Shown: positions 1-64,000 of the stretch, one piece after another
Layout of the letters: every line of letters starts with the position of its first letter
Numbering within the stretch: position 1 is the first letter of the stretch
From: Escherichia phage T5
Length of the DNA stretch: 64,000 nucleotides
Strand: one strand, 5' to 3'
Sequence record: AY587007.1
Translations under genes and position numbers: made by a program
Notes under the pieces: model-generated
What the model was told of the DNA's origin: nothing
The model's database searches: none
Seen by the model: the letters and a program-made list of their open reading frames with translations, nothing else

Positions 1-72
1 TTCTTTGGAAGTGACTGGGTTTTTAAACCGCTTCTCAAGGCTTTTCAGGACTTTATTCGTCCTTCTCCAATA

Positions 73-411
73 ATGATTGTTGGGGTATCTTCATGGTTCT
101 CTGTCAGGAATGAGATGGAGAACGTTCAGATTATGACCGGGTTAGGTCTTATAGACCGTTTTCTTGGTACAACGGATTTTACTGGTGGTGGGCTATCTAG
201 GGGTAATTCTGTTCTTCGCTTCGTTGAAAAGCATAAGCTCAAACATTGGTGTGTGCTGGATGATGCTGGTGCTATGATGTATCAGTATCCAACGGTTATA
301 GTCAATGGTAGAACTGGAATAAATCTTCAAGATTTAAGAGCTGTTAGCTATATGTTAGAATTTAGTCCAGATCTTGAAATGTGTAAAGCCCTACAACAAT
401 TTAAGGTGTAA
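73..411 (+). CDS. hypothetical protein
   Basis: ORF of 112 aa in the same orientation as the early gene block; no recognisable motif; start uncertain. Confidence 0.4.
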   Translation: MIVGVSSWFSVRNEMENVQIMTGLGLIDRFLGTTDFTGGGLSRGNSVLRFVEKHKLKHWCVLDDAGAMMYQYPTVIVNGRTGINLQDLRAVSYMLEFSPDLEMCKALQQFKV

Positions 412-423
412 ATATGTTTAATA

Positions 424-843
424 ATGTATTCTCTAAAGAAGCTAATCCAATATTGGTTAATTTTTGGCGTACTGCTTCCAGCCAACCTGTACAATGAGGC
501 TATTAATGCTCTAAAAATATGGTGTGAGAATAATGAAATCTCCTTTGCTTTTAAAGGCGAGATTGAAGAAGCTCCCTGTATTGGTTTAATTGTGCAGGTA
601 GAGGATGGTCTTGAAGAGATTGTCGGCTGGAAAGAGTTAGATGAAATGGGCTTGGTTTTTGCATTAAACTATAAGCTGTTTATGCCTAATAAACACCGTA
701 TTGTTGTTAACTATAAAACCAGTGAATCTCCTGGCTTTCAAGTTAATGAACATTACGGTTGGTCTTACTCACCGGAAGAAGTAAATGATGGTATCCAAAA
801 ACTTCGTCGTTTTGGTTATCAAATTCCGGGTTTAACTGCCTAA
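424..843 (+). CDS. hypothetical protein (tandem paralog 1)
   Basis: 139 aa; shares motifs PCIG, MGL(V/I)xALN, LF(M/H)P and IPGL with the adjacent ORF 853-1245. Confidence 0.5.
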   Translation: MYSLKKLIQYWLIFGVLLPANLYNEAINALKIWCENNEISFAFKGEIEEAPCIGLIVQVEDGLEEIVGWKELDEMGLVFALNYKLFMPNKHRIVVNYKTSESPGFQVNEHYGWSYSPEEVNDGIQKLRRFGYQIPGLTA

Positions 844-852
844 GGAGGCACA

Positions 853-1245
853 ATGGAACAAATATATTGGCGTCAGATTGATCCTAGTTTGGTGAAGTGT
901 GCAGAGAAGCTGCTACAACGTTGGTTGGGGGTAAGACAAGCCTCCTTCACTTTTCCGGAGCAGCAAATAGACGATCCCTGTATTGGTGTTTTCCTATCAG
1001 GCTACGCTGGGGAATGGGAATTGGATTGGAATGAATTGTCTGCTATGGGTTTAATTGTTGCACTAAATTTCTCTTTGTTCCATCCACGTGGTTTGGCTAT
1101 ATGTCGTGTGCCTGATGATGGTTGTTCGCCCCATCTTTTACGGGTGGAAGATGATATTTGGGAGTACACTCCAGATACTCTCAAAGAAGCTAAAGAACAG
1201 TTAAACCGTGTTGGGATCTATGTTCCAGGCCTGAATGATGAATGA
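853..1245 (+). CDS. hypothetical protein (tandem paralog 2)
   Basis: 130 aa; GGAGG Shine-Dalgarno upstream; collinear similarity to ORF 424-843. Confidence 0.5.
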   Translation: MEQIYWRQIDPSLVKCAEKLLQRWLGVRQASFTFPEQQIDDPCIGVFLSGYAGEWELDWNELSAMGLIVALNFSLFHPRGLAICRVPDDGCSPHLLRVEDDIWEYTPDTLKEAKEQLNRVGIYVPGLNDE

Positions 1246-1336
1246 TTTTTATTAGCTGAACTCTGATTACCGAGTCATTTTGGCTCGGTTTTCTCTGTAC
1301 TCAAAGACACTGATAGCACCATCCGGAAAATTTTAC

Positions 1337-1365
1337 TTGCAGGATGCCCCAAATCTTGATATAAT
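1337..1365 (+). promoter_or_regulatory. sigma70-type early promoter (TTGCAG, 17-bp spacer, extended -10 TGaTATAAT)
   Basis: -35-like TTGCAG at 1337-1342 and TATAAT at 1360-1365, followed by the AT-rich motif ATTTATATTGAATTGAGAGA shared with the other early promoters. Confidence 0.5.
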
Positions 1366-1862
1366 ATTTATATTGAATTGAGAGACATTAGTAAAAATTG
1401 ATTTTGCTAATTTTTCTTGTTTACAATCCGCGATACGGAACAGTTAGGCTGCCCCATTAAGGGTTGTTTTAACTGTTACTAGTGTTTATATTGCATTAGT
1501 TAATATTCAATTAAGTGATCTGTGTACCCTGAATTCGGAAAGGTAAATCCAAACCGTGCATATTTAGCTCGTTATATAGGCAGAGTTTTATATGGGGGTG
1601 CGAACGAAAAGAGCAGCGAATGGCGGCACGTACAGTAGTCACCTACCAATAGGATAGTGAGGACAAATAGAATCGGCTTAGCGGCCAATGACCTAGGTTC
1701 TATTCTGTATATGAGCGAAGAGAGCACAGCACTGAGATATGATAACTTATTCATATTGTTTGATGATAATTGATGTTTACGTAAATAGTAGTAATAGTTG
1801 TTCTATTCTTTCTGAATAGTCCTAAAGAAAAGATTTCGATTAACCAACACAGGAGTATTGTT

Positions 1863-4649
1863 GTGTTTTCTATCCTCCAAGGTCACGCCGGATTTTCTCG
1901 TGATTTAGCAACAGGTATTTGGCGAGAAATCAAAGCGGAAGATTATACCTTTGCCAAGCGATTCTCGAAAGAGCATCCAGAAGGTAAACCAGCTTCTATG
2001 CCCTTCAAATTTGATGTAATAGAAGAGCACGACCCACAAAGCCTTGCCGAAATGTTACCCCTCATGAGACGTTTAACGTCTGACCCTCATATCGTTGCGG
2101 TGCGAGGTCGATGTCTCGCACCTAAAAATAATGTGCGACGTAAGAAAGGTAACTTTAATGTATCTAATCCTAGTAATATTATTGCTATGGACGTGGATGG
2201 TATCCTAGATACCGGTGGGTATGACAAATTTAATCTTGTTGGTATGGCCCGCCACATTATTAAGATGTTGAATAGTATTAGTGAGGATATGTTTCCTCTT
2301 GATGCAGGGTTTATTGCTCATGCATCGTCTTCGGCTGGGCTAAAACCAGGTATCCGAATGCACTTAATGCTAGAATCTAACGTCAAGGTAACTCAGGGTC
2401 AGCTAAAGTTCTTATTTACATCTATCAACGATAGTAGTAAGCAAAAATTTGGTTTTGATATTGCCGACCTAGCTTATTATTCATCTGTCCAGCTCCACTA
2501 TTTTGCCGACCCCTTATTTAGCGATGGTATTGTTGATCCGTTTAAAGCGGAGAGTAAGCCACGTCTGGTGTATGTTAAAGGTTCGAAAGTAAATTTGCCC
2601 AATAATCTGGTTGACTATGAAACAACTAGAGGGGAGTTTAAGGAAGAGTTTTATTCTTTACTTGATCAAATTAAAGGCAAAAAGATTGCTTCTGATAAAG
2701 TAGAAGAAACCATCAGCGAGTTAGAAGAGGCTGATGATGGAGTGTATTTGCGTATTATCCCCAAACTATACCATAGAGCATTAGAGGATGGTGTTGATTT
2801 TGCATGGCTAGAACGTGAGATTAAACCAGCTTTATCTGAATATATTGCAACTAAAGATAACAGTCGTAATATTCAAGATTACTTTAATAACGGTCGTAAG
2901 CAGGCTCTCAAAGCGTTTGTTAATAATTCTAAACGTGAGATTCCATTAAATCTGAAAGGTGTTCCACTTAAGAAATTAGAAGTGGATTCTCCACCAGAAG
3001 TTCCATACCTGAAGATTAACATTGTGCCCCCAAAAGGCCATATAACATTTGTTAAGGCAAGTCTTGGTACTGGTAAAACTACGGCAGTAACTAAATGGCT
3101 GGACGCAGGTGTTCTTCCAGGCAACTTTTTAGCAGTTACAAATACTAGAGCACTGGTATCTTCAAATGCCAAGAAATTTAGTGCAGGACAATACGATAAG
3201 TCTGTAGATATGCTCAACTTTAAACGTGGAGCTATCGATCGTATGTCCACAACTATTCACTCTTTGCATAAGTTCAAAAGTTTTATTGGGCAAATAGACA
3301 CCATTTTTATTGATGAATGTGACGCTGTAATGAATGACCTATTATTCGCCCCTGTTGTTAAACAACGTCGCGAGTGTATTCAAGTTCTACGTGACATCCT
3401 TATGACAGCTAAGACTGTAATCTTATCCGATGGTGATATTAGTGCTGAGACGATTGAAGCATATGGTTCTCTAATTGATTTTGATAAACCAGTAGCATTT
3501 TATAATCATCACCGTAAAATGCTGTCAAAAGCACACGCTTATGAGTTTCCTGATGAATCCAGTATTTGGGTTGCACTTCAGACTTCTCTAGAGATGGGTG
3601 AGAAATCTATTCTAGTATCTGATTGTGGCCCGGATGAGCTGAATGAGAAGGGTATGGCACTGCGTCGTAATACGGGTGCGTTAGTTAAGGAAATCCATTC
3701 AAACTCCACCTCAGATGTGGATATTCGACGTATTCTGGATTATACAACTAATGAGCTAATTGATCAACAAATTGATTGCTTATTATGTAGTCCATCCGTA
3801 ACGAGTGGCGTTGACTTTAACTATTTCGATAATGTGTTTGTTATTACTAGAACCAGTAATCAAGCGCCAAACATGCGTTTCCAAGCAATCAGGCGCGACC
3901 GTGGTGCCCAGAACATCTATTATTTTATTGATAAATCTACGAGTGGATTCTCTGCAGGTTCTGAGCAATATAATATTGATGAAGGTTGGCTGGAGTTAGC
4001 ACAGCAATTATACGCACGTCGTAGAGAGCTGGAATCTAGAAACTATACTAGTACCTTACGTTATTATTTGCTTGATCAGGGTGCAACTATTGATATTTTC
4101 AGCGAAAGCTGGGGAACTATTGAAGGTGCTGGTAAAGAATATACAGAAGAGCGAATCAAAGCTATTCTGCATTCAACTCCAGATTATTGTGCCCCACGTC
4201 ATGCAGATGCATATGAAGCTAAACTACTTCTTGTTCGCTATTATCATCTTGAGTCTATTAAAGATGTAACAGTTGAGCATGTCGAACAATATATCAAAGA
4301 TAAACCGAATGATCGAGCTGCATTCTTCCATAAGATGCACGAGATGTTCTGGGAAGATATTAAGAAGTGTTCAAATGTGACCATTAAACCATTCATAGAG
4401 GCTCTGAAAGGTAAGAAGAAAGACTTCTTCCTTAAAACAGGTCAGAGTGCCAACCCAAAATATGCTAGAATGTATCTTGGTATGATGGGTATTGGTAAGG
4501 ATATGAACACTGAAAATATTGTAGACTGGTACAGAACCTATTGTAAAATCGAGTGTATGCCAATTCCTTTCAAATTCATGACAGAGGAAGAGAGGGCTAT
4601 GGCAGAAGAAGTAATGTCCGAACTTGGAGCAACTAATGAAGATGCATAA
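1863..4649 (+). CDS. P-loop ATPase, putative replication initiation / origin-binding helicase-like protein
   Basis: 928 aa; GTG start with AGGAG 8 nt upstream; Walker A (GTGKTT) and Walker B-like (IFIDECD) motifs; position at head of replication module. Confidence 0.55.
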   Translation: MFSILQGHAGFSRDLATGIWREIKAEDYTFAKRFSKEHPEGKPASMPFKFDVIEEHDPQSLAEMLPLMRRLTSDPHIVAVRGRCLAPKNNVRRKKGNFNVSNPSNIIAMDVDGILDTGGYDKFNLVGMARHIIKMLNSISEDMFPLDAGFIAHASSSAGLKPGIRMHLMLESNVKVTQGQLKFLFTSINDSSKQKFGFDIADLAYYSSVQLHYFADPLFSDGIVDPFKAESKPRLVYVKGSKVNLPNNLVDYETTRGEFKEEFYSLLDQIKGKKIASDKVEETISELEEADDGVYLRIIPKLYHRALEDGVDFAWLEREIKPALSEYIATKDNSRNIQDYFNNGRKQALKAFVNNSKREIPLNLKGVPLKKLEVDSPPEVPYLKINIVPPKGHITFVKASLGTGKTTAVTKWLDAGVLPGNFLAVTNTRALVSSNAKKFSAGQYDKSVDMLNFKRGAIDRMSTTIHSLHKFKSFIGQIDTIFIDECDAVMNDLLFAPVVKQRRECIQVLRDILMTAKTVILSDGDISAETIEAYGSLIDFDKPVAFYNHHRKMLSKAHAYEFPDESSIWVALQTSLEMGEKSILVSDCGPDELNEKGMALRRNTGALVKEIHSNSTSDVDIRRILDYTTNELIDQQIDCLLCSPSVTSGVDFNYFDNVFVITRTSNQAPNMRFQAIRRDRGAQNIYYFIDKSTSGFSAGSEQYNIDEGWLELAQQLYARRRELESRNYTSTLRYYLLDQGATIDIFSESWGTIEGAGKEYTEERIKAILHSTPDYCAPRHADAYEAKLLLVRYYHLESIKDVTVEHVEQYIKDKPNDRAAFFHKMHEMFWEDIKKCSNVTIKPFIEALKGKKKDFFLKTGQSANPKYARMYLGMMGIGKDMNTENIVDWYRTYCKIECMPIPFKFMTEEERAMAEEVMSELGATNEDA

Positions 4650-5154
4650 ACCAATGCCTCCTATGGCATTTATCCTAGAAAAGCTTAGGTATGACGAAAG
4701 TACCGGGGACTTAATTTGGTTATCTGGCCCAAGGAAGGGAAAGGTGGCGGGCTCCAAAATGAAAACTGGAAGACAGTTAGAGTTTACGATAAATGGGGAG
4801 CGGACAGCTTACTTAGCCCATAGAATAATCTGGTTTATAAAGACAGGCGAAGATCCTGGGGATAAAACTATCGACCACAAAGACGGTGATAGTTTAAACA
4901 ACTTGTGGGATAATTTACGTAAGGCTACCTATTCCGAAAATGGAAAGAATAAGAAGTGTTCTACTAATTCTACCGGATTCACTGGAGTTGTAAAACGAGG
5001 TAATAGATATATGGCCTACGCTTACTGCGAGGGAAAGCAGCATATTTTTGGTAGACGAGATACCCCGGAAGAAGCCCATCAGCTATACCTTAGGGGAGTT
5101 AAAGAACTGTTTGGTGAATTTAATCCCTCGGAGAGATATGACAGTGAAGAATAA
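4624..5154 (+). CDS. HNH homing endonuclease with AP2-like DNA-binding domain
   Basis: 176 aa; HNH motif IDHKDGDSLNNLWDNLRKATYSEN; C-terminal AP2-like segment GFTGVVKRGNRYMAYAY; real start may be an internal Met since the ORF overlaps the upstream gene. Confidence 0.7.
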   Translation: MEQLMKMHKPMPPMAFILEKLRYDESTGDLIWLSGPRKGKVAGSKMKTGRQLEFTINGERTAYLAHRIIWFIKTGEDPGDKTIDHKDGDSLNNLWDNLRKATYSENGKNKKCSTNSTGFTGVVKRGNRYMAYAYCEGKQHIFGRRDTPEEAHQLYLRGVKELFGEFNPSERYDSEE

Positions 5155-5371
5155 AAAATGGGAAACAAGGAAGTTTCCAGTAAAAGAACGTAAAGTTCCT
5201 GTTTATGATACTTCGGAGAAGCTATGTAGGGTGGTACCGCACAGATTAGCTGGCATCCCTAACATATCCGAATGGTTACTTAAACAACGGAGGACTAGCG
5301 TATCCCTTCGCATAGGGTTTGAGTTAGATAAAGTATATGCTGAACTTTCTTCTTTGCTCAAAGAATCATAA
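5138..5371 (+). CDS. hypothetical small protein
   Basis: ATG at 5138 preceded by GGAG; trimmed from track ORF 5048-5371 whose 5' part overlaps the HNH gene in another frame. Confidence 0.3.
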   Translation: MTVKNKKWETRKFPVKERKVPVYDTSEKLCRVVPHRLAGIPNISEWLLKQRRTSVSLRIGFELDKVYAELSSLLKES

Positions 5372-5380
5372 AAAATTTAT

Positions 5381-5409
5381 TTGCTTTCAGGAAAATTTTT
5401 CTGTATAAT
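5381..5409 (+). promoter_or_regulatory. sigma70-type early promoter (TTGCTT, 17 bp, TGTATAAT)
   Basis: TTGCTT 5381-5386, TATAAT 5404-5409 with TG extension, then AGATTCATAAATTTGAGAGAGGAG and ATG at 5441. Confidence 0.55.
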
Positions 5410-5440
5410 AGATTCATAAATTTGAGAGAGGAGTTTAAAT

Positions 5441-6145
5441 ATGGCTGGTTCTCGCAGAAAGAAACATATCCATGAAATCCCGGATGAAGTCTTTAAAAAA
5501 GTTATAGAGCATCTGGAAAACGGTGGTACTAAGAAAGCAGCATGTGAAATGCTCGGCGTATCATCCAATCCAACTATGGAAAGGATGATTGAAGAGTGGC
5601 AAGACCGCCAGATTCAAGTTGCCGAAATGAAGAAAAAGAAACGTGGTACACTCATTGAAGGTATTGAGTTGGCCAACGTTATTGAACAGTATCTATCTGG
5701 CGATTCTTTCGAAGAGATTGCCGATCGTAATTACCGCTCTGTAGCAATGGTTAAATCTGTTCTGGAACGCTATGGTGCTCTGCTTCGTTTGAACGATATT
5801 GTAGATCCATTGAATCCACCAATTATTCCTGATGATGCTGTAGCAGAAGAATTTGAGGTAGGTGAGCTTGTTTGGGTTCCTGGATACCAGTGTATTGGTG
5901 AAATCAAAAAAGCAATGGATAACCCTGTTGGTTGTTACCGTGTTTGGCTTCTATCAGAAGGCAAACAACAGAACGTTCATTATATGAATTATGAGCTGGC
6001 CTCTGTTAAACACCTGGAAAAGTTAGGGGTTGATGTAAAATCTCTGGGGTATAAATGGACTCGGGAAGAAGTCATTACGTTGATTAACGAAGCTGTTAAG
6101 GCCGCCTTGAAACTTGATAAAGAAAAAGGAAAACGCCGTGAGTAG
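5441..6145 (+). CDS. hypothetical protein, possible DNA-binding
   Basis: 234 aa directly downstream of a strong promoter and RBS; N-terminal segment GGTKKAACEMLGVSSNPTMERMI is helix-turn-helix-like. Confidence 0.5.
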   Translation: MAGSRRKKHIHEIPDEVFKKVIEHLENGGTKKAACEMLGVSSNPTMERMIEEWQDRQIQVAEMKKKKRGTLIEGIELANVIEQYLSGDSFEEIADRNYRSVAMVKSVLERYGALLRLNDIVDPLNPPIIPDDAVAEEFEVGELVWVPGYQCIGEIKKAMDNPVGCYRVWLLSEGKQQNVHYMNYELASVKHLEKLGVDVKSLGYKWTREEVITLINEAVKAALKLDKEKGKRRE

Positions 6146-6389
6146 ACTAACTGATTTACTTAAAGATGGGGAAGTAAAAACACTATATCGTAGAAGCTGG
6201 GATAACGATAATAACGGCTTAGTGTTGCTAACTTTAGATGCTGACTCGGATGTAGCTACTCAGCATACCTGGGTAGCCGGTAATTATCCATATAGCGAGG
6301 TTGTTTCATTAACAGTATGCGAAGCTATTGCAGACGATTGGGAGGTTGCCAGCATTGAGGGTATGCTCGCTGTTGGCCTGGTGGAGTAA
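6114..6389 (+). CDS. hypothetical protein
   Basis: 91-aa track ORF; likely true start is GTG at 6139 preceded by AAGGA, overlapping the end of the upstream gene. Confidence 0.35.
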   Translation: MIKKKENAVSRLTDLLKDGEVKTLYRRSWDNDNNGLVLLTLDADSDVATQHTWVAGNYPYSEVVSLTVCEAIADDWEVASIEGMLAVGLVE

Positions 6390-6406
6390 CTACTTAAAAA
6401 TTTCAG

Positions 6407-6435
6407 TTGCTTAATCCTACAATTCTTGATATAAT
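6407..6435 (+). promoter_or_regulatory. sigma70-type early promoter (TTGCTT, 17 bp, TGaTATAAT)
   Basis: TTGCTT 6407-6412, TATAAT 6430-6435; a second TGTATAAT at 6462-6469 lies just upstream of the ORF at 6493. Confidence 0.5.
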
Positions 6436-6492
6436 ATTCTCATAGTTTGAAAGAACTATTCTGTATAATTCTTAATTAAGGAAATATAAAAT

Positions 6493-6903
6493 ATGACTAC
6501 TCCAACTCAGTGGACTGATGAACTGTTCGAAAAAATGTCTTCCGAATACGTTGCTCGTATGGAGCAATTCCCAGAGGATGAACGTCCGGGTGTTAGCATG
6601 GAAATTGTTAGCGAAATTGCCCAGGAAAATGGTGTAACTCCGAACGGTTTTCGTATGAAGCTGACTAAAGCAGGTTTGTATATTAAGAAAGCTGCTGGTT
6701 CTACTTCTAAATCTAGCGCATCTACTGGAGAAAAAGCTTCCGGTGGTTCTCGTACCTCCAAAGCTCAAGCCCACGCCGACCTTCGCGCAGCATTCTCTGA
6801 TGCTGGCTTAGCACCAGATTTTCTGGATGATGCAATTATCGACAAACTGACCGGTAAAGCGGCTGCTCATCTGGCAGAAGCAATCCGAGCTATCACTAAG
6901 TAA
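6493..6903 (+). CDS. hypothetical protein, codon-optimised, putative DNA-binding
   Basis: 136 aa; strong bias to E. coli major codons (CTG, CGT, GGT, GCT) unlike neighbouring genes; motif NGFRMKLTKAGL resembles the repeats in ORF 9629-10396 and in A2. Confidence 0.55.
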   Translation: MTTPTQWTDELFEKMSSEYVARMEQFPEDERPGVSMEIVSEIAQENGVTPNGFRMKLTKAGLYIKKAAGSTSKSSASTGEKASGGSRTSKAQAHADLRAAFSDAGLAPDFLDDAIIDKLTGKAAAHLAEAIRAITK

Positions 6904-6939
6904 TTTTAGATAAATCCACCAACAAAAGGAACTATAGCT

Positions 6940-7236
6940 ATGACTAAAGCTGAAATTATTGCACAGTGCGAAAAATTGGGTGAGTTTTATCTTCATTACG
7001 AGAAACTTCGTCAGAAAGGAACCACGTACCTTCAGGGTACAATGGAATTTGATCCGGCCCAAGATAAATATCTGGCTGAGCGTATTAAACGCGAACGTAT
7101 TCGTAAAGCGAAAGATGATGAAATCCTTGTCTTCTCTCGTACTAATGATAGCTTCCGTTTTATTCCTGTCGAGAAAGTCCGTCGTGTGACTAGCCTCCAA
7201 TCAGAGTTAGATCGTGCTTCTCCAGTAGGCCGATAA
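6940..7236 (+). CDS. hypothetical protein
   Basis: 98 aa, GGA-rich RBS region, same orientation as the early operon. Confidence 0.45.
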   Translation: MTKAEIIAQCEKLGEFYLHYEKLRQKGTTYLQGTMEFDPAQDKYLAERIKRERIRKAKDDEILVFSRTNDSFRFIPVEKVRRVTSLQSELDRASPVGR

Positions 7237-7286
7237 GAAAACAATTAGCCCCTATATGGGGCTTTTGGTGTATTGGGGATATGTAA

Positions 7287-7595
7287 ATGAGCGAACAGGT
7301 AAATCAAAACTATGAAGGACACGTTGATGACCAGTCCATCATACTTGGGGAGAAGGAGGGGGAACAAGTAAGATTAACAGTATCTGAATTTCGTGGGAAT
7401 CTATACATGGGTATTCGTTACTGGCTTCTTGATATTAATGATGAATGGTTTCCAACGAAATCTGGCTTCTCTTTTCCTTACACCCTAGAAACAACATCAC
7501 AGCTTTTCTATGCGTTTACACAGATTCTTAGCGAATCTGAGGTTTTACATGAAGTACAGAAACGAGCTGAAGAACTCAAAGCCAAGAATGCCTAG
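7287..7595 (+). CDS. PC4-like single-stranded DNA-binding protein
   Basis: 102 aa; segment LTVSEFRGNLYMGIRYWLLDINDEWFPTKSGFSF matches the conserved core of the PC4/YdbC fold (F-x-G-x-x-Y-x-x-IR-x-W ... P-T-K-x-G-x-S). Confidence 0.5.
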   Translation: MSEQVNQNYEGHVDDQSIILGEKEGEQVRLTVSEFRGNLYMGIRYWLLDINDEWFPTKSGFSFPYTLETTSQLFYAFTQILSESEVLHEVQKRAEELKAKNA

Positions 7596-7612
7596 TTCTT
7601 GGCTTTTTCTTT
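7578..7612 (+). terminator. rho-independent terminator
   Basis: 11-bp perfect stem AAAGCCAAGAA / TTCTTGGCTTT with 7-nt loop, followed by a T-run; overlaps the stop of ORF 7287-7595. Confidence 0.6.
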
Positions 7613-7622
7613 ATAAATGTAT

Positions 7623-7651
7623 TTGCTTTCAACTCAGTTTTGTTATATAAT
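7623..7651 (+). promoter_or_regulatory. sigma70-type early promoter (TTGCTT, 17 bp, TATAAT)
   Basis: TTGCTT 7623-7628, TATAAT 7646-7651, then ATTTATATAAATTAATGAGAGA and ATG at 7683. Confidence 0.55.
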
Positions 7652-7682
7652 ATTTATATAAATTAATGAGAGATATAAATAA

Positions 7683-8654
7683 ATGACTAATGTAAAAGAA
7701 TTTATTAAACGCTGTCAAGAAGCATATTATCAAGGCATGTCTTTAATCTCTGATGAAGAATATGATCGCCTGGTAAAACGCTTCCCGTTAGAGGAAGAGA
7801 TCGGGCCTAAGGGTGATATTCCACATCTATATCGTATGTATTCTTTACAGAAAGTTTACTATAACCGTGGTGATAAACCACCATTCAATCCTTTAGGTCA
7901 GGTGGAAACCGATAAGTTAGATGGTTGTGCAATTTCTCTGCTATATATTAACGGCGAATTTGTTCAAGCATTAACCCGCGGTAATGGTATTCTGGGGAAT
8001 GATGTCACAAGCAACGTAAGATTGCTGAACATTCCTAAAAAGATTTCCCAAAAAGTACCTACTCAAATCACTGGTGAAGTTCTAATTACAAAAGAAGTAG
8101 AAAATAAACGTAACTTTGCCTCTGGTGCTATTAACCTCAAAGATAGCGATGATTTCGTACAACGTATCGGGGAAGGTGGTTTAATCTTCGTTGCATACGG
8201 TATCCAGTGTTCTGCTGAATCTGTAGGTATTACAGAAGCATATTTAAAAGATATGCTTTGGCTAGAGAATGAGAACTTCTTAACAGTTGTTAATGTGCGT
8301 TCCTTCTTTAAATGGATTCCGACGGACGGTAAAGTTGTTCGTATTAATGACAACCACCAATTCTTCCGTGAAGGCTGGACTAATAAATTCCCTCGTGGAG
8401 CATTCGCTATTAAAGAGGATGAAGAAGGCGAGATTACAACTCTTACTAAAGTTGAATGGCAGGTAGGGGCTTCGGGTAAAGTAACTCCAGTTGGTTATTT
8501 TGAACCGGTAATTATTGATGATGCTACAATTGTTAAAGCAACTCTTAATAACGTTGATTATATTAACTCTCTCGATCTAGAGATCGGTTGCCAGATTCGA
8601 GTGATTCGTGCTGGTGGTGTAATCCCGTGCATAGTAGAGCGAGTATACGATTAA
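7683..8654 (+). CDS. NAD-dependent DNA ligase, N-terminal part (adenylation and OB domains)
   Basis: 323 aa; adenylation motif KLDGCAISLLYINGEFVQALTRGNG (KxDG) and OB-domain end IRVIRAGGVIPCIVERV are collinear with bacterial LigA. Confidence 0.8.
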   Translation: MTNVKEFIKRCQEAYYQGMSLISDEEYDRLVKRFPLEEEIGPKGDIPHLYRMYSLQKVYYNRGDKPPFNPLGQVETDKLDGCAISLLYINGEFVQALTRGNGILGNDVTSNVRLLNIPKKISQKVPTQITGEVLITKEVENKRNFASGAINLKDSDDFVQRIGEGGLIFVAYGIQCSAESVGITEAYLKDMLWLENENFLTVVNVRSFFKWIPTDGKVVRINDNHQFFREGWTNKFPRGAFAIKEDEEGEITTLTKVEWQVGASGKVTPVGYFEPVIIDDATIVKATLNNVDYINSLDLEIGCQIRVIRAGGVIPCIVERVYD

Positions 8655-8704
8655 TACATAACCCTTTGCTACCCATCTACCATATCGGAATTATAAAGTG
8701 GTTA

Positions 8705-8733
8705 TTGACATTTTCGCCGCTTAGGTATATACT
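8705..8733 (+). promoter_or_regulatory. sigma70-type promoter (TTGACA, 17 bp, TATACT)
   Basis: Consensus -35 TTGACA 8705-8710 and -10 TATACT 8728-8733 in the gap between the two ligase ORFs. Confidence 0.45.
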
Positions 8734-8797
8734 ATTATCATTCAGTTGAGGGATAGAAAGTTATGGCGAGGGTAAGCCAAGTTAGTTAAAATTGTAG

Positions 8798-8826
8798 TTG
8801 CTAAATGCTTAAATACTTGCTATAAT
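8798..8826 (+). promoter_or_regulatory. sigma70-type early promoter (TTGCTA, 17 bp, TGcTATAAT)
   Basis: TTGCTA 8798-8803, TATAAT 8821-8826, then ATTTATATAAATTGATAAGGAAG and ATG at 8854. Confidence 0.55.
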
Positions 8827-8853
8827 ATTTATATAAATTGATAAGGAAGAAAT

Positions 8854-9636
8854 TTGATGAAAATCGAAATTCCAACACAATGTCCCTCTTGTGGTTCTAA
8901 GCTAGATCTTGTCAACGGACAATTATTCTGTCGTAATAAGTCCAACTGTCCAGCGCAATCAAGTAAGTTAATTGAGAACTTCTGTACAAAAATGAAGTTA
9001 AAGGGCTTTGGCCCGAAAACTATTGAGAAGCTGGAGCTGACGAAGATTTCAGAACTATTTTACCTAACCGAAGAAGATTTGGTTAGAGCCGTGGGTAGCA
9101 AGGTTGCCGCTAAGTTAATTAGCGAATTAAATACTAAAGTTCGCGGAGACATTGACTTTGGTTCAGTTCTCGGTTCTTTAGGAATCCCTCTAATTGGAGA
9201 GGTTGCAGCAAAGAAATTATCCCAAAATTGCACTAGCTTTCAAGATGTGAAGGCTGACGGCAAGGCTGGAGAAAACTATAAAGCCTGGCTAAATTCCCCA
9301 CAAGGCAAGGATGTAATCGAATTACCGTGGAAATTCTCAAAGGGTATTAAGGGTGCTAAAGCTGAGGTCATCATCACTGATGGTCTAGTAGCCCAGCCAA
9401 ATGGAATCACGGTGTGTATTACCGGATCTTTGCAAGATTTTGCAAATCGAACGGATGCAACAAACTATTTAGAAGGTCTAGGATATACGGTTAAGAAATC
9501 CGTTACCAAAGACGTCAAATGCCTAATCTGTGAGGATGAATCGAAGCGTTCTTCCTCATCTTATAAGAAAGCCGAAACGAATGGGATAGAAATCCTGTCG
9601 ATTAAAGAACTATTGGAGAAAAATAATAATGTCTAA
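8854..9636 (+). CDS. NAD-dependent DNA ligase, C-terminal part (Zn-finger, HhH, BRCT)
   Basis: 260 aa; Cys4 zinc finger CPSCGSKL...CRNKSNC at the N-terminus, helix-hairpin-helix-like middle, BRCT-like C-terminus ITGSL...DVKCLICED; collinear with the C-terminal half of LigA. Confidence 0.75.
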   Translation: MMKIEIPTQCPSCGSKLDLVNGQLFCRNKSNCPAQSSKLIENFCTKMKLKGFGPKTIEKLELTKISELFYLTEEDLVRAVGSKVAAKLISELNTKVRGDIDFGSVLGSLGIPLIGEVAAKKLSQNCTSFQDVKADGKAGENYKAWLNSPQGKDVIELPWKFSKGIKGAKAEVIITDGLVAQPNGITVCITGSLQDFANRTDATNYLEGLGYTVKKSVTKDVKCLICEDESKRSSSSYKKAETNGIEILSIKELLEKNNNV

Positions 9637-10396
9637 ACTGAACTGGAACGTAGAAGGTGTAACCGAGTCTCTGAAAGCAAAAGCCACTGCTCTGGGTGTT
9701 GATGTAATCTCTCAAGAACAAGTAGCTGCTATCGCTGCTGAACTGGCTGCTGAAACTGGCAAAGACGTTACCGCTCGCTCTGTTGGCTCTAAGCTGCGTA
9801 AAGAAGGTTTCGAAGTACAGAAAGCTAACGAAGTACAGAAATCCCCGTGGACTCCTGAGCAGGAAGCTGAACTGGTTGATTTCCTGAACGCTCATGCTGG
9901 TCAGTATACTTATGCTGAAATCGCTGCTGCTGTAGCTGGTGGTCAATTTGGTGCTAAGCAGGTACAGGGTAAGATCCTGAGTCTGGAAATGACAGCATCT
10001 GTTAAGCCGACCGAAAAAGCTGCCGCTGTTCGTTCCTTCACTCCGGATGAAGAAACTGACTTTGTTAATCAGGTTGTTGCTGGTGCTACTATTGAAGCTA
10101 TCGCTGCTCACTTCGGTCGCAATATTAAGCAGATCCGTGGTAAAGCTCTGAGTCTGCTTCGTGAAGGTCGTATCGCGGCTATGCCGGTACAGGAAACTTC
10201 AAGTGCTAAAACTCGTGAAGATCTGCTAGAAGGTCTGGATCTGGTTAACATGACCGTTGCTGAGATCGCTGAGAAAACTGGTAAGTCTGAGCGTGGTGTT
10301 AAATCTATGCTGTCTCGTCGTGGTCTGGTTGCTAAGGACTATGATGGTGCCGCTAAGCGTGCTAAACTGGATGCAAAAGCTGCGGCTGCTGAATAA
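9629..10396 (+). CDS. repeat-containing putative DNA-binding protein (abundant early protein, possibly D5-like)
   Basis: 255 aa; four internal repeats (e.g. TARSVGSKLRKEGFEV, GAKQVQGKILSLEM, KQIRGKALSLLREG, VKSMLSRRGLVAKD); very strong major-codon bias suggesting high expression. Confidence 0.5.
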   Translation: MSKLNWNVEGVTESLKAKATALGVDVISQEQVAAIAAELAAETGKDVTARSVGSKLRKEGFEVQKANEVQKSPWTPEQEAELVDFLNAHAGQYTYAEIAAAVAGGQFGAKQVQGKILSLEMTASVKPTEKAAAVRSFTPDEETDFVNQVVAGATIEAIAAHFGRNIKQIRGKALSLLREGRIAAMPVQETSSAKTREDLLEGLDLVNMTVAEIAEKTGKSERGVKSMLSRRGLVAKDYDGAAKRAKLDAKAAAAE

Positions 10397-10413
10397 TCTG
10401 GTAAATTAAACCT

Positions 10414-10446
10414 AAGGGGAGGGGGCTATGCTCCTTCCCCTTTTTG
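10414..10446 (+). terminator. rho-independent terminator
   Basis: G/C-rich hairpin AAGGGGAGGGGG-ctatg-CTCCTTCCCCTT followed by TTTTT, directly after the stop at 10396. Confidence 0.6.
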
Positions 10447-11951
10447 CATTTAGAAGGCACGAAAGCGTGCAAAGGAGAATGACCTTGTTTAACGTGCAAG
10501 CTGTAGTGTTGAAGATGCTTCTAGCTTCCGAACAGAAGCAAATAGCATTGGAAACATTCTCAAAACTGCATAAAGATCATTTTAATGACGCTTTCTCCTC
10601 AATTTACCAAGCCGTCCAGAATTATTATAAAAAATATAACACAATGCCGTCCATTGACGCACTGATGCTTGAGGCTAATAGGAACGCCCGCCTTTCTCAA
10701 GCTCTAGTCGTTTTAGCTAACACTCAAATTCCAGAAGTTAGCATGGAACAGGCACTTGAAGTCCTAGAGGCCGAGTATACACAGGATTTATTCCTGAAGC
10801 TTCTAGAAACAGACGTGCTTCAAGATTTAACAATGCTGGATCAGGGAGAAATTCTTAACCGAGTTGCCTCCCTTCACTTAAAATTAGAAGAGAAAGTAAC
10901 GAATACTGGAAAAGTATTCAACGCAGATAACATGCGTATTTTCCAGAGAGAAGAAGATACCAAACTGAACTTAATCGCTCTTGGTATTTGTAATGAGTTC
11001 GACGCTCAAATTGGTTTAGCTCGCACAGAAACGTTACTGCTTGGTGGTTGGCGTGGTACTGGTAAATCCATTATCTGTTCAAACATACAGGTTCAGCAAT
11101 ATTTGAATGGAGATATTGCTCCATACTTCTCAATTGAGATGAAAGAACATGAAGTATTTAGACGTAATCTAGCCATGTTAGCTGGTGTATCAGCACTAGC
11201 AATGCGAAATAATACTCTAGAAGGTGCAGCTCTGTTGAGATTAGCCAGAACTAGAGCTAGAATGTTTAACGGTGGTGAAGAGCTTTTCGATAACTTCGTT
11301 AAACAATACACAATGGCTAAGATGAGTGATTTCTACGATATGGAAAGTAAGCTAATAGAAGGATATGAGCTACATACTCCTATGATTATTGTTTATGATC
11401 CTGAGCTGTCTATTACAACAGTTGACGTAGAATTAAATAAATTAGTTGCTAGATATGGGGATAAAGTTACAGTAGCTTTACTTGACTATATTAACCAAAC
11501 CCGACTTCCAGATTCTAAAACCATTGATATGTATGACTGGAAAGAACAGATGGTTGTTAGCTCGTCTTTCAAATCCATCTGCCAGAAACATAACGTGGCT
11601 GGTGTAGCTCCTTACCAGATTGATCAAGATGGTAGAACACGTATGTCAAAAGGGATTCTTGATTCCGCAGACATGGCTGCTAATCTTAATGCTGCAAAAG
11701 CTGATAATGGTCAAGGTGCTATTATGTTTGACTTCGTTAAGACCCGTTCTTCTGATAGCGTGAAGTTTATGCCTAAAATGAACTGGGAAACCCTGCGGAT
11801 GGATAACACTACCAACCTAGCAATGGAAGATATATCTCAAATGGAAGCTGAGTTCGTTATCCCTATTGAGAAGGATAAGCCGGCTCAATCTAAACGTGCT
11901 AAGAAAGACAAAGCTGAAAATTCAACAGGTGAACAGGCCAGCGATATATGA
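10428..11951 (+). CDS. DnaB-like replicative helicase
   Basis: 507 aa track ORF; Walker A in DnaB-like context LLLGGWRGTGKSIICSN; track start lies inside the upstream terminator, so the likely start is ATG 10479. Confidence 0.65.
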   Translation: MLLPLFAFRRHESVQRRMTLFNVQAVVLKMLLASEQKQIALETFSKLHKDHFNDAFSSIYQAVQNYYKKYNTMPSIDALMLEANRNARLSQALVVLANTQIPEVSMEQALEVLEAEYTQDLFLKLLETDVLQDLTMLDQGEILNRVASLHLKLEEKVTNTGKVFNADNMRIFQREEDTKLNLIALGICNEFDAQIGLARTETLLLGGWRGTGKSIICSNIQVQQYLNGDIAPYFSIEMKEHEVFRRNLAMLAGVSALAMRNNTLEGAALLRLARTRARMFNGGEELFDNFVKQYTMAKMSDFYDMESKLIEGYELHTPMIIVYDPELSITTVDVELNKLVARYGDKVTVALLDYINQTRLPDSKTIDMYDWKEQMVVSSSFKSICQKHNVAGVAPYQIDQDGRTRMSKGILDSADMAANLNAAKADNGQGAIMFDFVKTRSSDSVKFMPKMNWETLRMDNTTNLAMEDISQMEAEFVIPIEKDKPAQSKRAKKDKAENSTGEQASDI

Positions 11952-12479
11952 TAACACAGGAAAGGCTAAAAGAGTTATTTGATTACTCCCCAGGAACTGG
12001 GGAGTTTACTAGAAAAGTATCTAGAGGTAATCAGAAAGCTGGTAGTATAGTAACCAGAAAAGACTCTAACGGTTATATAATTATTGGTATAGATGGCAGG
12101 ATTACAAGCCCATCGGATGGCTTTTCTATTTATGGAAAATACATTACCGGAAAAAGTAGACCATGTAAATAGAATACCCTTTGATAATAGGTGGTGTAAT
12201 CTAAGAGATGCCACAGCCCAGGAAAATAGTAGAAATAAAACCGCATGTAGTAAGTCTGGATACTTGGGAGTTGCTTGGGATATCGAAAAACAAAGATGGA
12301 GAGTTCAGGTAAGAGACTCTAATAGCACTCTTAAAAATGGTGGCAGATTTAAGTATGAGGAGCTAGAGCTAGCTGTAAATTCAGCAAATATACTAAGGAC
12401 TAAGTTACATGGAGAACGTGCTGTTATAGAAATTTTTGATACATCTAATTATCCTTCACTGGAGGAGTTAAATTCATGA
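11948..12479 (+). pseudogene. HNH-AP2 homing endonuclease, frameshifted
   Basis: N-terminal homing-endonuclease-like part (MITQERLKELFDYSPGTGEF...GYIIIGIDGRI) in track ORF 11948-12172; HNH motif (VDHVNRIPFDNRWCNLRDATAQEN) and AP2-like part in the +1 frame (12093-12479); frames switch near 12100-12110. Confidence 0.5.
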
Positions 12480-13366
12480 GTCGAATAACAGAATTACTTG
12501 ATCTTAAGGGAATTGAGTATAAAGATACTGGTGGAGATATTTTAATCTGTTGTCTCAATCCAGATCATGACGATAAACACCCAAGTTTGCGTATTGACCC
12601 TGAAACAGGTATTATGCACTGCTTGAGTTGTGGCTTCGGTAAAGGTATACCGAGCATTTACCATTATTTTAATGAGACTCAGTACCGACAGTCCCCAAGG
12701 CTATCGCAAGTACGTAAAAAGATTTCAGAGATTAGGAATGGATCAACGAATCTTGCAATTCCTGAATCTGCTTACCTTTTCGAAGGTGATTTCCGAGGTA
12801 TAAGTTCTAAGACCTTGAAGAAATATTTTGCTTTCCAACACCAAGCAGACTGGGAAGGCAGAATTGTATTCCCAATCACAGATGCTGTTGGACGCAATAT
12901 CCTATTTTTGGGTCGTTCTATAAACAGTTCTGCCCCTCCTAAATACTTAGTAAAACCAAAACAAGTTTCACCACCAATTTTTCCTGTACGATATAATACT
13001 CCGGTTCTTATTCTAGTTGAAGGCATCTTTGATATGCTGAACCTAGAGGATAATGGTATAGACTATGCTTCTTGCTGCTTTGGTACACATCAGTTTACTT
13101 CGGATAACATTGCAGATAAGTTCAGTCCTTATATTATTGCCGGTGTAAAAGTTGTTGTTATCTTACTAGATAATGATGCTTCTGGTAATAAAGCTGCACA
13201 AGCATTGGCCCAGCTAATTCGTACCAAAACGCGTTTAACACCTGTAGTTGCTAACTTTCTTCTGCCTGAAGGTAAAGACCCGGGTGACTTAAATAAAGAA
13301 GAGATTGATACGTTAGCCAAACGTATTGAAATTTTAGTTGCTGAATCGCTTAAAGATTTGGTATAA
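12476..13366 (+). CDS. DnaG-type DNA primase
   Basis: 296 aa; CHC2 zinc finger CCLNPDHDDKHPSLRIDPETGIMHCLSCGFGKG; Toprim-like LVEGIFDMLNL and VVVILLDNDASGNKAA. Confidence 0.8.
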   Translation: MSRITELLDLKGIEYKDTGGDILICCLNPDHDDKHPSLRIDPETGIMHCLSCGFGKGIPSIYHYFNETQYRQSPRLSQVRKKISEIRNGSTNLAIPESAYLFEGDFRGISSKTLKKYFAFQHQADWEGRIVFPITDAVGRNILFLGRSINSSAPPKYLVKPKQVSPPIFPVRYNTPVLILVEGIFDMLNLEDNGIDYASCCFGTHQFTSDNIADKFSPYIIAGVKVVVILLDNDASGNKAAQALAQLIRTKTRLTPVVANFLLPEGKDPGDLNKEEIDTLAKRIEILVAESLKDLV

Positions 13367-13367
13367 T
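13338..13367 (+). promoter_or_regulatory. sigma70-type promoter inside the primase 3' end (TTGCTG, 18 bp, TGgTATAAT)
   Basis: TTGCTG 13338-13343 and TATAAT 13362-13367 with TG extension, positioned to transcribe the polymerase gene. Confidence 0.5.
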
Positions 13368-13370
13368 ATA

Positions 13371-13415
13371 TTGGTAAGTTAGAGAAGAAACACTGAAGTT
13401 ATACTTACTTACCAA
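13371..13415 (+). promoter_or_regulatory. 5' leader hairpin immediately upstream of the polymerase RBS
   Basis: Perfect 9-bp stem TTGGTAAGT / ACTTACCAA with ~27-nt loop, followed by GAGGAG and the TTG start codon at 13429. Confidence 0.4.
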
Positions 13416-13428
13416 GAGGAGATTAAAT

Positions 13429-15996
13429 TTGAAAATCGCAGTAGTTGATAAAGCTCTAAACAACACTCGTTATGATAAACATTTCCAGCTATACGGCGAG
13501 GAAGTTGATGTATTCCATATGTGTAACGAGAAGTTGTCCGGTCGTTTGCTCAAAAAGCATATTACTATCGGAACTCCGGAAAACCCATTTGACCCGAATG
13601 ATTATGATTTTGTTATACTGGTAGGTGCCGAACCTTTCCTGTACTTTGCAGGTAAGAAAGGTATTGGTGATTATACCGGTAAACGTGTAGAGTATAATGG
13701 ATATGCTAACTGGATTGCGAGTATCAGCCCAGCCCAGTTACACTTTAAACCTGAAATGAAACCAGTTTTTGATGCAACAGTAGAGAATATCCACGATATT
13801 ATCAATGGTCGTGAGAAGATTGCAAAAGCTGGTGATTACCGTCCTATTACTGACCCTGATGAGGCTGAAGAATATATCAAGATGGTGTATAATATGGTTA
13901 TCGGACCCGTCGCATTCGACTCCGAAACCTCAGCACTATACTGTCGAGATGGTTATCTGCTTGGTGTTTCTATTTCTCACCAAGAGTATCAGGGTGTATA
14001 TATCGATTCTGATTGTCTCACAGAGGTTGCAGTATATTATCTCCAGAAAATTCTGGATAGTGAAAACCACACTATTGTTTTTCACAACTTGAAGTTTGAT
14101 ATGCACTTTTATAAGTACCATCTGGGACTTACTTTTGATAAAGCACATAAAGAACGCAGGCTCCATGATACCATGTTGCAGCACTATGTTTTAGATGAAC
14201 GTCGTGGTACTCATGGCTTGAAATCTCTAGCAATGAAGTATACCGATATGGGTGACTATGACTTCGAACTAGATAAGTTCAAAGATGATTACTGTAAAGC
14301 ACATAAAATCAAGAAAGAAGATTTCACCTATGATTTAATTCCGTTTGATATTATGTGGCCATATGCTGCGAAAGATACGGATGCCACTATACGTTTGCAC
14401 AACTTCTTTTTACCAAAAATTGAGAAGAATGAAAAACTTTGCAGTCTGTATTACGATGTTTTGATGCCTGGTTGCGTATTCTTGCAACGTGTTGAGGATC
14501 GTGGAGTACCTATCTCTATTGATCGTTTGAAAGAAGCTCAGTATCAGTTGACTCATAATTTGAATAAAGCCCGTGAGAAACTGTACACTTATCCAGAAGT
14601 TAAACAGCTAGAACAAGATCAGAATGAAGCATTTAACCCGAACTCTGTTAAGCAGCTACGTGTTCTTCTGTTTGATTACGTTGGCTTAACTCCAACAGGT
14701 AAACTGACGGATACTGGAGCAGATTCTACGGATGCAGAAGCTCTAAATGAACTGGCTACGCAGCATCCAATTGCTAAAACTCTGCTAGAGATTCGTAAGC
14801 TGACTAAGCTGATCTCTACTTATGTTGAGAAGATTCTACTGAGTATTGATGCAGATGGTTGCATTCGTACTGGTTTCCATGAACATATGACTACTTCTGG
14901 TCGTCTGAGTTCTTCTGGTAAACTGAACCTGCAACAGTTACCCCGTGATGAATCTATTATCAAGGGTTGTGTAGTAGCTCCTCCTGGGTATCGTGTAATC
15001 GCGTGGGACTTAACAACTGCGGAAGTTTATTATGCTGCTGTTCTATCTGGTGATAGAAATATGCAACAGGTATTTATCAACATGAGAAATGAACCCGATA
15101 AATACCCAGACTTCCACTCCAACATCGCACACATGGTGTTTAAGCTGCAATGCGAACCCCGTGATGTTAAAAAGCTGTTCCCAGCTCTGCGTCAGGCTGC
15201 TAAAGCAATCACCTTCGGTATTCTGTATGGTTCTGGCCCAGCTAAAGTAGCGCATTCTGTTAACGAAGCATTACTAGAACAAGCAGCCAAGACGGGCGAA
15301 CCGTTTGTTGAATGTACTGTTGCAGATGCTAAAGAGTACATTGAGACTTACTTCGGTCAGTTCCCACAGCTTAAGCGTTGGATTGATAAGTGCCACGATC
15401 AGATCAAGAATCATGGATTTATCTATAGTCACTTTGGTCGTAAACGTCGTCTGCATAATATCCATTCCGAAGACCGTGGTGTTCAGGGTGAAGAAATTCG
15501 TTCTGGATTTAATGCAATCATTCAGTCTGCTTCTTCTGATAGTCTCCTTTTAGGTGCTGTAGATGCAGATAATGAGATCATTTCTCTTGGTTTAGAACAA
15601 GAGATGAAGATTGTTATGTTGGTTCATGACTCCGTAGTTGCTATTGTTCGTGAGGATTTGATCGACCAATACAATGAAATCCTGATTCGTAATATTCAGA
15701 AAGACCGTGGTATCAGTATTCCTGGCTGTCCGATTGGTATTGATTCAGATTCTGAAGCTGGAGGTTCTCGTGACTATTCTTGTGGTAAGATGAAGAAACA
15801 GCACCCATCAATCGCTTGTATTGATGATGATGAATATACTCGTTATGTCAAGGGTGTATTACTTGATGCAGAATTCGAGTATAAGAAACTAGCTGCAATG
15901 GATAAAGAGCATCCAGATCATAGCAAATACAAGGATGATAAGTTTATTGCTGTATGTAAAGATTTGGATAACGTGAAAAGGATTCTCGGTGCTTGA
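13429..15996 (+). CDS. DNA polymerase (family A) with 3'-5' exonuclease domain
   Basis: 855 aa; TTG start; exonuclease motif VAFDSETSAL; polymerase motif A-like WDLTTAEVYYAA, motif B RQAAKAITFGILYGSG, motif C-like MLVHDSVV. Confidence 0.9.
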   Translation: MKIAVVDKALNNTRYDKHFQLYGEEVDVFHMCNEKLSGRLLKKHITIGTPENPFDPNDYDFVILVGAEPFLYFAGKKGIGDYTGKRVEYNGYANWIASISPAQLHFKPEMKPVFDATVENIHDIINGREKIAKAGDYRPITDPDEAEEYIKMVYNMVIGPVAFDSETSALYCRDGYLLGVSISHQEYQGVYIDSDCLTEVAVYYLQKILDSENHTIVFHNLKFDMHFYKYHLGLTFDKAHKERRLHDTMLQHYVLDERRGTHGLKSLAMKYTDMGDYDFELDKFKDDYCKAHKIKKEDFTYDLIPFDIMWPYAAKDTDATIRLHNFFLPKIEKNEKLCSLYYDVLMPGCVFLQRVEDRGVPISIDRLKEAQYQLTHNLNKAREKLYTYPEVKQLEQDQNEAFNPNSVKQLRVLLFDYVGLTPTGKLTDTGADSTDAEALNELATQHPIAKTLLEIRKLTKLISTYVEKILLSIDADGCIRTGFHEHMTTSGRLSSSGKLNLQQLPRDESIIKGCVVAPPGYRVIAWDLTTAEVYYAAVLSGDRNMQQVFINMRNEPDKYPDFHSNIAHMVFKLQCEPRDVKKLFPALRQAAKAITFGILYGSGPAKVAHSVNEALLEQAAKTGEPFVECTVADAKEYIETYFGQFPQLKRWIDKCHDQIKNHGFIYSHFGRKRRLHNIHSEDRGVQGEEIRSGFNAIIQSASSDSLLLGAVDADNEIISLGLEQEMKIVMLVHDSVVAIVREDLIDQYNEILIRNIQKDRGISIPGCPIGIDSDSEAGGSRDYSCGKMKKQHPSIACIDDDEYTRYVKGVLLDAEFEYKKLAAMDKEHPDHSKYKDDKFIAVCKDLDNVKRILGA

Positions 15997-16486
15997 TTTC
16001 AAATTGCCCGTCTATGCGTTACGGGCGTTTGTATCAATTGAGCAAGAAGGTGATTATTCCGTAATTACAACAAGATATAATAAATATGTGCTAGATAACA
16101 GGAAGTTGCCTGGCACGTTTTCTCAACGTAGGCTTATTCTATTTGAGAAACGGAAAGAATTACCATACAAGCTCTATCCTATTAGGGGTAGAATATCAAT
16201 GTTGTCTCAATTAGTTGGGTCAAAGCGTAACCAATTTATAGATTCTGATGGAAATCTTATTAATTGGAAGAAAACTACGTTCTATGATGTTGTCACCTCT
16301 AAAGTTTTGCATTCAGCTAGAATTTATAATGGAAAATACCAATGCTATGTGGCTAAAGTCCCTTATCCATTTGTATTATCCTATGTTCCAGCTTATATAA
16401 GCTATATTCTGGTAAATAATAGCCCTGTTATTTATCAAGTCCATCAAGAGGAGCCTGAAATTCCTAGACTTAGAATAAAATTATGA
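15989..16486 (+). CDS. hypothetical protein
   Basis: 165 aa; start overlaps the polymerase stop and end overlaps the helicase start (translational coupling). Confidence 0.45.
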   Translation: MLDFKLPVYALRAFVSIEQEGDYSVITTRYNKYVLDNRKLPGTFSQRRLILFEKRKELPYKLYPIRGRISMLSQLVGSKRNQFIDSDGNLINWKKTTFYDVVTSKVLHSARIYNGKYQCYVAKVPYPFVLSYVPAYISYILVNNSPVIYQVHQEEPEIPRLRIKL

Positions 16487-17835
16487 AGGTTGTTATATCT
16501 AATAAAGCCTATTTCAAGCCCGATGATGAACTTTGGGATTATTGTAGTAAGCAAACCACTTATCACATAGAGACAATGACTAGTAAATACCCTATTATGT
16601 ATAAGAATAGTGGTGTTGTTGCCAAAGAGATTAAGTGGATTCCTATTACGCGTCTGGACTTATTAGATGCTAAAGGAATAAAATACGAATTAGTCGATAA
16701 ACGCACACTAGCACCGGTAGATATACCAAAACCTAAGTTCAAGCTGCGTGAAGAAGATCAGCTTCCAATATACGAAGAATGCGATGATACCTGTATTATT
16801 AATGGTAAGCCTGGGTTTGGTAAAACTATCCTAGCACTTGCACTTGCGTATAAATTTGGCCAGAAAACTTTAGTAATCTGTACGAATACATCCATTCGTG
16901 AAATGTGGGCGGCAGAAGTTCGTAAATGGTTTGGGTTTGAACCAGGTATCATAGGTTCTGGGAAATACAATATTGATCCGCCAATTGTAGTCAGTAATAT
17001 TCAAACAGTGAATAAACATGCGAATAATCTTTCTAAAGTATTCGGTACTGTTATAGTTGATGAAGTTCACCATTGTGTGGCTACAACTTTCACTAACTTC
17101 CTAGAAATATCATGTGCTCGCTATAAAATTGGACTATCCGGTACACTAAAACGAAAAGACGGTTTACAAGTTATGTTCAAAGATTTCTTTGGATATAAGA
17201 TATTTAGCCCGCCGGTTAATAATACTGTTGCACCTACAATCCATAGGTACTCCGTGCCTGTTGAGCTATCAGGAAACCAAAACGTACCGTGGGCATTACG
17301 TGCTAACGATGTGTATAATCATCCTGAATATCGAGAGACTATTATAAACCTAGCACATTTATATGTGAATATGGGACATAAAGTACTCATTGTAAGTGAT
17401 AGAACAGAGTTAATCCAAACAATACTAGAAGCTCTTACACAGCGTGGTGTTACAACCTATGAAATTATAGGAGCAACCCACTTAGATGACCGATTAAAAA
17501 TTCAGGAAGATATAGCAAAAGGCGGGCCGTGTGTGCTTGCAGCAGCTCAAAGCATCTTCTCTGAAGGTATTTCACTTAACGAGCTGTCTTGTTTAATAAT
17601 GGGAAGCCTCATTAATAATGAATCTCTCATTGAACAGCTTGCAGGCCGTGTTCAACGTATTGTCGAGGGTAAACTCGACCCAATCGTTGTAGATCTAATT
17701 ATGAAAGGTGGCACTGGGTTAAGGCAGGCTTCTGGACGTATGGCAGTATATCGTAACAACGGGTGGAAAACTATTACTATGACTCCGGAGAAAGCAGTTC
17801 AATTAGCTAAAATTGCATTTGGCAACAGCTCATAA
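16483..17835 (+). CDS. SF2 DNA helicase (D10-like)
   Basis: 450 aa; motif I GKPGFGKT, motif II VIVDEVHH (DExH box), C-terminal helicase domain. Confidence 0.75.
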   Translation: MKVVISNKAYFKPDDELWDYCSKQTTYHIETMTSKYPIMYKNSGVVAKEIKWIPITRLDLLDAKGIKYELVDKRTLAPVDIPKPKFKLREEDQLPIYEECDDTCIINGKPGFGKTILALALAYKFGQKTLVICTNTSIREMWAAEVRKWFGFEPGIIGSGKYNIDPPIVVSNIQTVNKHANNLSKVFGTVIVDEVHHCVATTFTNFLEISCARYKIGLSGTLKRKDGLQVMFKDFFGYKIFSPPVNNTVAPTIHRYSVPVELSGNQNVPWALRANDVYNHPEYRETIINLAHLYVNMGHKVLIVSDRTELIQTILEALTQRGVTTYEIIGATHLDDRLKIQEDIAKGGPCVLAAAQSIFSEGISLNELSCLIMGSLINNESLIEQLAGRVQRIVEGKLDPIVVDLIMKGGTGLRQASGRMAVYRNNGWKTITMTPEKAVQLAKIAFGNSS

Positions 17836-17847
17836 ATGATGTATAAT
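17819..17847 (+). promoter_or_regulatory. sigma70-type early promoter (TTGGCA, 17 bp, TGTATAAT)
   Basis: TTGGCA 17819-17824 inside the helicase 3' end, TATAAT 17842-17847, then ATATACATAAATTTGAGAGAG. Confidence 0.5.
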
Positions 17848-17918
17848 ATATACATAAATTTGAGAGAGAAAGTTTCGGATTGATAAGAAAGTCCGAAGCA
17901 GAAAAATAAAAATTTTAG

Positions 17919-17948
17919 TTGCTAAATTCTCTCGAAATCTAGTATAAT
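17919..17948 (+). promoter_or_regulatory. sigma70-type early promoter (TTGCTA, 18 bp, TATAAT)
   Basis: TTGCTA 17919-17924, TATAAT 17943-17948, then ATATACATAAATTCGAGGAG. Confidence 0.5.
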
Positions 17949-18055
17949 ATATACATAAATTCGAGGAGAAAACAAAAATTAAATTCTTCGATTATGAAAA
18001 GCTATACTTACTAGCTAGAGGAAATTCCGACCTAATTATTAAGCTATTCAAAAGA

Positions 18056-18340
18056 ATGCTTACAGAGCCTGATGCTCACCAATTATTGGTCGGTTCCTCA
18101 TTCATTTTGAATGAATCAACAATAGTTGATAATCCAAATAAATTGTCTAATAGGCAACTGGCAGAATATCTAGGAATTTTAAGTCTACGAAATTATGCCG
18201 AATACAAGTTTACAAACGATCCTAGTTTGGACATACAATATGTTCCAGTATGGATACCACGTTTAGTAATCGACACTAACCCACTAATCGCAATTAACAA
18301 ATCGAAATTAATCTTTAAAGAGGAAATAAAATATGGCTAA
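18056..18340 (+). CDS. hypothetical protein
   Basis: 94-aa ORF between the two tandem promoters and the next gene; no motif recognised. Confidence 0.35.
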   Translation: MLTEPDAHQLLVGSSFILNESTIVDNPNKLSNRQLAEYLGILSLRNYAEYKFTNDPSLDIQYVPVWIPRLVIDTNPLIAINKSKLIFKEEIKYG

Positions 18341-19106
18341 GTCTTGGGGCGAAACTACTGGCGGTTCTAACGATAAAATCGAATTCCTGAAGTTCAACAA
18401 CGGTATCACTCGTGTTCGTATCGTTTCTGGTGTTCTTCCACGTTATGTCTATTGGCTGACTAATAAAGAGGGTAGCGTAGCTCCTTTCGAATGTCTCCGT
18501 TTTAACCGTGACAAAGAGAGCTTTGTTCGTGGTAAAGCTGATCCGGTTCATGAGTTGGGCTTCTTTGAGAAAGAGCTGGATAAAGATGGCAATCGTGTAC
18601 CGCTGAAACCGAAGAAAAACTATATCGCTTTTGTTATCGACCGTTCTGATAACAAACTGAAAGTAATGGAAGTCAAAGCTACTATTCTGAAAGGCATCCA
18701 GTCTATCATGAAGCAGTTGAATCTGGCAACTCCGTTTGATATTGATATTTCTATCGAGAAAAAAGGCAAAGGTTTCGATACTGAGTATGATGTACAGCAG
18801 ATTGCTGCTATGCAGTTCCAGATTAAGCTGCAAGATCCTAACAGTGCAGAATCTAAGCAATATGCTGCAGATGTAGATCTGATTGGTGAAGCTATGTGTG
18901 ACGAAGATGGCGACATCATTAAGTTCGAGAAAGTTCCTTCTCTGGAACAAACCTATCCGGTTCCTACCTATGAAGAGCAGAAAGAAGCAATTCAAGCCTT
19001 CATGGAAGGTCGTGAGAATAAAGATGACGATGCCAAGTCTGGTAACAGCAATGCTGGTTCTCAGAAAGGTATTGACCAGGAAGCTGCAAGCGATCTGGAT
19101 GACTAA
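18333..19106 (+). CDS. hypothetical abundant early protein with acidic C-terminal tail (SSB-like?)
   Basis: 257 aa; strong major-codon bias; acidic C-terminus DQEAASDLDD reminiscent of SSB tails; followed by a strong terminator. Confidence 0.5.
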   Translation: MAKSWGETTGGSNDKIEFLKFNNGITRVRIVSGVLPRYVYWLTNKEGSVAPFECLRFNRDKESFVRGKADPVHELGFFEKELDKDGNRVPLKPKKNYIAFVIDRSDNKLKVMEVKATILKGIQSIMKQLNLATPFDIDISIEKKGKGFDTEYDVQQIAAMQFQIKLQDPNSAESKQYAADVDLIGEAMCDEDGDIIKFEKVPSLEQTYPVPTYEEQKEAIQAFMEGRENKDDDAKSGNSNAGSQKGIDQEAASDLDD

Positions 19107-19113
19107 TAAATAG

Positions 19114-19137
19114 AGGGGCTTCGGCCCCTTTCTTTTT
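19114..19137 (+). terminator. rho-independent terminator
   Basis: AGGGGC-ttcg-GCCCCT hairpin followed by TTCTTTTT. Confidence 0.7.
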
Positions 19138-19142
19138 AATAT

Positions 19143-20120
19143 ATGAGAATATTATTTAGTGCTGATCATCATATCAAACTAGGACAAGATAAAGTTCCAA
19201 AGGAATGGCAGAAGCGTCGCTTCCTGATGCTAGGAGAACGGTTAAATGATATATTCCATAATCATAACTGTGATCTTCATATTGCTGGTGGTGATATACT
19301 TGATGTTGCCGACCCGTCGTCAGAAGAAATAGAACTGCTTGAACAGTTCATGTCAAGACTTGACCATCCAGGCAAAATTTTTACTGGAAATCATGAAATG
19401 TTAACTAAAACCATTTCGTGTCTGTATCATTACGCAGGGGTTATTAATAAAGTAACTAGTGGGAAGTGGGAAGTAATTACCAAACCATATCGTTCCCCTG
19501 AATTTGATATTGTTCCGTATGATGAGATCCATAAAGCTAAGTGGAAACCTCCGGTATCAAAACTATGTTTCACGCATGTTCGTGGTGAAATCCCTCCACA
19601 TGTAAAACCAGAAATTGATCTAACTAAGTACAACTGTTATGATACTGTAATTGCTGGCGATTTACATTCTTATACTAATAGCCAGACTATCGGATCTACT
19701 AGACTCCTCTACCCAGGGTCTCCATTAACTACATCGTTCCATAGAGAACGCACAAAAGGTACAAATGGTTGCTTTATTATTGATACCGACACATTAAAAG
19801 TAGAATGGATTGAACTAGGTGATTTACCACAACTGATTCGTAAAACAATCGGAGCAGGTGAAGAGATGGAACCTAGTGATTATGATCGTGTAGTCTACGA
19901 AGTTACTGGTGACGTTGTTCAATTAAAGTCTATCAAAGACTCTGATTTATTAGATAAGAAGATTAACCATCGAGTTACTAAAGACGCTAAGTTAAATCTT
20001 GTTGATCTTGATATGTTAGGTGAACTTGAACTTTACTTCCGTGAAGTCGAGAAGCTATCTCAAGGCGACATTGATAGAATCTTGGCTAGAGCTGCGAAAT
20101 ATGTCAAAGATTACAATTAA
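19143..20120 (+). CDS. Mre11/SbcD-like nuclease (D12-like)
   Basis: 325 aa; calcineurin-like phosphoesterase motifs at the N-terminus (SADHH, GDILD, GNHE). Confidence 0.85.
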   Translation: MRILFSADHHIKLGQDKVPKEWQKRRFLMLGERLNDIFHNHNCDLHIAGGDILDVADPSSEEIELLEQFMSRLDHPGKIFTGNHEMLTKTISCLYHYAGVINKVTSGKWEVITKPYRSPEFDIVPYDEIHKAKWKPPVSKLCFTHVRGEIPPHVKPEIDLTKYNCYDTVIAGDLHSYTNSQTIGSTRLLYPGSPLTTSFHRERTKGTNGCFIIDTDTLKVEWIELGDLPQLIRKTIGAGEEMEPSDYDRVVYEVTGDVVQLKSIKDSDLLDKKINHRVTKDAKLNLVDLDMLGELELYFREVEKLSQGDIDRILARAAKYVKDYN

Positions 20121-21939
20121 GACACTAAAATTTAGTAACGTTATGTCTTACGGTAAGGACATCGTAATTCATTTCGATAAGAATCCAGTTACTCAACTAA
20201 TTGGGGGCAATGGGCTAGGGAAATCCACCATCGCTACGGTTATCGAGGAGTTGTTTTATAACAAGAACTCTCGAGGTATCAAGAAGGATGCATTGTTCTC
20301 TTGGAATGCCCCTAAGAAAGAATACGATATGCACGCTTACTTCTCAAAAGATGAAGATGAGTATGAATTGCATAAAGTAGTTAAATCAACTGCTAAAGTT
20401 ACACTCATTAAGAATGGAGAAGATATTAGTGGGCATACGGCAACCCAAACATATAAGATGATTGAAGAGATTATGGGTGGTGACTTTCAAACATTCACCA
20501 AACTAATTTATCAATCAGTGGGTTCCAACCTAGATTTTCTAAAAGCAACGGATGCAACACGTAAGGCTTTTCTTGTTAACTTGTTCAATCAAGAGCAATA
20601 CAAAGAAATGTCGGAAACTATTAAGGCTGACCGTAAAGAAATAGCAAATACCTTAAATAATTTGCAGGGCCAGATGGCTGTAATTACGAAAATCCTTAAT
20701 GGGAAAAATAATCTAGGAACTTTGCAGGAACCTGTAGAAGTACCGGAGTTTGATGAAGAGCCATTAGCACAAGAACTTACTGAATCGAAAATTAAGGCGG
20801 CATTAGCCAAGTCTCAAGAGGCTAATATTACTAAGTTGCGTAATTTGGACAAAGCTGTACAAGTTGCCGAACAATCTTTCGAACCTTTCAAAAATTTGCC
20901 CGCGCCCACCGACCAAAATGAAGAGATCTCGAGTGTTACGCGTGACCTAACGATTGTGACCTCACGTGCGAGCGAAGTTAAGAAACGTTATCAGAAGTTC
21001 AAGCAAGAGGCTTCAAATACTGAATGTCCTACTTGCGGTACTCATCTGGATACAACTGCTGCTCAAAAAGCCATGGATATGGCTAGAGTAGAATATGATC
21101 CTCTGTTCAAAGAGAAGCAATCTCTTGAAGCTAAGCTAGAACAGTTGAAGAAAGAACAACTTGAGTACGTTGCGTATACTAGAGCAAAGGATGCTTTGGA
21201 TAAAGCAGTGGTAGCTAGAGACGAGTTCAAAAATTCAATGAGTGATGCTTCTTTTGAAGAACTCAATGTGCAAATCCTACAGGTGCAAATCCGACAATTA
21301 GAGCAGGAAATCGCTGATGGCCGTTCTAAGGTTGCAATTGCCAAAGAGCATAATGCAACTGTCGAATTAGCCAATGCAAAATATAAAGCAAAGCTAGAAC
21401 AGATTGAGAAAGCAGAAGCAGAAATGACTGAGATTACCTCCAAACTGGATGGAGTATCAGAAGCTGTTGCTGATCTCGATATTCTAATTGCTGCATTGAA
21501 AAATCTGGTGGGGTATAAACTAGAGCATAGTGTGAAAGTATTTGAAGAGCTAATTAATAAATATCTTTCTATTATGACTGGCGGTAAATTCGCACTTGGA
21601 TTTGAACTTGATGAAACAAAATTACAAGTAGTAATCTTCAATGATGGAAATCGTACCAGTATGGAGAACTGCTCTACTGGTCAGCAAAGTCGAATTAATC
21701 TAGCAACCCTGTTAGCTATTCGGATGCTGTTAACATCTATTAGTAAAGTTAATATTAATCTTCTATTCCTTGATGAAGTAATTAGCTTTATTGATACGAA
21801 AGGACTTGATACTCTCGTTGAACTATTAAATGAGGAAGAAAGTCTAAATTCTATCATTGTTTCTCATGGGCATACGCATCCATTAGCTCATAAGATTACT
21901 GTCAAAAAAGATGCAGAAGGATTTTCCTACTTAGAATAA
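20101..21939 (+). CDS. Rad50/SbcC-like ATPase with CxxC zinc hook (D13-like)
   Basis: Start taken at ATG 20101 (MSKITIK), overlapping the upstream gene; Walker A GGNGLGKST, coiled-coil middle with ECPTCG hook, C-terminal LLFLDEV Walker B/D-loop. Confidence 0.85.
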   Translation: MSKITIKTLKFSNVMSYGKDIVIHFDKNPVTQLIGGNGLGKSTIATVIEELFYNKNSRGIKKDALFSWNAPKKEYDMHAYFSKDEDEYELHKVVKSTAKVTLIKNGEDISGHTATQTYKMIEEIMGGDFQTFTKLIYQSVGSNLDFLKATDATRKAFLVNLFNQEQYKEMSETIKADRKEIANTLNNLQGQMAVITKILNGKNNLGTLQEPVEVPEFDEEPLAQELTESKIKAALAKSQEANITKLRNLDKAVQVAEQSFEPFKNLPAPTDQNEEISSVTRDLTIVTSRASEVKKRYQKFKQEASNTECPTCGTHLDTTAAQKAMDMARVEYDPLFKEKQSLEAKLEQLKKEQLEYVAYTRAKDALDKAVVARDEFKNSMSDASFEELNVQILQVQIRQLEQEIADGRSKVAIAKEHNATVELANAKYKAKLEQIEKAEAEMTEITSKLDGVSEAVADLDILIAALKNLVGYKLEHSVKVFEELINKYLSIMTGGKFALGFELDETKLQVVIFNDGNRTSMENCSTGQQSRINLATLLAIRMLLTSISKVNINLLFLDEVISFIDTKGLDTLVELLNEEESLNSIIVSHGHTHPLAHKITVKKDAEGFSYLE

Positions 21940-21942
21940 AAC

Positions 21943-22425
21943 ATGGCTGTAGATAGTAGAGAGAAAGGTAAACGTGGAGAATATCAGGTAAGAGATATTC
22001 TACGTGAGCGTACAGGTCTTGAGTGGGAACGTGTTCCTGGCTCTGGTGCTTTTGGCCAGAGCCACGGACTGAAAGGTGACATCTACCTTCCACCACAAAG
22101 TGGACACATTAGTAAATACTGCTTCGAAGTTAAGTGGTATAAAGATGATAATATATCAAGTAATTTATTTAATGTTGGTGAATCCACTCTAGAGAAGTGG
22201 TGGCAGCAGTGCTCACGTGAAGGTGAGCAGATGAACTCCAAACCTGCATTAATATTCAAAAAAGACAGAGGACAGTGGTTAATAGCTTTGGATAGCTCAG
22301 ACCCGATGGTTGACAACTTAATGAGTCGTACCCATATGGTGTTAAATAAGAAAGACATGGAAATCGTAATTGGTTTATTTGAGCCGTGGCTACATCATGC
22401 ATCTGTTGAGGACTTAATTAAATAA
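21943..22425 (+). CDS. Hjc-like PD-(D/E)xK nuclease, putative Holliday junction resolvase
   Basis: 160 aa; KRGEYQVRDILRERTGLEWERVPGSGA followed by GDIY...FEVKW (D...E-x-K) matches the archaeal Hjc-type arrangement. Confidence 0.5.
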   Translation: MAVDSREKGKRGEYQVRDILRERTGLEWERVPGSGAFGQSHGLKGDIYLPPQSGHISKYCFEVKWYKDDNISSNLFNVGESTLEKWWQQCSREGEQMNSKPALIFKKDRGQWLIALDSSDPMVDNLMSRTHMVLNKKDMEIVIGLFEPWLHHASVEDLIK

Positions 22426-23300
22426 TGAGTAAATCCTGGGGAAAATTTATTGAAGAAGAGGAAGCTGAAATGGCTTCCCGTCGTAATCTAATGATTGTCG
22501 ATGGAACTAACTTAGGCTTTCGCTTCAAACATAACAATAGTAAAAAACCATTTGCCTCAAGTTATGTTTCAACTATTCAATCTCTGGCAAAATCCTACTC
22601 TGCCAGAACTACGATTGTTCTAGGTGATAAGGGAAAATCTGTATTTCGTCTAGAACATCTACCAGAGTATAAAGGTAATCGTGATGAAAAGTACGCACAA
22701 CGTACGGAAGAGGAGAAAGCGCTAGATGAGCAGTTCTTTGAGTATTTGAAGGATGCTTTCGAGTTGTGTAAAACTACATTCCCAACTTTTACCATTCGTG
22801 GTGTAGAAGCAGACGATATGGCAGCTTATATTGTTAAGCTCATCGGGCATCTTTATGATCACGTTTGGCTAATATCTACAGATGGTGACTGGGATACTTT
22901 ATTAACGGATAAAGTTTCTCGTTTTTCTTTCACAACACGTCGTGAGTATCATCTTCGTGATATGTATGAACATCATAATGTTGATGATGTTGAGCAGTTT
23001 ATCTCCCTGAAAGCAATTATGGGAGATCTAGGAGATAATATTCGTGGTGTTGAAGGAATAGGAGCAAAACGCGGATATAATATTATTCGTGAGTTTGGTA
23101 ACGTACTGGATATTATTGATCAGCTTCCACTGCCTGGAAAGCAGAAATATATACAGAACCTGAATGCATCGGAAGAACTGCTTTTCCGAAACTTGATTCT
23201 GGTTGATTTACCTACCTACTGTGTGGATGCTATTGCTGCTGTAGGTCAAGATGTGTTAGATAAGTTTACAAAAGATATTTTGGAGATTGCAGAACAATGA
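22425..23300 (+). CDS. D15: flap endonuclease / 5'-3' exonuclease
   Basis: 291 aa; I recognise the sequence (MSKSWGKFIEEEEAEMASRRNLMIVDGTNLGFRF...) as the T5 D15 5'-exonuclease; PIN-like acidic residues and H3TH motif GIGAKRG. Confidence 0.9.
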   Translation: MSKSWGKFIEEEEAEMASRRNLMIVDGTNLGFRFKHNNSKKPFASSYVSTIQSLAKSYSARTTIVLGDKGKSVFRLEHLPEYKGNRDEKYAQRTEEEKALDEQFFEYLKDAFELCKTTFPTFTIRGVEADDMAAYIVKLIGHLYDHVWLISTDGDWDTLLTDKVSRFSFTTRREYHLRDMYEHHNVDDVEQFISLKAIMGDLGDNIRGVEGIGAKRGYNIIREFGNVLDIIDQLPLPGKQKYIQNLNASEELLFRNLILVDLPTYCVDAIAAVGQDVLDKFTKDILEIAEQ

Positions 23301-23743
23301 TTAAAATTAAGTTAACTCATCCAGATTGTATGCCTAAGATTGGATCTGAAGATGCCGCAGGTATGGATCTGCGAGCATTCTTTGGTACTAATCCTGCAGC
23401 GGATTTACGAGCTATTGCACCAGGCAAATCCCTAATGATTGACACCGGTGTTGCGGTAGAAATTCCGCGAGGTTGGTTCGGTTTGGTGGTTCCTCGTAGC
23501 TCTTTAGGTAAGCGCCATTTGATGATCGCAAACACCGCAGGAGTGATCGACTCAGACTATCGTGGTACTATTAAGATGAACCTCTATAATTATGGTTCTG
23601 AAATGCAAACTCTAGAGAATTTCGAAAGACTTTGTCAGTTGGTAGTGCTACCACATTATTCAACCCATAACTTTAAAATCGTTGACGAACTAGAGGAGAC
23701 TATTCGTGGAGAAGGCGGATTTGGAAGTTCAGGAAGCAAATAA
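23297..23743 (+). CDS. dut: dUTP diphosphatase
   Basis: 148 aa; dUTPase motifs PRSSLGKRH and AGVIDSDYRG, C-terminal RGEGGFGSSG. Confidence 0.85.
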   Translation: MIKIKLTHPDCMPKIGSEDAAGMDLRAFFGTNPAADLRAIAPGKSLMIDTGVAVEIPRGWFGLVVPRSSLGKRHLMIANTAGVIDSDYRGTIKMNLYNYGSEMQTLENFERLCQLVVLPHYSTHNFKIVDELEETIRGEGGFGSSGSK

Positions 23744-23969
23744 TTTTACTGATCCTAATATAGTAGGTACTGATACTAGTACACCAACTTATCAGACTAA
23801 AACTACAGAACCAGAAACGTTTGTACTAAAAACAGACAAAGAAGGTAATGTTACTTTCTGGGATCCTGAAGGTTTTGTAGAGCTTTGTACTAATACAGAT
23901 AATGATCAGTTAAAATTACTACTAACTATTTATAATCTTGGTATTATAGAAGGTTGTAGAAGTGAATAA
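23706..23969 (+). CDS. hypothetical protein
   Basis: 87 aa, last ORF of the plus-strand block before the convergent terminators. Confidence 0.4.
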   Translation: MEKADLEVQEANNFTDPNIVGTDTSTPTYQTKTTEPETFVLKTDKEGNVTFWDPEGFVELCTNTDNDQLKLLLTIYNLGIIEGCRSE

Positions 23970-23971
23970 TA

Positions 23972-24012
23972 GAAAAACCCCAGTGGACAAAATCCACTGG
24001 GGTTTCTTTTTT
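23972..24012. terminator. bidirectional rho-independent terminator
   Basis: 13-bp perfect stem AAACCCCAGTGGA / TCCACTGGGGTTT flanked by an A-run upstream and a T-run downstream, at the junction of convergent early and late blocks. Confidence 0.7.
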
Positions 24013-24173
24013 ATTAAACCTTACTAGCAAGTAAAGAATTAACTACTTGGGTTAAGTCTGCTATTTGCTTTTTAAAATCTCTATTAGACAATTAGCTGAG
24101 TGTTTGTCATATAATATTGCTATTGAATACCTAGCTCGATGATGTTTCCCTGTAAAATGCTATGTGAAAATAA

Positions 24174-24198
24174 AGGGGCCTAATGACCCCTCTTTTTT
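24174..24198. terminator. terminator hairpin at the early/late junction
   Basis: AGGGG-cctaatga-CCCCT followed by CTTTTTT; abuts the stop codon of the tail fibre gene. Confidence 0.5.
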
Positions 24199-27100
24199 AC
24201 ATACCTAATTTATCCTCAATTGCAGATAACCTCGCTTCAAATCCTTTTGCGATAAAAAGGTTTAACTCTTCAAGGCGGAATGAGTAATGATCGCCAGCCG
24301 GGATTGTTTTGTAGATCGGGTTTTCAGTTCCATCTTCATTTGCAGGGCCGTATTCAGAAACAACCGTATGTTCATCCCATTTGTCATAGCAGATGAAACC
24401 ATATTTGAACGGATCAAGCCCAAAACTTTCCATGATCTCAATTGCACGCTGCACGGTCAAACCGCAGTGTTCGCGAATATCATTCATGTCAGCTTGCTCC
24501 TTCCACGTCCAAAACCCAATCTCCTTCGCAATAGCTTTGGCCGCTTCGGTTTCAGGATCGCTCATGGCTCGAACATCGTTCTTCAATCTAGCATCGGAGG
24601 TGTTAATTGTACCATTTACGGCGTAAACCTGCTTAACCCTACCAGATCCCCAGCCTAAGTTATATCTGTTATCTGCCATCGGCATTAACGTTCCGTTATG
24701 GTCAACCCCCCACCGTGGGAGACGAGAGATGCTTCCAGACTCACATGTCTCCAACACAACCTGTGTTGGCGTTGAAGTTGGACCCCACCCCCCAGCGGAC
24801 TTAATTGCTACACTACCACGCATTGAGTCGAACTTCTCTCCATCATGACCAGACGCACCAATATAGAAAGTCGAACCGGGTTGTGTAGCGCCAATATATC
24901 GCGTCGTATCTGCTAGACTACCATCACACCACATAGCTCGAATAGCTGGCGCCGAGGCCCCAGAACCACGTGGCGCAATCAAGTCAATCTCTGGTGCCTG
25001 GGGTGCAACAATTTTCAGCCCTCGTCCATCCTGTATACTCGGGGCGTTAAACCTAGGCACAGCAGCATTTAGTGTTTCAATGCTACGCACCAACCCAAGA
25101 TCTGAGTGCATAGCTCCATCTGGAACTAGCCAAAGATCTCCATTATCTGACAGTCTGAATGCCGGAACCCTATCGCTAATCGTCTTACCTTTAGGAGTGA
25201 CAAGTAAACGAATCCACCCCCCGTGATTGGTTGCCGATGTATCGCCAGCCCCCAGGAAATGCAATGCTGCATTGCTATGTTCAGTATATGTAGAACCTAA
25301 CCACGGGCGTGAACCATAACCACCTAAAAGCTGGTTGTTCTTCGTTACGCTATTGGACGCTCCGCGAGTGTAGTTATGGAACACGGCAGAACCTCCAGCC
25401 GTATTCTCAATACCAAAAGAACACTCCGTTGCGCTATCGCCGATAAAGTTAACGCCAATCCCGGTTGTCGCGGTTGTCTCCTTCAGTGGTAAGCTCTGTG
25501 ACGCGGTAACATCAATCTCTTTGCTATTGACACCACCCTTAACAACCAAATCACCATTTGGTGAAAGAATCATCTGACCTTCCGATATCCCATCACCATT
25601 TGGTCGAAAATATATCATTTGACCAGCTTTTGCGCTAATGATTGGAGAGCCTGCATTGTTGCAACGAATTGCCGCACCTTGACCAAATGAGATTTTTGTG
25701 TCTCCAGCGCTGGCCGATGTGCAAGAAATTTCAACCTGGTTATCTAGCGACGTTGCCCCCGCTGGACGAAGCTGCAATAGTCTATCAGTTCCGCCAGAGG
25801 AAGATAAAATCAATCTACCTTCACCACCTTCACGAACTATAGAGCCGCGACCAATTACGATCCCCTTATCAGACGATGGCATTTTTGATGTAGCGCCGCC
25901 ACCAACACCGAGGTTTCCGTTCAGAACGCCAGCGCCACCAACCGAAAGCTCATTACCAGACAGGCGACCTGATACGCTCATTGACTTAACACTCACATCT
26001 TGGTTCATGCCGCTGACAACAGACTCACGCCAGGCTGACCACGTGCCATTGCTACAATAACGTGTAAACTCACGATTTAAGTCAGTGCCAAAAAGTCGCT
26101 GGCGGTTAGTGAAATCAGTGTCACCCACTTTGCGGATTGACTCGACGTAAAGAATGAAGTTACCACCTATTCCGCTTGGCTTGTTGGTAATGTTGTTGCC
26201 GCCACCAGCACTAACGCACTGGTAAACACGAATCGACCCGGGATCGCTTTTCTTAATCATCAAGGAGTTAAGATCAAGTTCCTGGTCACTAATGTTTTTA
26301 GCCTCCCAAGGTCCGGCGAATCCATTAGTAAAATCCATTAGCCCAGCAACAGAGAAACCAGCATCCATCATCTTGCGCGTTACAATCTTGCTGTTTTGTT
26401 TATGATCAGGATTCTCACCAAAAGCTAGATCTCCATCAATATCAATACCTAGAAGCTTTGCGTTCATGTTATTGAGCTTGAATCCAACCGACACATTAGA
26501 ATCTGAGTCGCGCACTAACATGATGGGCGTATGTTGCTTACCACTGACTCGCAGGTTTGTAGCAGCTGTGTTTGTGTCATCGTTGGAAAATTCAGCAGTC
26601 CGAGATGAGATCTTATAACTGATCTTTGCATCTTTCGCTTCGATTCGCCCATCGTGACGCACGATAAAATCTCCAGTACTGGTGCCGTCGGAAGTCTTAG
26701 CCCTGATGTGGATTTCGCCAAGTGAGCCATTGTTTGGTGGTGACCAAATAACACCGCGCTCGCCTCCGTCGTTGTTCATGAACCACAGATGGGCGTTTCC
26801 TTGTGTTGATTTTAACCTGATAGACGGCGTTTCTTTCCGTATATCAAGATCACCTGACATAACATCGCCTGCTTTTTTCACCTGCGCATCGTTAGTTACG
26901 TTGCCAAGTCCAACGTCCGATTTCGACGGTTTGTTTGCCGTGCCGTAGAGAGTGTTGGCGTAAACAATGTCACTTGCAAGGTTGCGGTCAGTGGTTGCTA
27001 GCACCTTAACGATTCCAGTGTTGTACTGCACGTTAATTGCAGCATGGGTATCTCCGCAATGAGAGTAAAAGCCAGAACCGTGATCGTTAATATCAACGTT

Positions 27101-28387
27101 TGCACCTGATTCGCGAGCCGCTCGCCAGTATTGACCGCCATTAGCTTTAAGCTTGTTGATCAAGTCTACGTTGCTCTGCACGGAGCTATAGGAAAGACCG
27201 TTACCGCCAAGACCGAAAGCGCCTACAAGCATAGCATTTTCAAGGCCCAAGTCTGCCTTAGTAGGCTTATTTACCTGGTCGTAAATCCTTGCGGCTAGGC
27301 TTTCAATAAATCCTGATGGTTGAGTATCTTGACTAACAAATCCTTCTGGAATGTATAATTCAGTCCTGCCAGTCTGTGCCAGTACTGCAACCCTTGTTTC
27401 TTTAATAAAGGCTCGCTGATAGCACCAGACTTCGAAATAGCCATCACCTTCTACAAGGCCGTAACGCAGTTGGTTATCCCAGGCAAGGTTTGGTGAACCG
27501 AGTCGGCGAACACTTAAAAATTTAGTTATATTTTCACTGGTTACCCCTCTTGCATCGTTAAGACCGCGAGCAGATATCTCTACAAAGTCAATATTACCGT
27601 AACTTGAACCGTAGTTACCGCCATTTGTAATCATTAGCGTTAGGTGACAGCTTACTGCACCTGGATCGGTAAGTTTAGCTATCTTGACGTAAACGCTATT
27701 GTTGTTTGTACCGACGGGCCAGTCGTATTGCGTTACTGGGCTTACGAGTTCACTTGCCATATCGAGATATTCTTTCGCCTTATTCTCTGACGTTTTGGCA
27801 TTGGTTTCGCTTGTTTTTGCTGCTGTCTCGCTTTTCTTTGCATTGGTTTCTGATGTTTTTGCTGCTGTGGCAGAGTTTGCAGCCGCTGTTTTTGATGCAT
27901 CCGCCGCCTGAGCGCTATTACCAGCATTTGTTTCAGATGTTTTTGCGGCCCTCGCGGAATTTTCTGCCGCCGTTGCAAAGGAAGATGCGCTACTAGCACT
28001 TGATGCTGCGTTCGTTTCTGAAGTTTTTGCAGCATTTTTACTATTATTGGCGTTAGTCTCGGAAGTTTTTGCAGCTTTAGCACTATTAGCAGAAGCAGTA
28101 GCAGAGGAGGCAGACTGAGTTGCAGATTGCTGAGAAGATGTTGCGGAAATTTCTGCCTCATTCTCAGAATCTTTGGCATTTAACTCTGATTGCTTAGCAT
28201 TAATTTCAGACTGCTTAGCTGCAGCAGCGGATGCTTTAGAAGACTCTATCGCAGAGGTTAGCTCTGCAGCAGTAATAGAGCTAATGGAATTAGAAAGCAC
28301 AACTGTATACTTAGGATATTTACTTGCAGTTATACTATTCTGGTCCATAGTGACCATTTGCTGTAGAATTATTTTAGTTATAGCCAT
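24197..28387 (-). CDS. ltf: L-shaped tail fibre protein with C-terminal intramolecular chaperone domain (pb1-like)
   Basis: 1396 aa; N-terminal Ala/Ser/Thr-rich repeats (AAKTSETNA); C-terminal S74-type intramolecular chaperone signature (SDARLKNDV...). Confidence 0.85.
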   Translation of the reverse strand: MAITKIILQQMVTMDQNSITASKYPKYTVVLSNSISSITAAELTSAIESSKASAAAAKQSEINAKQSELNAKDSENEAEISATSSQQSATQSASSATASANSAKAAKTSETNANNSKNAAKTSETNAASSASSASSFATAAENSARAAKTSETNAGNSAQAADASKTAAANSATAAKTSETNAKKSETAAKTSETNAKTSENKAKEYLDMASELVSPVTQYDWPVGTNNNSVYVKIAKLTDPGAVSCHLTLMITNGGNYGSSYGNIDFVEISARGLNDARGVTSENITKFLSVRRLGSPNLAWDNQLRYGLVEGDGYFEVWCYQRAFIKETRVAVLAQTGRTELYIPEGFVSQDTQPSGFIESLAARIYDQVNKPTKADLGLENAMLVGAFGLGGNGLSYSSVQSNVDLINKLKANGGQYWRAARESGANVDINDHGSGFYSHCGDTHAAINVQYNTGIVKVLATTDRNLASDIVYANTLYGTANKPSKSDVGLGNVTNDAQVKKAGDVMSGDLDIRKETPSIRLKSTQGNAHLWFMNNDGGERGVIWSPPNNGSLGEIHIRAKTSDGTSTGDFIVRHDGRIEAKDAKISYKISSRTAEFSNDDTNTAATNLRVSGKQHTPIMLVRDSDSNVSVGFKLNNMNAKLLGIDIDGDLAFGENPDHKQNSKIVTRKMMDAGFSVAGLMDFTNGFAGPWEAKNISDQELDLNSLMIKKSDPGSIRVYQCVSAGGGNNITNKPSGIGGNFILYVESIRKVGDTDFTNRQRLFGTDLNREFTRYCSNGTWSAWRESVVSGMNQDVSVKSMSVSGRLSGNELSVGGAGVLNGNLGVGGGATSKMPSSDKGIVIGRGSIVREGGEGRLILSSSGGTDRLLQLRPAGATSLDNQVEISCTSASAGDTKISFGQGAAIRCNNAGSPIISAKAGQMIYFRPNGDGISEGQMILSPNGDLVVKGGVNSKEIDVTASQSLPLKETTATTGIGVNFIGDSATECSFGIENTAGGSAVFHNYTRGASNSVTKNNQLLGGYGSRPWLGSTYTEHSNAALHFLGAGDTSATNHGGWIRLLVTPKGKTISDRVPAFRLSDNGDLWLVPDGAMHSDLGLVRSIETLNAAVPRFNAPSIQDGRGLKIVAPQAPEIDLIAPRGSGASAPAIRAMWCDGSLADTTRYIGATQPGSTFYIGASGHDGEKFDSMRGSVAIKSAGGWGPTSTPTQVVLETCESGSISRLPRWGVDHNGTLMPMADNRYNLGWGSGRVKQVYAVNGTINTSDARLKNDVRAMSDPETEAAKAIAKEIGFWTWKEQADMNDIREHCGLTVQRAIEIMESFGLDPFKYGFICYDKWDEHTVVSEYGPANEDGTENPIYKTIPAGDHYSFRLEELNLFIAKGFEARLSAIEDKLGM
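27790..28110. repeat. imperfect tandem nucleotide repeats encoding the AAKTSETNA units of the tail fibre N-terminus
   Basis: Recurring GTTTC(G/T)...GTTTTTGC(A/T)GC units on the plus strand, giving at least five AAKTSETNA peptide repeats. Confidence 0.6.
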
Positions 28388-28809
28388 TATTGAGTTACTC
28401 CATCACTAATATAAACCTTGCCTTCCATAATACGGAAAGAACTAGCAGCACTACCAACAGCTGTTCTAGTAATAATTACATCATAGTATCCAGCCAATCT
28501 CTGTCTAGGGTTATATCTATCTCTTTCTTTGGATGCTTTGGAAGCAATAGTAGTTACAGCACTAACAGGTAGGCTTATAGATGCTACACCTTGTGCAGCA
28601 TCAACAATAGCTGTAGTAAAAGATGCTACAGTTTCAGCCCCATCTTCCAAGCTGCTTTTAATACTCCCTCTAAGAGAGAAATCAGTAAGATCTACTGGTT
28701 TGGATGTAGATGGGTAAACACTATCATCTACGTCCATAAATTGCATAAGTAAACCATAAGGTACGTTCTCGTCTACCACTAAATCAATAACTCTATTTTC
28801 TGTACTCAT
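28387..28809 (-). CDS. tail fibre attachment / collar protein candidate (p132-like)
   Basis: 140 aa immediately upstream of and overlapping the tail fibre gene start; assignment by position and size only. Confidence 0.4.
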
Positions 28810-28813
28810 TATT

Positions 28814-30880
28814 TTACCTTATATGGATATACCCGTTTTGCAGGTCTATCTTCATTTTGTAGGATCCCTCTGGGTTAGAGGATAGTGCTGCTGCACGATC
28901 ATATATAATATTTACACCAATTTGTGATAAGAAAGCATTGTTAGCAACAATTTTACTAGCAGTTACCGTGCCATTAACTATCATATCTCCGTGTAAAACC
29001 ATTGCAGGGCTAGTCCACGCCGAACCATTCCACTGTCTAGTAAAAGCTGTCCCAGGAGCACCACTCTTATATTCAGTTAATACGTCATATTTAACAGGAC
29101 CACTGCCGAAATTAGATGTAAAAAATGAATTAGCTTGTGAGTCATTCCATGCTGTTAAATTAGCAATAGCAAGAGAATACATTCCAGGACCACGTTGTCC
29201 TGTAGCCCCCGGCCTGCCATCAACACCTTCTGTACCACTCCATTGAACTACGTCAGACCAACTAGTTCCCGATACTAATTGATTAGTAACTGGGTCCAGA
29301 GTACCTGTAGAACAGTAAATATTCTGAGTATTAGATGTTCTATTTGGTGGAGTTTTAGACCAACCAGAAGGTGGGTATGCAGGACTTGTTGGTTTAGCAG
29401 GTAATGAAGTACCTATAATATAGATAAATACTGTTTGCTTCCCTTGTATACCCGTCTGTATATCAATATCACCATTTGGGGTACCAATTACAACCTCACT
29501 AGAGATCCTAAGTATATTACCATCATAACGAATATACTGTGTAGCATTACCAATATCTAATTTTGGTTTAGCAGTAACATTATCCATGCCCATCCAGATA
29601 CCGGATTTTGTATCGCCCCAAGTTTTACCCTGTGTATAAATTGCTGGGTTATCTTGACCGGTTAAATTAGTCATGACAAAGTTAGCAGCATTAATAGTTT
29701 TAGTTATTACACTCCCATCAACGTTAACTATCTTTTTAACAGGGTCAAAGGATATTGGTGCTTTTCCTTCTGCGTCTAGAAGACCTATATTAATAGCACC
29801 AGTTGCAGCGTCAATTAAGAAAGTTTGTTTCCAGGTAGATCCATCTTTAATTTTACCCTTAATGTACGCATAGTTTACTTCGATACCAGTTTCATTAACA
29901 AAACTATTGTCTAATGGTGTACTCTCATTTAATATAAATGTCTGTACTGCGGAATCAGTAACATCTTGAGCATCTGGTCCCCAGGCAATAGATGACACTT
30001 TAAATTTATGCTCTACTTTCCACGGGAATGATATAATTGTTGCCGACTGAGCAGCCCCCACGTTGATTTTTTGTGCCTTAGTCCATCCAGTTCTTACAAA
30101 CTCTGCCGAATCTATATAAGATAGAACGAACTCACGAACATTAGCACCCGCACCCCTATTCCAGTCCCACTGCACACGTAAATCATAACGCTCTTTACCG
30201 TCTGCTATGCGCGCAGCTTTAAACACAATATTAATAGGAGCCGCAGGAGGTACAAAGTTATATCTAACTTCAAAGACATTAGGATATTCATAGTATCCTG
30301 ATGAATCAATAGTAACACCGTCTGGTAGGCTTATTTGACCAGAAATTCTTACCTTATAGGATCCAATTGGCACACCACCAAACATAATAGTAGGCATTAG
30401 TGCACCAACGTAATATTTAACCCATGGATTATTGGCATTAGAATTATCTTTTAATTCTATAGTGCAATAATCGGCCTCCCCTGTAGTATCTATATAAACT
30501 ATTGGTGCTCCAACACCAACATCTACTGGTTCTGACTCGCATCGAGCACCAGTGATTCTAGGTGCTGATTTCATTTTAAAAGTTTGCTTATCAGATAGAT
30601 TAATTCCTATCTGTGCATTAAGAAGTTCAGAGTCTATTATGGAATCATAAAATGCACCCTGAACTTCATAAGTTGTTGTAGGTTTTAAGTTATTAATAGT
30701 TACAGAGAAAGTATCAATACCCGTGAAATCCCTACGAGTAACGTTGCTGCCTTCTTTAAGCCAAAATGATCTACCTATAACGTCGTAATCAGAGTAGATA
30801 GAATGCTGGATATACGCCAACGTATATCCAGTTAAGACGCTATTTAGAACCATTTTAGCTGGTGCATTATTTGAAATCAT
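28814..30880 (-). CDS. baseplate / central fibre protein (pb4-like)
   Basis: 688 aa, between baseplate hub and fibre genes; beta-rich sequence; called by synteny and size. Confidence 0.55.
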
Positions 30881-33730
30881 TTAAATAGTAGCCCAACCAA
30901 CAGATTGCTCTCCGTTTTCCCCTTCAGCTCGTATTCTAAACCGTAATTTACGATTGATACCTAGAGCCCCCGAGTTTAGTAAAGCAAAATCCGCCTTATT
31001 ATATGTTAATAGATAATCATAGGTATAGACATCTTCTATTCTAACACTACGAAGCATTCTATCTTGAGAATCATAAATTTCCAAAGTATAGTAAATTTCA
31101 GGAATTATTTCTTCCTCTGGAATCTTATCCCAAGCAAGTTTAACATCCGGTCCAACAAATTCAGTTACGTCTCCTGAAGCAGTATTAACAACCCTAAAGT
31201 TACTAACTACGCTTAAGTTCTTTGCGGAGTTAAGATCTACAGATAGTGTAACTGGAGAACTACGTCTACCATTAATATCTACTGCGCGTAGCTCAAAAAT
31301 AGCTAAACCAGCAGGCTCCCCTATAATCTCCTGAATCATTCTCTCATTAGGATTATTTTCCAGTTGTTGAACTATGTAGGGATTAACATGTCCAGAATGT
31401 GCAATAGAATAGTATACTACGTTATTTGTAAGACTAGGAAGCCAGGATAGCTCACCATTCTTACCTATAGCACCAACTACGCCACCTGGAGTAGGGGTGT
31501 ACTTAAAGTCTCTAGGCGGTAGAACGTTATTACTAATATCAGGAATATCATTACCACTATTATCTACCTGTTCGGAATTAATAAATACATCTTCTCCATA
31601 CTCTTGGAGGACTAGATTAATTTTACCATCACGAGTATTTTCTACTTCGTCAACCAGGAAGAATTTGTCCTTCCAGCCGTAACGTTCATATGTGAAAGCA
31701 ATAGGATCGTTAGGCTCTATACCTATAAATTTATAGGGTACGGAAAAACTTAAAGTACGGGAGTATCTAGATTTCTTAAGTTCCCTATCTGCGTAACTCC
31801 TAGCAGTGTAGTAATTAGTAATATTAGCAAAAGATAACTGAAGTTTCTTGTCAAGACCTTTATCCTGCTCTTTAAACTTCGAGTTATAGAACGTAATAGA
31901 GTTTGTTTTCCAGCTTAGTGCAGGGTCTACTAAGGATGCCTGTACTGAGTTAAACTTATTTCTACCAGTAGTATCAGATAAGTCTAAATCTCCATAAGTA
32001 TCTAGAAAATTTATTCTCAGAGGATTCGTAGAATATTTTTCTACTGTTATTCTATACTCACCTGATAGGTTATTTATAGCTCCACCAAAGGATTCTAATA
32101 TACCTTGAACGTTTTTAAAAACTGATTCAGAAGTATCCAGTATAGTATTTAGTTGAACTATTTGACGATTCTCAGATAGGGGGTCATTCCACCCAACGTA
32201 ACGCCAGTAGGGCTGCCAACTAGTCTGGTAGGACTCGTCAATTATATCAAGTATTTTTGCCTCTGATATTACTTTTTGTAGCGGGAACTGATCTAAAGTA
32301 ATATCAGCACCATAACGATCTGAAGTCAGGTAATCCATAAGTTGCCAGATACCATTTAAGCTAGTCTTATCTGCTTTTATAGTACCATCAGAGTTGTATA
32401 CTTTAACTTTCTTACCCTGCACTTCTGCGCTAATTTCAGGAATTTCAGTTCTATTCTCATTAATAGTAAATCTAACTATAGCATAAGCTGTATCCAATAA
32501 CTTATAACGAGAATCCCAGTATTCCGGTCCGTTGCCGTTCTGATTCTGTAGATAAAATCCTTTTTTCTTAGCAATGTCTACAAGTACTTGTGCAGCAGTC
32601 TGGTCTGGTTTTCCATGAAAGGTCCAGATTCTTATATCCCCATTACCATCGTTATACTTATATTCTTGTCCATGAACAGAAGGTTGAGATGTACTTGTAC
32701 CAGCAGCTAGACGGTGCATTGTATCACCGACTATCTTTTTACGTCCAAAACAAGTTCTAGTATCGGAGTCTGTTTCATCAAAACATATCATAGGGCTATC
32801 TCCGATATAGAAATCTAGAAATCCATCTATCTCACCTTCTGCAAAAGCATATACTACGTATACTATATTAGGGTTATTTAGTTCCGTATCTGCAAAAATA
32901 GGTATACCAGGAATTTTCTGAACACCATATACTACAGGTATAAATTTAGCTGCTAAGTTAAAGTCTAGGTCAACTTCTTTAGTTACAGTCTCATAGTATT
33001 TTTTAAGGCTGTAGCTTCTAGACAGACCAAATAACTTTTTCTTAGACTGTAATTTATATCGTTCTTCTTTAACTTGGTATTTAGCTAGAATAGTTGTACT
33101 TTTATTAGAGTGGAAGAATCCATAGTCTTCTTGGTACTCAGGACGTTTAGCCCCATTTGATGGCTGAAGAGTTCCATTAACAACTTCAAGACCTCTATGA
33201 GATGCATCATCTGTATACCTGCCGTTTACTCTATCAAAATCATAAAATTGATTAGAACAGTTCCAAGTAATAACTGATGTACCTATTCCGGAAGTATTAA
33301 CGTTATCTTTTATTCCGCCTCCGGTAATTCTACCGCGGAAGAATAATAAAGGGCCATCTGTATCAGGATCTACAGGAAGAATATTTCCTTCTTCATTGAT
33401 TATTGCCTGATGGATAGTTATACCCCTATCTAGGAAAGATACTCCATTTTGAACTAGCTTTAGTACCTCATCTTCGGCAGTACCAGTTATTGTGAAGGAT
33501 AGACTACCAATAGATAATTGACGGTTCTGTTTATGGGAGCTTATACTTTTTACTTTACCTGATCTGTACAAAATACCATTATATGTAACATCTCTAAAAT
33601 AATCTGTTAAGTAGATATAAGTAGCTGCGGAACCAGATGAACTTGGCAATTCAAGAGCTATAAGACATGCTGTCTTTAATTTATCATGGGTATTCAGGTA
33701 ATTTTTAGCACTATCGAGTATTTTCTTCAT
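30881..33730 (-). CDS. baseplate hub protein (pb3-like)
   Basis: 949 aa large tail protein directly downstream of the Dit-like gene; synteny of siphophage tail modules. Confidence 0.55.
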   Translation of the reverse strand: MKKILDSAKNYLNTHDKLKTACLIALELPSSSGSAATYIYLTDYFRDVTYNGILYRSGKVKSISSHKQNRQLSIGSLSFTITGTAEDEVLKLVQNGVSFLDRGITIHQAIINEEGNILPVDPDTDGPLLFFRGRITGGGIKDNVNTSGIGTSVITWNCSNQFYDFDRVNGRYTDDASHRGLEVVNGTLQPSNGAKRPEYQEDYGFFHSNKSTTILAKYQVKEERYKLQSKKKLFGLSRSYSLKKYYETVTKEVDLDFNLAAKFIPVVYGVQKIPGIPIFADTELNNPNIVYVVYAFAEGEIDGFLDFYIGDSPMICFDETDSDTRTCFGRKKIVGDTMHRLAAGTSTSQPSVHGQEYKYNDGNGDIRIWTFHGKPDQTAAQVLVDIAKKKGFYLQNQNGNGPEYWDSRYKLLDTAYAIVRFTINENRTEIPEISAEVQGKKVKVYNSDGTIKADKTSLNGIWQLMDYLTSDRYGADITLDQFPLQKVISEAKILDIIDESYQTSWQPYWRYVGWNDPLSENRQIVQLNTILDTSESVFKNVQGILESFGGAINNLSGEYRITVEKYSTNPLRINFLDTYGDLDLSDTTGRNKFNSVQASLVDPALSWKTNSITFYNSKFKEQDKGLDKKLQLSFANITNYYTARSYADRELKKSRYSRTLSFSVPYKFIGIEPNDPIAFTYERYGWKDKFFLVDEVENTRDGKINLVLQEYGEDVFINSEQVDNSGNDIPDISNNVLPPRDFKYTPTPGGVVGAIGKNGELSWLPSLTNNVVYYSIAHSGHVNPYIVQQLENNPNERMIQEIIGEPAGLAIFELRAVDINGRRSSPVTLSVDLNSAKNLSVVSNFRVVNTASGDVTEFVGPDVKLAWDKIPEEEIIPEIYYTLEIYDSQDRMLRSVRIEDVYTYDYLLTYNKADFALLNSGALGINRKLRFRIRAEGENGEQSVGWATI

Positions 33731-34341
33731 AGACTTTCCCTCAAGGAAAGTGAAATACCAGAGTAAGTACCATTGTTATTTAGGGTAGAACCGAAGGAAT
33801 CTCCGTTCATTAGCTTAGTTCTAAATAAGATACCATTAAAAACTGGTTTTTCACTACCCGTAGTAGTAATAAATAGATCAGGATACAGGGAAATATTCCA
33901 TACGTTTCCTGAACTACTAAAATTTGTTATTTTATAAACTTTAGGATGAGTAGATAATTTAAATAAATCCCCAGCTTTTGGCTGCCCAGTTAGGGTTCCA
34001 TTAGTATTTAGTATAATTTGAGAACCTTTTTGACCGGCGGGTATGGTAACACTCTTGGTATCACCACGTACTCTAAATGCTTCATACTGAGGCAGGAGTA
34101 CATCTAAATAATCTCCAGTTCTTTTATACTCTAAAAGCCTAGAGTCTAGAAATGCATATTCATCCGGGAAAAGTTCCGGGTATGAGATATTAATTCCCCA
34201 GTATTGAGCAGATATTTTAACCTCTTTGACTTTACCATTAGGTAATTCATCACGAATCATAGGGTCGTTATCTACTAAATTGACGCTTTCAAAACCTAAC
34301 CCTGGGTACTCTGGGTTCGTGTATGGATCTGGTAGTCTCAT
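33727..34341 (-). CDS. distal tail protein (pb9-like)
   Basis: 204 aa downstream of the tape measure gene, overlapping the start of the hub gene. Confidence 0.55.
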   Translation of the reverse strand: MRLPDPYTNPEYPGLGFESVNLVDNDPMIRDELPNGKVKEVKISAQYWGINISYPELFPDEYAFLDSRLLEYKRTGDYLDVLLPQYEAFRVRGDTKSVTIPAGQKGSQIILNTNGTLTGQPKAGDLFKLSTHPKVYKITNFSSSGNVWNISLYPDLFITTTGSEKPVFNGILFRTKLMNGDSFGSTLNNNGTYSGISLSLRESL

Positions 34342-34412
34342 AGTTAATTTCTCCTCTTTAATAACAATATTATAATAGTATTGGAAAATTTTATCAAGAA
34401 ATTTTTATTTTT

Positions 34413-34443
34413 CCATAAAGAAAAGGAGGACATAAAGTCCTCC
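34413..34443 (-). terminator. rho-independent terminator downstream of the tape measure gene
   Basis: GGAGGAC / GTCCTCC hairpin, followed on the minus strand by TTTTCTTTAT. Confidence 0.6.
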
Positions 34444-34450
34444 TCCAATA

Positions 34451-37400
34451 TTAAGAATTACCAAGAGATTTCAGGGTGGTTCCATTCTCATTAAGAGCCA
34501 GTTCCACGGCATCTCTGAAAGCAGTACTGTTATTCGATGCAAAATCTCTGAAGCTTGCCGCATCCATAGTGCTGATATTCAGGATAATAGGTCTTCCAGA
34601 GGTAGTCTTTGATCCATCGGAAAGCTGATCATTAGGTGTAGCTTTCATAGGAACCATAGGAGTTACTACTTCGGTACCATGCTCACCCATTTGATAACTA
34701 ACTCCAGGGTACATCATACCGCCCTCAGCACGCGGAACAAATGAGTTGGCATTACCAATACCTTTATCACCGCGTAGGTAGGATAGTTCTCCTGAACTAG
34801 CTTGCATAGATACATCAACATTTTTCTGTCGCTCACCTAGAGTTAAGTACTGAGTAGTATCTGCCCCAGAATCCGCAATAGAAGACATGCCAGATGCAGA
34901 AGATGCTTGAGCAAGAGCTAACGCACCTGCTAAACCTGCCGCCACCATCAAAGGAATAGAGAACGGGTATGGTACAGCTGTTGCTGCTTGCATTACTGCT
35001 ACTGCTGTCTGAATGATGATCTGTTTCTTAGCTGCATCTTGCTGAATCTTCAGCTTTTCAGCTTCTAATTTTTTCAGCTTAGCTTTAGATGCCTCAGATT
35101 TGCCATCACGCTTCTGTTCTGCTGCAATAGCCTGATCAATTGCACTAACCTGCTGACTAGTACTGTATTGAATCATAGAAGCTACAGTCTGCATACCGGA
35201 AGCAATCATAGACGTAGTATCTAAAGATCCCTGAGAGAACTGAATCATAGCATTAGTTAAATTACCCATGCTTTGAGCCACAGCGGTTGCTTCGGAATTT
35301 AATTCAGACAACTTAGAGATCGCCTGGTCATAAGAAGCCATTCTATTTTGCATATCAGCAAAATCTTTATCTTCTCCGATTAACCCAGTAGTAGGAGTAT
35401 AAGTAGCCCCAACAGAAGATCCTACCTGTTGCTGCATTTGACTTTCTCGCTGCTTTTTAAGCTGCTCTAAAGCTGCTGAAGTTTTATAAATCTCATTACG
35501 ATACTTAAGCTCCTCTTCCGTATTACCCTTAGATAGTTCCAGCTGTTGCTGGAGAATGGATAATCTCTCCGTAAGAATTTGAGATTGACCAGTAACATTT
35601 CTCTGCGTTTGACTGACCTCTAGTGCATCCATGAGGGCTGATACATGTGAGGCTGTTCCCTGTTTCTCCGCTTCCCATATTTCTCTACTTATTTGTGCTT
35701 GAGCACGTCTAGACTGCTCTACTTTAGCTTGACCATCCGCTTGTTTAGAGTATAATTCCGTTTTTTCCTGCTCTAACTGCAGCTCTAGTCTTAACTGCGC
35801 CAAACGATACTGAGTACTCGTCATAGTGCGGTCATTCAGAAGAGCTATTTCTCTATCAACACCAAGAATCTTATCAGTATAGTCTTTAGTCTTCTTAGCA
35901 TTTTCGAATCCCTGGGCTTTAGTATTAAGAATTTCTGTCTCTATCTTAGCTACTTGTTTTAATGCTTCGGGATCATTAGGGTTAATAGCTAGCAACGCTT
36001 TTGCCGCCGTAAGCTGTTCCTGCTGTTGTCGTAGTAACACCTCTCTAGCTGCTGCTTCTGCCTTGGCCTTATCCTTAGTCTGGTTGTAAACCTCATCTTT
36101 ACGCTTAGCTACTTCCAGTGCATTTTGCTCACTCTTATCCATAGCAGTTACATATTCTGATAGACCTTTCTGTGCAGCCTTCATTTGGTCTAGGCTTGAG
36201 AAACCTAGATTTAGGTTCTTAACTAGAGTATCCGCACTTTGCCCGGTTACTTTAGAAGTATCTTCTACTGCTTTTACAACACTATTTAGGTCACTAGAGG
36301 CTTTTTTAGCGTTAGTAATACTACTTGCCGCCATTCTTATGTTATTTGCAGTATCACTAGAGCTTTTCTTCAGGAAATCAAAGTTCTTCTGTATCTCTGA
36401 TACAGCTTTGAGGTTATTAGGATCAACTTCGAATACTCCTTTGTCTCCTGGAACAGCAGTATCAGCATACTTCATCTTAGCGCCTAACTGCTCAGCTAGT
36501 TTGCCATTACGTAACAGAGCTTCTCCAGTATCCTGTACCGCTTGTCTTAGAACCTTCTCAGTTTTAGTGCGTTCTTCTATCTCTTTGTTTTGACGAGCCA
36601 ATTCATTAGTGAGTTGTACTACTAACTTATTACTCTCATCACCACCAATACCGCCAGCAGTAAGGGCATTGGCGATAGGAGCAGTAGCCGCCTGTTTTGC
36701 CTTAAGATCATCCAATTGCTGCTTAAGCTCTTGAGCTTTCTTAACACGTTCTTCGCTTTCTTTAAGATATGTATCTAGATCTTCTCGCGCCCCTACAGCA
36801 TTCTCTATTAAAGCTGTAACGTTTTCAGCTGGAGTAGTTTTAGCGGATGCACTACGTGCCATTGCGGAAACTCTCATCTGGGAAGATTTAGTTTGGTATA
36901 AGAAAGTATTAAGGGTATCCATAACAGGATTTAAGTATGTAGCAGCACTTTGTTGTAAACTTCTTAGAGCTGAGTTAGCATTGGCAGCAAATTGTTCCCA
37001 AGAGGTTGCCTTAAGAGCATCATCTAGGTATCCAAATCTACGAGTAGACTCTGCAATAACTTCATTTGCATACGCTTGTTGTTTCTGGTATGTAGTTAAA
37101 CTATCTACAGTATATTTAATACCTGTACTGGTAGCATTTAATTGTTTAACGTAATTTTCATACGCATCGTTAAGACGAATAGTAACACCAAGTTCATCCA
37201 GAAGTTCGATTTCTTGTTTTGATACACCCTTAATTACACGGTTAAGTGCATCAGTCATATCAACACCAAGAACAGCAGCCGCACGACGTGCTACTAAACC
37301 GAACTGCTCTAGTTGTTCGCTGTCAAATCCATAAGCGGAAGCAGAGGATGCTTGACGCATAGCCTCTTCAAAGGATATAGCACCATTAGTAGCGTTTTGT

Positions 37401-38110
37401 AGTGATAAAGCTAGTGTCTGTACCGGTGTACCTGTCATGGTGCCGACAATAGTACCGAACTGTTCCAGCCTATTTAGCTGGTCACCTACTTTTAGGCTCT
37501 CAAAAGCAGTCTGTAGGACGAATACGTTAGAAGCAAGAGCTGCGTACATAATAGGTAACCTACCGCCGATCTTAGCCATTGCTGCAAAGTCACGAGTAGC
37601 TCCGCGTGCGGAACCGGAAGTATTACCTAAAGCTCTAGAAGCCCTACCAGCAGCACCAGCAGTGTCATTAAAACCCTTAGATGTACCACCTAAAGCTCTA
37701 TTGGTGTCATACAATCTATCTTGAACTTTCTCTGTTGCAGCTGCAACATCATTACCCATTGCTTTAACAGATCTAGAAACCCCATCGAATCCAATTTCTA
37801 GTTTATCTGTTACTTCAATAAGTTGGATAGCCAGGTAATCTAGCTTATCACCAATACCATCAATGGATTTAGTGATACCAGCCATACCCCTACTAGCCTG
37901 CATTTTAGTAAGACTTTTTGCTGCTCTATCTGCTGCCCTCTCAATGGAGTATAGAGTTCTGGGCATTTTACCTAACTGTTCATTTGTCAGTTCGGAAGCA
38001 GCAGCAGCATTTTCTAATGCATCAGATACGTTTTCAATAGACTTTGCAGTACGGGTTGCCCCCTTCTGTTTAACGTCTATTAGTAATTCTCGTATTAGCT
38101 TATCAGTCAT
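34451..38110 (-). CDS. tail tape measure protein (pb2-like)
   Basis: 1219 aa; long Ala/Gln/Glu-rich coiled-coil region; position upstream of Dit and hub genes. Confidence 0.85.
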   Translation of the reverse strand: MTDKLIRELLIDVKQKGATRTAKSIENVSDALENAAAASELTNEQLGKMPRTLYSIERAADRAAKSLTKMQASRGMAGITKSIDGIGDKLDYLAIQLIEVTDKLEIGFDGVSRSVKAMGNDVAAATEKVQDRLYDTNRALGGTSKGFNDTAGAAGRASRALGNTSGSARGATRDFAAMAKIGGRLPIMYAALASNVFVLQTAFESLKVGDQLNRLEQFGTIVGTMTGTPVQTLALSLQNATNGAISFEEAMRQASSASAYGFDSEQLEQFGLVARRAAAVLGVDMTDALNRVIKGVSKQEIELLDELGVTIRLNDAYENYVKQLNATSTGIKYTVDSLTTYQKQQAYANEVIAESTRRFGYLDDALKATSWEQFAANANSALRSLQQSAATYLNPVMDTLNTFLYQTKSSQMRVSAMARSASAKTTPAENVTALIENAVGAREDLDTYLKESEERVKKAQELKQQLDDLKAKQAATAPIANALTAGGIGGDESNKLVVQLTNELARQNKEIEERTKTEKVLRQAVQDTGEALLRNGKLAEQLGAKMKYADTAVPGDKGVFEVDPNNLKAVSEIQKNFDFLKKSSSDTANNIRMAASSITNAKKASSDLNSVVKAVEDTSKVTGQSADTLVKNLNLGFSSLDQMKAAQKGLSEYVTAMDKSEQNALEVAKRKDEVYNQTKDKAKAEAAAREVLLRQQQEQLTAAKALLAINPNDPEALKQVAKIETEILNTKAQGFENAKKTKDYTDKILGVDREIALLNDRTMTSTQYRLAQLRLELQLEQEKTELYSKQADGQAKVEQSRRAQAQISREIWEAEKQGTASHVSALMDALEVSQTQRNVTGQSQILTERLSILQQQLELSKGNTEEELKYRNEIYKTSAALEQLKKQRESQMQQQVGSSVGATYTPTTGLIGEDKDFADMQNRMASYDQAISKLSELNSEATAVAQSMGNLTNAMIQFSQGSLDTTSMIASGMQTVASMIQYSTSQQVSAIDQAIAAEQKRDGKSEASKAKLKKLEAEKLKIQQDAAKKQIIIQTAVAVMQAATAVPYPFSIPLMVAAGLAGALALAQASSASGMSSIADSGADTTQYLTLGERQKNVDVSMQASSGELSYLRGDKGIGNANSFVPRAEGGMMYPGVSYQMGEHGTEVVTPMVPMKATPNDQLSDGSKTTSGRPIILNISTMDAASFRDFASNNSTAFRDAVELALNENGTTLKSLGNS

Positions 38111-38919
38111 CTAATGTTTTCCTGTATAAAACTATTAGTTAAAGATAGTATAGTTTCTAGCTCAGAGTAGTGACAAGTTTCGGTGTACCCATCTGGAAGG
38201 ATACGTTTATCTAATACTCCTGTGTTTACTGAGTCCTTTACTACTTTTTCTAGCCCCCTAGCCATAGAACCATAAGAAAAAGTATGAGAAAAAATTACCG
38301 AGTGCTCGCATAGTGATTTATTGCTCTGCTGCCTCATTCTCTCTAGTACATCCTTACCAGTGATCCCAAATTTTAGAAAGTGAGTCCCTTGATACGTTAA
38401 TTTCTGTATATAAAAAGTAGCTGGTATATTAGGATTAAATCCTCCTGAAGCACAATCAGGACACCCTGTATCGTGATTAATAAAATGGTGTATAGACACA
38501 TCCCAGATACAACCATCTTTTAAACACTTAAGTATAATCTTAGAATCTTTATTAATATAGGTGGAAGACCAAGATAGAAAGTTATATCCTTTCTCGGCAC
38601 ACTTACTTTTTATTTGTTCTTCTCTTTCTTCCTTCGTCCATCTAGCTTTGCCTGCGCATGCAGGGCATTTTTGGGCAGTAATCCGTAAAAAGTTATCCAA
38701 CCTAGGAGACCAGGTGTAATAACATTTATTACACTTAAGTGTAAGGGTGCTTTTAATATTAGTGTACTCACCTATCCAGCCAACAAAGGATAAATTTTTA
38801 TCATTGCAAATGTTGCTTATCTGAGACTCTCTATCCTGTTTAGTAATCTTCTTTCCCATACTATACCAACCTATATGTTTATAAATAAAAAAGGCTCTGG
38901 GCATATCACCCAGAGCCAA
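38107..38919 (-). CDS. Zn-ribbon plus GIY-YIG-like (T5orf172-type) putative homing endonuclease
   Basis: 270 aa; two repeats of a Cys/His pattern (KCNKCYYTW...CPACAG; KCLKDGCIW...CPDCASG) and C-terminal ATFYIQKL...FLKFGIT; probable start at internal MGKKITKQ; paralog of 48103-48936. Confidence 0.5.
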   Translation of the reverse strand: MALGDMPRAFFIYKHIGWYSMGKKITKQDRESQISNICNDKNLSFVGWIGEYTNIKSTLTLKCNKCYYTWSPRLDNFLRITAQKCPACAGKARWTKEEREEQIKSKCAEKGYNFLSWSSTYINKDSKIILKCLKDGCIWDVSIHHFINHDTGCPDCASGGFNPNIPATFYIQKLTYQGTHFLKFGITGKDVLERMRQQSNKSLCEHSVIFSHTFSYGSMARGLEKVVKDSVNTGVLDKRILPDGYTETCHYSELETILSLTNSFIQENIR

Positions 38920-38953
38920 GCCTCATCGTGGAACGCCCCATTGGAGGAAACTT

Positions 38954-39322
38954 TTACCGTGCTCGAGATTTGGCATGTGGCTTAACGTTAGGTATTCTAC
39001 CGTTTTGCGGCTTATGCTTCTCAGCACGTTTACGTGCAGCGTCTACAGCTTTAGCATCAAATATATTGATAATGTGTAGAACAAATTCTTTCTCTATAGG
39101 ATCTGTAATCCCATAAATATCAAATAAAACACCTAAAGCAGCCTTGTCTTTACCTATAAAGATAGGGAAGTCACCAGGTATGAAACAGTCAACTAGACTA
39201 TTATAAATATTCATACTAATAGCTACAATAGGTGGAAAGTCTTCAAGTTCAACAGGCATGGCCTTAGGATCAGGCTCTATACCCATTGATTCACAAAGTA
39301 TTAAATATTGTTGTTTAGTCAT
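38954..39322 (-). CDS. hypothetical protein (tail assembly chaperone candidate by position)
   Basis: 122 aa upstream of the tape measure gene; no motif recognised. Confidence 0.4.
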   Translation of the reverse strand: MTKQQYLILCESMGIEPDPKAMPVELEDFPPIVAISMNIYNSLVDCFIPGDFPIFIGKDKAALGVLFDIYGITDPIEKEFVLHIINIFDAKAVDAARKRAEKHKPQNGRIPNVKPHAKSRAR

Positions 39323-39383
39323 TTTAGATGCTGAGCTTTTAATACACTTATCTGCAAAATCAGCAACAGCATCTAGTAATTCT

Positions 39384-39788
39384 TTACGCTTTTGAGCTAC
39401 GAAAAGTATCTAGGTGGAACACTGTCTGGTTGATCCAAGAATCAAACGCAGCAGAGTTCTGCATAAGCATTACAGCATTATCACGACTAAATGGAACTTC
39501 AGTAGCAGGATCAGCATCTGTTTCAATCAGCATCAGTTTTTCAACGTCACCTACAGTCAAACCAGTCCAACCTTTAATCGCAGCATCAACGAAAGCTTCA
39601 ATAAACTTATCATCATCCTGTACCTGAATCAAAGTACCATTAACCCACTCGTCACGCTTAGCAGAGGTGATAACTCGTTTAGAAGTAGCACGAGACATAT
39701 AATTAAGCTCTAGCTTAAAGTTTGGCATACCTGGGTATGAAAGAGTGACAGTACGAGTTTCTAAAGTAATATCTTTTAAGTTAATCAT
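39384..39788 (-). CDS. hypothetical protein (tail assembly chaperone candidate by position)
   Basis: 134 aa between tail tube region and tape measure gene. Confidence 0.4.
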   Translation of the reverse strand: MINLKDITLETRTVTLSYPGMPNFKLELNYMSRATSKRVITSAKRDEWVNGTLIQVQDDDKFIEAFVDAAIKGWTGLTVGDVEKLMLIETDADPATEVPFSRDNAVMLMQNSAAFDSWINQTVFHLDTFRSSKA

Positions 39789-40684
39789 TATTTTCTTTCT
39801 CCAAAGAAGTTTATTTCTACAGGGTCTGAATCAGCAGTAGGGATTACGTCATACTCTACCTGATACAAATCTGAGAAGTTTAGGCGTTTTGAAATACGTG
39901 CTAAAGGGAATGTTATAGAAACATATTTATTTTTAATAATTAGTGGAGTTCTTGTTTCAGGATCTAGATTCAAGAACTTATCTCCTACCAATCTCTTAAC
40001 ATAATAGAAAGCTAGCGTTGCGGAAGCATTCATCTCATTGACATAAGCTCGTTTATTAGTATAAATTTTATTTATATCAAATATATTTCTATCTTCTCTC
40101 CAAGAACATTGTTGCTGGAAAGACATAGATGCTGAAATTAGCGCTGGCAACGGAGAGCTATTAGTGTACACAGCAGGAGCGCTATATGGAAGAACTTCAC
40201 CCTGTGTAATTGTATATCCATCTCGGAAAGTAGATACTTCAGAGAATTTTCCAGACTCAATACCAACATTTAGGATCGGTATACTCTTATCTAGAGAAAA
40301 ATCAACTGTTGATACATAACAGTTTTCGAAATAAATACAGCTATTATTATGATTAATAATATACATATTGAACATAATAGGTTCAATATTGGGAGTATTT
40401 CTTGGCAAAAATAAAGAATTTCCCTCACGCGTGAATCCCATCCAATCAAAGAAGTTAGATTCAATAAGCGTAGTACTGAAATTTATTGCCAATGAAATAG
40501 ATGAAGGATCTTGAGCATTAATAATAGAGTCTGCATAGTTTGTACGATTATGAATAGTACGTCTAAGAGTTTTAAACTCTTGAAAAGACGTACTAGCGTC
40601 ATAGTTAGAGAGGGCATCGAAATGATACCCTCTACCGTCATACTCAATAACTATTTTAGACTCTCGCATGAGAGAATAAAACAT
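39788..40684 (-). CDS. hypothetical tail protein
   Basis: 298 aa immediately downstream of the tail tube gene. Confidence 0.4.
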   Translation of the reverse strand: MFYSLMRESKIVIEYDGRGYHFDALSNYDASTSFQEFKTLRRTIHNRTNYADSIINAQDPSSISLAINFSTTLIESNFFDWMGFTREGNSLFLPRNTPNIEPIMFNMYIINHNNSCIYFENCYVSTVDFSLDKSIPILNVGIESGKFSEVSTFRDGYTITQGEVLPYSAPAVYTNSSPLPALISASMSFQQQCSWREDRNIFDINKIYTNKRAYVNEMNASATLAFYYVKRLVGDKFLNLDPETRTPLIIKNKYVSITFPLARISKRLNFSDLYQVEYDVIPTADSDPVEINFFGERK

Positions 40685-40688
40685 TTAA

Positions 40689-42083
40689 TTAACCACCTGC
40701 TGTTACAGTAATAACTTTAGTGCCTTTAACACCAGAGCCGTCTTTAGCCGTGGCTTCAACAGTTACCGCACCGGTTTTACTAGCATCTGCTCTTAGTAAC
40801 CCTGTTGCATTGATAGTAGCTGCATCACCGGCAGTGATAGCCCAAGTAACTTCCTTATTCCTTGCGGAAGAAGGAGTAACTTCAACACTCATCTGAAGAG
40901 TAGCTGATCGATTTAATGTAGTAACATTTCCAGCAGACTTAACAGTAATTGCGGTTACAGCATCAGTAGCACCGTCACCATTAACAATTAGATTATTAAT
41001 AGTTGTTCTAGTATACTTACTAGAGAAGCCTAAGTAACCTTCGTCACCAGCATCCAGATCTGACGGAATAGCCTTAAATTCTACTGAAGTACCAAGTACA
41101 TCATCAGTCTCAATAGTAGGAATATTAACGTGCGCCTGTTTAGCTACTAGAATAGCTGCAGGACGTTCATCATCATACTCGCCACCAAGTACTAGGGCGA
41201 TTTCAAAGCGGTTAACTACCTTCAGAGTTTTGATAAGATCTTTATACAGTTCCATAGAACCAAGAGATTTATCATTCAGGTAAGCAGTTAATGAACCAGT
41301 TAATTCAAAAGCACCAGTAAAGGAACCAATTGGAATAGTAACACGGGACATTACATTAGGTGTTAGGTAAGTAATGTTGTTGTTAATAGTAAAAGTACCA
41401 CCGGTAATTGGTATATCATAAGACTTATTGGTATCCATGTCCTTGATCTTCAAGATCGTTAGTTTGTTCTTAATGTAAGAACCCTGGATAGTCATATAAG
41501 TTTCATCATCAATACCTATTTGATCTGGATCAAATGGTTGCTCATCCAGTGGGATTAGCTGGTTACCATTACCAGACCAAGTTACACGACCAATATCTTC
41601 AATATCAACGTTAACTTCTGCCTGATTAATCTGACAGGAATCGATATAACTCCACGTTTTATCAGTCAGAATGTAAATATGTAGCATTGCTAACTCATGA
41701 TAGGAATTATCTTTAAAGTTAACCATGAAGTTAGTAGCATTATTATGTGCTCCAGTAGTTCCTTCAAGATTAATAGCTCTACCACTAGAAAGTGCATGCC
41801 ATAACATATAGTCAGGAACAATTTGTTTGCTAGTATTTTTATCTTTATACGGCAGGATATAAGTAGAGAAACTCCACTCAGCTGCGTTTAAAGAGTCGTT
41901 AAAACGTTTAGAACCACGAGTTGGACGCGGACCAGCTTCATTAACAGTAATATCTGTTGAGTTACTGTCCTGACCCCAAGAAATATCATCCTGAACTAGA
42001 ATCTCTTGCGTGTTGGTCTTATTATGACCAGTCTTAACCGTAGACACGAAGATTCGAGTATTACGTAATAGTTGTAAAGACAT
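40689..42083 (-). CDS. major tail tube protein with C-terminal Ig-like domain (pb6-like)
   Basis: 464 aa; C-terminal ~90 aa has an Ig-like (BIG2-type) composition (TVEATAKDGSGVKGTKVITVTAGG). Confidence 0.7.
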   Translation of the reverse strand: MSLQLLRNTRIFVSTVKTGHNKTNTQEILVQDDISWGQDSNSTDITVNEAGPRPTRGSKRFNDSLNAAEWSFSTYILPYKDKNTSKQIVPDYMLWHALSSGRAINLEGTTGAHNNATNFMVNFKDNSYHELAMLHIYILTDKTWSYIDSCQINQAEVNVDIEDIGRVTWSGNGNQLIPLDEQPFDPDQIGIDDETYMTIQGSYIKNKLTILKIKDMDTNKSYDIPITGGTFTINNNITYLTPNVMSRVTIPIGSFTGAFELTGSLTAYLNDKSLGSMELYKDLIKTLKVVNRFEIALVLGGEYDDERPAAILVAKQAHVNIPTIETDDVLGTSVEFKAIPSDLDAGDEGYLGFSSKYTRTTINNLIVNGDGATDAVTAITVKSAGNVTTLNRSATLQMSVEVTPSSARNKEVTWAITAGDAATINATGLLRADASKTGAVTVEATAKDGSGVKGTKVITVTAGG

Positions 42084-42109
42084 TTAATTATTTTCTCCTA
42101 ATCTGTAAC

Positions 42110-42595
42110 TTATCTGCGAAGTGACCTACGTGGAGGCTGATACCTCACTGTTACATTTATTTCTGCTAAACCATATGGGGCCAGTAGACCCTCATCTGTA
42201 CTAACTGATGTAATGATCATATCAGTTGCCTCACATGGGAAGGTCGATCCATTAGGTTTACTAACAGTATATTCTAAATTTCCACCTGTGTCAATAACGG
42301 TTTTTATATCCGCTACGAGTTTTTCAAGTTGCTCTTGAATGTCTGTTTTCTCTTTATCGTACACCAGGATTGGAAGTTCTAAAAACATCCACTGTTGGCC
42401 TGAAGGAAGATACTGCCCAGTTTCAGTTCCGATATGAACTGCTACATAAGGAAACTCTCGTATTTCCTCAAATTTATAAGTTTGACGAGAAACGTTTCCA
42501 TATAGGTTATTAAAATATTCGTCAGGTTGAGAACCATCCATTTGTTTAGAGATTCGGTCAACCATAGCTTGTGCAATACTTGTTCTATGATCCAT
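42110..42595 (-). CDS. hypothetical head-tail joining / tail completion protein
   Basis: 161 aa between capsid and tail tube genes; positional call. Confidence 0.4.
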   Translation of the reverse strand: MDHRTSIAQAMVDRISKQMDGSQPDEYFNNLYGNVSRQTYKFEEIREFPYVAVHIGTETGQYLPSGQQWMFLELPILVYDKEKTDIQEQLEKLVADIKTVIDTGGNLEYTVSKPNGSTFPCEATDMIITSVSTDEGLLAPYGLAEINVTVRYQPPRRSLRR

Positions 42596-42598
42596 TTA

Positions 42599-43366
42599 TT
42601 AGGTTCCTTGATTAACCTTAATTTTATATCTGGAGTGAATCAGGTCTCTTGCAGCTTTTGCTATAGCCTCACCAATAAGTTTTTGTGGGTTTCTAGCGCC
42701 AGGATAAGGTCGTAGGGATAATCTTCTATATGTAGATACTGCCGGATTGAACACAGAATATGGACGAGTCATATAGTTATATGTTACGTTTAATTCAGGA
42801 GAGCCTTTACTAGTTTCAGAATCACGAAGCATAACATCTTTAATTTTTAAAGAGTTTGCAAAGCGACCAGTTCTAAACTTTAATGGTGCTCCAGCTTTTT
42901 TCATATCCTTTATTAAGTATTCTTTAGCAACTATTTCTAGTATAATCTTCATATTGCTGTTAGACACAAAACGTCCAGAAGCACCTGTTACTGCACCAGA
43001 ATATCCATCTTCAACATCACTAGGATCACCAAAGTTTACCTGTACCCTACCAGTAGAACGTTTTTTACCTACTGAGGATTTTTTACCGGCGGTTGCTTGT
43101 ATTAGATTCTCCAGAGCACCTAAATCTCCAGAAAGATCTAAACTAGAGGATACAGCTTTTAGTATAGAAGCTGTCCTAATGTTAAGGAGATCTTGTGATA
43201 CAGGTTTTGAAAACTTAAAGGATACTTGAGCAACAGTACCATCTCTGGTAGGATCTTTTAACCCTGTTTCAACAGAGTATACAACAGTATTCTTATTGTT
43301 TTCAGATCGGCTTGCAGTATCTAGCTGCTCTTTAATAATTTGTCTAGCTAGATCAGAAAGAGACAT
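42599..43366 (-). CDS. hypothetical tail completion protein
   Basis: 255 aa, tightly packed with neighbours in the head-tail junction block. Confidence 0.4.
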   Translation of the reverse strand: MSLSDLARQIIKEQLDTASRSENNKNTVVYSVETGLKDPTRDGTVAQVSFKFSKPVSQDLLNIRTASILKAVSSSLDLSGDLGALENLIQATAGKKSSVGKKRSTGRVQVNFGDPSDVEDGYSGAVTGASGRFVSNSNMKIILEIVAKEYLIKDMKKAGAPLKFRTGRFANSLKIKDVMLRDSETSKGSPELNVTYNYMTRPYSVFNPAVSTYRRLSLRPYPGARNPQKLIGEAIAKAARDLIHSRYKIKVNQGT

Positions 43367-43878
43367 TATACTCTCCTATACACTTCAATAATAGTACGAA
43401 TATGCTCTGGAATACCAGATTTAGTGTTATTGAAGGTTACTGTTTCACCACCAATTGTTCTAGCTTGGCGATAATCTTGTTTGTGCCAATGATCTACTAG
43501 CATACATGCTGCAAGTTTGAGATCCTCAGGCATTGGGTTAAACCCACCCTGTGTATATTCTACGTCCATATAACCTTCTGGAGGATTAAATTTAAGAAGT
43601 ATAACCCCATCAGAATACAACTTATACTGTTCAGGATCTATCTCCTTATCATTAATAGTCATTTTGGTTACTGAAGTAGCTGAGGGAGAACTTAAAAAGT
43701 ATTTTTTACGAGTAGGTTTTGTAGTGATTAACTGGTCTACTGCGTCAGCATCATCCATACCTAAAAGGCTAGTAATCAGCGCATTGGCAGCAGTAATCAT
43801 CACCTCTACTCCAGATTCTAGTTCCGGTCGTTTTAAACCACCATATAATCTATAGTCTTCAGCTGTGATTATTTGCAT
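43366..43878 (-). CDS. hypothetical head completion protein
   Basis: 170 aa, first gene downstream of the capsid gene terminator. Confidence 0.4.
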   Translation of the reverse strand: MQIITAEDYRLYGGLKRPELESGVEVMITAANALITSLLGMDDADAVDQLITTKPTRKKYFLSSPSATSVTKMTINDKEIDPEQYKLYSDGVILLKFNPPEGYMDVEYTQGGFNPMPEDLKLAACMLVDHWHKQDYRQARTIGGETVTFNNTKSGIPEHIRTIIEVYRRV

Positions 43879-43887
43879 TTATTTTTC

Positions 43888-43918
43888 CCAATAAAAAAGG
43901 AGAGCCGAAGCTCTCCTT
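43888..43918 (-). terminator. rho-independent terminator downstream of the major capsid gene
   Basis: AAGGAGAGC-cgaa-GCTCTCCTT hairpin followed on the minus strand by TTTTTATTGGG. Confidence 0.65.
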
Positions 43919-43937
43919 ATCGGCTGAAAAGCCTGTA

Positions 43938-45314
43938 TTAAGACGCAGCGTAAGTACCAGATACAACGCCATTTGCAAAGTAACGTTGCAGGTTAACACG
44001 CTGAGTAACGTAGTACGCATCACGCTGTTTACCAGCTTGGCGCTCACGTTCAACAGTAACAGCGCGCTGACGTGGCATTACGAAGTTATCTTTATAAACA
44101 ATAACTGCGAACTCTGCTGAGTTAGCTTTAGCTGGGAAATACTCGGAAACTACAACCGGCAGACCATAAATACGACCAACCTGACCTTGCAGTTTAACAG
44201 AATCGTTACCAACCTGGGCAACATCCTGCCATTCTTCATCTTCCAGCAGATCGTAGTAAGCATCCATAGATACGATCAGTACCAGTTTGCTCAGTTTCAG
44301 ACCATGACGACCCAGTTTACGACGCAGTTTGGAGATAGTTTTAGCAGTTACTAGAACAGAACCATCAGCTTTAGCCTCAGTAACAACCTTAGCACTATCT
44401 TCACTAGCAAGGGTCAGCAGACCTTTCGGCTTACCAGAACCATCACCAGTCATGAAAGCTTCTTCGATAGAAACAGCGTGTGCTTCAATCAGACGCTTAC
44501 GCAACAGCGGCAGCAGGGAGAAGATTGCATCTTCTTCAGTTTCATCAGTAATAAAGGACTTGGCAGCCAGTTTGTAAGTACTGAAGTGGATTTCTTTAAG
44601 AGCTCCTTTAACTTCCTCACCAGTAGTTGTATCGGTACCATAAGTAGAAGCAGCAACCCAAGTAGCTTTACCAGCATCCGGTTCAACCAGCATAGTAAGA
44701 ATCTTACTGGACATCGGCAGTTCTTCGAACAGTGCGCCAACTACCAGCTCTTTCTGCAGGTCGCGGATAATACGCTGAGAGAAAATAGTTTCATAGCTTT
44801 CACTAGAAACTTCTACGGAAGAAGACTGATTCACTGCTTTCAGGTGTCTCTGACCATGCTCGGTCTCGAATACGCCTTTTTCCATTACATAAGATAACAG
44901 AACCAGTTTTTCTACTTCGTCTTCAAAGTTTTCCTGAGTACCATACAGTGCTTTAGCTACGCTATCACCGACGAAGGAACGACCTTCACGAGCTGTCAGC
45001 AGAGATTTGATTTCATCCTGAAGACCAACAATAGTTTCCTGCTGTTTTTCTACTGTCTGCGCAAACAGTTCATTACTCTTCTTAGATTTCTCATCCAGCG
45101 ACTTAACCAGTTCCAGAGCCTCTTCCAGACGCTTACGGTCTTCGCCAACTGCTTTAGAAACCAGGTCATTCATACGAGCCAGTTCTTTTTCTTCCTGCTC
45201 TTTACGCATACGTTCAGCTTCCTGAGCTTTCTGAGCAGCGGTCAGACCTTCCAGAGATTTAGCCAGATCACCCAGACCAAGTTCTTCTTTCAGCTTATTA
45301 ATATCAATAGTCAT
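43938..45314 (-). CDS. major capsid protein with N-terminal scaffolding (delta) domain (pb8-like)
   Basis: 458 aa; N-terminal ~150 aa is a charged coiled coil typical of fused scaffolds; strong major-codon bias; protease gene directly upstream. Confidence 0.8.
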   Translation of the reverse strand: MTIDINKLKEELGLGDLAKSLEGLTAAQKAQEAERMRKEQEEKELARMNDLVSKAVGEDRKRLEEALELVKSLDEKSKKSNELFAQTVEKQQETIVGLQDEIKSLLTAREGRSFVGDSVAKALYGTQENFEDEVEKLVLLSYVMEKGVFETEHGQRHLKAVNQSSSVEVSSESYETIFSQRIIRDLQKELVVGALFEELPMSSKILTMLVEPDAGKATWVAASTYGTDTTTGEEVKGALKEIHFSTYKLAAKSFITDETEEDAIFSLLPLLRKRLIEAHAVSIEEAFMTGDGSGKPKGLLTLASEDSAKVVTEAKADGSVLVTAKTISKLRRKLGRHGLKLSKLVLIVSMDAYYDLLEDEEWQDVAQVGNDSVKLQGQVGRIYGLPVVVSEYFPAKANSAEFAVIVYKDNFVMPRQRAVTVERERQAGKQRDAYYVTQRVNLQRYFANGVVSGTYAAS

Positions 45315-45331
45315 TTTTAAATAATTCTCCG

Positions 45332-45964
45332 TTATTCTTTAACGTAGCCTAAAGCTATCGCAAGTTTTTCTAGTTCAGAAAGATTACGTTCTTGAGCTGG
45401 GACAGCTTTAGAACTTATTGCAGTAAAAGATTTACGCCATTCAGTATAATCATGACCATTCATGCTCTTAGCGAGATTGAATGTTGAGTCCTGATTACAA
45501 GGTACAGAAACTACCGAAACTTCGTATAGTTCTAAATCTTTAATAATAAATATATCAGTAGCTTCATCCCACTCTGCATCTAGGCAGCGGAATCCGATAC
45601 TAAAAGTTTTCAGTACACCGTTTTTAATTAGTGAAAAGATAGCCGGGTCAGAACTTTCATAGATCTCACATTCGATTTCGAGACCCATTTCAGTAGGGTT
45701 AAGATCAATACACTTACCGATTGGACGACGATGATCGTGTCCGAAAAGAATAATCGGGTTTTTCATGTAGTTAGTAAGTGCATTAGACGTTTTCCACGCA
45801 GAAGCAGGAATTACATCACCAGCGCGATCTTTACTAATTGTGTTAGCGAATCCACGGATTTTTACAACACCTTCTTTGGATTCGCTATCAATAGATTTAA
45901 TATAAGCATCTAAATGAACGGGTGCTGATTTTAACTTGTTATAGTCAATAGCAGCTTGTGTCAT
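45332..45964 (-). CDS. prohead protease (pb11-like)
   Basis: 210 aa between decoration and capsid genes; segment PIILFGHDHRRPIGK is consistent with HK97-type protease. Confidence 0.6.
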   Translation of the reverse strand: MTQAAIDYNKLKSAPVHLDAYIKSIDSESKEGVVKIRGFANTISKDRAGDVIPASAWKTSNALTNYMKNPIILFGHDHRRPIGKCIDLNPTEMGLEIECEIYESSDPAIFSLIKNGVLKTFSIGFRCLDAEWDEATDIFIIKDLELYEVSVVSVPCNQDSTFNLAKSMNGHDYTEWRKSFTAISSKAVPAQERNLSELEKLAIALGYVKE

Positions 45965-45967
45965 TTA

Positions 45968-46462
45968 TTAGCCTCCAGGAACAGTAGGATTAACTGTCAC
46001 AGCACATGTAGTAGAATCCTTACTTACTTGCTTACTATCTGTTACAGTTACTTTATAAGAGCCGGCATCCTCAGCTGCTGCTGTAGGCTTAGTATAGGTA
46101 GCTCCTGAAGCATCCGGAATAGGAGAACCATCTTTAGTCCATGCATAAGTATATGGACCAGTACCACCAGTTGCAGTAACAGAAAGTGTTAATGCTGCTC
46201 CCTCTTCAACTGACATGCTAGCAGTTAAATCTTTAGAAAGAGTTAATGGTGGAGCCGGTGGGGCCGGAGGAATTGCTTTACCATAAGCCTCTACAAATTT
46301 CTTCCATACTTTACGGTTAGTATGCGCAGATGAAAGCCCTAGTTCTCTACGCAGAAAAGCATAGCTAGGAACATATTTATGCGCAGCAACCGTAGCAAAG
46401 AAGATATGAGATTCTGGTAGTTTTTCACCAAAAATGGTCCTTAGACCACTATAATCAATCAT
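45968..46462 (-). CDS. capsid decoration protein with Ig-like domain (pb10-like)
   Basis: 164 aa; C-terminal Ig-like segment TLSVTATGGTGPYTYAWTKDGSPIPDASGATYTKP...GSYKVTVTD. Confidence 0.6.
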   Translation of the reverse strand: MIDYSGLRTIFGEKLPESHIFFATVAAHKYVPSYAFLRRELGLSSAHTNRKVWKKFVEAYGKAIPPAPPAPPLTLSKDLTASMSVEEGAALTLSVTATGGTGPYTYAWTKDGSPIPDASGATYTKPTAAAEDAGSYKVTVTDSKQVSKDSTTCAVTVNPTVPGG

Positions 46463-46464
46463 TC

Positions 46465-47676
46465 TTAATCTCCCTCGGTGGAACCTTTAGGTCTACCACC
46501 TTCTTGACCAGATACACCTGTTGCAGAACCAGCGACGTTAGCAGGAATACGGATCTTATTCATCTGCTCATCATCTAAAGGCTCCAGGTTCAGCTCTGAA
46601 CGAGCTTCGTTACCGGTTATAATACCATTATTAACCAATGAGGTTAAATGTTTAGCCTCTGCTTCTTTATCTGGTGTTAATGCTGCGACTTCCTTAGTAT
46701 TAGGAGTGATCTTATAACCAAAAAAGAAAGTAAGAGAACTAGTCAGTTTGTTCAGCATAGGAATGATAGTCATATAATAGAACAATTCGATGTTTGGTCG
46801 AATATTCGCATTATTACCACCATCAAGCAGTACTTGCGGAACTCCAAAGGCTAGACAAATAGATTTATTAAACCCTTCTATGTCTTCCTTAAAGTCTAGA
46901 TCTTTAAAAGAGGATATTTGGGAGTACGGTTTAGCTTTCATACCACCATCTAGAATCAGGACAGAGGACTGACCCGTACTAGGATTATAATCGAGTTGTA
47001 ATTCTTCTTGTTTACGCTCACGCAATTTCTTGTTCAGGATTTCATCCGTCTCAAGAATAAGACCAATCACGGTTCCGTTATCGAGGAATTTCTCTTTAAA
47101 GTTAAGCATCTTAGAACGCTTCTCAAGAGAATCAATAACAGTAGCAACACGAGATTGGCCAGAAATTTGAGAGTTTGTGCCACACACGTAACTGTTATCC
47201 TTTATAAAGATAATCTCATCTACGCGATAGTTTATCTGATTATTAAATATAAATTTTTTGATAAACTTATTGGCATCTGCCTCGACCTGCATAAGAGCGG
47301 CCGGGACATGGTAAAGCGATGTGCCATCCCAATAGATGTATGCACAACCTTCAAAAAGTAGGTCAGTGACTACAAGTCTACGGAATGTGCTTATATCCAT
47401 GAATGGATTAGGTCGTACATTTAAGAGAGTGTCTAGAGTCTTTGTTTTGACGCCATTAGCGTACGTAACAATATTATATTTATCTCCGACAGTATAAGAA
47501 CACTCCGCCGCACTATCTATAACCATATTAGCAGTTCTATTGAGAATCTCAATTTTACTGTAGGCTTGTCCAGTGGTAAAAGGCTTACGGTTAGTGCGAT
47601 GACTAACTGGTTCCATGTCTCTTATAATACGTTGACCCGGATTTAGCTTTTCAGTAATCCAGCTTTTAAAACCCAT
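46465..47676 (-). CDS. portal protein
   Basis: 403 aa, placed between terminase-proximal genes and the protease/capsid genes. Confidence 0.7.
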   Translation of the reverse strand: MGFKSWITEKLNPGQRIIRDMEPVSHRTNRKPFTTGQAYSKIEILNRTANMVIDSAAECSYTVGDKYNIVTYANGVKTKTLDTLLNVRPNPFMDISTFRRLVVTDLLFEGCAYIYWDGTSLYHVPAALMQVEADANKFIKKFIFNNQINYRVDEIIFIKDNSYVCGTNSQISGQSRVATVIDSLEKRSKMLNFKEKFLDNGTVIGLILETDEILNKKLRERKQEELQLDYNPSTGQSSVLILDGGMKAKPYSQISSFKDLDFKEDIEGFNKSICLAFGVPQVLLDGGNNANIRPNIELFYYMTIIPMLNKLTSSLTFFFGYKITPNTKEVAALTPDKEAEAKHLTSLVNNGIITGNEARSELNLEPLDDEQMNKIRIPANVAGSATGVSGQEGGRPKGSTEGD

Positions 47677-48128
47677 TATAAGAACCTTGCGAATCCTGAT
47701 TTTGTTTCAGTCTTGACTTGTGTCTTTTCTTGAGGATTCTGTATTTTGTCTTTCTGCTTTTGAACCCATGCTTTCTGTTTATTAGCAGAAAATAATGGAG
47801 GTTCTTTCGTGTAAACCTTATGTAATAATTGGTGATGGTGCTGGCACAATGTTACCACGTCCCTAACTAACTCATGCTCATATTTCTTGTAGAATGCTTC
47901 CCTATTTGAAAGGACGATATTCTCATCAGTGAAATCCAGCTGGAGTTCTTTAGCAAATTTTTTTATTAGCTGAGATATAGTATGATAGTGATGAAGTTCT
48001 AGGTCTTCACTACTACCACATATAGCACAGCAACCATCCTTACTATACCTAGATTTTATACCATCCCTCATTATGGAAATGGCATCACGTTTGTACTTAG
48101 TATTAGTGGCCATACTCCTCCAATCCAA
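47676..48128 (-). CDS. HNH endonuclease
   Basis: 150 aa track ORF; HNH zinc motifs CAICGSSEDLELHHYH and LCQHHHQLLH; likely start at internal MATNTKYK; sits between terminase and portal. Confidence 0.65.
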   Translation of the reverse strand: MDWRSMATNTKYKRDAISIMRDGIKSRYSKDGCCAICGSSEDLELHHYHTISQLIKKFAKELQLDFTDENIVLSNREAFYKKYEHELVRDVVTLCQHHHQLLHKVYTKEPPLFSANKQKAWVQKQKDKIQNPQEKTQVKTETKSGFARFL

Positions 48129-48936
48129 AGCTATTTAGAAAGATTACTATATCCTCAGGAGCAACATTAAAAAATTCCGTGCTTCCTGTAAAATTAGAAA
48201 ACCCACAGTTTTTATTATAATATTCTCTGTGAACTTCCTTTTCTAAATCTAAAGCAGTCTCTCTATCTGGCAGATGATACATGGTGAACAAGTACAGGTC
48301 AGAAAATCCAGATTCTCTTTTAACTTCATTCAACCGTTTCTCGGGATATAAGCTTATGCCTACTTTAGTACCGCTAGAGAAGGACATGATATAGAGGAAT
48401 CCACCATTCTCCCACTTAAGAGAACAATAAGGACATCTCTTACCTTGAGTCAATCCATCTAAGGTAATGAAACAGTCATGCCCATTATTGCAGCGTAGAT
48501 GTAGTTTTGTTTTAGCATTAGTATAGCTGCTTAACAGAGTATACCCTATATTAGATATTCTGTTACTAACTTCATCTAACGATATTGTATTATTGGAGCA
48601 GTGTGGACAACCTCTCCTCATATGGAGTATAGAATGTGGTGTTGCTTCCCAAACGTGTGCTCTCTGGCATTTAAATACTGTTTTTGTACGTTGGTTTACA
48701 TATTCACCGACAATTTGGATTCCACGATCAGCTAATCTAATATTTATATCTTTTATTGTTAGCTTTTGTCGACCCATAGAATCTCCTACACCCATGTAGA
48801 GCATTAATTTTTCTTGTTTACGTTCTATTATGGGAGAAGTTCTCCCGATCAATGAATATAGTATACATAATCGTATCGAATTTGTAAAGGGGATTTTAAA
48901 ATACAGGAATGGGATACCAACTGAGTAGTATCCCAT
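48103..48936 (-). CDS. Zn-ribbon plus GIY-YIG-like (T5orf172-type) putative homing endonuclease (paralog)
   Basis: 277 aa; Cys/His repeats (KCQRAHVW...CPHCSN; RCNNGHDC...CPYCS) and C-terminal GFLYIMSF...KVGIS; same architecture as 38107-38919; start uncertain. Confidence 0.5.
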   Translation of the reverse strand: MGYYSVGIPFLYFKIPFTNSIRLCILYSLIGRTSPIIERKQEKLMLYMGVGDSMGRQKLTIKDINIRLADRGIQIVGEYVNQRTKTVFKCQRAHVWEATPHSILHMRRGCPHCSNNTISLDEVSNRISNIGYTLLSSYTNAKTKLHLRCNNGHDCFITLDGLTQGKRCPYCSLKWENGGFLYIMSFSSGTKVGISLYPEKRLNEVKRESGFSDLYLFTMYHLPDRETALDLEKEVHREYYNKNCGFSNFTGSTEFFNVAPEDIVIFLNSFGLEEYGH

Positions 48937-48947
48937 CCTATACTTAT

Positions 48948-50264
48948 TTATTTACCACGGGAAATAGAGTAAATTCCATAGCGGAGCGCATCACAAAGGT
49001 GAGAGTTAGCATCATGACGTGGTTTTTCACGTGATAATTTCTCTTCGCCTTCTTGGAAGTCCCACTTATAGTTCTGCAATGCATGAATTAAGGAGGAACA
49101 TGAAGCATCTACAATAATCTTGCCCTGCTGGAATAGCGCTTGCAGGCATGCTAGACCATCTAGGACAGACTTTTTAGCTGGAGCAGATGCAATTTCATGC
49201 TCATATGCTAAATCCTGGCGGAACTGAGCTGCTGCAGAGTCAACAAAAATACGATCAACTTTATAACGATCTATACAGTGCTGAATATAAGCAGCATGCT
49301 GAGCTGTAGTTTTCTCCGCCTGCTGGTACTCTTCTAATACATAGTAAGTATCCGTATCGTAATGATATTTAATAGTAAGAACTGCTGTAGGATCACGATA
49401 ACCAACGTCAATACCAAGCAACGTTTCGAATGCTTCATCATCTTTAAAGAAGTGACGCATACCTTTGAGGTCTTTAACATGATCGATAGCATTAAAGGTA
49501 TCAAAGATCTGGCCCTCGAATACAGAGAAGTCAGCCTCGTATTCTTGGCGGAAGTAGTTTTTACTAACTGTACGGCGTGCTTCCTCAATATCATTCAAGT
49601 CAGCACGTGGGTTATCACGATATGTACCATGAATAGATACCCAGTTAGGCAACGTATCATCAAATCCGTAGGCGTAAAACTCTTTAAACCAGTTACCTCC
49701 ACGAGGGGTGGAAATAAATAGAGCCTTAGAATTAGGTTTATCCAGAGTAGGACGCAGCTGAACCCTGAAAGCATCACCACCCACATCGGAAATTGCCGCT
49801 TCGTCAAAGATGATAAAATCATATGAACGTCCAACTGCGGAGTCAGCCTGCGCCGCAGAAGCTAGTTTGAAGAGCGAGCCGTTTGCCAGCTCAATCTCTT
49901 TATCTTTGGCGTTTTCACGTTCGGTTTGTAGGCCATACTTCTTGATAAGACCACGAATCTGTGACCAACCAATGTTAGCCAGTGAGTAGTTAGGGGCAAC
50001 TACTAGTACCTTCACATTAGGTTCCAGCAATTTTAGGAACCCAAGTGTGTATGCGATGAAGGATTTGCCTACACGACGTGACACACACGCTGTTACAAAA
50101 CGATGTCTAGGGTCCTCTAGGGCATTAATAATCGCTATTTGAGGACCATTAGGTGTAATACCTTCTTGTGCTAGTATTCCTGAAACAGGTAGACGAAAGA
50201 AACGTTTATCTATCCCGAAATCGATAACATCTACTGTATTAACGTAGGGTCTTGATACTTCCAT
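48948..50264 (-). CDS. terminase large subunit
   Basis: 438 aa; Walker A-like SRRVGKS, Walker B YDFIIFDEAA, C-terminal nuclease-like region. Confidence 0.8.
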   Translation of the reverse strand: MEVSRPYVNTVDVIDFGIDKRFFRLPVSGILAQEGITPNGPQIAIINALEDPRHRFVTACVSRRVGKSFIAYTLGFLKLLEPNVKVLVVAPNYSLANIGWSQIRGLIKKYGLQTERENAKDKEIELANGSLFKLASAAQADSAVGRSYDFIIFDEAAISDVGGDAFRVQLRPTLDKPNSKALFISTPRGGNWFKEFYAYGFDDTLPNWVSIHGTYRDNPRADLNDIEEARRTVSKNYFRQEYEADFSVFEGQIFDTFNAIDHVKDLKGMRHFFKDDEAFETLLGIDVGYRDPTAVLTIKYHYDTDTYYVLEEYQQAEKTTAQHAAYIQHCIDRYKVDRIFVDSAAAQFRQDLAYEHEIASAPAKKSVLDGLACLQALFQQGKIIVDASCSSLIHALQNYKWDFQEGEEKLSREKPRHDANSHLCDALRYGIYSISRGK

Positions 50265-50746
50265 TACTTCTTACCTCCAGTAGCTAGGGAAGTAATTAAG
50301 TCCATGTAGTTTTGATCCCCAGCTCCAGCAATAATATTATTCTGGATGTTGGTCTGGTTAGCTGGAGTACGGGCTGCTGCCTTCACTTTCTCCAGTTCTA
50401 CCATCATTTTCATTTCTTCCATTTTCATTTTATGTGCTTTCCAGAGAATATCCATAATATCTTGGTCAGAACCCATGCCAGTTTCTTCCAGTTCCTCTAG
50501 TTTACGCTTGATAACTTCATCCAGAACACCAAATAAACGATCTCTGTTACGGAAACCACTCTCCATAAAAATATCATTTAAGTAGTTCTTAACTTCACTA
50601 CGATTCATAATATCTCGAAAAGCAATTTCGGACATTCCAAGACTACGTGCGGCAGAAGGCACGTCGCTGCCACACTGTAAATAAGCTTCAATCACATCCA
50701 TCCCTTCAGGGGACATAAGATCTGGTACTAATACATCATTTGCCAT
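50264..50746 (-). CDS. terminase small subunit (HTH)
   Basis: 160 aa immediately upstream of the large subunit with overlapping stop/start; helix-turn-helix-like [15 protein letters not shown]. Confidence 0.5.
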
Positions 50747-50756
50747 ATTTCCTCCT

Positions 50757-52679
50757 TTAGGTAAGGCGTTGAATTATAAGTTTAATATTAGGTAAGCATG
50801 CTTTCATGCCAATTATATTACTCATGGAAGAATCTAACCAAATAGAGATATTATTATTTCCATCATTTCTCATATAGTAAGTTAGAGTATAGTATCCTGT
50901 TTGCCCAACAGATCCAGGCAACCCAGATACCCAATATGGTGTTGGATTATACGCAGCAGCCTGCAATTTACAAGCGTTTACAACTGTACCTTTTATAGTA
51001 AAGAATGGAACGTATTCTCCGGCTGGTAGAGATAGTATTTGATGCAGTTTTTTATTTATGGTATTCCCCCCTATCCTAAATCTACTATCACCGTATTCTG
51101 CCCCTTGGGATAACATTTCTGTAGGATTGAAGCAACCAATACCGCCTGCGGATAGCCATGTATCATCTATAAACTCCATAGTACATACAATAGCACCATT
51201 TCTACTGCTATTAAGATCTAACCCCACAGTACCAACATGTACAGATCCATTACCCTGGAATACTATGTTTCCAGATAATATAGTGCTACCACTACCTCCC
51301 AGGAGTCTTAATGGTAATAAATTCTCACTCCAAACGTCGCCATAGTTATTACCTATTTTTGGTGGATTACTAGATACATACCAAGATGCTGAAGGTAAAA
51401 AATTATAAATACTAACAACATTAGCATGTAAGCCACCAACATTACCACCTTTAATACTAGGAGCATTATTGCTCTCTGTGGTTGGTAGCCCAAATGTTGC
51501 TATACCTGATATTCCTGTTGAGGGAGAATCTTTACTTAGATTACAACCAACATCACGAAAATCAGCTCTGTTACCAACGTTGAAATTTTTCTCTATAAAA
51601 TTAATAAATTTCCAAGATGTATTATTAACATTAACCCCTTTAATAATAAATTCTCTTGGGCTGAGCTTAATGTCATTACCGTTAAATAACCCACCGTCTA
51701 TATTATACCCAGAACCATTGTATACTAGGTTAGTAACATACCATGTAATTTTAGATGGATAAATGCCTAAATGTTCGCTGTAGATACCTATAGGTCCATT
51801 GGCAGAATCATTAGGATCTCCCATACTTTCCCAGTAAGCATAGTTAGTAGGATCAGCACGTGCGAAACCTACGGAATACTTTGGTGATTCTGGATTACTG
51901 GGGTTATACGTAAAGTTAAGGGCTCCAGAGCTCGAAGCTCCCTGCACAGCCCCACCGGTAGTATAGTTTGGTCCTTCCATACCATAAAGAACCCTATTAC
52001 AAGACCTACCACGAACGTATATAGCATTAAAACCAAAGTTCCTAGCTCCTGGGTGTCTAACATAATCACTAGGGATAGTTAAGGTTCCTGCATCAGCCAC
52101 CACATAACCGGAACCACTCCACGCAGATTTGTAAAGAGCAGCACCACCTAAGTACATTGCACTTGATGCAAACCCCCTTCTCCCACTAAAAGCACCGAAC
52201 ATATGTTGACATCCTGTGCCATCTCTTAACTTTTGTGGTATAGTGCCACTAGTACCCGTATTAAAATAACCTACATCAAGTGAAAGATCGGCACTAGCTG
52301 TTATTTGTGTTTTTAATCCACCCTGAGACATAATCTGAGGATTTATAATACCATAGGCTTTTGCACCTACTCCCATAGACATGCCAGATAGCATATGTCT
52401 AGAGCCATCAGAAAACTCAATCTCTGTTAATACAACTCTATTAGGGTCATTATTATGTAGCTGTGTAACTCTACTAGGCATTTCAGACCAGTAATAGTCA
52501 CCAGCCCCCTGATCCAATCTTAATCCAGTAGAATGAGTTTCCGTTATAATTACGTGCGACATATCTGAATGAAAGATGGTTTGGGAATCAGGGTTGATAT
52601 GTTGGTTAGTATCTCCACCACTACCCCTTCGCAGTGAGAGTATAGATTTGTTATTTAGCTTGCCAGCGAAAAAACTCAT
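50757..52679 (-). CDS. oad: receptor-binding tail protein (pb5-like)
   Basis: 640 aa Gly/Ser/Asn-rich beta protein, divergently paired with a small lipoprotein gene as described for T5 oad/llp. Confidence 0.6.
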
Positions 52680-52697
52680 AAGTTCTCCAAAAATTTA

Positions 52698-52727
52698 GTT
52701 GCTTATACTGCCATAATTCTGTATAAT
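52698..52727 (+). promoter_or_regulatory. sigma70-type early promoter for llp (TTGCTT, 18 bp, TGTATAAT)
   Basis: TTGCTT 52698-52703, TATAAT 52722-52727, then AGTATTATAAATTAAATAGGGGAG and ATG 52759. Confidence 0.55.
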
Positions 52728-52758
52728 AGTATTATAAATTAAATAGGGGAGAATGTAA

Positions 52759-52992
52759 ATGAAAAAATTATTTTTAGCTATGGCAGTGGTACTTCTTTCG
52801 GCTTGCTCTACTTTTGGACCTAAAGATATTAAATGTGAGGCATACTATATGCAGGATCATGTGAAATATAAGGCTAATGTTTTTGATAGGAAAGGGGATA
52901 TGTTTTTGGTGTCACCAATTATGGCCTATGGATCTTTCTGGGCCCCCGTAAGCTACTTTACCGAAGGAAATACATGCGAGGGAGTTTTCTAA
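52759..52992 (+). CDS. llp: lipoprotein, Llp-like (receptor-blocking lytic conversion protein)
   Basis: 77 aa; signal peptide with lipobox LLSAC; divergent from the receptor-binding protein gene. Confidence 0.7.
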   Translation: MKKLFLAMAVVLLSACSTFGPKDIKCEAYYMQDHVKYKANVFDRKGDMFLVSPIMAYGSFWAPVSYFTEGNTCEGVF

Positions 52993-53155
52993 GTAAAAAC
53001 CACCTTAGTAACCATCACCACTTAAGATGAACCTAGTGCAGAATTAGTTCAGGATACCACACAAGACACTATGGAAGGTGTGATGGGAATATTTACACTA
53101 ATCACTGCAATTGCTAGAGTATTTTAAATACCACACTTATAGGAGCATGAAAGAT

Positions 53156-53284
53156 ATGTCAAACAAAAGAAAGAGCAGACGTGGAGAAGTGTACGATAGC
53201 TGGATTAATAGCTTTGGATTAGGAACTATTTTATTCTTTATTTTCGTAGGTTTTTGGTTAGCAGCTATGGCGGGGTGGATTTAA
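53156..53284 (+). CDS. small membrane peptide (42 aa)
   Basis: Below track threshold; ATG 53156 with AGGAG 10 nt upstream; MSNKRKSRRGEVYDSWINSFGLGTILFFIFVGFWLAAMAGWI has one predicted TM helix; stop overlaps the next start (TAATG). Confidence 0.35.
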   Translation: MSNKRKSRRGEVYDSWINSFGLGTILFFIFVGFWLAAMAGWI

Positions 53285-53391
53285 TGGAATGGGTAATTAT
53301 TGCGTTGCTAGGGGTTGTGATTATTGGACAATGTATTTTAGATAATCACTTAGCTAGAATTGAAACTTTATTAACGGAGAAGCGTAAATGA
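53284..53391 (+). CDS. small membrane peptide (35 aa)
   Basis: MEWVIIALLGVVIIGQCILDNHLARIETLLTEKRK; N-terminal TM helix; ATGA overlap with the next ORF. Confidence 0.35.
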   Translation: MEWVIIALLGVVIIGQCILDNHLARIETLLTEKRK

Positions 53392-53582
53392 TGGAAGTAG
53401 TAGCTATAATAACAGTAATACTAGTCTGGGCAATTTTCATTGCTTCTTGCACCGTGTACGTTCGCCTAAAAACTCTAGAAGCTCAAGTAAAACAACAACA
53501 ATTTGCTATAGAAAAATTAGTAGAACTCCAACGTTGTGATAGCATTCGTATTCTGCAAATTGAGAGGGAATTAGATGTTTAG
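53388..53582 (+). CDS. small membrane protein (64 aa)
   Basis: Track ORF; N-terminal TM helix VVAIITVILVWAIFIASCTV followed by a coiled-coil-like tail. Confidence 0.45.
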   Translation: MMEVVAIITVILVWAIFIASCTVYVRLKTLEAQVKQQQFAIEKLVELQRCDSIRILQIERELDV

Positions 53583-53820
53583 CATTATAGTTGCTTTTAT
53601 TATCGGAATAATCGCGGGAGTTTTCGGAATGACTGCGGCTATTAACAAGCATCGTAAATACATTGCGGAAGTATCGCGGGAGATTGCGGAAAGGGAGCGG
53701 AAGTTTGACGAAAAACGTGCGGAGTTTGAGCGGGAGTGGTCGGACGGTTCTCGGGCGTCGCGGAAGAGATTCCGTGAGTTCAGACCAAAATACGGAGTTG
53801 ATGACCATTCTATGCGCTAA
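53575..53820 (+). CDS. small membrane protein (81 aa)
   Basis: Track ORF; N-terminal TM helix IIVAFIIGIIAGVFGMTAAI followed by a charged Arg/Glu-rich tail. Confidence 0.45.
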   Translation: MFSIIVAFIIGIIAGVFGMTAAINKHRKYIAEVSREIAERERKFDEKRAEFEREWSDGSRASRKRFREFRPKYGVDDHSMR

Positions 53821-53930
53821 TTGGGAAATCTCGAAATTTCATAAGATTACACATGAAGGTGTGTCCACTGCCTCCGGCGAAAATACTTAGTCTGCTAACC
53901 GCCACCCCCGTTACTATTACCATGCTAACT

Positions 53931-53967
53931 GTTTCACCCTGCAACCATTTTAATTGCAGGGTGAAAC
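53931..53967. other. stable hairpin (14-bp perfect stem) between convergent genes
   Basis: GTTTCACCCTGCAA / TTGCAGGGTGAAAC with 9-nt loop; no U-tract on either strand. Confidence 0.5.
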
Positions 53968-53984
53968 AATTTCAACTTTAATTA

Positions 53985-54719
53985 TTACGCAACTTTTAAT
54001 TTCTCAATATATTGTTGCGGGCTGCAACTATATTCTGCGCGTTCTTCTTCGGTCATACCTTCCCAACATAATTGCAGGCGGTCGGCTAGGAACTGATAAT
54101 CATTATCATCCTCAAGAGATTCATCAATAAAGGTTTCACCTATCAATGTCACGCCGATTGATAGAATATCATTAACGGCTTGTGCGTCCAGCGTTTTAAA
54201 TCCGTATGACGCTGCCGCTGATAGCACGCCTTTATGATCATCAATCATTGTAAAATCAGCGTTCGGATATAATTGTTTGAATAGCCCAAAATAGTAACTT
54301 TTATAAACTGCGTCTTTGCTGTGGTATATCTCGCTAACTTTATCAGCCTCAAAATATTTGTGTAGTGTATCGCGGGAAAATACACGGATATTACTATCAC
54401 CACGACCGCGCAACCCTTGTTTACGCAAATAATAATAGTCCGACTTGCTCATTAGTCGAGCGGTGCAAATAATGTTTAAAGTATTTGCGTCATTCATGCA
54501 CTGGCGCATATATGTAACAAGGGGCAATAGTGTATCTTGCATTATTAAATCATGTTTGCAGGCTTCATTTTTATACTTATTTAAATCTAAATTGCCCTCG
54601 CTATCAAAGCAAGGCGCTACACGATGAAACGAATTAATGATAGTGCCGTCCAGATCCCAAATCATGACGCGGGAAATATGCGGGAAATTACGGGTAATAT
54701 TCGTTTTAACTTGATTCAT
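53985..54719 (-). CDS. dmp: HAD-family 5'-deoxyribonucleotidase (Dmp-like)
   Basis: 244 aa; HAD motif I IWDLDGTII near the N-terminus; first gene of the minus-strand pre-early block. Confidence 0.7.
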   Translation of the reverse strand: MNQVKTNITRNFPHISRVMIWDLDGTIINSFHRVAPCFDSEGNLDLNKYKNEACKHDLIMQDTLLPLVTYMRQCMNDANTLNIICTARLMSKSDYYYLRKQGLRGRGDSNIRVFSRDTLHKYFEADKVSEIYHSKDAVYKSYYFGLFKQLYPNADFTMIDDHKGVLSAAASYGFKTLDAQAVNDILSIGVTLIGETFIDESLEDDNDYQFLADRLQLCWEGMTEEERAEYSCSPQQYIEKLKVA

Positions 54720-54799
54720 TTTGTTACGTTCTCCATTTGAGGGATTAGATTAATTCAGCATTACCCGCTATTAAATAGCGGGTAATAATAAATTAACTA

Positions 54800-55195
54800 T
54801 TAAAGGCCATACGCTAGCGCATCAGCGATAAAACTAACATCCTCGCCCGATACGCTGGAACGAATGCCAGCGCATGTATACACCTTTGCGCTCATTAGCT
54901 GATCATCAAGGCAAGCGGGGCAAGGTGCGACTACTGCGAAAGCTAAACCGGATTTTACCGCGTCAATAATGATTGTTTCCTGTTTCATAGTGTCAACATA
55001 AACACCTTTTGCTTTAATATGGCTTGTTAGTTTGCCCTGCATATATGCAAACGTTGTAACTTGCATCGCGTCATTGAAATCTAATAGCTCATCAATAACG
55101 TGACCGGCCTCGACGTGATAACGCTGACCATTAGAATAAACCAGAACAATAGAAGACTGAGCGCGATCGAATGGGATACGGTTAGATTTAGCCAT
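54800..55195 (-). CDS. hypothetical pre-early protein
   Basis: 131 aa; contains a PCPAC motif but no convincing family assignment. Confidence 0.45.
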   Translation of the reverse strand: MAKSNRIPFDRAQSSIVLVYSNGQRYHVEAGHVIDELLDFNDAMQVTTFAYMQGKLTSHIKAKGVYVDTMKQETIIIDAVKSGLAFAVVAPCPACLDDQLMSAKVYTCAGIRSSVSGEDVSFIADALAYGL

Positions 55196-55231
55196 GTTTA
55201 TAACTCCAATTAGTTTAATAAGGGATTTAAT

Positions 55232-55510
55232 TTATTTGCTAGCTTCAAGACTTACAACAAAAGCGAGATTTGTTTCTTTCCATACGTCAGGAATATCATT
55301 TTCCTGTAAATGGTCTTTCGCTTCATACTCATTTTCAAAAGAATAAAAATCGCCGGACTCAATTATATAAATATGCCCGTTTAGTTCATTTTGATAAATA
55401 TAACAATTATTATCTTTTAAATTGCGGTATACAGTACCATGCCGTAAAACATCAAGCGACCATGTATCAGCGGTGTTTTTCATGCTGGGAAGATTAATTT
55501 TAATAGCCAT
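55232..55510 (-). CDS. hypothetical pre-early protein
   Basis: 92 aa between the A1-like and 131-aa genes. Confidence 0.4.
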   Translation of the reverse strand: MAIKINLPSMKNTADTWSLDVLRHGTVYRNLKDNNCYIYQNELNGHIYIIESGDFYSFENEYEAKDHLQENDIPDVWKETNLAFVVSLEASK

Positions 55511-55566
55511 TTAATTTAGCTCCTGTAATAGCGGCTATATCTCAAGCCGCTAGGGGAATAATTTAA

Positions 55567-57150
55567 TTACGCAAAGAATTTACCATTCTTAAAGTCAATC
55601 AAAGTGCGTTGACCGTTTGCATAGGTAATAATATGCGTTTGAGTCCAGCTAGACGCGCCAACGTTGTAACCCATGTCCAGACTACCAGTCACGCCAGCGG
55701 TATAAACGCCGCCGTAAATGCTGGCGGTGTGGGTGTGTCCGGTGTTTAATTTGCCCAATTTCTTAAACTGTTTCGGGTTGCCACGGCTCCCGTTAATGCC
55801 GTTGTGACCGTGTACGCCGCATTCAATGCCTGCAATCTTGAAAGATTGGTCAGTGGTCAGGAAAATGGCGTTAAATTCACAGCCTGCAACCTTGCGCAGC
55901 GCATAATCAAGCACGTTAAAAGTATCGTCTTTTTCTGCAATAGCTCCATAAATCGCAGCATTCAGGCGGTGATATAGTTCCGCGTTTGCTGGGTCGTCTT
56001 TAATGTTAGCATTACGATCATCTAACCAGCGGGATAGCGCCAGATCATGATTAGATTCAACAATGATTGTTTGAGAAAAATCACGCTCCATTGATTCCAG
56101 TACGCGCCCCGTATCGATAAGATCATCTAATACCTTATCACGTCCGGCGGCATATTGTTTCGCTAGGAATACGCCAGATGCGCGGTTGTGATGGTTGCGT
56201 GATGTAAAATCATGCACGTCGTGTACAAACTGATATTTTGGTTTAAGAATATCAACAAGCCCGTAGGTGTCACCATGCCCCCAAGACGCAGCGGCGCACT
56301 CCTCATCTAATTTTTCAGCGTGAATGTCGCCATATTGTAAACCTAAAACGTGCCCCGTTGTTTCATAACATCCGGCAGGAGTGGCGCAAGTATTCAAATC
56401 ATAAAACACGCCGCTCTCGTCCATCGTTTCAAGCTGGCGCACAAAAAACTCACCGTCCTCGTCAAACTCAACAATAAGCGCACCGAAGTTATGCAGCGCC
56501 TCGGCCTTTTGTCCTGCTTTCTGCTGGATGTAATTTTTTAGCGTTGCCGTTCCGGTTGAATACATACGGCGCACAATTTCACCTTTTAAAGCTGGCACGC
56601 TTTCGGCGGTGATTTTAGCCGCTCCAATTGCTAGACCTTCAAGATTCAGCGCGGTTGCAGTTTCAGCGAATCCAGAAAGCGGATAATCTGCGGTGGGTAA
56701 AACGTTAATTTCAGCCATGAAAGCAAATCGGCGATTATTTAAAAACACGTTTTTATTGCAGATATATTTGTCAAATGCGGAATCGTATCTGATACCGTCG
56801 GCGCCCTCGCCATTTTGAAAACCGTTTTTGTTATAGATAAACTTGCTAACCAGCAAATCAGCGCCGATAAATTGGGCGTATTGTTCAAGTGAGGCTAAAA
56901 AGTTTTTATGCGGGAACGTATTATTCTGAATCGATGTAATAATAAAGCGTTTACCTTGTTTTACTTCCCATTGCTCAACCGTGCTAGAAACAATCCCCGC
57001 CGCTTCTGGGCGCTCATCGTTTTTAATGGCTTTTGCTACTTTCGCCGCTTTCGGTTTCGCTGGTTTATTTGCTTCCAGCCAGTCACAAATTGCGGTAGAG
57101 TGTTTTGTTGTATCGTAAACCATTTTTGAAATATCGTCGCAAACTTCCAT
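55567..57150 (-). CDS. A1: metallophosphoesterase-family pre-early protein (A1-like)
   Basis: 527 aa from ATG 57150; phosphoesterase motifs GDIHAE, ESNHD, GVHGHNG, TGHTHTAS; an upstream ORF with a good RBS overlaps in another frame (see findings). Confidence 0.75.
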   Translation of the reverse strand: MEVCDDISKMVYDTTKHSTAICDWLEANKPAKPKAAKVAKAIKNDERPEAAGIVSSTVEQWEVKQGKRFIITSIQNNTFPHKNFLASLEQYAQFIGADLLVSKFIYNKNGFQNGEGADGIRYDSAFDKYICNKNVFLNNRRFAFMAEINVLPTADYPLSGFAETATALNLEGLAIGAAKITAESVPALKGEIVRRMYSTGTATLKNYIQQKAGQKAEALHNFGALIVEFDEDGEFFVRQLETMDESGVFYDLNTCATPAGCYETTGHVLGLQYGDIHAEKLDEECAAASWGHGDTYGLVDILKPKYQFVHDVHDFTSRNHHNRASGVFLAKQYAAGRDKVLDDLIDTGRVLESMERDFSQTIIVESNHDLALSRWLDDRNANIKDDPANAELYHRLNAAIYGAIAEKDDTFNVLDYALRKVAGCEFNAIFLTTDQSFKIAGIECGVHGHNGINGSRGNPKQFKKLGKLNTGHTHTASIYGGVYTAGVTGSLDMGYNVGASSWTQTHIITYANGQRTLIDFKNGKFFA

Positions 57151-57277
57151 TTAGTAGCGCGCAGACGTTTACCGTAGAAATTAAAGTCAGCGGCCATTTT
57201 CAGGATAACGGTTTGTTTTTCTGCGGAAATAACCATAATAATAAAACTCCATTAAAGGGATTAAAAAACGTTTGTTA

Positions 57278-57293
57278 TTGGCAATATTGCCAA
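57278..57293. promoter_or_regulatory. perfect 16-bp palindrome TTGGCAATATTGCCAA (operator-like)
   Basis: Exact inverted repeat read directly, in the intergenic region upstream of the A1-like gene. Confidence 0.4.
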
Positions 57294-57332
57294 ATATAAC
57301 GCCTTGAATAATAGGCGTTATAATTTGCAACA

Positions 57333-57530
57333 TTAATTTAAAGGCATAAGGCTAGAACTAACACCACAAGCAACGGCGGCAATAAAACAAATCAGACCTA
57401 AACGCTTTGCTAACTTAGATTTACGTTTAAAATAATACGAATCTAAATCATTTTGAAAATAAGCGAACAATAACGAGGCCGCCATAATAAACAAGCCTAG
57501 AATGAGGGATTCAGTAGGGTAAAAGATCAT
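57333..57530 (-). CDS. small membrane protein
   Basis: 65 aa with two hydrophobic segments (LILGLFIMAASLLFAYF and LGLICFIAAVACGVSSSL). Confidence 0.4.
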   Translation of the reverse strand: MIFYPTESLILGLFIMAASLLFAYFQNDLDSYYFKRKSKLAKRLGLICFIAAVACGVSSSLMPLN

Positions 57531-57586
57531 TTTAAAACTCCAGTCAAAGGGAAATTATAGTGGGGAATATTCCCCACTAATTAAAT

Positions 57587-57994
57587 TTATTCGCCTGCGG
57601 CTTGTTTTACTTCATCGGCAACGCCTAACAGTTGCGCCACGGCGTCCAGCGTTTCCAATTTTGCACTTTCCAGTGATGCCAGATCGTCAGCGTCTTTGAT
57701 AATACCGGAATCGATGGCATGTTTTGCAATCACACGCACGTAGTGCGCTTTGCGGATAGAACTGCCGCCGCCAACCTTGCGAGGTTTATCGCTTTTCTGA
57801 TACGCTTTCGCGCTGGTCAATTTTGAGCGAACAGACACGGGAGAAGCCGCGCCAACTGCTTTTGCAATCTCTTTTAAACCGTCGCTATTTGCGAAATCTA
57901 AACCGTTTTCATTAATTAACTGCTGGTACATGGAAACAGCTTTCTGAGTGTTTTCTTCATTCCAAGCGAATTTTGCGGTTTTAGCGTTAGTCAT
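57587..57994 (-). CDS. A2: A2-like DNA-binding pre-early protein
   Basis: 135 aa directly upstream of the A1-like gene; motif SPVSVRSKLTSAKAYQK resembles the repeats in ORFs 6493-6903 and 9629-10396. Confidence 0.5.
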   Translation of the reverse strand: MTNAKTAKFAWNEENTQKAVSMYQQLINENGLDFANSDGLKEIAKAVGAASPVSVRSKLTSAKAYQKSDKPRKVGGGSSIRKAHYVRVIAKHAIDSGIIKDADDLASLESAKLETLDAVAQLLGVADEVKQAAGE

Positions 57995-58089
57995 GATGTA
58001 ACTCCTGTTTATTTAATTTAAGGGATAAGATTAACATAATGTTAATCGTTATATCCCCCGAACTACTGGGGGATATAAAAGTAACACTA

Positions 58090-58341
58090 TTACGCTACGG
58101 CTTCCCATTTTTCGTTACGCTGGGCAACCTTTACAACGTCGCCGGATTTAACCCGAACGTTGTAAACAGTTTTTCCGTTGTTACTCCGTTCCGTTTCAGC
58201 GTATACCGCATCAATTACATCAAACGGCATAAGCGCCGCGCCTTTAATGCGTTCGGTTTTTCCGGTTACCTCATCCGTTTTAGTAACGAAAGGGATAAAA
58301 ACGGATTGACCAATTTTTGGCGCAGTAGTAACGTTTTGCAT
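58090..58341 (-). CDS. hypothetical pre-early protein
   Basis: 83 aa; GGAG about 13 nt upstream of the ATG. Confidence 0.4.
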   Translation of the reverse strand: MQNVTTAPKIGQSVFIPFVTKTDEVTGKTERIKGAALMPFDVIDAVYAETERSNNGKTVYNVRVKSGDVVKVAQRNEKWEAVA

Positions 58342-58574
58342 AATATAAACTCCAGTTTATTAAGGGGGATTGTTCCGCATTACCTGCTGTAAAAGTAGTG
58401 GCAGGTAATAAGCAACAATCCGCTCGCCAATATAATCAATTTAAAGAACTCCACTCAGGCCGCTATATCCCAGTTAGGGGGCGGGACACATTATGGTAAG
58501 TGCCGACCGTCATATTTTATCAAGTTATCGCTCTCATCGAACTGGGTACATCTTAAAGCCTATCGGCTAGGGTG

Positions 58575-58778
58575 TCAAACTATTTTTTGCAGTTTTTTAT
58601 GATTTTCTTTCAAGTCAATCATAATGTTTCGCCAGATCATTTCCAGACCTTGCTGGCGGCCTTTCTTGTACTGCCTAAATCGATATTTTACCGATTGCTG
58701 GGCTATTGTCAACAATTTTTTAGTAGTACCATCTAATTTTTTAGCTGGTTTACCAGTGATCAATAAAGTTTGTTTCAT
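58575..58778 (-). CDS. hypothetical small basic protein
   Basis: 67 aa, Lys/Arg-rich; AAGGA upstream; weak support. Confidence 0.3.
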   Translation of the reverse strand: MKQTLLITGKPAKKLDGTTKKLLTIAQQSVKYRFRQYKKGRQQGLEMIWRNIMIDLKENHKKLQKIV

Positions 58779-59329
58779 ATCGTCGATTCCTTATAATATA
58801 TAAGTTTACCGCCGATAGACTTTAAGATGTACCCAATTTTTAAAGAGCGTGGCGGTAAACTTCCCGCCGTGTAGTTCGTCATTGCCGCCCTACGAGATAA
58901 ATAATAGGGGATACCCAAAAATGGCGCAACCTTATTTTTGTAAAGAAACGTAAAGAAGGCAACACGTCCGGCGCTCACCTAAGTTTAAAGGAAACGGGCG
59001 CGCGAATACCATAAAACCTAGCAGGTTGGCAAGTAATTTTTTCCTTTATATTTGCCTTGCCCTAGTTGACAAATCTTAGAAAGCTCGTGGTGACGATAAA
59101 CGGGTTATCCCCTTATGATGGGATGCCTGAAAAATTTACCGCGTCAGAAAGCGTTTTAGGCGGCTTATTTTCGATTTAACAAATATTTAACAAAAGCAAA
59201 ATTGAAAAATAGTTGGAAAAGATATTGACTTTTAAAAATCAAGACTAAACGAGTTATTTTATAAAATTAATTAATTGACAATTCCAAATTCAGCTTTTTT
59301 AGTTTCTACCCATAATAATAACTCTTGTA

Positions 59330-59714
59330 AATCATAACCTGATTTACTAACACTTTTGTTACTAGTAGGATCTTTAACTATAGCGCGCAAATAGTTTCTT
59401 CCGGTTATTATCAACTCTAGAACCATTATAATAGATATGCTTAGGCAACTTATTAGCACGGTTACGATCATTATGATCGATTGTTAGATTGCTATCAATC
59501 TCACCATTAAATAATACCCATATTATTCTATGCACTGCGTATGTTCGCCTGCTAACTTTACTCGATAGTAACCTGTGTTACTATAATGCCCTGCAATATC
59601 ACCCACCTTACTATTACCTTTCTGTACTTTCCATCTTAGAAATGATGGGGATGTTTCATCATAATAAAAGTTATCATTAGCAAGCGAATAATCTATATCT
59701 TTAAATAGACCCAT
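59330..59714 (-). pseudogene. decayed HNH-type homing endonuclease remnant
   Basis: Track ORF 59523-59714 has a homing-endonuclease-like N-terminus (ETSPSFLRWKV...GYYRVKLAGEH) and stops early; an HNH-like segment (LTIDHNDRN...RVDNNR) continues in another frame at about 59390-59520. Confidence 0.45.
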
Positions 59715-59883
59715 TGTTATAGTTTCCTTATGTTATTAATTTAATCTCTATTATATTATATCAAAACCATTAGCAAACTACCTAATGAGTTTTTCAGGTT
59801 TAATTAGCAGACTCATAATCACTTTAAAATCCTATTAGCCAACTAACTATATTTTGTTATATAATAACTGCATAAATTAGTTA

Positions 59884-60013
59884 GTGAGAAACACTATCAT
59901 TTAAGTTATCCACAGCCTTATACATTTTGTAAATTAACTTGACACAATAGGAAGGCTTTATAGCACTTTTACACAGACTTATCCACAGGTTATTCCACTG
60001 TATAAATATACAG
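59884..60013. repeat. left arm of a ~130-bp inverted repeat pair (two DnaA boxes plus an SOS-box-like palindrome)
   Basis: TTATCCACA at 59906-59914 and 59979-59987; CTGTATAAATATACAG at 59998-60013; outer and inner segments are near-exact reverse complements of 63193-63322. Confidence 0.75.
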
Positions 60014-60277
60014 GGTAAATGGAAGACATATTATAATGATGCCCAAAATAAGCGGCCTAAAACGCTTTCTAACGAGCCAAACGCTATAGGGTAATATTAA
60101 AGTAAAGCCTCACGCGTCGCCTGGTGGCTTCGCCGTGTTTTGCTCTTTACTATACCGCTGCGCGGTTAGCATAAAACTAGGCGCTAGGCAAGGAAAATAA
60201 AAAGGTAAAATAATATTTGCCTATGCTAGAAAATTACCTTTATCATTCACTCACCGATTAACGAGGGAGGCCAACAA

Positions 60278-61015
60278 ATGCGGCTATATAAACCAGATAA
60301 CGCAACCGTCTTAAAGGGCGCCTTGCGCAACCTGCTGGATGGTAGCAGGACAACCAGCATTAAACATTTTATTAACAAGGCTGAAACTATTCACCAAAAC
60401 TTTTTTAATGATTATGATGCCTATGATATGGATAGTTTTCTACCCCTATATAAGCAGGGGGCAACGATTATCTTATATAATCGTGATTGCCATATCTTTA
60501 CGGGCAGGGGAGCGGGGCCGGATACTGATTTTATTGTTGCGCAGGGTAATAATATCGTTGCGTATCATAGCAATTCAGGCCGTCAATCATTTAATATAAA
60601 TAATTTTGAGCTTGTTGGGCTTGAATTAATAAACGGACTTTCTAGCCTTGAGGGATTTTTAGATGTTATCTGGAAGTATTTATCTGCTGGATGGCATAGA
60701 CCTGATAGTGATGGATCTCAATATACGGCTGTAATGGCTTTTGATGGCGACGGTAATTTTTTATTACCATCGGAATTATATCCGTATGTATATAATGAGC
60801 TAGTACAAGAAGCGGGTTTTATTTTCTGGAAAGATGAGAATCAGATCATTGACAACACGGAAAAACATGCTGTAAATTCTAACACTCAAAGCGTTAACAC
60901 TCAAATCACTGAAAACAAAGGAAAAAATGCCATGACCAAGATCGCTAATATCGTTGCCGCTAATAAATCCGCCGTTGTAAATGCTGCAAAACTGGAAGCG
61001 GGCAAATTGCATTAA
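60278..61015 (+). CDS. hypothetical protein (first gene of the inverted-repeat-bracketed operon)
   Basis: 245 aa; GGAGG 7 nt upstream of the ATG. Confidence 0.5.
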   Translation: MRLYKPDNATVLKGALRNLLDGSRTTSIKHFINKAETIHQNFFNDYDAYDMDSFLPLYKQGATIILYNRDCHIFTGRGAGPDTDFIVAQGNNIVAYHSNSGRQSFNINNFELVGLELINGLSSLEGFLDVIWKYLSAGWHRPDSDGSQYTAVMAFDGDGNFLLPSELYPYVYNELVQEAGFIFWKDENQIIDNTEKHAVNSNTQSVNTQITENKGKNAMTKIANIVAANKSAVVNAAKLEAGKLH

Positions 61016-61053
61016 CTCAAATCACGAAAGTAGCGGCTAAAAAAGCACCATTT

Positions 61054-61287
61054 ATGATTAAAGGTTATATTGATACGCCTATTGGTCGGGTAGTTATTGC
61101 TAACCTGCTGAGCGTAGCGGTTGACCAGTACGCCCCTAGCAACCAAAAGGCGAAAGCGGTAGCGGGTGCAGCTATGGAAGCGGCTATGCTAGAAATGGTG
61201 CAAAGTTTTAACATCGCTGAAATGATTGATGAAATGGTGAAAGGTATTGATATTTCTACTTTTACCGTTAACACCGAAAGCGAGTAA
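61054..61287 (+). CDS. hypothetical protein
   Basis: 77 aa track ORF; weak RBS. Confidence 0.35.
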   Translation: MIKGYIDTPIGRVVIANLLSVAVDQYAPSNQKAKAVAGAAMEAAMLEMVQSFNIAEMIDEMVKGIDISTFTVNTESE

Positions 61288-61405
61288 TAATTAACCTAAT
61301 GTAAAGTTTTGTAAAGGTCGCCATAATCGGCGGCCTTTTTTGTTATAATGCCTTTACACCGTTTGAGGACGGTTGAAAATTTTCCCAAAATTTTGGAGGC
61401 TTAAA

Positions 61406-61636
61406 ATGGTTGCTTATTCTTCTTCTGACGCTCTTTTCACTGGAAAAGGCTGGGTATCAAATCGCTGGATCATTCAAGAAATGGTGCAGGAGTTCGGCAT
61501 TGCTAAAACTTACACTACCATTCAGGCGCTTTATGATAATGATCAAATCGATCAGCAAACGGCGGGCTTTTCGCTGGATACCCTGAAAGCGGAACACTGT
61601 ACTAAAAAACAAGCCGCCAAAATTGTTTTAATGTAA
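61406..61636 (+). CDS. hypothetical protein
   Basis: Trimmed from track ORF 61373-61636 to ATG 61406, which has GGAGG 6 nt upstream. Confidence 0.45.
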   Translation: MVAYSSSDALFTGKGWVSNRWIIQEMVQEFGIAKTYTTIQALYDNDQIDQQTAGFSLDTLKAEHCTKKQAAKIVLM

Positions 61637-61685
61637 TTAATAACGGGGCGTTACTTTCGCCCCACTAACTAGGGGAGTATTACAA

Positions 61686-61865
61686 ATGGTTATTTTTCGA
61701 GCTATTCTGGCAGGTATCTTGGGCGCTATTCTGACCCTTTTTGCTACCGCTTACGGTATTCAAGATTCTTATTGTGGTTTAGTAAATACTAAACCTATGG
61801 TTATTATTGGCGCGGGTATCGCTGTATTTTCTTATCTGCTGGGCTGCATGAATAAAGGAGAATAA
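61686..61865 (+). CDS. small hydrophobic membrane peptide (59 aa)
   Basis: Below track threshold; MVIFRAILAGILGAILTLFATAYG...MVIIGAGIAVFSYLLGCMNKGE has two hydrophobic helices; its stop region carries the RBS of the next gene. Confidence 0.4.
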   Translation: MVIFRAILAGILGAILTLFATAYGIQDSYCGLVNTKPMVIIGAGIAVFSYLLGCMNKGE

Positions 61866-61867
61866 AA

Positions 61868-62080
61868 ATGATCCGCAACGTTTCTCTTGCTCGTTCAAAG
61901 GGTTTTAAGCTGGTGGATGTTAACACATTCGAGCGGGAAGATTGTAAAATCGAATATGTAGCACGTAATAAAAACGCCTTTCGTGTTACAGAAAAGAAAT
62001 TTGATAAGCGCGGCAACGTGATAGCTGAAACGGTTAAACATTTTGCCACCTTTTACGCGGCTTTTCGTGGAGTGTTATAA
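61868..62080 (+). CDS. hypothetical protein
   Basis: 70 aa; AAAGGAG RBS upstream. Confidence 0.45.
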   Translation: MIRNVSLARSKGFKLVDVNTFEREDCKIEYVARNKNAFRVTEKKFDKRGNVIAETVKHFATFYAAFRGVL

Positions 62081-62081
62081 A

Positions 62082-62426
62082 ATGGTAATTTATGAAGGCA
62101 ATCGCTTTGTTGCTATTTGCCGACCGGGATTATTAGCAAACTACTTAAATCAGGTGTCACCTGAATATAAAGGCGTCATTAATATTTATGAGGGCAAGGC
62201 GCATTATAAGATTAATGCGGTCGTTGCCCGTGAATTAGCATTTCAATTTTTGACTTTCGCATCTTGTGATATTCAGGTCATGGGTGAAGCGTTAATTGCA
62301 GAAAATGAAGATGATTTTATTAATATCTTCCGCAAGGTATACACCGAGCGCCTGATAATGAAAGGCGCATATATTCAGTCAACTGCGGAAAGTATTGAAA
62401 CAGCTTTCAGAAAGGTGGCGCAATGA
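62082..62426 (+). CDS. hypothetical protein
   Basis: Trimmed from track ORF 62043-62426 to ATG 62082, directly after the upstream stop; GGAG 9 nt upstream. Confidence 0.45.
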   Translation: MVIYEGNRFVAICRPGLLANYLNQVSPEYKGVINIYEGKAHYKINAVVARELAFQFLTFASCDIQVMGEALIAENEDDFINIFRKVYTERLIMKGAYIQSTAESIETAFRKVAQ

Positions 62427-62518
62427 AGCTATATATTTTCGTTGGTAATGTTGAGGCTGCGAATGATTCCGCTGGTGGCGATAACGTTCGCCACTATTGG
62501 CAAAAATATATTTACTAG
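62423..62518 (+). CDS. hypothetical small peptide (31 aa)
   Basis: ATGA overlap with the upstream gene and AGGTGG RBS; weak evidence. Confidence 0.25.
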   Translation: MKLYIFVGNVEAANDSAGGDNVRHYWQKYIY

Positions 62519-62525
62519 GGTTATT

Positions 62526-62720
62526 ATGATTACACTGATTTGCGTTAAAGCCGAAGGCGACACGATAGCGCGAGAAGGGCAAAAATATAAAGCCCAAAAA
62601 GATCAATTACTCAAAACAATTGAGCGTTACAAAATACCCGATCTCAAGTATTCCGTAGTAGGACGCGATGGGATTCTAAGGGCGACACTTGAGAACGCTA
62701 TCTTTGAGATAGTCAACTAA
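62526..62720 (+). CDS. hypothetical protein
   Basis: Trimmed from track ORF 62442-62720 to ATG 62526. Confidence 0.35.
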   Translation: MITLICVKAEGDTIAREGQKYKAQKDQLLKTIERYKIPDLKYSVVGRDGILRATLENAIFEIVN

Positions 62721-62735
62721 TAACGGGGCGTTATT

Positions 62736-62939
62736 ATGAGCAATAAAATTATTGTGACCAAAACTACCACAATGGTAGACGTTTTTTATGTGCCCGATAC
62801 GCCGGAGAATCGGGGAGCGGTCGAGCGGGGCGAGTATGATAGCGTTATTTATGATGCCGATGGTTATTATCAGCATTTGGTCGATTCCTACGGGGAAGAG
62901 GAGAAGATCACGCATCGATTACCCGAGGGGGATTTATGA
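62736..62939 (+). CDS. hypothetical acidic protein
   Basis: 67 aa track ORF. Confidence 0.45.
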   Translation: MSNKIIVTKTTTMVDVFYVPDTPENRGAVERGEYDSVIYDADGYYQHLVDSYGEEEKITHRLPEGDL

Positions 62940-63049
62940 AACGATGGTTTAATCACTGGTATAAACGGTTTTTAGTACGGCATCGCAAGTCTAGACAGCA
63001 AGATGATTGGCGGGAAATGGCCAAGCGTAACAATTGCCCACTTCTCTGA
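62936..63049 (+). CDS. hypothetical small basic peptide (37 aa)
   Basis: ATGA overlap with the upstream ORF; followed directly by a terminator. Confidence 0.3.
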   Translation: MKRWFNHWYKRFLVRHRKSRQQDDWREMAKRNNCPLL

Positions 63050-63055
63050 TAACCG

Positions 63056-63078
63056 ACGGGGATCAGCTCCCCGTTTTT
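63056..63078 (+). terminator. rho-independent terminator closing the small-gene operon
   Basis: ACGGGGA-tcagc-TCCCCGT hairpin followed by TTTTT. Confidence 0.65.
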
Positions 63079-63192
63079 CACGCCTCCAGTTAAATCCCCC
63101 TTTGTTTTAGTATCCCCATCAAAATTAAACGCGTTAGAATGCGATCTAGGACGTTTTAGGCATATATTAGAATTATTCACTGCGTAGGAATA

Positions 63193-63322
63193 CTGTATAA
63201 ATATACAGTAGGATAACCTGGGGATAAGTCTGTTGATAACGCTTCAAAATGGCTAGGATTTTGTCAAGGCGAATCGTGCTGTTGATAAGTCTGTGGATAA
63301 CTTAAATAACAGTGTTTCTCAC
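63193..63322. repeat. right arm of the inverted repeat pair (DnaA boxes plus near-consensus SOS box)
   Basis: TGTGGATAA at 63292-63300; TGGGGATAA at 63219-63227; TGTTGATAA at 63231-63239 and 63280-63288; CTGTATAAATATACAG at 63193-63208 within TACTGTATAAATATACAGTA (63191-63210). Confidence 0.75.
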
Positions 63323-63327
63323 TTCCG

Positions 63328-63491
63328 TTTTTAAATACGAATCATTATCATTCGTATTCCGCTTTTTAAATGAGAATCATTCCGCTTTTTAAATGAGAAT
63401 CATTTCACTTCCTGAATAGTTCTCATTCCCTTTCTTAAATGAGAATCATTATCATTTGCATTTCACTTTTTAAATGAGATTGATTCTCATT
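63328..63491. repeat. array of five direct repeats of ~19 bp (TTTTTAAATGAGAATCATT)
   Basis: Copies begin at 63328, 63363, 63386, 63431 and 63467 with spacings of 23-45 bp; two copies extend into palindromes. Confidence 0.75.
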
Positions 63492-63543
63492 ATCATTCGC
63501 ATTCAGGCGAGCAGGCAATTGCCCTGCGCTTTTGTGCAAATCC

Positions 63544-63766
63544 GACATTTGCCCCCATGGATTACGCGTGGGCGTGTATGTGCAAATCCGACAATTTTTG
63601 GTAGTGTGCGAATCCGACCCGAAAAATTTTTATAGTGTGCAAATCCGACAATGAATTTTCCCAAAAACTCCAGCAATCACGAACTGCGTTCGAATCCTGT
63701 GGAATTAGCTAGAGTATGTGCAAATCCGACATGTGTTGAGATGTGCGAATCCGACAAGATTTTTGT
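63544..63766. repeat. array of six to seven direct repeats of 14 bp (GTGC[A/G]AATCCGAC[A/C])
   Basis: Copies at 63544-63557, 63590-63603, 63616-63629, 63647-63660, 63728-63741 and 63753-63766, plus a degenerate copy near 63689-63700; all in the same orientation. Confidence 0.75.
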
Positions 63767-63769
63767 GAC

Positions 63770-63960
63770 TTCGATGGGAGGGTGTGTGATTGTATGGGTT
63801 TGAGGGGAAGATGAGAGAGCGAGAGAAATTTGGGAGGCTAGAAGGATATGGGCGCAGGATTGGTGCGGAGCACCTGATTTGCGGGGATTTTGGGGAAGAG
63901 TTGAGATAATTTGGGAAGATTTGAGATAGGTGCAGAAAAAGTAAAATTTTATTAGCTAAA
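63770..63960. other. purine-rich, cytosine-poor tract with short TTTGGGA(A/G)G / TTTGAGATA repeats
   Basis: Plus strand is almost entirely G/A/T over ~190 bp; the minus-strand track ORF here is a low-complexity artefact. Confidence 0.5.
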
Positions 63961-64000
63961 GGGGGCAAAATAGCTTGACAAGTGAAAATTTCTGTGGATC

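Follow-up and report, generated by a model that had tools for sequence, protein, structure and literature searches.

The protein encoded by gene D5 of Escherichia phage T5 carries the annotation of a DNA-binding protein needed for replication and late transcription (GenBank note of the T5 record), and binding of double-stranded DNA together with both of these roles is also attributed to McCorquodale (1979). In a 2026 preprint D5 was presented as an HTH protein for which an AlphaFold3 model predicts binding to retron msDNA, and which remodels the retron complex as seen by mass photometry; the escape mutations given there lie in D5, including G53D, and in D3 (E30Q and G85D). A second T5 protein, A2, has been described as a purified dsDNA-binding dimer (10.1101/866236). 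Beyond T5, the domain from which these proteins appear to be built was, in its predicted fold and weakly in sequence, most like the DNA-binding domain of GcrA, the Caulobacter sigma-70 cofactor, and Myb/SANT-type domains.

The window, i.e., the whole stretch of 64,000 nucleotides that was analyzed (AY587007.1), was 99.8% identical to Escherichia phage T5. The ORFs at 6493–6903, 9629–10396, 57587–57994 and 18333–19106 were genuine and their coordinates exact, and the D3, D5 and A2 ORFs were each 100% identical to annotated T5 genes. The ORF at 9629..10396 (plus strand, 255 aa), put forward in the original prediction as a candidate D5-type protein, was exactly that, gene D5 (T5.118). It did not differ in any way from the T5 D5 protein of PHROG 323 (‘transcriptional regulator, D5-like’; E = 1.2e-71 over aa 1–253), including its position between ligB and D6, and had 725 relatives at E ≤ 1e-3. 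The ORF at 57587..57994 (minus strand, 135 aa), called A2-like, turned out to be A2 itself, the type member of A2/PF26822/PHROG 1725, in its right terminal repeat copy.

Mapping of the NC_005859 and AY543070 annotation placed D5 in the early replication cluster, 3′ of ligB, with whose stop its start overlaps by 8 nt, and 5′ of the DnaB-like D6. The annotated promoters P-K28b and P-K28a, which serve ligB-D5, lie at 8685..8852 (plus strand), a region in which a consensus scan found TTGACA-17-TATACT at 8705–8733 and TTGCTA-17-TATAAT at 8798–8826. At the end of the ligB-D5 unit the scan revealed a terminator-like hairpin with a T-run (10414..10442, plus strand; unannotated in T5), in which a 13-bp stem with 8 GC pairs precedes TTTGCATTT; the start codon annotated for D6 sits inside the hairpin. 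Gene D3 (T5.113; 6493..6903, plus strand; 136 aa) directly follows promoter P-N26 (6387..6461, plus strand), annotated at the equivalent position in AY543070/NC_005859, where the scan gave a weak sigma-70-like site at 6394–6423. The D3-T5.114 unit ends at an annotated putative rho-independent terminator (7247..7263, plus strand), with which the scan agrees.

Profile alignments and an AlphaFold2 model (pLDDT 94.7) both supported the four internal repeats that had been claimed for D5, the model consisting of four three-helix modules in tandem followed by a 16-residue, Ala/Lys-rich C-terminal helix. Repeat 1 (aa 1–68; 9629..9832, plus strand) had predicted helices at 11–22, 29–43 and 49–58, repeat 2 (aa 69–128; 9833..10012, plus strand) at 76–88, 95–101 and 109–118, and repeat 3 (aa 129–190; 10013..10198, plus strand) at 139–150, 155–162 and 166–178. 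The first helix of repeat 4 (aa 191–239; 10199..10345, plus strand) was degenerate, leaving helices at 210–217 and 221–231, and this repeat matched Pfam Sigma70_r4_2 at aa 204–230 (E = 1.1e-6). The model of A2 (pLDDT 84.4) showed the same three-helix HTH module as that of D5, in A2 at aa 9–66 (57797..57970, minus strand; hhalign and AlphaFold2 model, translation checked), followed by a basic KPRKVGGGSS linker and a helical C-terminal domain. D3 had a comparable layout, with an N-terminal HTH module at aa 5–66 (6505..6690, plus strand; located by hhalign and shuffle controls, translation checked), a Gly/Ser/Lys-rich linker and a helical C-terminal part. Across 87 residues, D3 and A2 were identical at only about 28% of positions, and D5 contained only their N-terminal module, four times, without the linker or the C-terminal domain.

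Foldseek with the whole D5 and A2 models returned no significant PDB match. The three-helix DNA-binding domain of Caulobacter crescentus GcrA (PDB 5yiu, 7ye1) was superposable with the T5 module, and hhalign aligned it with D5 repeat 3, the most GcrA-like, at E = 1.3e-5 over 46 columns and with repeat 1 at E = 7.8e-5. GcrA has a single module compared with four in D5. No GcrA model matched D5 in the Pfam scan at E ≤ 1, GcrA was not retrieved at E ≤ 10 in searches of PDB sequences with the D5, A2 and D3 profiles, and neither approach detected a counterpart of its C-terminal sigma-70-interacting domain, D5 being made up of the four modules and the 16-residue helix. Matches to Myb/SANT and to multi-HTH binders (Myb R2R3, Cdc5/Cef1, and the bipartite domains of the Tc3/Mos1 transposases) all remained under the family thresholds; for Pfam PF00249 (Myb/SANT), D5 reached 17.6 bits against a gathering cut-off of 24.4 (E = 0.0043), and the T5 modules lacked the core of three regularly spaced Trp residues seen in Myb repeats. 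A precomputed PF00249 match was observed on some D5 relatives.

Our main reading, to which we assign a probability of about 0.85, is that D3, D5 and A2 are three paralogous dsDNA-binding proteins that share this HTH module, that D3 and D5 are codon-adapted for abundance, and that D5 is likely a DNA coat. Alternatively, D5 could be a sequence-specific, GcrA-like sigma-70 cofactor acting at late promoters rather than an architectural coat, with D3 and A2 as similarly specific regulators, which we regard as unlikely. D5 is annotated as a ‘transcription factor’ in several records, structurally it is best matched by the DNA-binding domain of GcrA, a sigma-70 cofactor, and late transcription requires D5 according to the T5 record; in addition, the switch of T5 from early to late transcription, carried out by host sigma-70 RNAP, still lacks an explanation, and pre-early and early phage proteins of small size have been reported to co-purify with RNAP (PMC7472727). 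However, in RNAP taken from infected cells mass spectrometry detected gpA1, pb8 and gpT5.026, and not D5, D3 or A2 (PMC7472727), and the searches above, which detected nothing similar to the part of GcrA that interacts with sigma, point the same way. An array of four tandem HTH modules that lacks a separate effector domain is suited to binding DNA over an extended stretch. Codon adaptation at the level of ribosomal proteins, and the high spectral count of a D5 ortholog in phage preparations, are both hard to square with a protein needed in catalytic amounts.

The six modules, i.e., D5 repeats 1–4 and the N-termini of D3 and A2, aligned in one register, common to the alignments over 30–60 columns and including the W-x-x-E at the start of helix 1. 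With hhalign, the N-terminus of A2 was linked to D5 repeat 1 (E = 1.3e-9) and repeat 2 (3e-5), repeat 2 to repeat 3 (1.5e-9), and the N-terminus of D3 to that of A2 (5e-6) and to D5 repeats 4 (7e-6) and 1 (5e-5); the pairs of D5 repeat 2 with D3 (0.004) and with repeat 4 (0.011) were weaker, and control pairs with C-terminal halves gave E = 0.008–0.77. Alignment of A2 and D3 with D5 resulted in E = 6.3e-9 and 1.2e-5, respectively, and A1 aligned with A2 at E = 1.1e-5 over 93 columns, GG linker included. For the two C-terminal halves, of D3 and of A2, the value was 0.064, which is not significant, and still PHROG 1725 (‘DNA binding protein’) spanned both proteins end to end (A2, E = 4.3e-52, aa 5–128; D3, E = 6.8e-50, aa 1–136). 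Precomputed matches to Pfam PF26822 (Phage_T5_A2) were found on A2 relatives and on some D3 and D5 relatives, and distant A2-like proteins scored simultaneously against the profiles of A2, D3 and D5 repeat 1. Among the 535 six-frame ORFs of the window, HMMs of D5 repeat 1 and of the D3 module matched only D5, A2 and D3 (E = 2.5e-4 to 5.6e-3), and nothing was retrieved at E ≤ 1 from the other 434 T5 ORFs; the HTH-like D2 gave weak matches only to the module HMMs (E = 0.34–0.76). HTH domains have generic features, so part of such profile signal could be convergent.

Judged from these alignments, D5, D3 and A2 are paralogs built from one HTH module, present four times in D5 and once in D3 and A2. 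The original prediction, which was correct in its essentials, had identified the family by a short SKL-type motif shared by the three proteins and had suggested that its members bind DNA. The literal pattern [ST]x[RG]SKL[RT]K was weak, with its sole exact match in D5 repeat 1 (SVGSKLRK, aa 51–58; 9779–9802, plus strand; translation checked), one mismatch in A2 (SVRSKLTS; 57812–57835, minus strand) and two in D3 (GFRMKLTK; 6646–6669, plus strand), whereas the equivalent segments of D5 repeats 2–4 (QVQGKILS, QIRGKALS and GVKSMLSR) fell outside it. At up to two mismatches, 5 occurrences were observed in the window proteome vs. 2.2 expected, so that on its own the short motif carries only marginal weight. 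The underlying homology stood, as seen in the profiles and shuffles, as did the DNA-binding assignment, which agrees with PHROG 1725 on D3 and A2, with profile links to each D5 repeat and with the HTH models. The common feature is thus an HTH domain of about 55–60 residues and not an eight-residue motif. According to the models, the motif is the third, recognition helix of the three-helix module, within helix 49–58 of D5 and helix 52–61 of A2, with which the D3 segment aligns. The module is characterized by a W-(T/N)-x-E start, an ‘I-A’ in the second helix, and, in the third, (V/I/F)-x-(S/G)-K-(L/I/A), after which comes a glycine turn. The G53D mutation of D5 falls inside the motif, and the positions of E30 and G85 in D3 are nearly invariant.

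That the resemblance reflects chance, the composition of Ala/Lys-rich proteins or generic HTH convergence, with D3, D5 and A2 not homologous, is very unlikely. The marginal motif count is in line with such a view, each of the three proteins contains 15–17% alanine, D5 weakly matches many unrelated HTH Pfam families, and BLASTP between the T5 proteins was marginal (E ∼ 0.01), with no match of D5 to A2. Yet column shuffles that preserve both composition and conservation reached the observed hhalign score in 0 of 60 trials for each of the 15 module pairs (z from 3.5 to 16), and further evidence against this view comes from a single register that includes W-x-x-E, HMMs that fail to retrieve other T5 ORFs, even D2, independent links among the three proteins in PHROGs and Pfam, and the same predicted three-helix module in D5 and A2.

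The codon adaptation index (CAI) was calculated with weights from 29 E. coli K-12 ribosomal-protein and EF genes (log w correlation of 0.98 with the Sharp-Li table). Over the 73 genes of the window the mean was 0.360 (sd 0.115), and the four genes that had been singled out as codon-adapted above their neighbors were exactly those that ranked first to fourth: D5 (0.764), the major head protein precursor pb8 (D20-21; capsid; 43938..45314, minus strand; 0.707), D11 (T5.126; 18333..19106, plus strand; 257 aa; 0.671) and D3 (0.643), with A2 fifth (0.546). They remained at the top with the rest of T5 added, where the best other ORFs reached 0.633 and 0.596, and their range of 0.64–0.76 was close to that of E. 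coli genes (rpsD, 0.65; rplB, 0.77; fusA, 0.80). Against a null in which the protein sequence was kept and synonymous codons were drawn from window-wide usage, z was 13.3 for D5, 17.8 for pb8, 10.3 for D11, 6.5 for D3 and 3.8 for A2. In the top four, CTG made up 81% of leucine codons compared with 14% in the other 68 genes, and CGT plus CGC 96% of arginine codons compared with 52%. The bias comes from use of the E. coli major codon in each family (CTG, CGT, GGT, CCG, ATC) without a shift in base composition, and Shine-Dalgarno strengths of these genes were only average.

Such codon bias is typical of genes selected for very high rates of translation, and it is scarcely credible that it came instead from recent acquisition, with E. 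coli or a high-GC donor as the source, or from mutational bias; CAI does equal that of E. coli ribosomal-protein genes and by itself cannot separate origin from selection, but GC3 of the four genes (0.33–0.40) does not differ from that of the rest of T5, the bias is limited to single genes inside operons (ligB 0.32 vs. D5 0.76, T5.114 0.47 vs. D3 0.64, T5.125 0.22 vs. D11 0.67), these genes belong to the core set of T5-like phages and have hundreds of relatives among phages and metagenomes, and one of them encodes the capsid protein, present at 775 copies per virion (quoted literature). D11, which is SSB-like (PHROG 1607, ‘single strand DNA binding protein’; E = 8e-106), had the codon bias in common with D3 and D5 and no match to the module HMMs; D11 and pb8 share the bias only, the HTH domain being absent, so that codon optimisation and family membership are distinct observations, which coincide in D3 and D5. 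T5 does not differ in kind from other virulent coliphages with highly expressed, host-codon-adapted genes, the genes for its capsid and for abundant DNA-binding proteins being written in host major codons; this pattern is known more generally among coliphages, and no report of it for T5 was found in the literature searched.

Selection for very high translation rates implies products needed stoichiometrically and not catalytically, and the codon adaptation suggests that D3, D5 and D11 are very abundant proteins. The location of D3 and D5 3′ of annotated promoters fits with abundance, as does the ortholog of D5 being among the highest spectral counts (>100) in mass spectrometry of phiR2-01 preparations. 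Abundance is also consistent with the classical literature, in which D5 is described as one of the major early proteins.

PHROG 1725 already joins A2 and D3, and the result is of an annotation type and not a new system; the present analysis adds an explicit four-module architecture for D5, together with the way in which it relates to A2 and D3; no description of D5 as four A2-like modules was found in the literature searched. Under our main reading, the pre-early A2 and the early D3 would each have a single module joined by a flexible linker, basic and Gly-rich, to a small helical C-terminal domain that may serve in dimerisation, making them dimeric two-HTH versions, with A2 acting on first-step-transfer DNA and D3 on early replicating DNA. 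Many copies of the early D5 would coat the phage dsDNA largely irrespective of sequence, with up to four recognition helices of each copy lying in successive major grooves. Such coating of phage DNA would explain why D5 is needed in replication, in early shut-off and in late turn-on.

The GenBank annotation was mapped onto the window, in which the region 6400–10500 had 100% coverage and 99.8% identity to the Escherichia phage T5 records AY543070, NC_005859 and AY692264 (megablast). D3 (T5.113; 6493–6903), D5 (T5.118; 9629–10396), D11 (T5.126; 18333–19106, plus strand), the major head protein precursor pb8 (43938–45314, minus strand) and the right terminal repeat copy of A2 (57587–57994, minus strand) were each 100% identical to the deposited gene. 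The original prediction that 9629–10396 is a candidate for the D5-type protein was correct, because the annotation maps D5 to this interval; the GenBank note reads 'DNA-binding protein; required for DNA replication and late transcription'. Small indels separate the window from AY543070, so that the deposited translations of several annotated CDS are not reproduced; the affected regions are 55567–57150 (minus strand), 414–843, 11948–12479, 28626–28809, 59197–59714 and 60278–61287. A1 is read from a downstream ATG as a protein of 527 aa, frame shifts or shortening affect hegJ, hegG, T5.011, T5.106 and T5.136, and coordinates past ∼10.4 kb are offset by 13 nt. These indels look like differences among sequenced T5 stocks, or sequencing errors.

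D3, D5 and A2 had been linked through a short motif, [ST]x[RG]SKL[RT]K. In this literal form the link was weak, as the motif was exact in D5 alone (SVGSKLRK), with one mismatch in A2 and two in D3, while the other D5 repeats (three of three) fell outside the pattern, and at ≤2 mismatches the window proteome contained five matches against 2.2 expected from shuffling. Pairwise BLASTP was marginal for D3–A2 (E 0.009) and D5–D3 (E 0.010) and gave no match for D5–A2, so that at the level of motif and BLASTP the similarity came close to non-significance. Because the literal motif statistics were too weak alone, the proteins were compared as profiles. Both D3 (aa 1–136, E 6.8e-50) and A2 (aa 5–128, E 4.3e-52) matched PHROG 1725 ('DNA binding protein'), and alignments of relatives compared with hhalign connected D3 to A2 (E 1.1e-5 over 93 columns), A2 to D5 (6.3e-9) and D3 to D5 (1.2e-5).

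D5 was then cut into four segments (r1 to r4), whereas D3 and A2 were each split into an N-terminal and a C-terminal half. In hhalign a connected set emerged from the six N-type modules, including A2N–D5r1 (1.3e-9), D5r2–D5r3 (1.5e-9), D3N–A2N (5e-6), D5r4–D3N (7e-6) and D5r2–A2N (3e-5) among others; pairs with the C-terminal halves of D3 and A2 gave E values of 0.008–0.77. All module alignments had a single register, which opens with W-(T/N)-x-E, has I-A midway and carries the SKL motif near the end. For every one of the 15 module pairs, the observed score exceeded those of all 60 column shuffles (16–48 versus a null of 9–10 ± 2; z 3.5–16). The DNA of D5 also retained a four-copy trace with a spacing of 165–180 nt. 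D3, D5 and A2 thus constitute one family built on one helix-turn-helix (HTH) module, of which A2 and D3 each have a single copy and D5 has four. The proposal of a family of DNA-binding proteins was supported, PHROG 1725 uniting D3 with A2 and the profiles tying both to the D5 repeats.

HMMER profiles of D5r1 and D3N retrieved only D5, A2 and D3 from 535 six-frame ORFs of the window (E 2.5e-4 to 5.6e-3) and nothing at E ≤ 1 from the 434 ORFs elsewhere in T5; no additional member was found in the window or the rest of the genome, the top stray match being T5.032 (E 0.018). A search of 1.84 billion representatives with the A2 profile yielded 105 small A2-like proteins, many of them also positive against the D3 and D5r1 profiles; it did not directly retrieve the D3 or D5 families at E ≤ 1e-3, only bridging sequences, and Pfam scans of ten of the 105 were uninformative. 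The precomputed Pfam family PF26822 (Phage_T5_A2) is assigned to relatives of A2 and to some of those of D3 and D5, and D3 and A2 matched no family in NCBIfam or in a Pfam copy without PF26822. Searches of PDB sequences with D5, D3 and A2, and with the profiles of alignments A1 (the D3 relatives), A2 and A4, revealed no significant relatives, and GcrA was absent.

The AlphaFold2 model of D5, built from the D5 alignment, had a pLDDT of 94.7 and four three-helix modules. The predicted helices were at residues 11–22, 29–43 and 49–58 in module 1, 76–88, 95–101 and 109–118 in module 2, and 139–150, 155–162 and 166–178 in module 3; in module 4 a degenerate first helix was followed by helices at 210–217 and 221–231, and a C-terminal helix spanned 240–254. 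In each module the SKL motif fell on the third helix, showing that the conserved motif is, as modelled, the recognition helix of an HTH module. The A2 model (pLDDT 84.4) had a matching module (13–30, 38–47 and 52–61), followed by a basic linker modelled with low confidence (KPRKVGGGSS) and then by a C-terminal domain of three helices. Foldseek searches with the whole D5 and A2 models were uninformative. The DNA-binding domain of the Caulobacter sigma-70 cofactor GcrA, with its sequence confirmed against the PDB, was aligned by hhalign to D5r3 (E 1.3e-5) and D5r1 (E 7.8e-5), with AVIGKVHRLGL of GcrA in register with QIRGKALSLLREG of r3 and SVGSKLRKEGF of r1. Since this alignment was in register, yet neither the Pfam GcrA model nor profile searches of PDB sequences linked GcrA to the module, we call the module GcrA/Myb-like in fold and do not assign it to the GcrA family.

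Codon adaptation indices (CAI) were weighted on 29 E. coli K-12 genes (ribosomal-protein genes, rpoA, tufA and fusA; 4921 codons), a reference whose log-weights correlate at 0.98 with the Sharp–Li table. The mean over the 73 window genes was 0.360 (sd 0.115), and the first four ranks were held by exactly the genes that had been named as codon-optimised: D5 (0.764), pb8 (0.707), D11 (0.671) and D3 (0.643), followed by A2 (0.546) in fifth place. Bootstrap intervals of the four were clear of those of their neighbours, and z values were 13.3 for D5, 17.8 for pb8, 10.3 for D11 and 6.5 for D3 against a null that kept the protein and sampled synonymous codons according to the usage of the whole window. 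For comparison, the E. coli genes rpsD, rplB and fusA had values of 0.65, 0.77 and 0.80 on this scale, and the cryptic gsp genes 0.23–0.39. The four genes used Leu CTG (81% versus 14% in other window genes), Arg CGT/CGC (96% versus 52%), Pro CCG (59% versus 15%) and Ile ATC (52% versus 21%), with a GC3 of 0.33–0.40, usual for T5. Given this GC3 and the codon choice per family, horizontal transfer or base-composition drift does not account for the bias; selection on translation efficiency, as expected for proteins made in very large amounts, does. Contrasts were found even within operons, such as ligB (0.32) and D5 (0.76), D3 (0.64) and T5.114 (0.47), or T5.125 (0.22) and D11 (0.67). Shine–Dalgarno strength, considered as a separate expression signal, was merely average in the high-CAI genes.

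Over the remaining 47 kb of T5, the top ORFs were T5.085 (0.633) and T5.089 (0.596), and D5, pb8, D11 and D3 therefore rank highest genome-wide. T5.085 (33309–33965, minus strand, of L009) and T5.089 (35262–35801, minus strand, of L009) are hypothetical proteins located outside the window, at ∼43.5–46.0 kb of the T5 record, and may be additional abundant early proteins. Next after A2 in the window were two small pre-early ORFs, T5.007 (58090–58341, minus strand; 0.51) and T5.012 (61406–61636, plus strand; 0.50), whose values are noisy owing to their short length (bootstrap interval for T5.007, 0.39–0.63).

Promoter P-N26 directly precedes D3, and D3 and T5.114 end at an annotated terminator (7247–7263). 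D5 is the last gene of the P-K28b/a–ligB–D5 unit, and a strong terminator-like hairpin (10414–10442, plus strand; 13-bp stem with eight GC pairs, then a T-run), unannotated in the T5 records, lies 3′ of its stop codon. The annotated ATG of D6 (DnaB-like helicase), at 10428, is in the loop of this hairpin, and the true start of D6 may therefore be a downstream ATG, e.g., Met18 (MTLFNVQ...). The start of D5 overlaps the end of ligB (8857–9636) by 8 nt, which could permit translational coupling, despite the opposite codon adaptation of the two genes (0.32 versus 0.76). Between D3 and ligA, T5.115 (7287–7595, plus strand) scores above the Pfam threshold for the PC4 (transcriptional coactivator p15) ssDNA-binding domain (31.6 bits versus a cut-off of 25; E 1.2e-7) and is followed by a terminator-like hairpin (7578–7606). 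D11, annotated just as 'D11 protein', matched PHROG 1607 ('single strand DNA binding protein'; E 8e-106). Its last residues make up an acidic tail (...ASDLDD), as is typical of SSBs.

A2 is essential for second-step DNA transfer, and D5 for replication and the late switch. The GenBank note and, reportedly, McCorquodale in 1979 describe D5 as a protein that binds dsDNA and influences both replication and late expression. Purified A2 is a dsDNA-binding dimer that associates with A1 (10.1101/866236). D5 runs as a monomer of 26 kDa, its HTH is predicted by AlphaFold3 to bind retron msDNA, and mass photometry shows D5 remodelling the retron-Kva2 complex (retron-Kva2 preprint). The published mutations that escape retron-Kva2 map onto these features: D5 G53D is inside the SVGSKLRK recognition helix, D5 W74* loses the conserved Trp opening repeat 2, D5 G232D alters a Gly that is nearly invariant and follows the helix-3 segment in repeat 4, and D3 E30Q and G85D affect nearly invariant positions, including a GG linker motif common to A2. 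These mutations form an independent link between D5 and D3, consistent with a single family.

The codon analysis identifies D5, D11 and D3 as early proteins that T5 needs in bulk, which fits a DNA-coating role. In preparations of phage phiR2-01, the D5 ortholog was among the top proteins by spectral count, though it is not a known virion component. D5 would be made in stoichiometric amounts and line successive major grooves with as many as four recognition helices, coating phage DNA and so influencing replication and the early-to-late switch. A2 and D3 may work as dimers, with two HTH modules per dimer. In a live alternative, D5 would be a GcrA-like sigma-70 cofactor at late promoters, a role that fits the abundance signal less well than a DNA coat. 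A further reading, to which we give only about a one-in-eight chance, is that these GcrA-like HTH proteins form a dedicated 'phage chromatin' set whose members act in successive stages: A2 would serve the DNA of the first-step transfer, and D3 and the four-module D5 would follow on the genome as it enters and replicates. The set would mark phage DNA and, in the manner of GcrA, cooperate with the host sigma-70 RNA polymerase to switch between the pre-early, early and late promoter classes.

It was already known that the D3, D5 and A2 genes encode DNA-binding proteins and that D5 is an HTH protein, as was the merging of A2 with D3 in PHROGs and the reach of the Pfam A2 family to D3 and D5 relatives. 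The searchable literature contained no statement of D5 as four tandem A2/D3-type modules or of A2/D3/D5 paralogy, no mention of a GcrA resemblance or of GcrA-like domains in Tequintavirus, and no analysis of T5 codon usage. The original observation was confirmed, with the short motif recast as the recognition helix of a common domain, and its interpretation was supported. A2, D3 and D5 are ordinary phage DNA-binding proteins, and the value lies in annotation-level additions and experimental design for a model phage, not in a new kind of system. The results provide a domain-level account of three long-known, mechanistically vague T5 proteins and predict residues to mutate, the Lys and Gly positions of the recognition helix. 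If the 'phage chromatin' set were real, the retron-Kva2 escape mutations in D5 and D3 would reflect a defence system sensing this family, and the set would help to explain the timing of T5 transcription, which proceeds without a sigma factor or polymerase of its own and has long been a puzzle.

Follow-up and report, generated by a model that had tools for sequence, protein, structure and literature searches.

The adjacent genes ligA and ligB of Escherichia phage T5 very probably encode one subunit each of a two-chain NAD+-dependent DNA ligase, the chains of which would associate noncovalently around nicked DNA. The window, that is, the whole 64,000-nucleotide stretch of record AY587007.1 that was analyzed, shares 99.8% DNA identity with phage T5, and AY543070 served as the T5 reference record for genes and promoter features. 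The two genes are T5.116 (AAS77162) and T5.117 (AAS77163), which the T5 records annotate as ligase subunits A and B; both ORFs and the promoters P-K28b and P-K28a are those of the known locus, and nothing of substance differs. The split ligase locus of T5 is a known one whose annotation dates from the publication of the T5 genome, and it is mentioned in PMC1684257, in a passage that credits the discovery of the split to the 2005 genome paper (Wang et al. 2005, Virology 332:45). A literature search on the T5 LigA and LigB proteins found no biochemical assay, including one of NAD+-dependent nick sealing, and the copy of the PDB that was searched held no solved structure of either protein. The ligase finding itself adds nothing new, since it has long been annotated and a structure has been solved in a relative; the modest additions made here are the promoter at the break, the fused orthologues in the same syntenic position, and the occasional homing endonuclease gene in the junction.

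The product of ligA (T5.116; positions 7683 to 8654, plus strand) is the 323-residue catalytic subunit, comprising domain Ia, a nucleotidyltransferase domain, and an OB domain, as judged from the ORF, Pfam, AY543070, and the match to PDB entry 9hu3. Pfam recognized the adenylation domain (PF01653; E value of 7.8e-24, 85 bits against a cutoff of 27) and, after it, the OB domain (PF03120; E value of 3.8e-22, 78.4 bits against a cutoff of 32.9), which occupies residues 252 to 321 of the 323. The motif I lysine is Lys78, within the sequence KLDG (KxDG), and is invariant in a 5-sequence alignment, as is Arg220 in motif V, whose E. coli LigA counterpart we take to be Lys290, a difference that counts against the assignment. 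The domain Ia motif YY...SDEEYD is represented by Y15, Y16, D24, Y27, and D28; in the 5-sequence alignment Y15, Y16, Y27, and D28 are invariant and position 24 is either D or N. The correspondence of these residues to those of E. coli was judged by eye rather than by a profile; the NMN-binding residues of E. coli LigA domain Ia are presumably Y22, H23, D32, Y35, and D36, a set that reportedly goes back to work by Sriskanda and Shuman in 2002. Over residues 4 to 323, LigA aligns to residues 11 to 339 of 9hu3_A with an E value of 9.4e-104. A fragment of another LigA with the same Ia-nucleotidyltransferase-OB composition retains self-adenylation (PMC1684257).

The DNA-binding subunit, 259 residues long, is encoded by ligB (T5.117; positions 8857 to 9636, plus strand), which was identified from Pfam, AY543070, and the match to chain B of 9hu3. 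It consists of a Cys4 zinc finger, an HhH region (approximately residues 40 to 160), a disordered linker (residues 164 to 180), and a BRCT domain (approximately residues 181 to 259). The zinc finger cysteines, C9, C12, C25, and C31, do not vary in either of two alignments, one of 5 and one of 32 sequences; PF03119, which is recorded for some homologues, gave no match to the T5 LigB zinc finger at an E value of 0.01. The profile search supported the assignment of ligase C-terminal domains to the second ORF, clearly for BRCT (PF00533; 35.4 bits against a cutoff of 21.3, residues 183 to 255) and more weakly for HhH (PF12826, HHH_2; 25.1 bits, just under the cutoff of 27). LigB also matched residues 402 to 530 of E. 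coli LigA, the Zn/HhH region, in a phmmer search (E value of 1.3e-10), aligned to residues 591 to 666 of the same protein, and matched 2owo_A in Foldseek (E value of 8.6e-8). Residues 1 to 255 align to residues 1 to 244 of 9hu3_B with 54% identity (E value of 7.6e-79; Foldseek E value of 1.5e-26), and the AlphaFold model of T5 LigB (pLDDT, 84.8) has a TM score of 0.86 to chain F of 9hu3 over 161 residues. The start codon of ligB is most likely ATG 8857 and not TTG 8854, because AY543070 starts the gene there, the spacing to the RBS fits, and the homologous chain starts with MKIQIPT. The RBS, read from the sequence as AAGGAAG at positions 8844 to 8850 of the plus strand, lies 6 nt from ATG 8857 and 3 nt from TTG 8854.

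PDB entry 9hu3 was released on 2026-01-14 under the title [quoted passage not shown]; LigB of Providencia phage PR1 matches chain B of this entry with 100% identity. The association of the PR1 chains on nicked DNA is taken from the title of the entry, and a literature search for a paper on this structure found none. The two-subunit ligase envisaged in the earlier note is in keeping with both the subunit A and B annotation of T5 and the heterodimer that its PR1 homologue forms on nicked DNA (PDB 9hu3).

LigA and LigB match E. coli LigA colinearly, one before and the other after residues 393 to 400. In this alignment, LigA residue 320 is paired with E. coli residue 390, and LigB residue 3 is paired with E. 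coli residue 402; therefore, the break falls in the linker between the OB domain and the zinc finger. The Pfam domains and this alignment with single-chain LigA agree with the proposal of the earlier note that one NAD-dependent DNA ligase is encoded in two pieces divided at the OB/Zn-finger boundary. Since the domains are divided between two ORFs in different frames, this is not the canonical one-polypeptide LigA architecture. The intergenic spacer (positions 8655 to 8856, plus strand; 32% GC) has stops in all three frames, seven of them in the ligA frame if the TAA of ligA itself is included, and the ORFs are out of frame with each other, so that the spacer conceals no continuous frame. The details of the earlier note largely held: the first ORF at positions 7683 to 8654, the stop of the second at 9636, the separate RBS of the second ORF, and the location of this RBS and two promoters within the spacer were all recovered, and the continuous reading frame that it had named as grounds for rejecting a split was looked for and is absent. 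Its second ORF, however, began one codon early, at 8854 instead of 8857, and because ligB starts at ATG 8857, the spacer is 202 nt long and not 199 nt.

Both promoters in the spacer coincide with annotated features of AY543070 and were also found by a promoter scan. The core of P-K28b, TTGACA-17-TATACT, lies at positions 8705 to 8733 (plus strand) and is conserved in Klebsiella phage Roth50; that of P-K28a, TTGCTA-17-TATAAT with an upstream TG, lies at positions 8798 to 8826 (plus strand), 30 nt before the ligB start. Together the annotated features span approximately 150 of the 202 nt of the spacer. The early promoter of ligA (positions 7603 to 7677, plus strand; AY543070 feature 65284-65358) and the promoter adjacent to ligB have the -10 box and downstream sequence TATAATATTTATATAAATT in common. 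A terminator-like hairpin (12-bp stem plus T run), which the terminator scan detected at positions 7578 to 7606 (plus strand), marks the end of the PC4-like gene upstream (T5.115) and extends into the first part of the ligA promoter feature; phage HdH2 has an annotated terminator in a similar place. In the same scan, no such hairpin appeared between ligA and ligB; therefore, ligB could be read through from the ligA promoter in addition to being transcribed from its own promoters. Downstream, the gene for the DNA-binding protein D5 (positions 9629 to 10396, plus strand; ORF and AY543070) begins 8 nt before the end of the ligB stop codon, an overlap that suggests translational coupling and because of which D5 is probably cotranscribed with ligB from the P-K28 promoters. 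A second terminator-like hairpin, after D5 at positions 10414 to 10442 of the plus strand (13-bp stem with 8 GC pairs and a T run), is likely to be the end of the ligB-D5 transcription unit.

The split is conserved among relatives. In all 87 related loci, down to approximately 40% identity, ligA and ligB are both present, adjacent, and in the same order on the same strand, and in none are they fused. The spacer varies from 53 to 1,360 nt, and in most of the divergent relatives it is just 53 to 120 nt and is made up of a promoter and a leader. Other lineages carry unrelated genes between the two halves (a radical SAM gene, a crAss001_48-like gene, or small ORFs); the extra DNA of HdH2 and HildyBeyeler lies upstream of ligA and not between the halves. 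In alignments of cultured relatives down to 47 to 52% identity, the invariant features include the lysine of KLDG, the motif of domain Ia, and all four zinc cysteines, and both halves are still recognizably full length in clusters down to approximately 31% identity. Stand-alone LigB proteins of 240 to 260 aa form about 100 distinct clusters at 50% identity. A near-consensus sigma-70 promoter (TTGnnn-17-TATAAT) lies 23 to 41 nt before ligB in nearly all of 32 representative loci, which are related and so are not independent observations. The mean score of this promoter was 10.4 of 12 matches, compared to 7.6 in coding controls, with single-locus scores in these AT-rich spacers only modestly beating shuffles (median fraction, 0.026).

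Compact single-chain ligases of 555 to 578 aa (P0151, P0221, P0174, and others) were found in metagenomic sequences that are T5-like where checked. Two of the three that were checked, P0151 and P0221 (557 to 568 aa), occupy the syntenic slot of the T5 ligase in distant T5-like metagenomic contigs, with the gene order D3-like, PC4-like, ligase, D5-like, and with helicase and primase genes as well in one of them (L089). The best-scoring fused forms have 35 to 42% identity to T5 LigB (31 to 42% across ten), and the LigA half of P0151 is 37% identical to T5 LigA by tblastn. In these proteins the OB/Zn-finger linker is an ordinary peptide of 11 to 17 residues, a promoter scan at the linker of the fused genes found none, and the D5-like gene follows 1 to 3 nt after the ligase gene, leaving no space for a promoter. 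Most fused forms are nearer to split forms (39 to 48% identity) than to each other (25 to 41%), the pair P0229/P0239 reaching 51%, and the neighbor-joining tree of the LigB region is star-like and unbootstrapped. Because split forms outnumber fused forms by about 10:1 in this comparison, the identities only suggest multiple fission or fusion events; on sequence relationships, fission and fusion at the OB-Zn linker may have happened several times.

We propose that LigA, with its domain Ia, nucleotidyltransferase, and OB domains, would react with NAD+ to form a Lys78-AMP intermediate and would carry out the nick-sealing chemistry, and that LigB, with its zinc finger, HhH, and BRCT regions, would act as the DNA-clamping half, which in bacterial LigA is part of the same polypeptide. 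Both subunits would assemble noncovalently around nicked DNA, and by analogy we infer that they do so as the PR1 heterodimer does. The gene would have been broken in a linker of approximately 8 to 15 residues between the OB domain and the zinc finger. In addition, given that nearly all of the split loci checked have a strong sigma-70 promoter at this point, ligB, although downstream of ligA, would head a separate early transcription unit, which in T5 comprises ligB and D5 and after them the genes for helicase and primase. The junction promoter may be the reason that the fission is maintained, the link between promoter and fission being a correlation. That the break is no neutral accident but a conserved regulatory device, in which a strong host-type promoter in the linker lets LigB head the replication operon and be made apart from LigA, is a tentative suggestion that we regard as rather doubtful. 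If it were true, the phage could control the time and place of active ligase formation, for example, by leaving site-specific nicks unsealed; such nicks are typical of T5-like genomes.

It can also be envisioned that the fission is adaptive, with LigB, produced from its own strong promoters in an amount or at a time differing from that of LigA, either having its own role (sensing nicks or recruiting partners through its BRCT domain) or limiting the formation of active ligase. We consider this possible but unlikely. Such uncoupling would agree with the two strong promoters directly upstream of ligB in T5, the promoter that nearly all of the sampled split lineages have kept at the break, and the potential for ligB to be transcribed both by read-through and independently; moreover, the PR1 structure was solved with "phage nick sequence" DNA, so that others have examined the ligase on such a sequence. 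However, ligA and ligB always occur together, and the fused orthologues, which have no promoter room before the D5-like gene, indicate that uncoupling is not essential. There is next to no likelihood that the halves are instead joined, either by a split intein after translation or by frameshifting or read-through during it. Split-intein "fractured genes" are known from environmental metagenomic sequences (PMC2677866) and provide a precedent, but LigA stops 2 residues past the OB profile and the first zinc cysteine of LigB is residue 9, leaving no room for intein fragments; residue accounting left no unassigned sequence and revealed no intein N-fragment on LigA or C-fragment on LigB. The differing frames and the seven stops in the ligA frame rule out frameshifting and read-through, and 9hu3 contains two separate chains. 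The chance that the split results from an error in sequencing or from decay of the ligase gene is negligible, and this reading is effectively refuted: the bare fact of two ORFs is all that favors it, whereas the same architecture is present in at least 430 independently sequenced T5-like genomes, the spacer carries multiple stops per frame over 202 nt, the catalytic and metal-binding residues are kept at 47 to 52% identity in halves that remain full length to approximately 31%, and a homologous pair has been crystallized as an active-site complex on DNA (9hu3).

The earlier note had also raised the possibility that the split is a scar, left as a spacer when a homing endonuclease gene or an intron that had inserted at the OB/Zn-finger junction was later lost. 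Homing endonucleases are documented to fragment genes, the ribonucleotide reductase large subunit gene nrdA being a precedent (PMC3045599), and comparison of the junction in related phages did uncover a GIY-YIG gene between ligA and ligB in Salmonella phages SP3 (L033) and vB_Sen_SG_WM_RUS_R2. This ORF, which at its start overlaps the stop codon of ligA, encodes 218 aa (PF01541; E value of 1.1e-5), and in these two phages the final ligA codons are recoded, as expected after homing; the unrelated genes found in the junction of other lineages could likewise be taken to favor insertion at this point. However, an endonuclease gene is present in only 3 of 437 matching records, which represent those two phages (SP3 is present twice), and the split must be far older than the insertion because all 87 loci, down to approximately 40% identity, have it. 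The short spacers that most of the divergent relatives have, made up of a promoter and a leader, also argue against a scar. In T5 itself the idea found no support: the spacer (positions 8655 to 8856) contains no ORF with an endonuclease domain and no endonuclease remnant, an Rfam scan of positions 7550 to 9700 at an E value of ≤1 returned two chance-level matches, both outside the spacer, and the spacer RNA fold did not differ significantly from shuffles (z score of -0.29), so that an intron remnant is ruled out as well. The GIY-YIG gene of SP3 and vB_Sen_SG_WM_RUS_R2 is a late, sporadic, secondary insertion into an already split gene, and we judge an origin of the T5 split as a scar to be quite improbable.

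A ligase of two noncovalently assembled subunits makes T5 a clear natural example of a multidomain enzyme maintained as two chains, and the comparative data could guide experiments on the persistence of the fission and the design of split or fused ligase tools. The arrangement is reminiscent of fragmented nrdA (PMC3045599) and the mobile elements of T4-like phages (PMC2988022), where an essential enzyme of DNA metabolism is likewise encoded in two adjacent pieces that reassemble noncovalently. Unlike fragmented nrdA, T5 and nearly all of its relatives have no endonuclease gene between the halves but a promoter there instead; the likeness is closer in the two Salmonella phages, which do have a GIY-YIG gene between the ligase pieces. 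The compact phage LigA proteins P0151 and P0221 have homologous halves and lie in the same slot between PC4-like and D5-like genes; however, they are fused by a peptide linker, with no promoter at that point. E. coli LigA (PDB 2owo and 5tt5) has the same domain order as the T5 pair (Ia, nucleotidyltransferase, OB, Zn, HhH, BRCT), and the KxDG catalytic lysine and domain Ia NMN-binding motif are common to bacterial and T5 LigA, whereas the bacterial enzyme is one chain of 671 aa and that of T5 two chains totaling 582 aa, in which the OB-Zn linker is interrupted and the nucleotidyltransferase and HhH regions are shorter. The ligase of Providencia phage vB_PreS_PR1 (9hu3 and 9i5i) is likewise composed of two chains with the same domain split and 54 to 60% identity to those of T5, chain A (339 aa) matching LigA and chain B (248 aa) matching LigB over nearly their full lengths; it differs in coming from another genus of T5-like phages and in short indels in the nucleotidyltransferase domain and the HhH-BRCT linker.

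The 7500-9800 region matches the T5 records AY543070, AY692264 and NC_005859 at 99.8% identity over its full length; the window is bacteriophage T5, and the feature under study is the T5 ligA/ligB split, which has been known since 2005 and has been structurally characterized in a close relative. The ORF list gives a 323-aa frame at 7683-8654 and a second frame at 8854-9636. In the first, Pfam searches located an NAD-ligase adenylation domain (E 7.8e-24) and a ligase OB domain (E 3.8e-22; last matched residue, 321 of 323); in the second, they located a BRCT domain (35.4 bits) and gave a borderline score for HhH, confirming the proposal in an earlier note that the ligase is encoded in two ORFs. 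Alignment to solved structures equated LigA residue 320 with residue 390 of single-chain Escherichia coli LigA and LigB residue 3 with residue 402; therefore, the break lies within the short segment that links the OB domain to the Zn finger, where the same note had placed it, with one half on either side. These alignments and profiles show the domain assignments of LigA and LigB. The KLDG catalytic lysine (K78) and the domain Ia motif (YY...SDEEYD) of LigA, and Zn cysteines C9, C12, C25 and C31 of LigB, are invariant among relatives at 47 to 72% identity.

The ligA and ligB frames differ, and the T5 spacer has stop codons in all three frames; residue accounting and these stops rule out a split intein, frameshifting and read-through. 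Two 75-nt promoters, P-K28b and P-K28a, are annotated between the genes, with a further promoter upstream of ligA, and a promoter scan (sites at 8705-8733 and 8798-8826) recovered both sites that had been named from the sequence alone. The ribosome-binding site ascribed to ligB is present (AAGGAAG); however, its spacing is better for the annotated ATG at 8857 than for the TTG at 8854 that had been proposed, and the N terminus of the solved homologue (MKIQIPT) agrees with the ATG. The T5 spacer is therefore 202 nt rather than 199 bp. Within 7640-7682 and 8821-8856, the ligA promoter and the ligB-adjacent promoter have in common a near-identical -10 box with the block that follows it (TATAATATTTATATAAATTrATrAG); AT-rich downstream sequence of a similar kind recurs 5' of ligB in several distant relatives and has the look of an initial transcribed region conserved among early promoters of the T5 type. 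The ligB stop and the start codon of D5, the DNA-binding protein gene that follows, overlap by 8 nt (9629-9636, ATGTCTAA), which suggests translational coupling of the two within the P-K28 transcription unit.

We compared 87 related loci, 80 from a viral-contig scan with the LigB alignment and 7 from annotated phage records. In every one, ligA stops just past the OB domain and is followed by a spacer of 53 to 1,360 nt and then ligB; none of the 87 carries a fused gene. An exhaustive search of representatives clustered at 50% identity yielded approximately 100 distinct clusters of stand-alone LigB (240 to 260 aa). These comparisons show the split to be old and general; an artefact or pseudogene is ruled out by conservation and by the solved homologue structure. 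A few near-identity megablast matches to the T5 region bear the names of Listeria, Campylobacter or Yersinia phages; these T5-like records may carry the wrong label or stem from contamination. In Proteus phage vB_PMC-PL1 (L004, PP502408), the ligA orthologue (1158-2156; 59% identical to T5 LigA) is labelled "DprA-like DNA recombination-mediator protein"; 3' of it, an ORF of 55 aa is labelled "replicative DNA helicase". Both names look like annotation errors.

The spacer is 202 nt in Tequintavirus-like phages and 199 nt in Klebsiella phages, and in short-spacer relatives it holds little beyond a promoter and leader. Some Vibrio, Proteus and environmental phages have one to three unrelated genes there, including a crAss001_48-like gene and a radical-SAM gene; in the environmental T5-like contig L042, the latter (564-1568) encodes 334 aa (PF04055, E 2.7e-11). 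The gap upstream of ligA is a second variable insertion point beside the ligase module: among T5-like phages, HdH2 (L002, 682-870) and HildyBeyeler (L003, 683-955) carry a small ORF (62 or 90 aa), absent from T5, between the PC4-like gene and ligA. When the 80 nt upstream of ligB were searched in 32 representative loci, TTGnnn-17-TATAAT was found 23 to 41 nt ahead of the start codon in nearly all, with a perfect TATAAT in 30; the mean score was 10.4 of 12 matches, versus 7.6 (maximum, 9) in coding-sequence controls. Single-locus shuffle tests gave only moderate significance, and, since the loci are kin, they represent one conserved ligB promoter, not 32 independent events.

Excision of an intron or homing endonuclease gene had been offered as the alternative to a two-subunit enzyme. 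A Rfam scan, RNA folding and the ORF list revealed no Rfam match, structured RNA or endonuclease remnant in the T5 spacer, so the idea of a scar in T5 itself was not upheld, and a mobile element is possible only as the remote origin of the split. Comparison of junctions did uncover the kind of gene envisaged: in Salmonella phages SP3 (MG387042; L033, 5199-5840) and vB_Sen_SG_WM_RUS_R2, a free-standing gene for a GIY-YIG homing endonuclease of 218 aa separates ligA from ligB; its ATG overlaps the ligA stop, the final ligA codons are recoded, and both P-K28 promoters are kept downstream. Of the 437 matching records, no more than 3 (from two phages, SP3 being entered twice) contain this gene; it is therefore a late insertion into a pre-existing intergenic gap, and on this distribution we reject it as the cause of the split. 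RefSeq NC_048001 gives "NAD-dependent DNA ligase" three times across the SP3 ligase region, apparently in error for the endonuclease ORF. The conserved junction promoter agrees with another possible explanation, adaptive uncoupling: LigB would be produced apart from LigA, and the activity of the ligase might be adjusted with respect to the nicks found in T5-like genomes. Fused orthologues exist, and uncoupling is therefore not obligatory.

Ten compact single-chain ligases (555 to 578 aa) were found among the LigB matches. T5-like synteny (D3-like, PC4-like, ligase and D5-like genes) surrounds two of the three examined, P0151 and P0221, the latter (contig L089) also with DnaB helicase and primase genes; in the fused forms, an ordinary peptide linker of 11 to 17 residues joins the halves, and no promoter was found at the OB/Zn-finger linker of fused genes. 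Most fused forms are closer to split forms than to one another, and they are scattered in a star-like neighbour-joining tree; this might mean that fission or fusion took place more than once. The product of T5.115 (7287-7595), directly 5' of ligA, matches PF02229 (E 1.2e-7), the domain of the PC4/p15 single-stranded-DNA-binding transcriptional coactivator; in L088 (tblastn to T5.115) and L089 (PF02229), metagenomic contigs that are T5-like but distant, the ligase gene likewise has a PC4-like gene ahead of it. Three LigB-like proteins, P0223 (341 aa), P0238 (331 aa) and P0257 (322 aa), have 60 to 90 extra N-terminal residues; these may be fused ligases whose genes were called too short, or forms with the break at a different boundary, e.g., NTase/OB.

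The two-subunit reading proved right, given the ligA/ligB annotation and the two-chain homologue in PDB entry 9hu3 (released 2026-01-14), titled [quoted passage not shown]; no paper on this structure was found in the literature searched. Full-length matches pair its chains with T5 LigA (E 9.4e-104) and T5 LigB (E 7.6e-79), and chain B has the same sequence (100% identity) as the LigB protein of Providencia phage vB_PreS_PR1, which is T5-like; a further PDB entry for the PR1 ligase is 9i5i. The AlphaFold model of T5 LigB (mean pLDDT, 84.8; disorder only at 164-180, between HhH and BRCT) superimposes on 9hu3 chain F with a TM score of 0.86 over 161 residues. Based on homology with LigA and on the PR1 complex, LigA would perform the adenylyl-transfer chemistry with NAD+, LigB would contribute the Zn-HhH clamp and the BRCT domain, and the two would join noncovalently around a nick. 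In one study (PMC1684257), another LigA was shown to retain enzyme-adenylate formation when reduced to its Ia-NTase-OB fragment. For the PR1 ligase, the heterodimer on nicked DNA has been demonstrated by others, whereas for T5 we infer from that complex that LigA and LigB assemble likewise on DNA.

Follow-up and report, generated by a model that had tools for sequence, protein, structure and literature searches.

The stretch of phage T5 DNA between the receptor-blocking lipoprotein gene llp and the right terminal repeat contains four very short open reading frames (ORF1–ORF4), and the question raised by this locus is whether they are genes and, if so, what their products do in the infected cell. 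The window examined here is a stretch of 64,000 nucleotides (GenBank accession number AY587007.1), in which each position equals that in the record AY543070 minus 57670, and the region was 100% identical to the phage T5 sequence. The four frames correspond to the coding sequences T5.159–T5.162 in AY543070/NC_005859 and to orf1–orf4 of X75922, the 1994 llp record that is their first database entry. Since 2004 they have been annotated as "hypothetical, single transmembrane domain". They are already catalogued T5 genes, and no new feature is added here. The initial annotation of this DNA was made from the letters alone, for four genes that had been in the databases since 1994, and the coordinates and sizes it gave (42, 35, 64 and 81 aa) were all exact. 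The features of the locus, in window positions, are as follows.

52759–52992, forward strand: llp (T5.158), lytic-conversion/receptor-blocking lipoprotein gene, annotated in AY543070, NC_005859 and X75922
53072–53128, forward strand: 18-aa mini-ORF MEGVMGIFTLITAIARVF, probable remnant of a longer Eps7-like upstream ORF
53092–53120, forward strand: candidate internal sigma-70 promoter for ORF1–ORF4 (TTTACA, 17 nt, TG-c-TAGAGT)
53141–53145, forward strand: Shine-Dalgarno sequence AGGAG of ORF1, 10 nt ahead of the ATG at 53156
53156–53284, forward strand: ORF1 (T5.159), 42 aa, tail-anchored miniprotein, universal core gene
53284–53391, forward strand: ORF2 (T5.160), 35 aa, N-terminal transmembrane (TM) helix, then a short ...DNHLARIE... 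helix
53388–53582, forward strand: ORF3 (T5.161), 64 aa, N-terminal TM helix and coiled-coil-like helix, accessory gene
53506–53808, antisense: open frame of 100 aa
53575–53820, forward strand: ORF4 (T5.162), 81 aa, universal core gene
53862–64000 (window end), no strand: right terminal repeat (AY543070 repeat_region 111532..121750)
53930–53968, no strand: 15-bp perfect hairpin between ORF4 and dmp (RNA fold of 53815–53990, z = -3.0)
53985–54719, reverse strand: dmp, pre-early deoxynucleoside-5'-monophosphatase gene, convergent to ORF4

The llp gene is located upstream of ORF1–ORF4 in the same rightward transcription unit, and its product matches the profile of phrog_1119 ('Cor superinfection exclusion') at E 1e-19. 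Its stop codon is 164 nt from the start of ORF1, and the right terminal repeat starts 42 nt past the stop of ORF4.

Conservation of the reading frames across relatives had been named beforehand as a check, and it brought no refutation, as intact frames of the four ORFs recur in 31 distinct related loci. The block was found in about 445 T5-like phage genomes; for comparison, Markadamsvirinae-type TerS records number about 441. Purifying selection acts on each of the four frames (median dN/dS 0.10–0.35). Such frames could be spurious, open by chance in an AT-rich spacer that precedes the terminal repeat and codes for nothing, given that they are very short (two are below 45 aa) and that the antisense frame of 100 aa shows that openness can come from composition. 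However, selection is frame-specific: in a six-frame analysis at ORF4, dN/dS was lowest in the sense frame (0.24), stood at 0.34 in the antisense frame whose wobble positions coincide with those of ORF4 and was approximately 1.0 in the four others, including 1.03 in the frame of the antisense ORF. In addition, the starts, stops, Shine-Dalgarno motifs and overlaps are conserved (31 loci, about 445 genomes), and the locus is transcribed in Bas33. The likelihood of chance openness is negligible, this reading being refuted by the frame conservation and the dN/dS values, and T5.159–T5.162 are almost certainly real genes for membrane miniproteins. The antisense ORF was also considered as an overlapping gene and was rejected because of its dN/dS, because the antisense frame stays open in 32% of cases when ORF4 is recoded at random with synonymous codons, and because ORF4 contains no Leu codons.

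Each protein gave a full-length profile match to its own family, but the four differ in layout and in prevalence. ORF1 consists of a basic head, MSNKRKSRRGEVYDSWINS (residues 1–19), followed by a C-terminal TM helix (about residues 20–41), with only four residues after the helix and an invariant C-terminal end, ...FWLAAMAGW. It matched phrog_8596 (E 3.8e-32), was found in 447 phage records and in 31/31 distinct loci, and has the lowest median dN/dS (0.10). A GGAG/GGGG motif ahead of ORF1 is kept in all 31 loci, and the Eps7-like phages do not keep the alternative ATG at 53148. ORF4, matching phrog_6447 'membrane protein' (E 6.7e-47) and present in 443 records (median dN/dS 0.23), is composed of an N-terminal TM helix, an E/K/R-rich helix to about residue 68 and a mosaic disordered tail. 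The TM region includes the invariant pattern FIIG..AG.FG..AINKHR.Y, the structure predicted with AF2 is a single helix over residues 2–68 (pLDDT 67), and beyond residue 67 there are at least five alternative C-terminal tails across relatives.

The genes between these two are more variable, with 0–3 copies of ORF2/ORF3-type genes per relative. ORF2 matched phrog_6369 (E 1.4e-26) and was present in at least 188 records and 29/31 loci (median dN/dS 0.15). In 35 records a 51-aa paralogue, ORF2b, is inserted between ORF1 and ORF2, and it is the only member of the group that is clearly related to ORF2. ORF3, which matched phrog_5851 (E 1.2e-31), was found in 303 records and 21/31 loci; its identity in the Eps7-like phages is just 37–40%, its median dN/dS is 0.35, its C-terminal end ...ERELDV is invariant, and its profile similarity to ORF2 is weak (hhalign 61%). 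A second ATG in ORF3, at 53391, is the start chosen in X75922. An 'IASC' motif raised the possibility of ORF3 being a lipoprotein, which was ruled out, as C21 is replaced by Y or R in relatives.

ORF1 and ORF4 were found in 30/30 of the loci other than T5, while a T5-type llp was present in only two of these 30. ORF1–ORF4 are unchanged whichever llp/receptor-binding cassette the phage has, and they always follow immediately on the receptor-blocking gene, of whichever type that gene is. They sit on the conserved flank of a swappable receptor-binding-protein/llp cassette, at a locus that also includes homing-endonuclease insertions. Within Markadamsvirinae the core of ORF1 and ORF4 is universal, and ORF2, ORF2b and ORF3 are variable. 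Of three distant members of the Demerecviridae that were compared, analogues were found only in Klebsiella phage GZ8 (Sugarlandvirus), which has ORF3/ORF4-like genes in the corresponding position and no llp. In Vibrio phage JSF10 no small genes are annotated at that position, a comparison made on the annotation only, and in Pectobacterium phage DU_PP_V it is occupied by a different, non-membrane gene set.

The four genes had been described as translationally coupled small single-pass membrane protein genes adjoining llp, joined by TAATG and ATGA overlaps. The first two junctions are as described, with TAATG at ORF1/ORF2 (overlap 1 nt) and ATGA at ORF2/ORF3 (overlap 4 nt), while that of ORF3 and ORF4, which the text of the initial annotation did not mention, is an 8-nt overlap, ATGTTTAG. 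A GGAG-type Shine-Dalgarno motif precedes each of the four starts. Across the 31 loci the junctions have Shine-Dalgarno motifs and the same overlaps as in T5, or equivalent ones, with a single exception, a locus (L019) with a shortened ORF3 and a gap of 16 nt ahead of ORF4. Where a gene is missing, the junction formed in its place (ORF2/ORF4, ORF1/ORF3 or ORF1/ORF4) again has an overlap with a Shine-Dalgarno motif. Overlap or close spacing, a Shine-Dalgarno motif inside the upstream gene and conservation of both in relatives are the features expected of a coupled operon, and all were observed. T5.159–T5.162 are predicted on this basis to be translationally coupled, and the conserved frames, overlaps and Shine-Dalgarno motifs bear out the description as far as the sequence can.

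In the spacer between llp and ORF1 neither a terminator scan nor RNA folding found a terminator or stable structure. The candidate sigma-70 promoter in this spacer matches the consensus at 9/12 positions and has an extended -10 TG, and a TAGAAT/TAAAAT -10-like box is kept at the same position across lineages with otherwise differing spacers. The 18-aa mini-ORF overlaps this promoter-like box and was considered as a fifth gene. It is probably a remnant of an Eps7-type ORF, since Eps7 AGC_0169 (104 aa) and TrudiRoth bas30_0203 (62 aa) include ...VMVRAIARIFQIPGLQEKQR... at its position, and it is absent from DT57C/BF23-type spacers. Downstream of ORF4, the 15-bp hairpin is present in the centroid structure and is annotated as a repeat_region in X75922; it has no canonical U-tract and was not called by the terminator scan. 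It is likely to mark the 3' end both of the llp–ORF4 transcript and of dmp.

Published RNA-seq data for the relative Bas33 at 20 min include values of 219/127 TPM for llp, 162/137 for ORF2b, 462/408 for ORF3 and 22/13 for ORF4 (PMC13250531 Dataset S1), and these fall to about 0 when only the first-step-transfer DNA is expressed (PMC13250531). The values for ORF1 and ORF2 in the same data are about 1 TPM (PMC13250531 Dataset S1), which we assume to be a read-assignment problem, as these genes are shorter than the 150-nt reads. T5.159–T5.162 are transcribed rightward from second-step-transfer DNA.

One TM helix had been claimed for each protein, and a single strongly hydrophobic window of 19 residues was indeed found in each (mean Kyte-Doolittle 2.2–2.7). 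An N-terminal TM helix followed by a charged tail, also claimed for all four, describes ORF2–ORF4; in ORF1 the order is reversed, with a basic N-terminal head and a C-terminal helix. At each TM helix, the K and R residues are concentrated on the side of the soluble part (5 vs 0, 0 vs 4, 0 vs 7 and 0 vs 18 for ORF1 to ORF4, respectively). By the positive-inside rule, on which the topology is based, it is fairly likely that all four are inner-membrane proteins with cytoplasmic soluble parts and a periplasmic exposure of no more than about four residues. This rule can mislead for short bitopic proteins, as in the case of lambda Rz. Invariant residues within the membrane include G11/G15/G18/A22 in ORF4 and the ...FWLAAMAGW of ORF1.

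Scans of Pfam, PHROGs, NCBIfam and PADLOC, a sequence profile search of the PDB and a word-indexed search of 5.8 billion proteins with ORF4 and ORF3 returned only proteins of T5-like phages or sub-threshold compositional matches. With the ORF4 profile, an HMM search run exhaustively against 1.84 billion representatives recovered five clusters, all of them T5-like, and homologues of ORF1–ORF4 appear to be confined to the T5-like phages. ORF4 scored below the cut-off for LapA_dom (PF06305; 22.5 vs 28 bits), ZapG-like (PF06295; 16.4 vs 33.5 bits) and FtsL (NF049847; 16.2 vs 50 bits), and its likeness to these families is compositional and architectural, not homology. Only llp matched the Cor/Llp lipoprotein family phrog_1119, and ORF1–ORF4 contain neither a basic n-region with a lipobox nor a conserved signal peptide. 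T4 Imm, Sp, Cor, SieA and the other exclusion families in Pfam, PHROGs and PADLOC gave no match to ORF1–ORF4 at E ≤ 1. For the i-spanins the single match was to phrog_739 at E 0.32, and the tails of ORF1–ORF4 (16–62 aa) are predicted to be cytoplasmic; no holin or antiholin family in Pfam or PHROGs was matched. A spanin or holin identity was rejected, the lysis genes of T5 being elsewhere; its Rz-like pair, T5.044/045, lies close to lys and to the holin gene.

A search of the literature by locus tag recovered no paper mentioning T5.159–162, nor do the portions of the BF23, BASEL, Davison and HIDEN-SEQ papers covered here contain anything on these genes. No published expression or deletion data on exclusion by ORF1–ORF4 were found in the literature search. 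In a CRISPRi-ART screen all four were scored 'Not Fit' (PMC11879866 supplementary file 16). These negatives are weak because the late-region genes T5.151, T5.152 and T5.154 received the same score (PMC11879866 supplementary file 16). T5.159–T5.162 appear to be dispensable in laboratory infections.

The reading that we prefer begins with a single mRNA, either the llp transcript or one starting at the conserved -10 box just upstream of ORF1, from which it is fairly likely that the four proteins are made in fixed ratios. They would then fairly likely insert in the inner membrane so that every soluble part lies on the cytoplasmic side, and their conserved, small-residue-rich TM helices may pack to form a hetero-oligomer, to dock on a host inner-membrane protein, or both. 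That the four form a complex is, on balance, probable. Such a complex could serve the infected cell as an accessory 'conversion' function, complementing Llp from the side of the inner membrane. In function it would resemble T4 Imm and HK97 gp15, in that the membrane would resist a second injection of DNA or the damage that accompanies injection. Which outer-membrane receptor the phage uses would make no difference to it, and it would not be needed when laboratory E. coli is infected by a single phage. An exclusion or immunity-type role of this kind is offered tentatively. Adjacency to llp argues weakly for it, as the receptor-binding-protein/llp cassette is exchanged independently of the ORFs, and the positional analogues in GZ8 exist without any llp; the proteins also resemble neither T4 Imm, Sp, Cor and SieA nor any family of PADLOC, Pfam or NCBIfam, and almost nothing of them is predicted to be periplasmic, unlike the blockers of the HK97 gp15 type. 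The initial annotation had put forward exclusion or membrane modification as the possible role, a suggestion that stays tentative here. Because of the receptor-independence, the GZ8 analogues and the predicted exposure of no more than about four residues, any exclusion role would be played at the inner membrane, or on the cytoplasmic side of it, and not at the receptor, where Llp acts. A more specific form of the proposal, in which the ORF1 and ORF4 core with variable ORF2/ORF3-type subunits makes up a hetero-oligomeric inner-membrane machine specific to T5-like phages, acting either as a receptor-independent immunity/resealing complex that guards the DNA-entry route or as a cytoplasm-facing regulator of the T-type holin, is unlikely as it stands.

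The proteins may instead be host-takeover modulators that tune or inhibit host inner-membrane proteins by TM–TM packing and play no part in phage exclusion, the candidate targets including a transporter, a respiratory or PMF-related complex, FtsH, or a division or envelope-synthesis enzyme. The small membrane proteins AcrZ, MgrB, MgtS and phiX174 E all act on membrane proteins through such packing. ORF1–ORF4 are likewise bitopic and small (35–81 aa), with conserved intramembrane residues and predicted cytoplasmic tails; they are expressed from second-step-transfer DNA alongside early genes and do not depend on receptor type. The other runs of small single-TM early genes in T5 (T5.020/021 and 030/031) suggest a general strategy, and the sub-threshold matches (LapA_dom at 22.5 bits, ZapG-like and FtsL) are all to bitopic cytoplasm-facing proteins. 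However, each of those matches is below its curated cut-off, CRISPRi-ART detected no fitness effect, and the region could be cloned intact in 1994 (X75922), a sign that it is not strongly toxic. We consider this alternative doubtful but worth keeping in view.

Regulation of lysis timing is a less probable function, in which ORF1–ORF4 would be cytoplasm-facing, antiholin-like partners of a T4-type holin that delay or sharpen lysis. The T5 holin, T5.041, is a true member of the T-type (PF11031, 396 bits), the T5 spanins are PseT.3/PseT.2-like, and in T4 a holin of this type is controlled by two small proteins dedicated to it, RI and RIII. Typical partners of holins are small and bitopic, with small-xxx-small motifs in their TM helices, and a CRISPRi survival screen would miss a defect in timing. 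Against this, ORF1–ORF4 are about 90 kb from the lysis cassette, and they resemble neither RI, RIII nor any holin/antiholin PHROG, the match to phrog_739 being the sole one related to lysis. To our knowledge, T5 is also not known for lysis inhibition.

It is improbable that the four are anti-defence factors directed against effectors of abortive infection or exclusion that act at the membrane and come from the host, its prophages or its plasmids. They are conserved yet apparently dispensable on K-12, they belong to lineage-restricted ORFan families with variable copy number and a mosaic ORF4 tail, and the homing-endonuclease insertions mark a recombination hot spot. However, dN/dS values of 0.10–0.35 and near-invariant TM segments are unlike arms-race evolution, the distribution of the core genes is universal, not patchy, and none of the searches suggested a target system.

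A place in the virion or in tail assembly is barely credible: apart from the nearby pb5 gene it draws on GenBank/UniRef labels given to homologues of ORF3 and ORF2/4 ('tail assembly protein', 'tail fiber protein'), which look like propagated automatic annotation, while Pfam, PHROGs and NCBIfam lend no support, the PHROGs category is unknown function, transcription is divergent from pb5 and together with the early gene llp, and we know of no single-TM miniprotein that serves as a tail chaperone. Tail-assembly identity is effectively refuted. In the part of the source covered, mass spectrometry of BF23 virions and the earlier T5 virion studies cited with it report only the expected structural proteins and a few enzymes (PMC10644984).

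ORF1 and ORF4 are found in essentially every T5-like genome, in the lineage of a classical model phage, and the four genes have been listed in the databases for three decades with no function assigned to them. If they encode an inner-membrane counterpart of Llp, a regulator of the holin or inhibitors of host membrane proteins, this would be a new small-protein mechanism in phage–host biology, with relevance to the engineering of T5-like therapeutic phages. The outcome is a well-defined and cheap experimental target, and the correction of some misleading database labels.

Among known systems, PHROG families 8596, 6369, 5851 and 6447 are the same genes as T5.159–T5.162, with no difference between them. 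Llp/Cor shares the direction of transcription and the early 'conversion' module with ORF1–ORF4, but Llp is a secreted, acylated outer-membrane lipoprotein and ORF1–ORF4 have no conserved lipobox or signal peptide. T4 Imm and Sp, small membrane proteins that a virulent coliphage expresses early, act at the envelope or inside it to protect the infected cell, beside other exclusion functions. They are a functional analogy only, with no sequence or family match, and Imm has two predicted TM segments and acts alone, whereas T5-like phages have two to five coupled single-TM proteins with predicted cytoplasmic tails. HK97 gp15, a prophage moron, spans the inner membrane once and stops DNA from passing, whatever the outer-membrane receptor. 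It is not homologous to ORF1–ORF4, and it exposes a domain to the periplasm, where the T5 proteins are predicted to expose about four residues or fewer. T4 RI and RIII (82–97 aa) are dedicated to the class of T-type holins that T5, like T4, possesses; ORF1–ORF4 have no sequence similarity to either and are far from the lysis cassette, and RIII has no TM helix and the functional domain of RI is periplasmic. The bacterial small inner-membrane regulators and bitopic proteins AcrZ, MgrB, MgtS, KdpF, LapA/YciS, ZapG/YhcB and FtsL have a size class and one TM helix in common with ORF1–ORF4, and the likeness is one of helix packing with larger membrane proteins and of charged helices that face the cytoplasm.

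A 1.3-kb query spanning ORF1–ORF4 was 100% identical to Escherichia phage T5 (GenBank accession numbers AY543070/NC_005859; record position equals window position plus 57,670), where the ORFs are annotated CDS, each with the note 'contains single transmembrane domain'. The four ORFs are not new, as they are included in PHROGs and covered by a genome-wide knockdown screen, and were annotated in 1994 as orf1–orf4 in the llp/oad/dmp record (X75922). The gene order is pb5/oad (minus strand), llp (plus), ORF1–ORF4 (plus), the start of the right terminal repeat (53862) and dmp (minus), a pre-early gene convergent with ORF4. The coordinates, lengths and tight packing in the initial annotation were all correct, as were the TAATG (1 nt) and ATGA (4 nt) overlaps, to which a third junction missing from its text, ATGTTTAG (8 nt), can be added.

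53156-53284, plus strand, ORF1 (T5.159), 42 aa
53284-53391, plus strand, ORF2 (T5.160), 35 aa
53388-53582, plus strand, ORF3 (T5.161), 64 aa
53575-53820, plus strand, ORF4 (T5.162), 81 aa

The 665-nt block matched 445 phage records in blastn, every one T5-like (Tequintavirus and Epseptimavirus). Using tblastn, ORF1 was found in 447 records, ORF4 in 443, ORF3 in 303 and ORF2 in at least 188, the last an underestimate because the 35-aa query reaches just E 6e-7 against itself; for comparison, the Markadamsvirinae-type small terminase is in about 441. Frames were intact, with starts and stops kept, in the 31 distinct loci analysed in detail. Median pairwise Nei-Gojobori dN/dS values (median dS 0.3–0.7) were 0.10, 0.15, 0.35 and 0.23 for ORF1 to ORF4, respectively, with ORF4 restricted to residues 1–67. 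When all six frames of ORF4 were compared, the annotated frame was lowest (0.24), four others were at 0.97–1.20 and the antisense frame sharing the ORF4 wobble positions was at 0.34. A GGAG-like Shine-Dalgarno motif precedes each start, the overlaps of 1–8 nt are kept in relatives, and in loci without ORF3 or ORF2 the replacement junction is again TAATG with a Shine-Dalgarno motif of its own. The reading frames, for which conservation in relatives had been proposed as a check, are clearly conserved, and the evidence says that ORF1–ORF4 are genes.

A 100-aa ORF on the minus strand across ORF3/ORF4 (53506-53808), the codon-aligned antisense frame of ORF4, was rejected as a gene. It is open in all relatives (64–105 codons) but evolves neutrally (dN/dS 1.03; sense frame, 0.24), and when ORF4 was recoded at random with synonymous codons, 32% of the recodings were also stop-free in this frame. 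It is a by-product of the Leu-free, E/K/R-rich composition of ORF4. In Eps7, a CDS (AGC_0171) is annotated on the strand antisense to ORF4.

Each protein has a single strongly hydrophobic 19-residue window (mean Kyte-Doolittle 2.2–2.7). The N-terminal TM helix and charged tail described for all four in the initial annotation hold for ORF2, ORF3 and ORF4, but ORF1 is tail-anchored, with a basic head (MSNKRKSRRGEVYDSWINS) and a TM helix at the C-terminal end, beyond which there are just four residues. Lys/Arg counts on either side of the helix are 5 versus 0, 0 versus 4, 0 versus 7 and 0 versus 18 for ORF1 to ORF4, and by the positive-inside rule all of the soluble parts are predicted to be cytoplasmic, with about four residues at most reaching the periplasm. 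An AlphaFold2 model of ORF4 is one helix (residues 2–68, pLDDT 67) followed by disorder. ORF3 contains 'IASC' (residues 18–21, 53439-53450), which matches the lipobox pattern; a lipoprotein was rejected and the match considered a coincidence, as a basic n-region is lacking and relatives have Tyr or Arg in place of the Cys.

Among the 31 loci, ORF1 and ORF4 were present in all, ORF2 in 29 and ORF3 in 21. In 35 phage genomes, including Bas33, a fifth coupled membrane ORF of 51 aa (MEWVIIGIFVLL...RIETLLEERK), ORF2b, separates ORF1 from ORF2. ORF2b is a clear paralogue of ORF2 (hhalign 95%), indicating that the module grows by tandem duplication. The ORF2 and ORF3 profiles were weakly similar (61%, E 8e-5), and those of ORF3 and ORF4 unrelated. 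Together with the presence counts, these similarities suggest that the module consists of a universal ORF1 and ORF4 core plus zero to three copies of an ORF2-type subunit. Homing endonuclease insertions were found upstream of ORF1 (falkor and fetched locus L028) and downstream of ORF4 (mar003J3 and Bas33). Falkor lacks ORF2 and ORF3, and its ORF1 seems to be shortened at the N-terminus, starting with GTG.

L019 and L021 (fetched loci), 2555-2710, and L039 (Bas33), 1501-1656, ORF2b
L009 (fetched locus), 1967-2509, HNH/homing endonuclease gene in the small-gene module
L007 (fetched locus), 2932-3429, HNH/homing endonuclease gene in the module
L039 (Bas33), 2235-2774, HNH/homing endonuclease gene in the module

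ORF3 of T5 is just 37–40% identical to that of Eps7-like phages, and the invariant C-terminal ...ERELDV overlaps the ORF4 Shine-Dalgarno motif and start codon. In ORF4, the invariant TM/juxtamembrane residues are F8 I9 I10 G11, G15, F17 G18, A22 I23 N24 K25 H26 R27 and Y29, and the C-terminus (residues 68–81, 53776-53817) is a mosaic, with at least five unrelated tails beyond residue 67 (EFRPEHRFDDPSMR, MSESGDKPVDRRSS, KIDGKS, ADSVSSPK and AKVSDEE). DNA similarity between lineages usually ends at about query position 620, which suggests a recombination breakpoint at the terminal-repeat junction.

Neither a terminator nor a stable structure was found in the llp-ORF1 spacer. A TAGAAT/TAAAAT box is kept at the same spot upstream of ORF1 across lineages with otherwise unrelated spacers, and because of this -10-like box and the lack of a spacer terminator, ORF1–ORF4 may be read from the llp promoter, their own promoter or both. 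An 18-aa hydrophobic mini-ORF in the spacer (MEGVMGIFTLITAIARVF, 53072-53128), whose conserved DNA coincides with the box, is the counterpart of ...VMVRAIARIF... in a 62–104 aa ORF of Eps7-like phages that overlaps the ORF1 start in a different frame; the T5 mini-ORF is probably a remnant. The 3' ends of transcripts are probably marked by a hairpin in the gap that separates ORF4 from the convergent dmp, though this hairpin lacks a U-tract, is therefore not a canonical intrinsic terminator and was not called in a terminator scan. Its position, just within the right terminal repeat, also puts it about 70 nt from the left end of the genome.

53092-53120, sigma-70 promoter candidate 35 nt upstream of ORF1, 9/12 match (TTTACA, 17 nt, TGcTAGAGT, extended -10)
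53930-53968, hairpin, perfect 15 bp stem, 9-nt loop

Published RNA-seq data collected 20 min after infection with the Tequintavirus Bas33 (PMC13250531, Dataset S1; gene mapping verified) include the whole module.

TPM in two untreated replicates of Bas33 (rep 1 / rep 2; PMC13250531)
bas33_0192, llp-type gene, 219 / 127
bas33_0191, ORF1, about 1
bas33_0190, ORF2b, 162 / 137
bas33_0189, ORF2, about 1
bas33_0188, ORF3, 462 / 408
bas33_0187, ORF4, 22 / 13

The near-zero values for ORF2 and ORF1 (108 and 129 nt) are most likely a read-assignment effect, as both genes are shorter than the 150-nt reads and flanked by well-covered genes. When daunorubicin limited expression to the first-step-transfer genes, TPM from llp to ORF4 were all essentially 0 (PMC13250531). 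It is solid that ORF1–ORF4 encode bitopic inner-membrane miniproteins and are conserved and co-expressed as a set. In a transcriptome-wide CRISPRi-ART screen of T5, T5.159–T5.162 were all 'Not Fit' (scores -3.9, -3.6, -4.1 and -3.6; KS p 0.24–0.91; PMC11879866, supplementary file 16), so no measurable contribution to laboratory E. coli infection was seen. This negative is weak because the late-region genes T5.151, T5.152 and T5.154 were also 'Not Fit'.

A T5-type llp was found in only two of the 30 non-T5 loci, all of which contain the ORFs. This fits published statements (PMC10644984) that T5 and BF23 differ in the RBP-llp cassette while the modular locus around it is otherwise preserved. In Klebsiella phage GZ8 (Sugarlandvirus), no llp-like lipoprotein was found at the equivalent position, where there are two adjacent bitopic membrane ORFs.

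L037 (GZ8), 2208-2897, minus strand, ORFs of 74 and 153 aa between the RBP gene and the terminal repeat

The 74-aa protein (TM and coiled coil) has marginal similarity to ORF3 (hhalign 78%); homology of the 153-aa protein (TM, charged helix, disordered tail) to ORF4 was not detectable. At this position, no small genes are annotated in Vibrio phage JSF10 (annotation only), and the genes in Pectobacterium phage DU_PP_V are unrelated and non-membrane. Because the ORFs persist without a T5-type llp and GZ8 has analogues without a lipoprotein, their function is not linked to any one receptor, nor to Llp.

Given the conserved coupling of translation and TM segments that are invariant and rich in small residues, it is reasonable that the four proteins would form a complex and/or assemble onto a host membrane protein, with cytoplasmic tails. 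An exclusion or membrane-modifying role was hypothesised in the initial annotation. We tentatively rank first, at well under even chances, a receptor-independent 'conversion/immunity' role in which the complex would act at the inner membrane and complement Llp, because their position in the early llp unit does not vary and the genes appear dispensable in single infections. That the proteins instead modulate host inner-membrane proteins is only slightly less probable. Small hypothetical early genes with a single TM also lie back to back in pairs at T5.020/021 and T5.030/031 (T5 record 12510-12928 and 15542-15987), so membrane-miniprotein arrays recur in the early regions of T5 and are not confined to the llp locus. 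The locus is of modest interest: for a model phage it offers a tidy target that would be cheap to study experimentally, with no surprising feature.

Each of the four proteins matched only its own uncharacterised PHROG, and nothing in Pfam or NCBIfam exceeded curated thresholds; for ORF4, bit scores against cut-offs were 22.5 versus 28 (LapA_dom), 16.4 versus 33.5 (ZapG-like) and 16.2 versus 50 (FtsL). A search of 5.8 billion clusters returned T5-like phage proteins only (81 clusters for ORF4, 223 for ORF3), and an exhaustive ORF4 profile search of 1.84 billion representatives found five clusters, all of the same family. PADLOC and PDB sequence searches were empty or non-significant. An anti-defence role is improbable. 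Many ORF3 homologues carry the label 'tail assembly protein', and the names 'tail fiber protein' or 'H-N-H endonuclease' are attached to some ORF2/ORF4 homologues (e.g. SP15, OSYSP, PS3-1 and UniRef clusters); no family evidence was found for these labels, which look like propagated mis-annotations. T5 encodes an endolysin (T5.040), a T-type holin (T5.041; PF11031, 396 bits) and Rz-like spanins (T5.044/045), and as lysis functions are assigned to these genes, ORF1–ORF4 were ruled out as holin or spanins; that they regulate the holin is improbable. Lysis and exclusion are the two main known roles of such proteins in other virulent coliphages, and this also places the 'conversion/immunity' role first.

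Follow-up and report, generated by a model that had tools for sequence, protein, structure and literature searches.

The pre-early gene A1 of bacteriophage T5 encodes an essential metallophosphatase-fold protein on which both the degradation of host DNA and second-step DNA transfer depend. It was described as an essential protein, predicted to be a metallo-phosphatase, whose presence suffices for host DNA to be degraded; expression of A1 alone leads to chromosome degradation in vivo, and its enzyme activity is putative (bioRxiv 10.64898/2026.04.02.716235). The reference protein, Swiss-Prot A1_BPT5 (YP_006832.1, AAS77051.1, AAU05301.1), consists of 556 aa, and its gene is annotated in NC_005859 at 1706..3376 as a 'DNA transfer protein' of the same length. 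The protein displays the alpha/beta sandwich fold and the dinuclear metal site of calcineurin-like metallophosphoesterases, and PF00149 (Metallophos) or its relatives gave no significant Pfam match in A1, even at E <= 10. Foldseek compared A1 with Mre11/SbcD and the PolD DP1 proofreading exonuclease at E-values of 0.06 or higher; A1 differs from these enzymes by its additional domains and by an N-terminal three-helix domain specific to phages.

We herein analyse a 64,000-nt stretch of the T5 record AY587007 (hereafter, the window), which corresponds to the right-hand 64 kb of the genome; the A1 gene that it contains sits in the right terminal repeat. NC_005859 57684-121747 is the counterpart of window positions 1-63997, with 99.8-99.9% identity. 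The gene order around A1 is identical to that of NC_005859: A1 lies in the first-step-transfer region, downstream of A2 and a small membrane protein gene, and occupies the same terminal-repeat position as the A1_BPT5 gene, between the gene of a 65-aa membrane protein (T5.005) and T5.003. The T5.005 homologue, a 65-aa protein with two TM segments, is encoded just 5' of A1 (window 57333-57530, minus strand; also L043 7-204). It matches the Pfam family PF26907, 'Phage_Bf23_A1', and bears the name 'A1 precursor protein' in the BF23 record, a naming that could lead to it being mistaken for A1 proper.

A one-base difference at the 5' end of A1

As written in AY587007, the 5' end of A1 is divided between two ORFs (Table 1). 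The upstream, 66-aa ORF (57236..57036, minus strand) encodes MVISAEKQTVILKMAADFNFYGKRLRATK and then continues as WKFATIF..., and an ATG at 57150-57148 opens a 527-aa ORF (MEVCDD...) with its end at 55567. The first-pass annotation had described an upstream ORF at 57236 that is preceded by a GGAG ribosome-binding site and overlaps the A1 ORF in the adjacent frame, as well as an A1 start at 57150 that directly follows a stop codon and lacks a Shine-Dalgarno sequence. Direct reading of the sequence agrees with both descriptions: a TAA in the ORF's own frame stands immediately 5' of ATG 57150, and no Shine-Dalgarno-like sequence is present upstream of this codon (cgtctgcgcgctacTAAATG). The final A of the Lys29 codon AAA (57152-57150) doubles as the first base of this ATG. 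The two starts are offset by 57236 - 57150 = 86 nt (3 x 28 + 2, i.e., 3n+2); hence, one added base fuses 29 + 527 = 556 codons.

Table 1. Coordinates of the A1 locus as written in AY587007 and of other differences private to this record (window numbering).
Feature	Window coordinates	Strand	Evidence or remark
GGAG Shine-Dalgarno of the true A1 start	57247..57250	-	direct read; 10-nt spacer to ATG
True A1 start codon, Met1 of the 556-aa protein	57234..57236	-	NC_005859 A1 CDS 1706..3376 maps here
A1 codons 1-29 (MVISAEKQTVILKMAADFNFYGKRLRATK), severed from the remaining gene in AY587007	57150..57236	-	identical to T5 references
One-base deficit site; single T vs TT	57149..57149	-	NC_005859, AY692264, two Logan assemblies
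A1 codons 31-556 and stop codon	55567..57148	-	
Out-of-frame tail of the upstream ORF (WKFATIFQKWFTIQQNTLPQFVTGWKQINQRNRKRRK, then stop)	57036..57149	-	by-product of the missing base, no gene product
Listed 527-aa ORF: stretch of codons 31-556 plus artificial ATG	55567..57150	-	
Private sites, examples	1350, 6978, 7267, 7275, 7347, 8355, 8358, 8778, 13211, 13225, 13318, 60078, 61572, 63022		
T5.106 homologue, private single-base indel	~474		frameshift vs both other T5 genomes
hegJ (HNH endonuclease), private single-base indels	12099, 12106		frameshift vs both other T5 genomes
Gene 011 / T5p168, private single-base indel	61004		frameshift vs both other T5 genomes
hegG (HNH endonuclease, terminal repeat)	59403-59542		+1 at 59403, 75-bp deletion at ~59464, -1 at 59542

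It had been proposed that a single-base frameshift affects the 5' end of A1 and that its repair would give a protein of 556 aa, and both NC_005859 and Swiss-Prot A1_BPT5 bear this out. Alignment with the T5 A1 protein and DNA, which the first-pass annotation had recommended, shows that the window is without one T, that residues 30-556 of A1_BPT5 are 100% identical to the window ORF, and that the DNA of the first 29 codons also matches without a difference, in the window's adjacent frame. The references read ...GCT ACT AAA TTG GAA GTT... and the window ...GCT ACT AAA TGG AAG...; in other words, two independent T5 genomes (NC_005859/AY543070 and AY692264) carry AAATTGG with the frame intact, whereas the window carries AAATGG. 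The lesion had been placed within the AAA homopolymer. One base is indeed missing beside the AAA run, but it is a T of the TT pair in the Leu30 codon TTG, not an A; on the plus strand the deletion site reads ttCC[A]Attt, which is a C-A-A context. The intact protein reads ...RATK-L-EVCDD at the junction (Thr28 Lys29 Leu30 Glu31), with Leu (TTG) and not Met at residue 30. The change of AAATTGG to AAATGG thus creates the ATG at 57150, which exists solely through the deletion. With the T restored, A1 becomes the 556-aa protein of Swiss-Prot A1_BPT5; with the T absent at codon 30, the 66-aa and 527-aa ORFs arise, in AY587007 alone.

Searches of public sequences place the difference in this record. 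A 401-nt query around the site matched 405 phage records. The three phage T5 records scored best: identity was 99.8%, and the 401 bases of the window were matched to 402 in the reference. Logan assemblies from SRR29454500 and SRR33366710 matched the window over 2271 and 2028 nt, respectively, with 0 mismatches and 1 gap, the sole gap in both alignments being the missing T. An index of public assemblies lists the exact 556-aa product in 90 blocks, and A1_BPT5 was found on 60 contigs; for the 527-aa product no called gene is recorded in public assemblies, and it is known solely as an NCBI protein. The 527-aa sequence is exactly that of AAX11941.1/AAX12092.1, 'probable A1 protein [Escherichia phage T5]', from the 121,752-bp T5 record alone, in which both terminal-repeat copies yield the same protein under two accessions. 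A reference A1 protein starting at MEVCDD had been named as evidence that would speak against a frameshift; the sole such protein is AAX11941/AAX12092, which comes from AY587007 itself. The 66-aa sequence had no match in a collection of 15 billion proteins, and the ORF gave no Pfam or PHROG match.

Two observations concern the surroundings of the A1 start. A hairpin, AACGCC-N10-GGCGTT, followed by ATATTTGG (window 57319-57298, minus strand), comes after the membrane protein gene and before the A1 ribosome-binding site; in the BF23 record, this interval is annotated with a terminator. A consensus terminator scan did not detect the hairpin. Promoter and terminator consensus scans around the A1 start returned no more sites than in shuffled sequence, and none of them was relevant to the choice of start codon. 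The annotation of A1 in AY692264 differs between the two repeats: the left-repeat copy (L002 2654-4285) is given as 543 aa from Met14 (MAADF), with a 'putative promoter' over codons 1-13, and the right-repeat copy (L042 25195-26865) as 556 aa, though both copies are identical.

Conservation and predicted structure of the A1 N-terminus

The N-terminus that is severed in AY587007 is continuous with the remaining protein in other phages. A tblastn search with the first 60 residues returned 847 phage records (Escherichia, Salmonella, Klebsiella, Vibrio and others); the junction is contiguous in one frame in 846 of these, and the one exception ends at a contig edge. Residues 1-162 lie in a single frame in all 36 T5-like IMG/VR loci, Met1 and GGAG are invariant in 25/25 distinct T5-like loci, and AADFNFYGKRLRAT(K/R)LEVCDDISK is nearly invariant among 25 distinct T5-like sequences. 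Among relatives, the variable columns of codons 1-29 are distributed 8/3/20 over the first, second and third codon positions, a pattern that we read from the alignment as a coding signature. Of 23 distinct relatives, 13 use CTG and 10 use TTG as codon 30, which is thus a Leu codon and no conserved start. Residue 14 is often Leu among T5-like relatives, and the NF(Y/W)GK(R/K)L motif (residues 19-25) is kept down to about 45% identity. Judged by these patterns, residues 1-29 are under purifying selection.

Relatives in the protein database measure 548-572 aa, at identities down to 60%. The profile phrog_1745, the 'DNA transfer protein' family of Demerecviridae, matched the repaired protein with E 8.5e-244, covering residues 8-555. 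A single ORF of ~550-570 codons that starts with M-(V/I)-I-S-A-E-K and is preceded by GGAG is split in the window at 57149/57150, and it is regained after restoring the one base present in all other records.

AlphaFold2 was run on P0003, which is closely related to T5 A1 and shares 96% identity with the 527-aa query; from a 56-sequence alignment the model reached a mean pLDDT of 90.3 and a pTM of 0.82. In this model the N-terminus forms a three-helix unit (H5-17, H26-41 and H44-56; block pLDDT 88-96), followed by a low-confidence linker at about 60-85 and then by the core. According to the model, the truncation would cost A1 its helix 1 together with the conserved loop, and helix 2 would lose its beginning. 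The model fits the published account of A1 as a predicted metallo-phosphatase.

No Pfam family was returned, even at E <= 10, for any of the three proteins (527, 66 and 556 aa) or for the N-terminus scanned alone, and the scans gave no sequence support for the T5-type A1 N-terminus as a recognisable helix-turn-helix. Distant A1 homologues at about 45% identity (P0076, P0078, P0081, P0082, P0088, P0113 and P0131) present another picture: in one branch only, of which P0076 is an example, the T5-type N-terminal helical unit is swapped for a canonical helix-turn-helix (HTH_23 in P0076 at E 3e-6), and precomputed HTH-type Pfam matches exist for 6/7 of these homologues, with none for P0088. These matches hint at a possible DNA-binding role of the N-terminal module in A1 proteins.

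A probable error signature in AY587007

A three-way comparison of AY587007, NC_005859 and AY692264 over the full window revealed 29 differences private to the window (plus a 75-bp deletion); NC_005859 has 9 such differences of its own and AY692264 has 12. The window-private substitutions are concentrated in one context, as 14 of 19 hit the central base of CAA/TTG, where the expected share is 3.6%, the fraction of positions in this context (binomial P = 5.7e-17). In this context they convert C-A-A to C-C-A or T-T-G to T-G-G, with one change of T-T-G to T-C-G. Six of the eight private single-base deletions also occur in a C-A-A context (12099, 12106, 57149 in A1, 59542, 60113 and 61004). The window-private substitutions are mainly transversions (A>C, T>G); 11 of the 12 changes private to AY692264 are transitions, the pattern expected of real mutations. 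All private differences of the window are confined to positions 474-13318 and 57149-63514, and the 43.8-kb late-gene block between them has none. One of the five substitutions outside the C-A-A context, at 59461, marks the edge of the 75-bp deletion. Since the pattern is strand-symmetric, context-specific, regionally clustered and restricted to a single record, we infer a systematic base-calling error, and the context bias suggests that the C-A-A errors are a dye-terminator artefact.

Private indels break four further conserved ORFs, namely T5.106, hegJ, hegG and gene 011 (Table 1). The frameshifts of T5.106, hegJ and gene 011 are probably artefacts like the A1 break. In hegG the net change is in frame and the middle segment is frameshifted. 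The 75-bp hegG deletion is flanked by an 11-bp direct repeat, TTATTAGCACG, at a repeat coordinate of about 5600; the loss could have arisen through slippage and be real, or be an artefact of cloning or assembly. Davison had already reported that 75 bp are missing from the Hangzhou sequence AY587007 at a repeat coordinate of about 5599, and that the ORFs of AY587007 are out of step with the other two T5 sequences (bioRxiv 10.1101/866236). The records differ at one further place: 15 nt at window 11093-11107 (TCAGCAATATTTGAA) are shared by the window and AY692264 and absent from NC_005859/AY543070, an in-frame difference inside a DnaB-like helicase gene that is private to the Moscow record (NC_005859/AY543070).

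Origin of the A1 break and its meaning

Taken together, the A1 break is very probably a one-base sequencing or editing error of AY587007, and the true gene one 556-codon ORF. The true sequence ACT AAA TTG GAA would have been misread as ACT AAA TGG in the A1 copy of the right terminal repeat, the likely cause being a Sanger base-calling or editing error of the class that seems systematic in AY587007, in which the first A after C in C-A-A (T-T-G on the opposite strand) is affected. The real gene would then be a single ORF of 556 codons that begins at ATG 57236, behind the GGAG ribosome-binding site, and terminates at 55567, and both ATG 57150 and the 66-aa upstream ORF would be by-products of the missing base. 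The first-pass annotation had left the choice among sequencing error, natural truncation and translational slippage. Sequencing error is strongly favoured by the uniqueness of the difference to this record, the C-A-A bias, the 846/847 contiguous records and the intact public assemblies, and truncation and slippage are disfavoured. As to the cause, we infer base-calling rather than mutation in the sequenced stock.

A genuine one-base deletion carried by the T5 stock behind the record, with a 527-aa A1 translated from the new AUG at 57150 and a three-helix domain dispensable in the laboratory, seems very unlikely to us. Such a deletion does create an in-frame ATG, which makes a truncated protein conceivable, and in the model the metallophosphatase core starts past the disordered linker, at ~residue 85, so that a truncated enzyme might fold. 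Both repeat copies of AY587007 carry the deletion, as a real mutation would lead one to expect, but a repeat assembled a single time and copied to the other end would equally give this result. Some other differences of AY587007 may be real, for instance the 75-bp deletion with its 11-bp direct repeat; the A1 lesion, however, matches the C-A-A error signature specific to the record and was seen in no other record or assembly examined. Moreover, ATG 57150 has no Shine-Dalgarno sequence, and ribosomes translating the upstream ORF would pass it and stop 114 nt further on. A loss of this kind would also have to be reconciled with the essential role of A1 (bioRxiv 10.64898/2026.04.02.716235) and with residues 1-29 being conserved to about 45% identity and under purifying selection. 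Were the stock truly deleted in both terminal repeats and yet viable, for which we see hardly any chance, either the conserved N-terminal domain of an essential protein would be dispensable or an internal AUG start without a Shine-Dalgarno sequence would be possible and used.

The protein could also be read as starting further downstream, at Met14, as in the left-repeat copy of AY692264 with its 543-aa product from MAADF and a 'putative promoter' on the first codons, or at codon 30, which would leave the 29 upstream codons outside the protein and make the missing base irrelevant. We consider such an internal start highly improbable: the right-repeat copy in AY692264 is annotated with 556 aa, residue 14 is Leu in many relatives while Met1 and GGAG are invariant, codons 1-13 show a third-position substitution bias, and the PHROG profile aligns from residue 8. 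Besides, the frameshift comes after Met14 too, and the break would matter even with that start. The chance is close to nil that a programmed -1 recoding event at ACU AAA UGG joins the 29-codon leader to A1 as a natural regulatory feature. The geometry alone would allow it, as a -1 shift at AAA would yield ...RATK-MEVCDD, but the zero frame (GCT ACT AAA TGG AAG) contains no X XXY YYZ slippery heptamer, and after a -1 slip the Lys tRNA in the P site would face UAA. Codon 30 is CTG in 13 of the 23 distinct relatives. Furthermore, the frame is continuous in 846/847 phage records, in 36/36 IMG/VR loci and in T5 itself elsewhere; hence, there is nothing to recode in these genomes.

Under the preferred explanation, an error confined to AY587007, the A1 break involves no novel biology and is a database artefact in a well-known essential gene. 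Its biological weight is slight, and its value lies in annotation hygiene: the correct A1 has 556 aa, and neither the 527-aa 'probable A1 protein' nor the 66-aa upstream ORF should be propagated. Beyond A1, the C-A-A signature marks the four other broken ORFs of the window as probable artefacts, and it should be useful wherever AY587007 serves as the reference for the pre-early region of T5.
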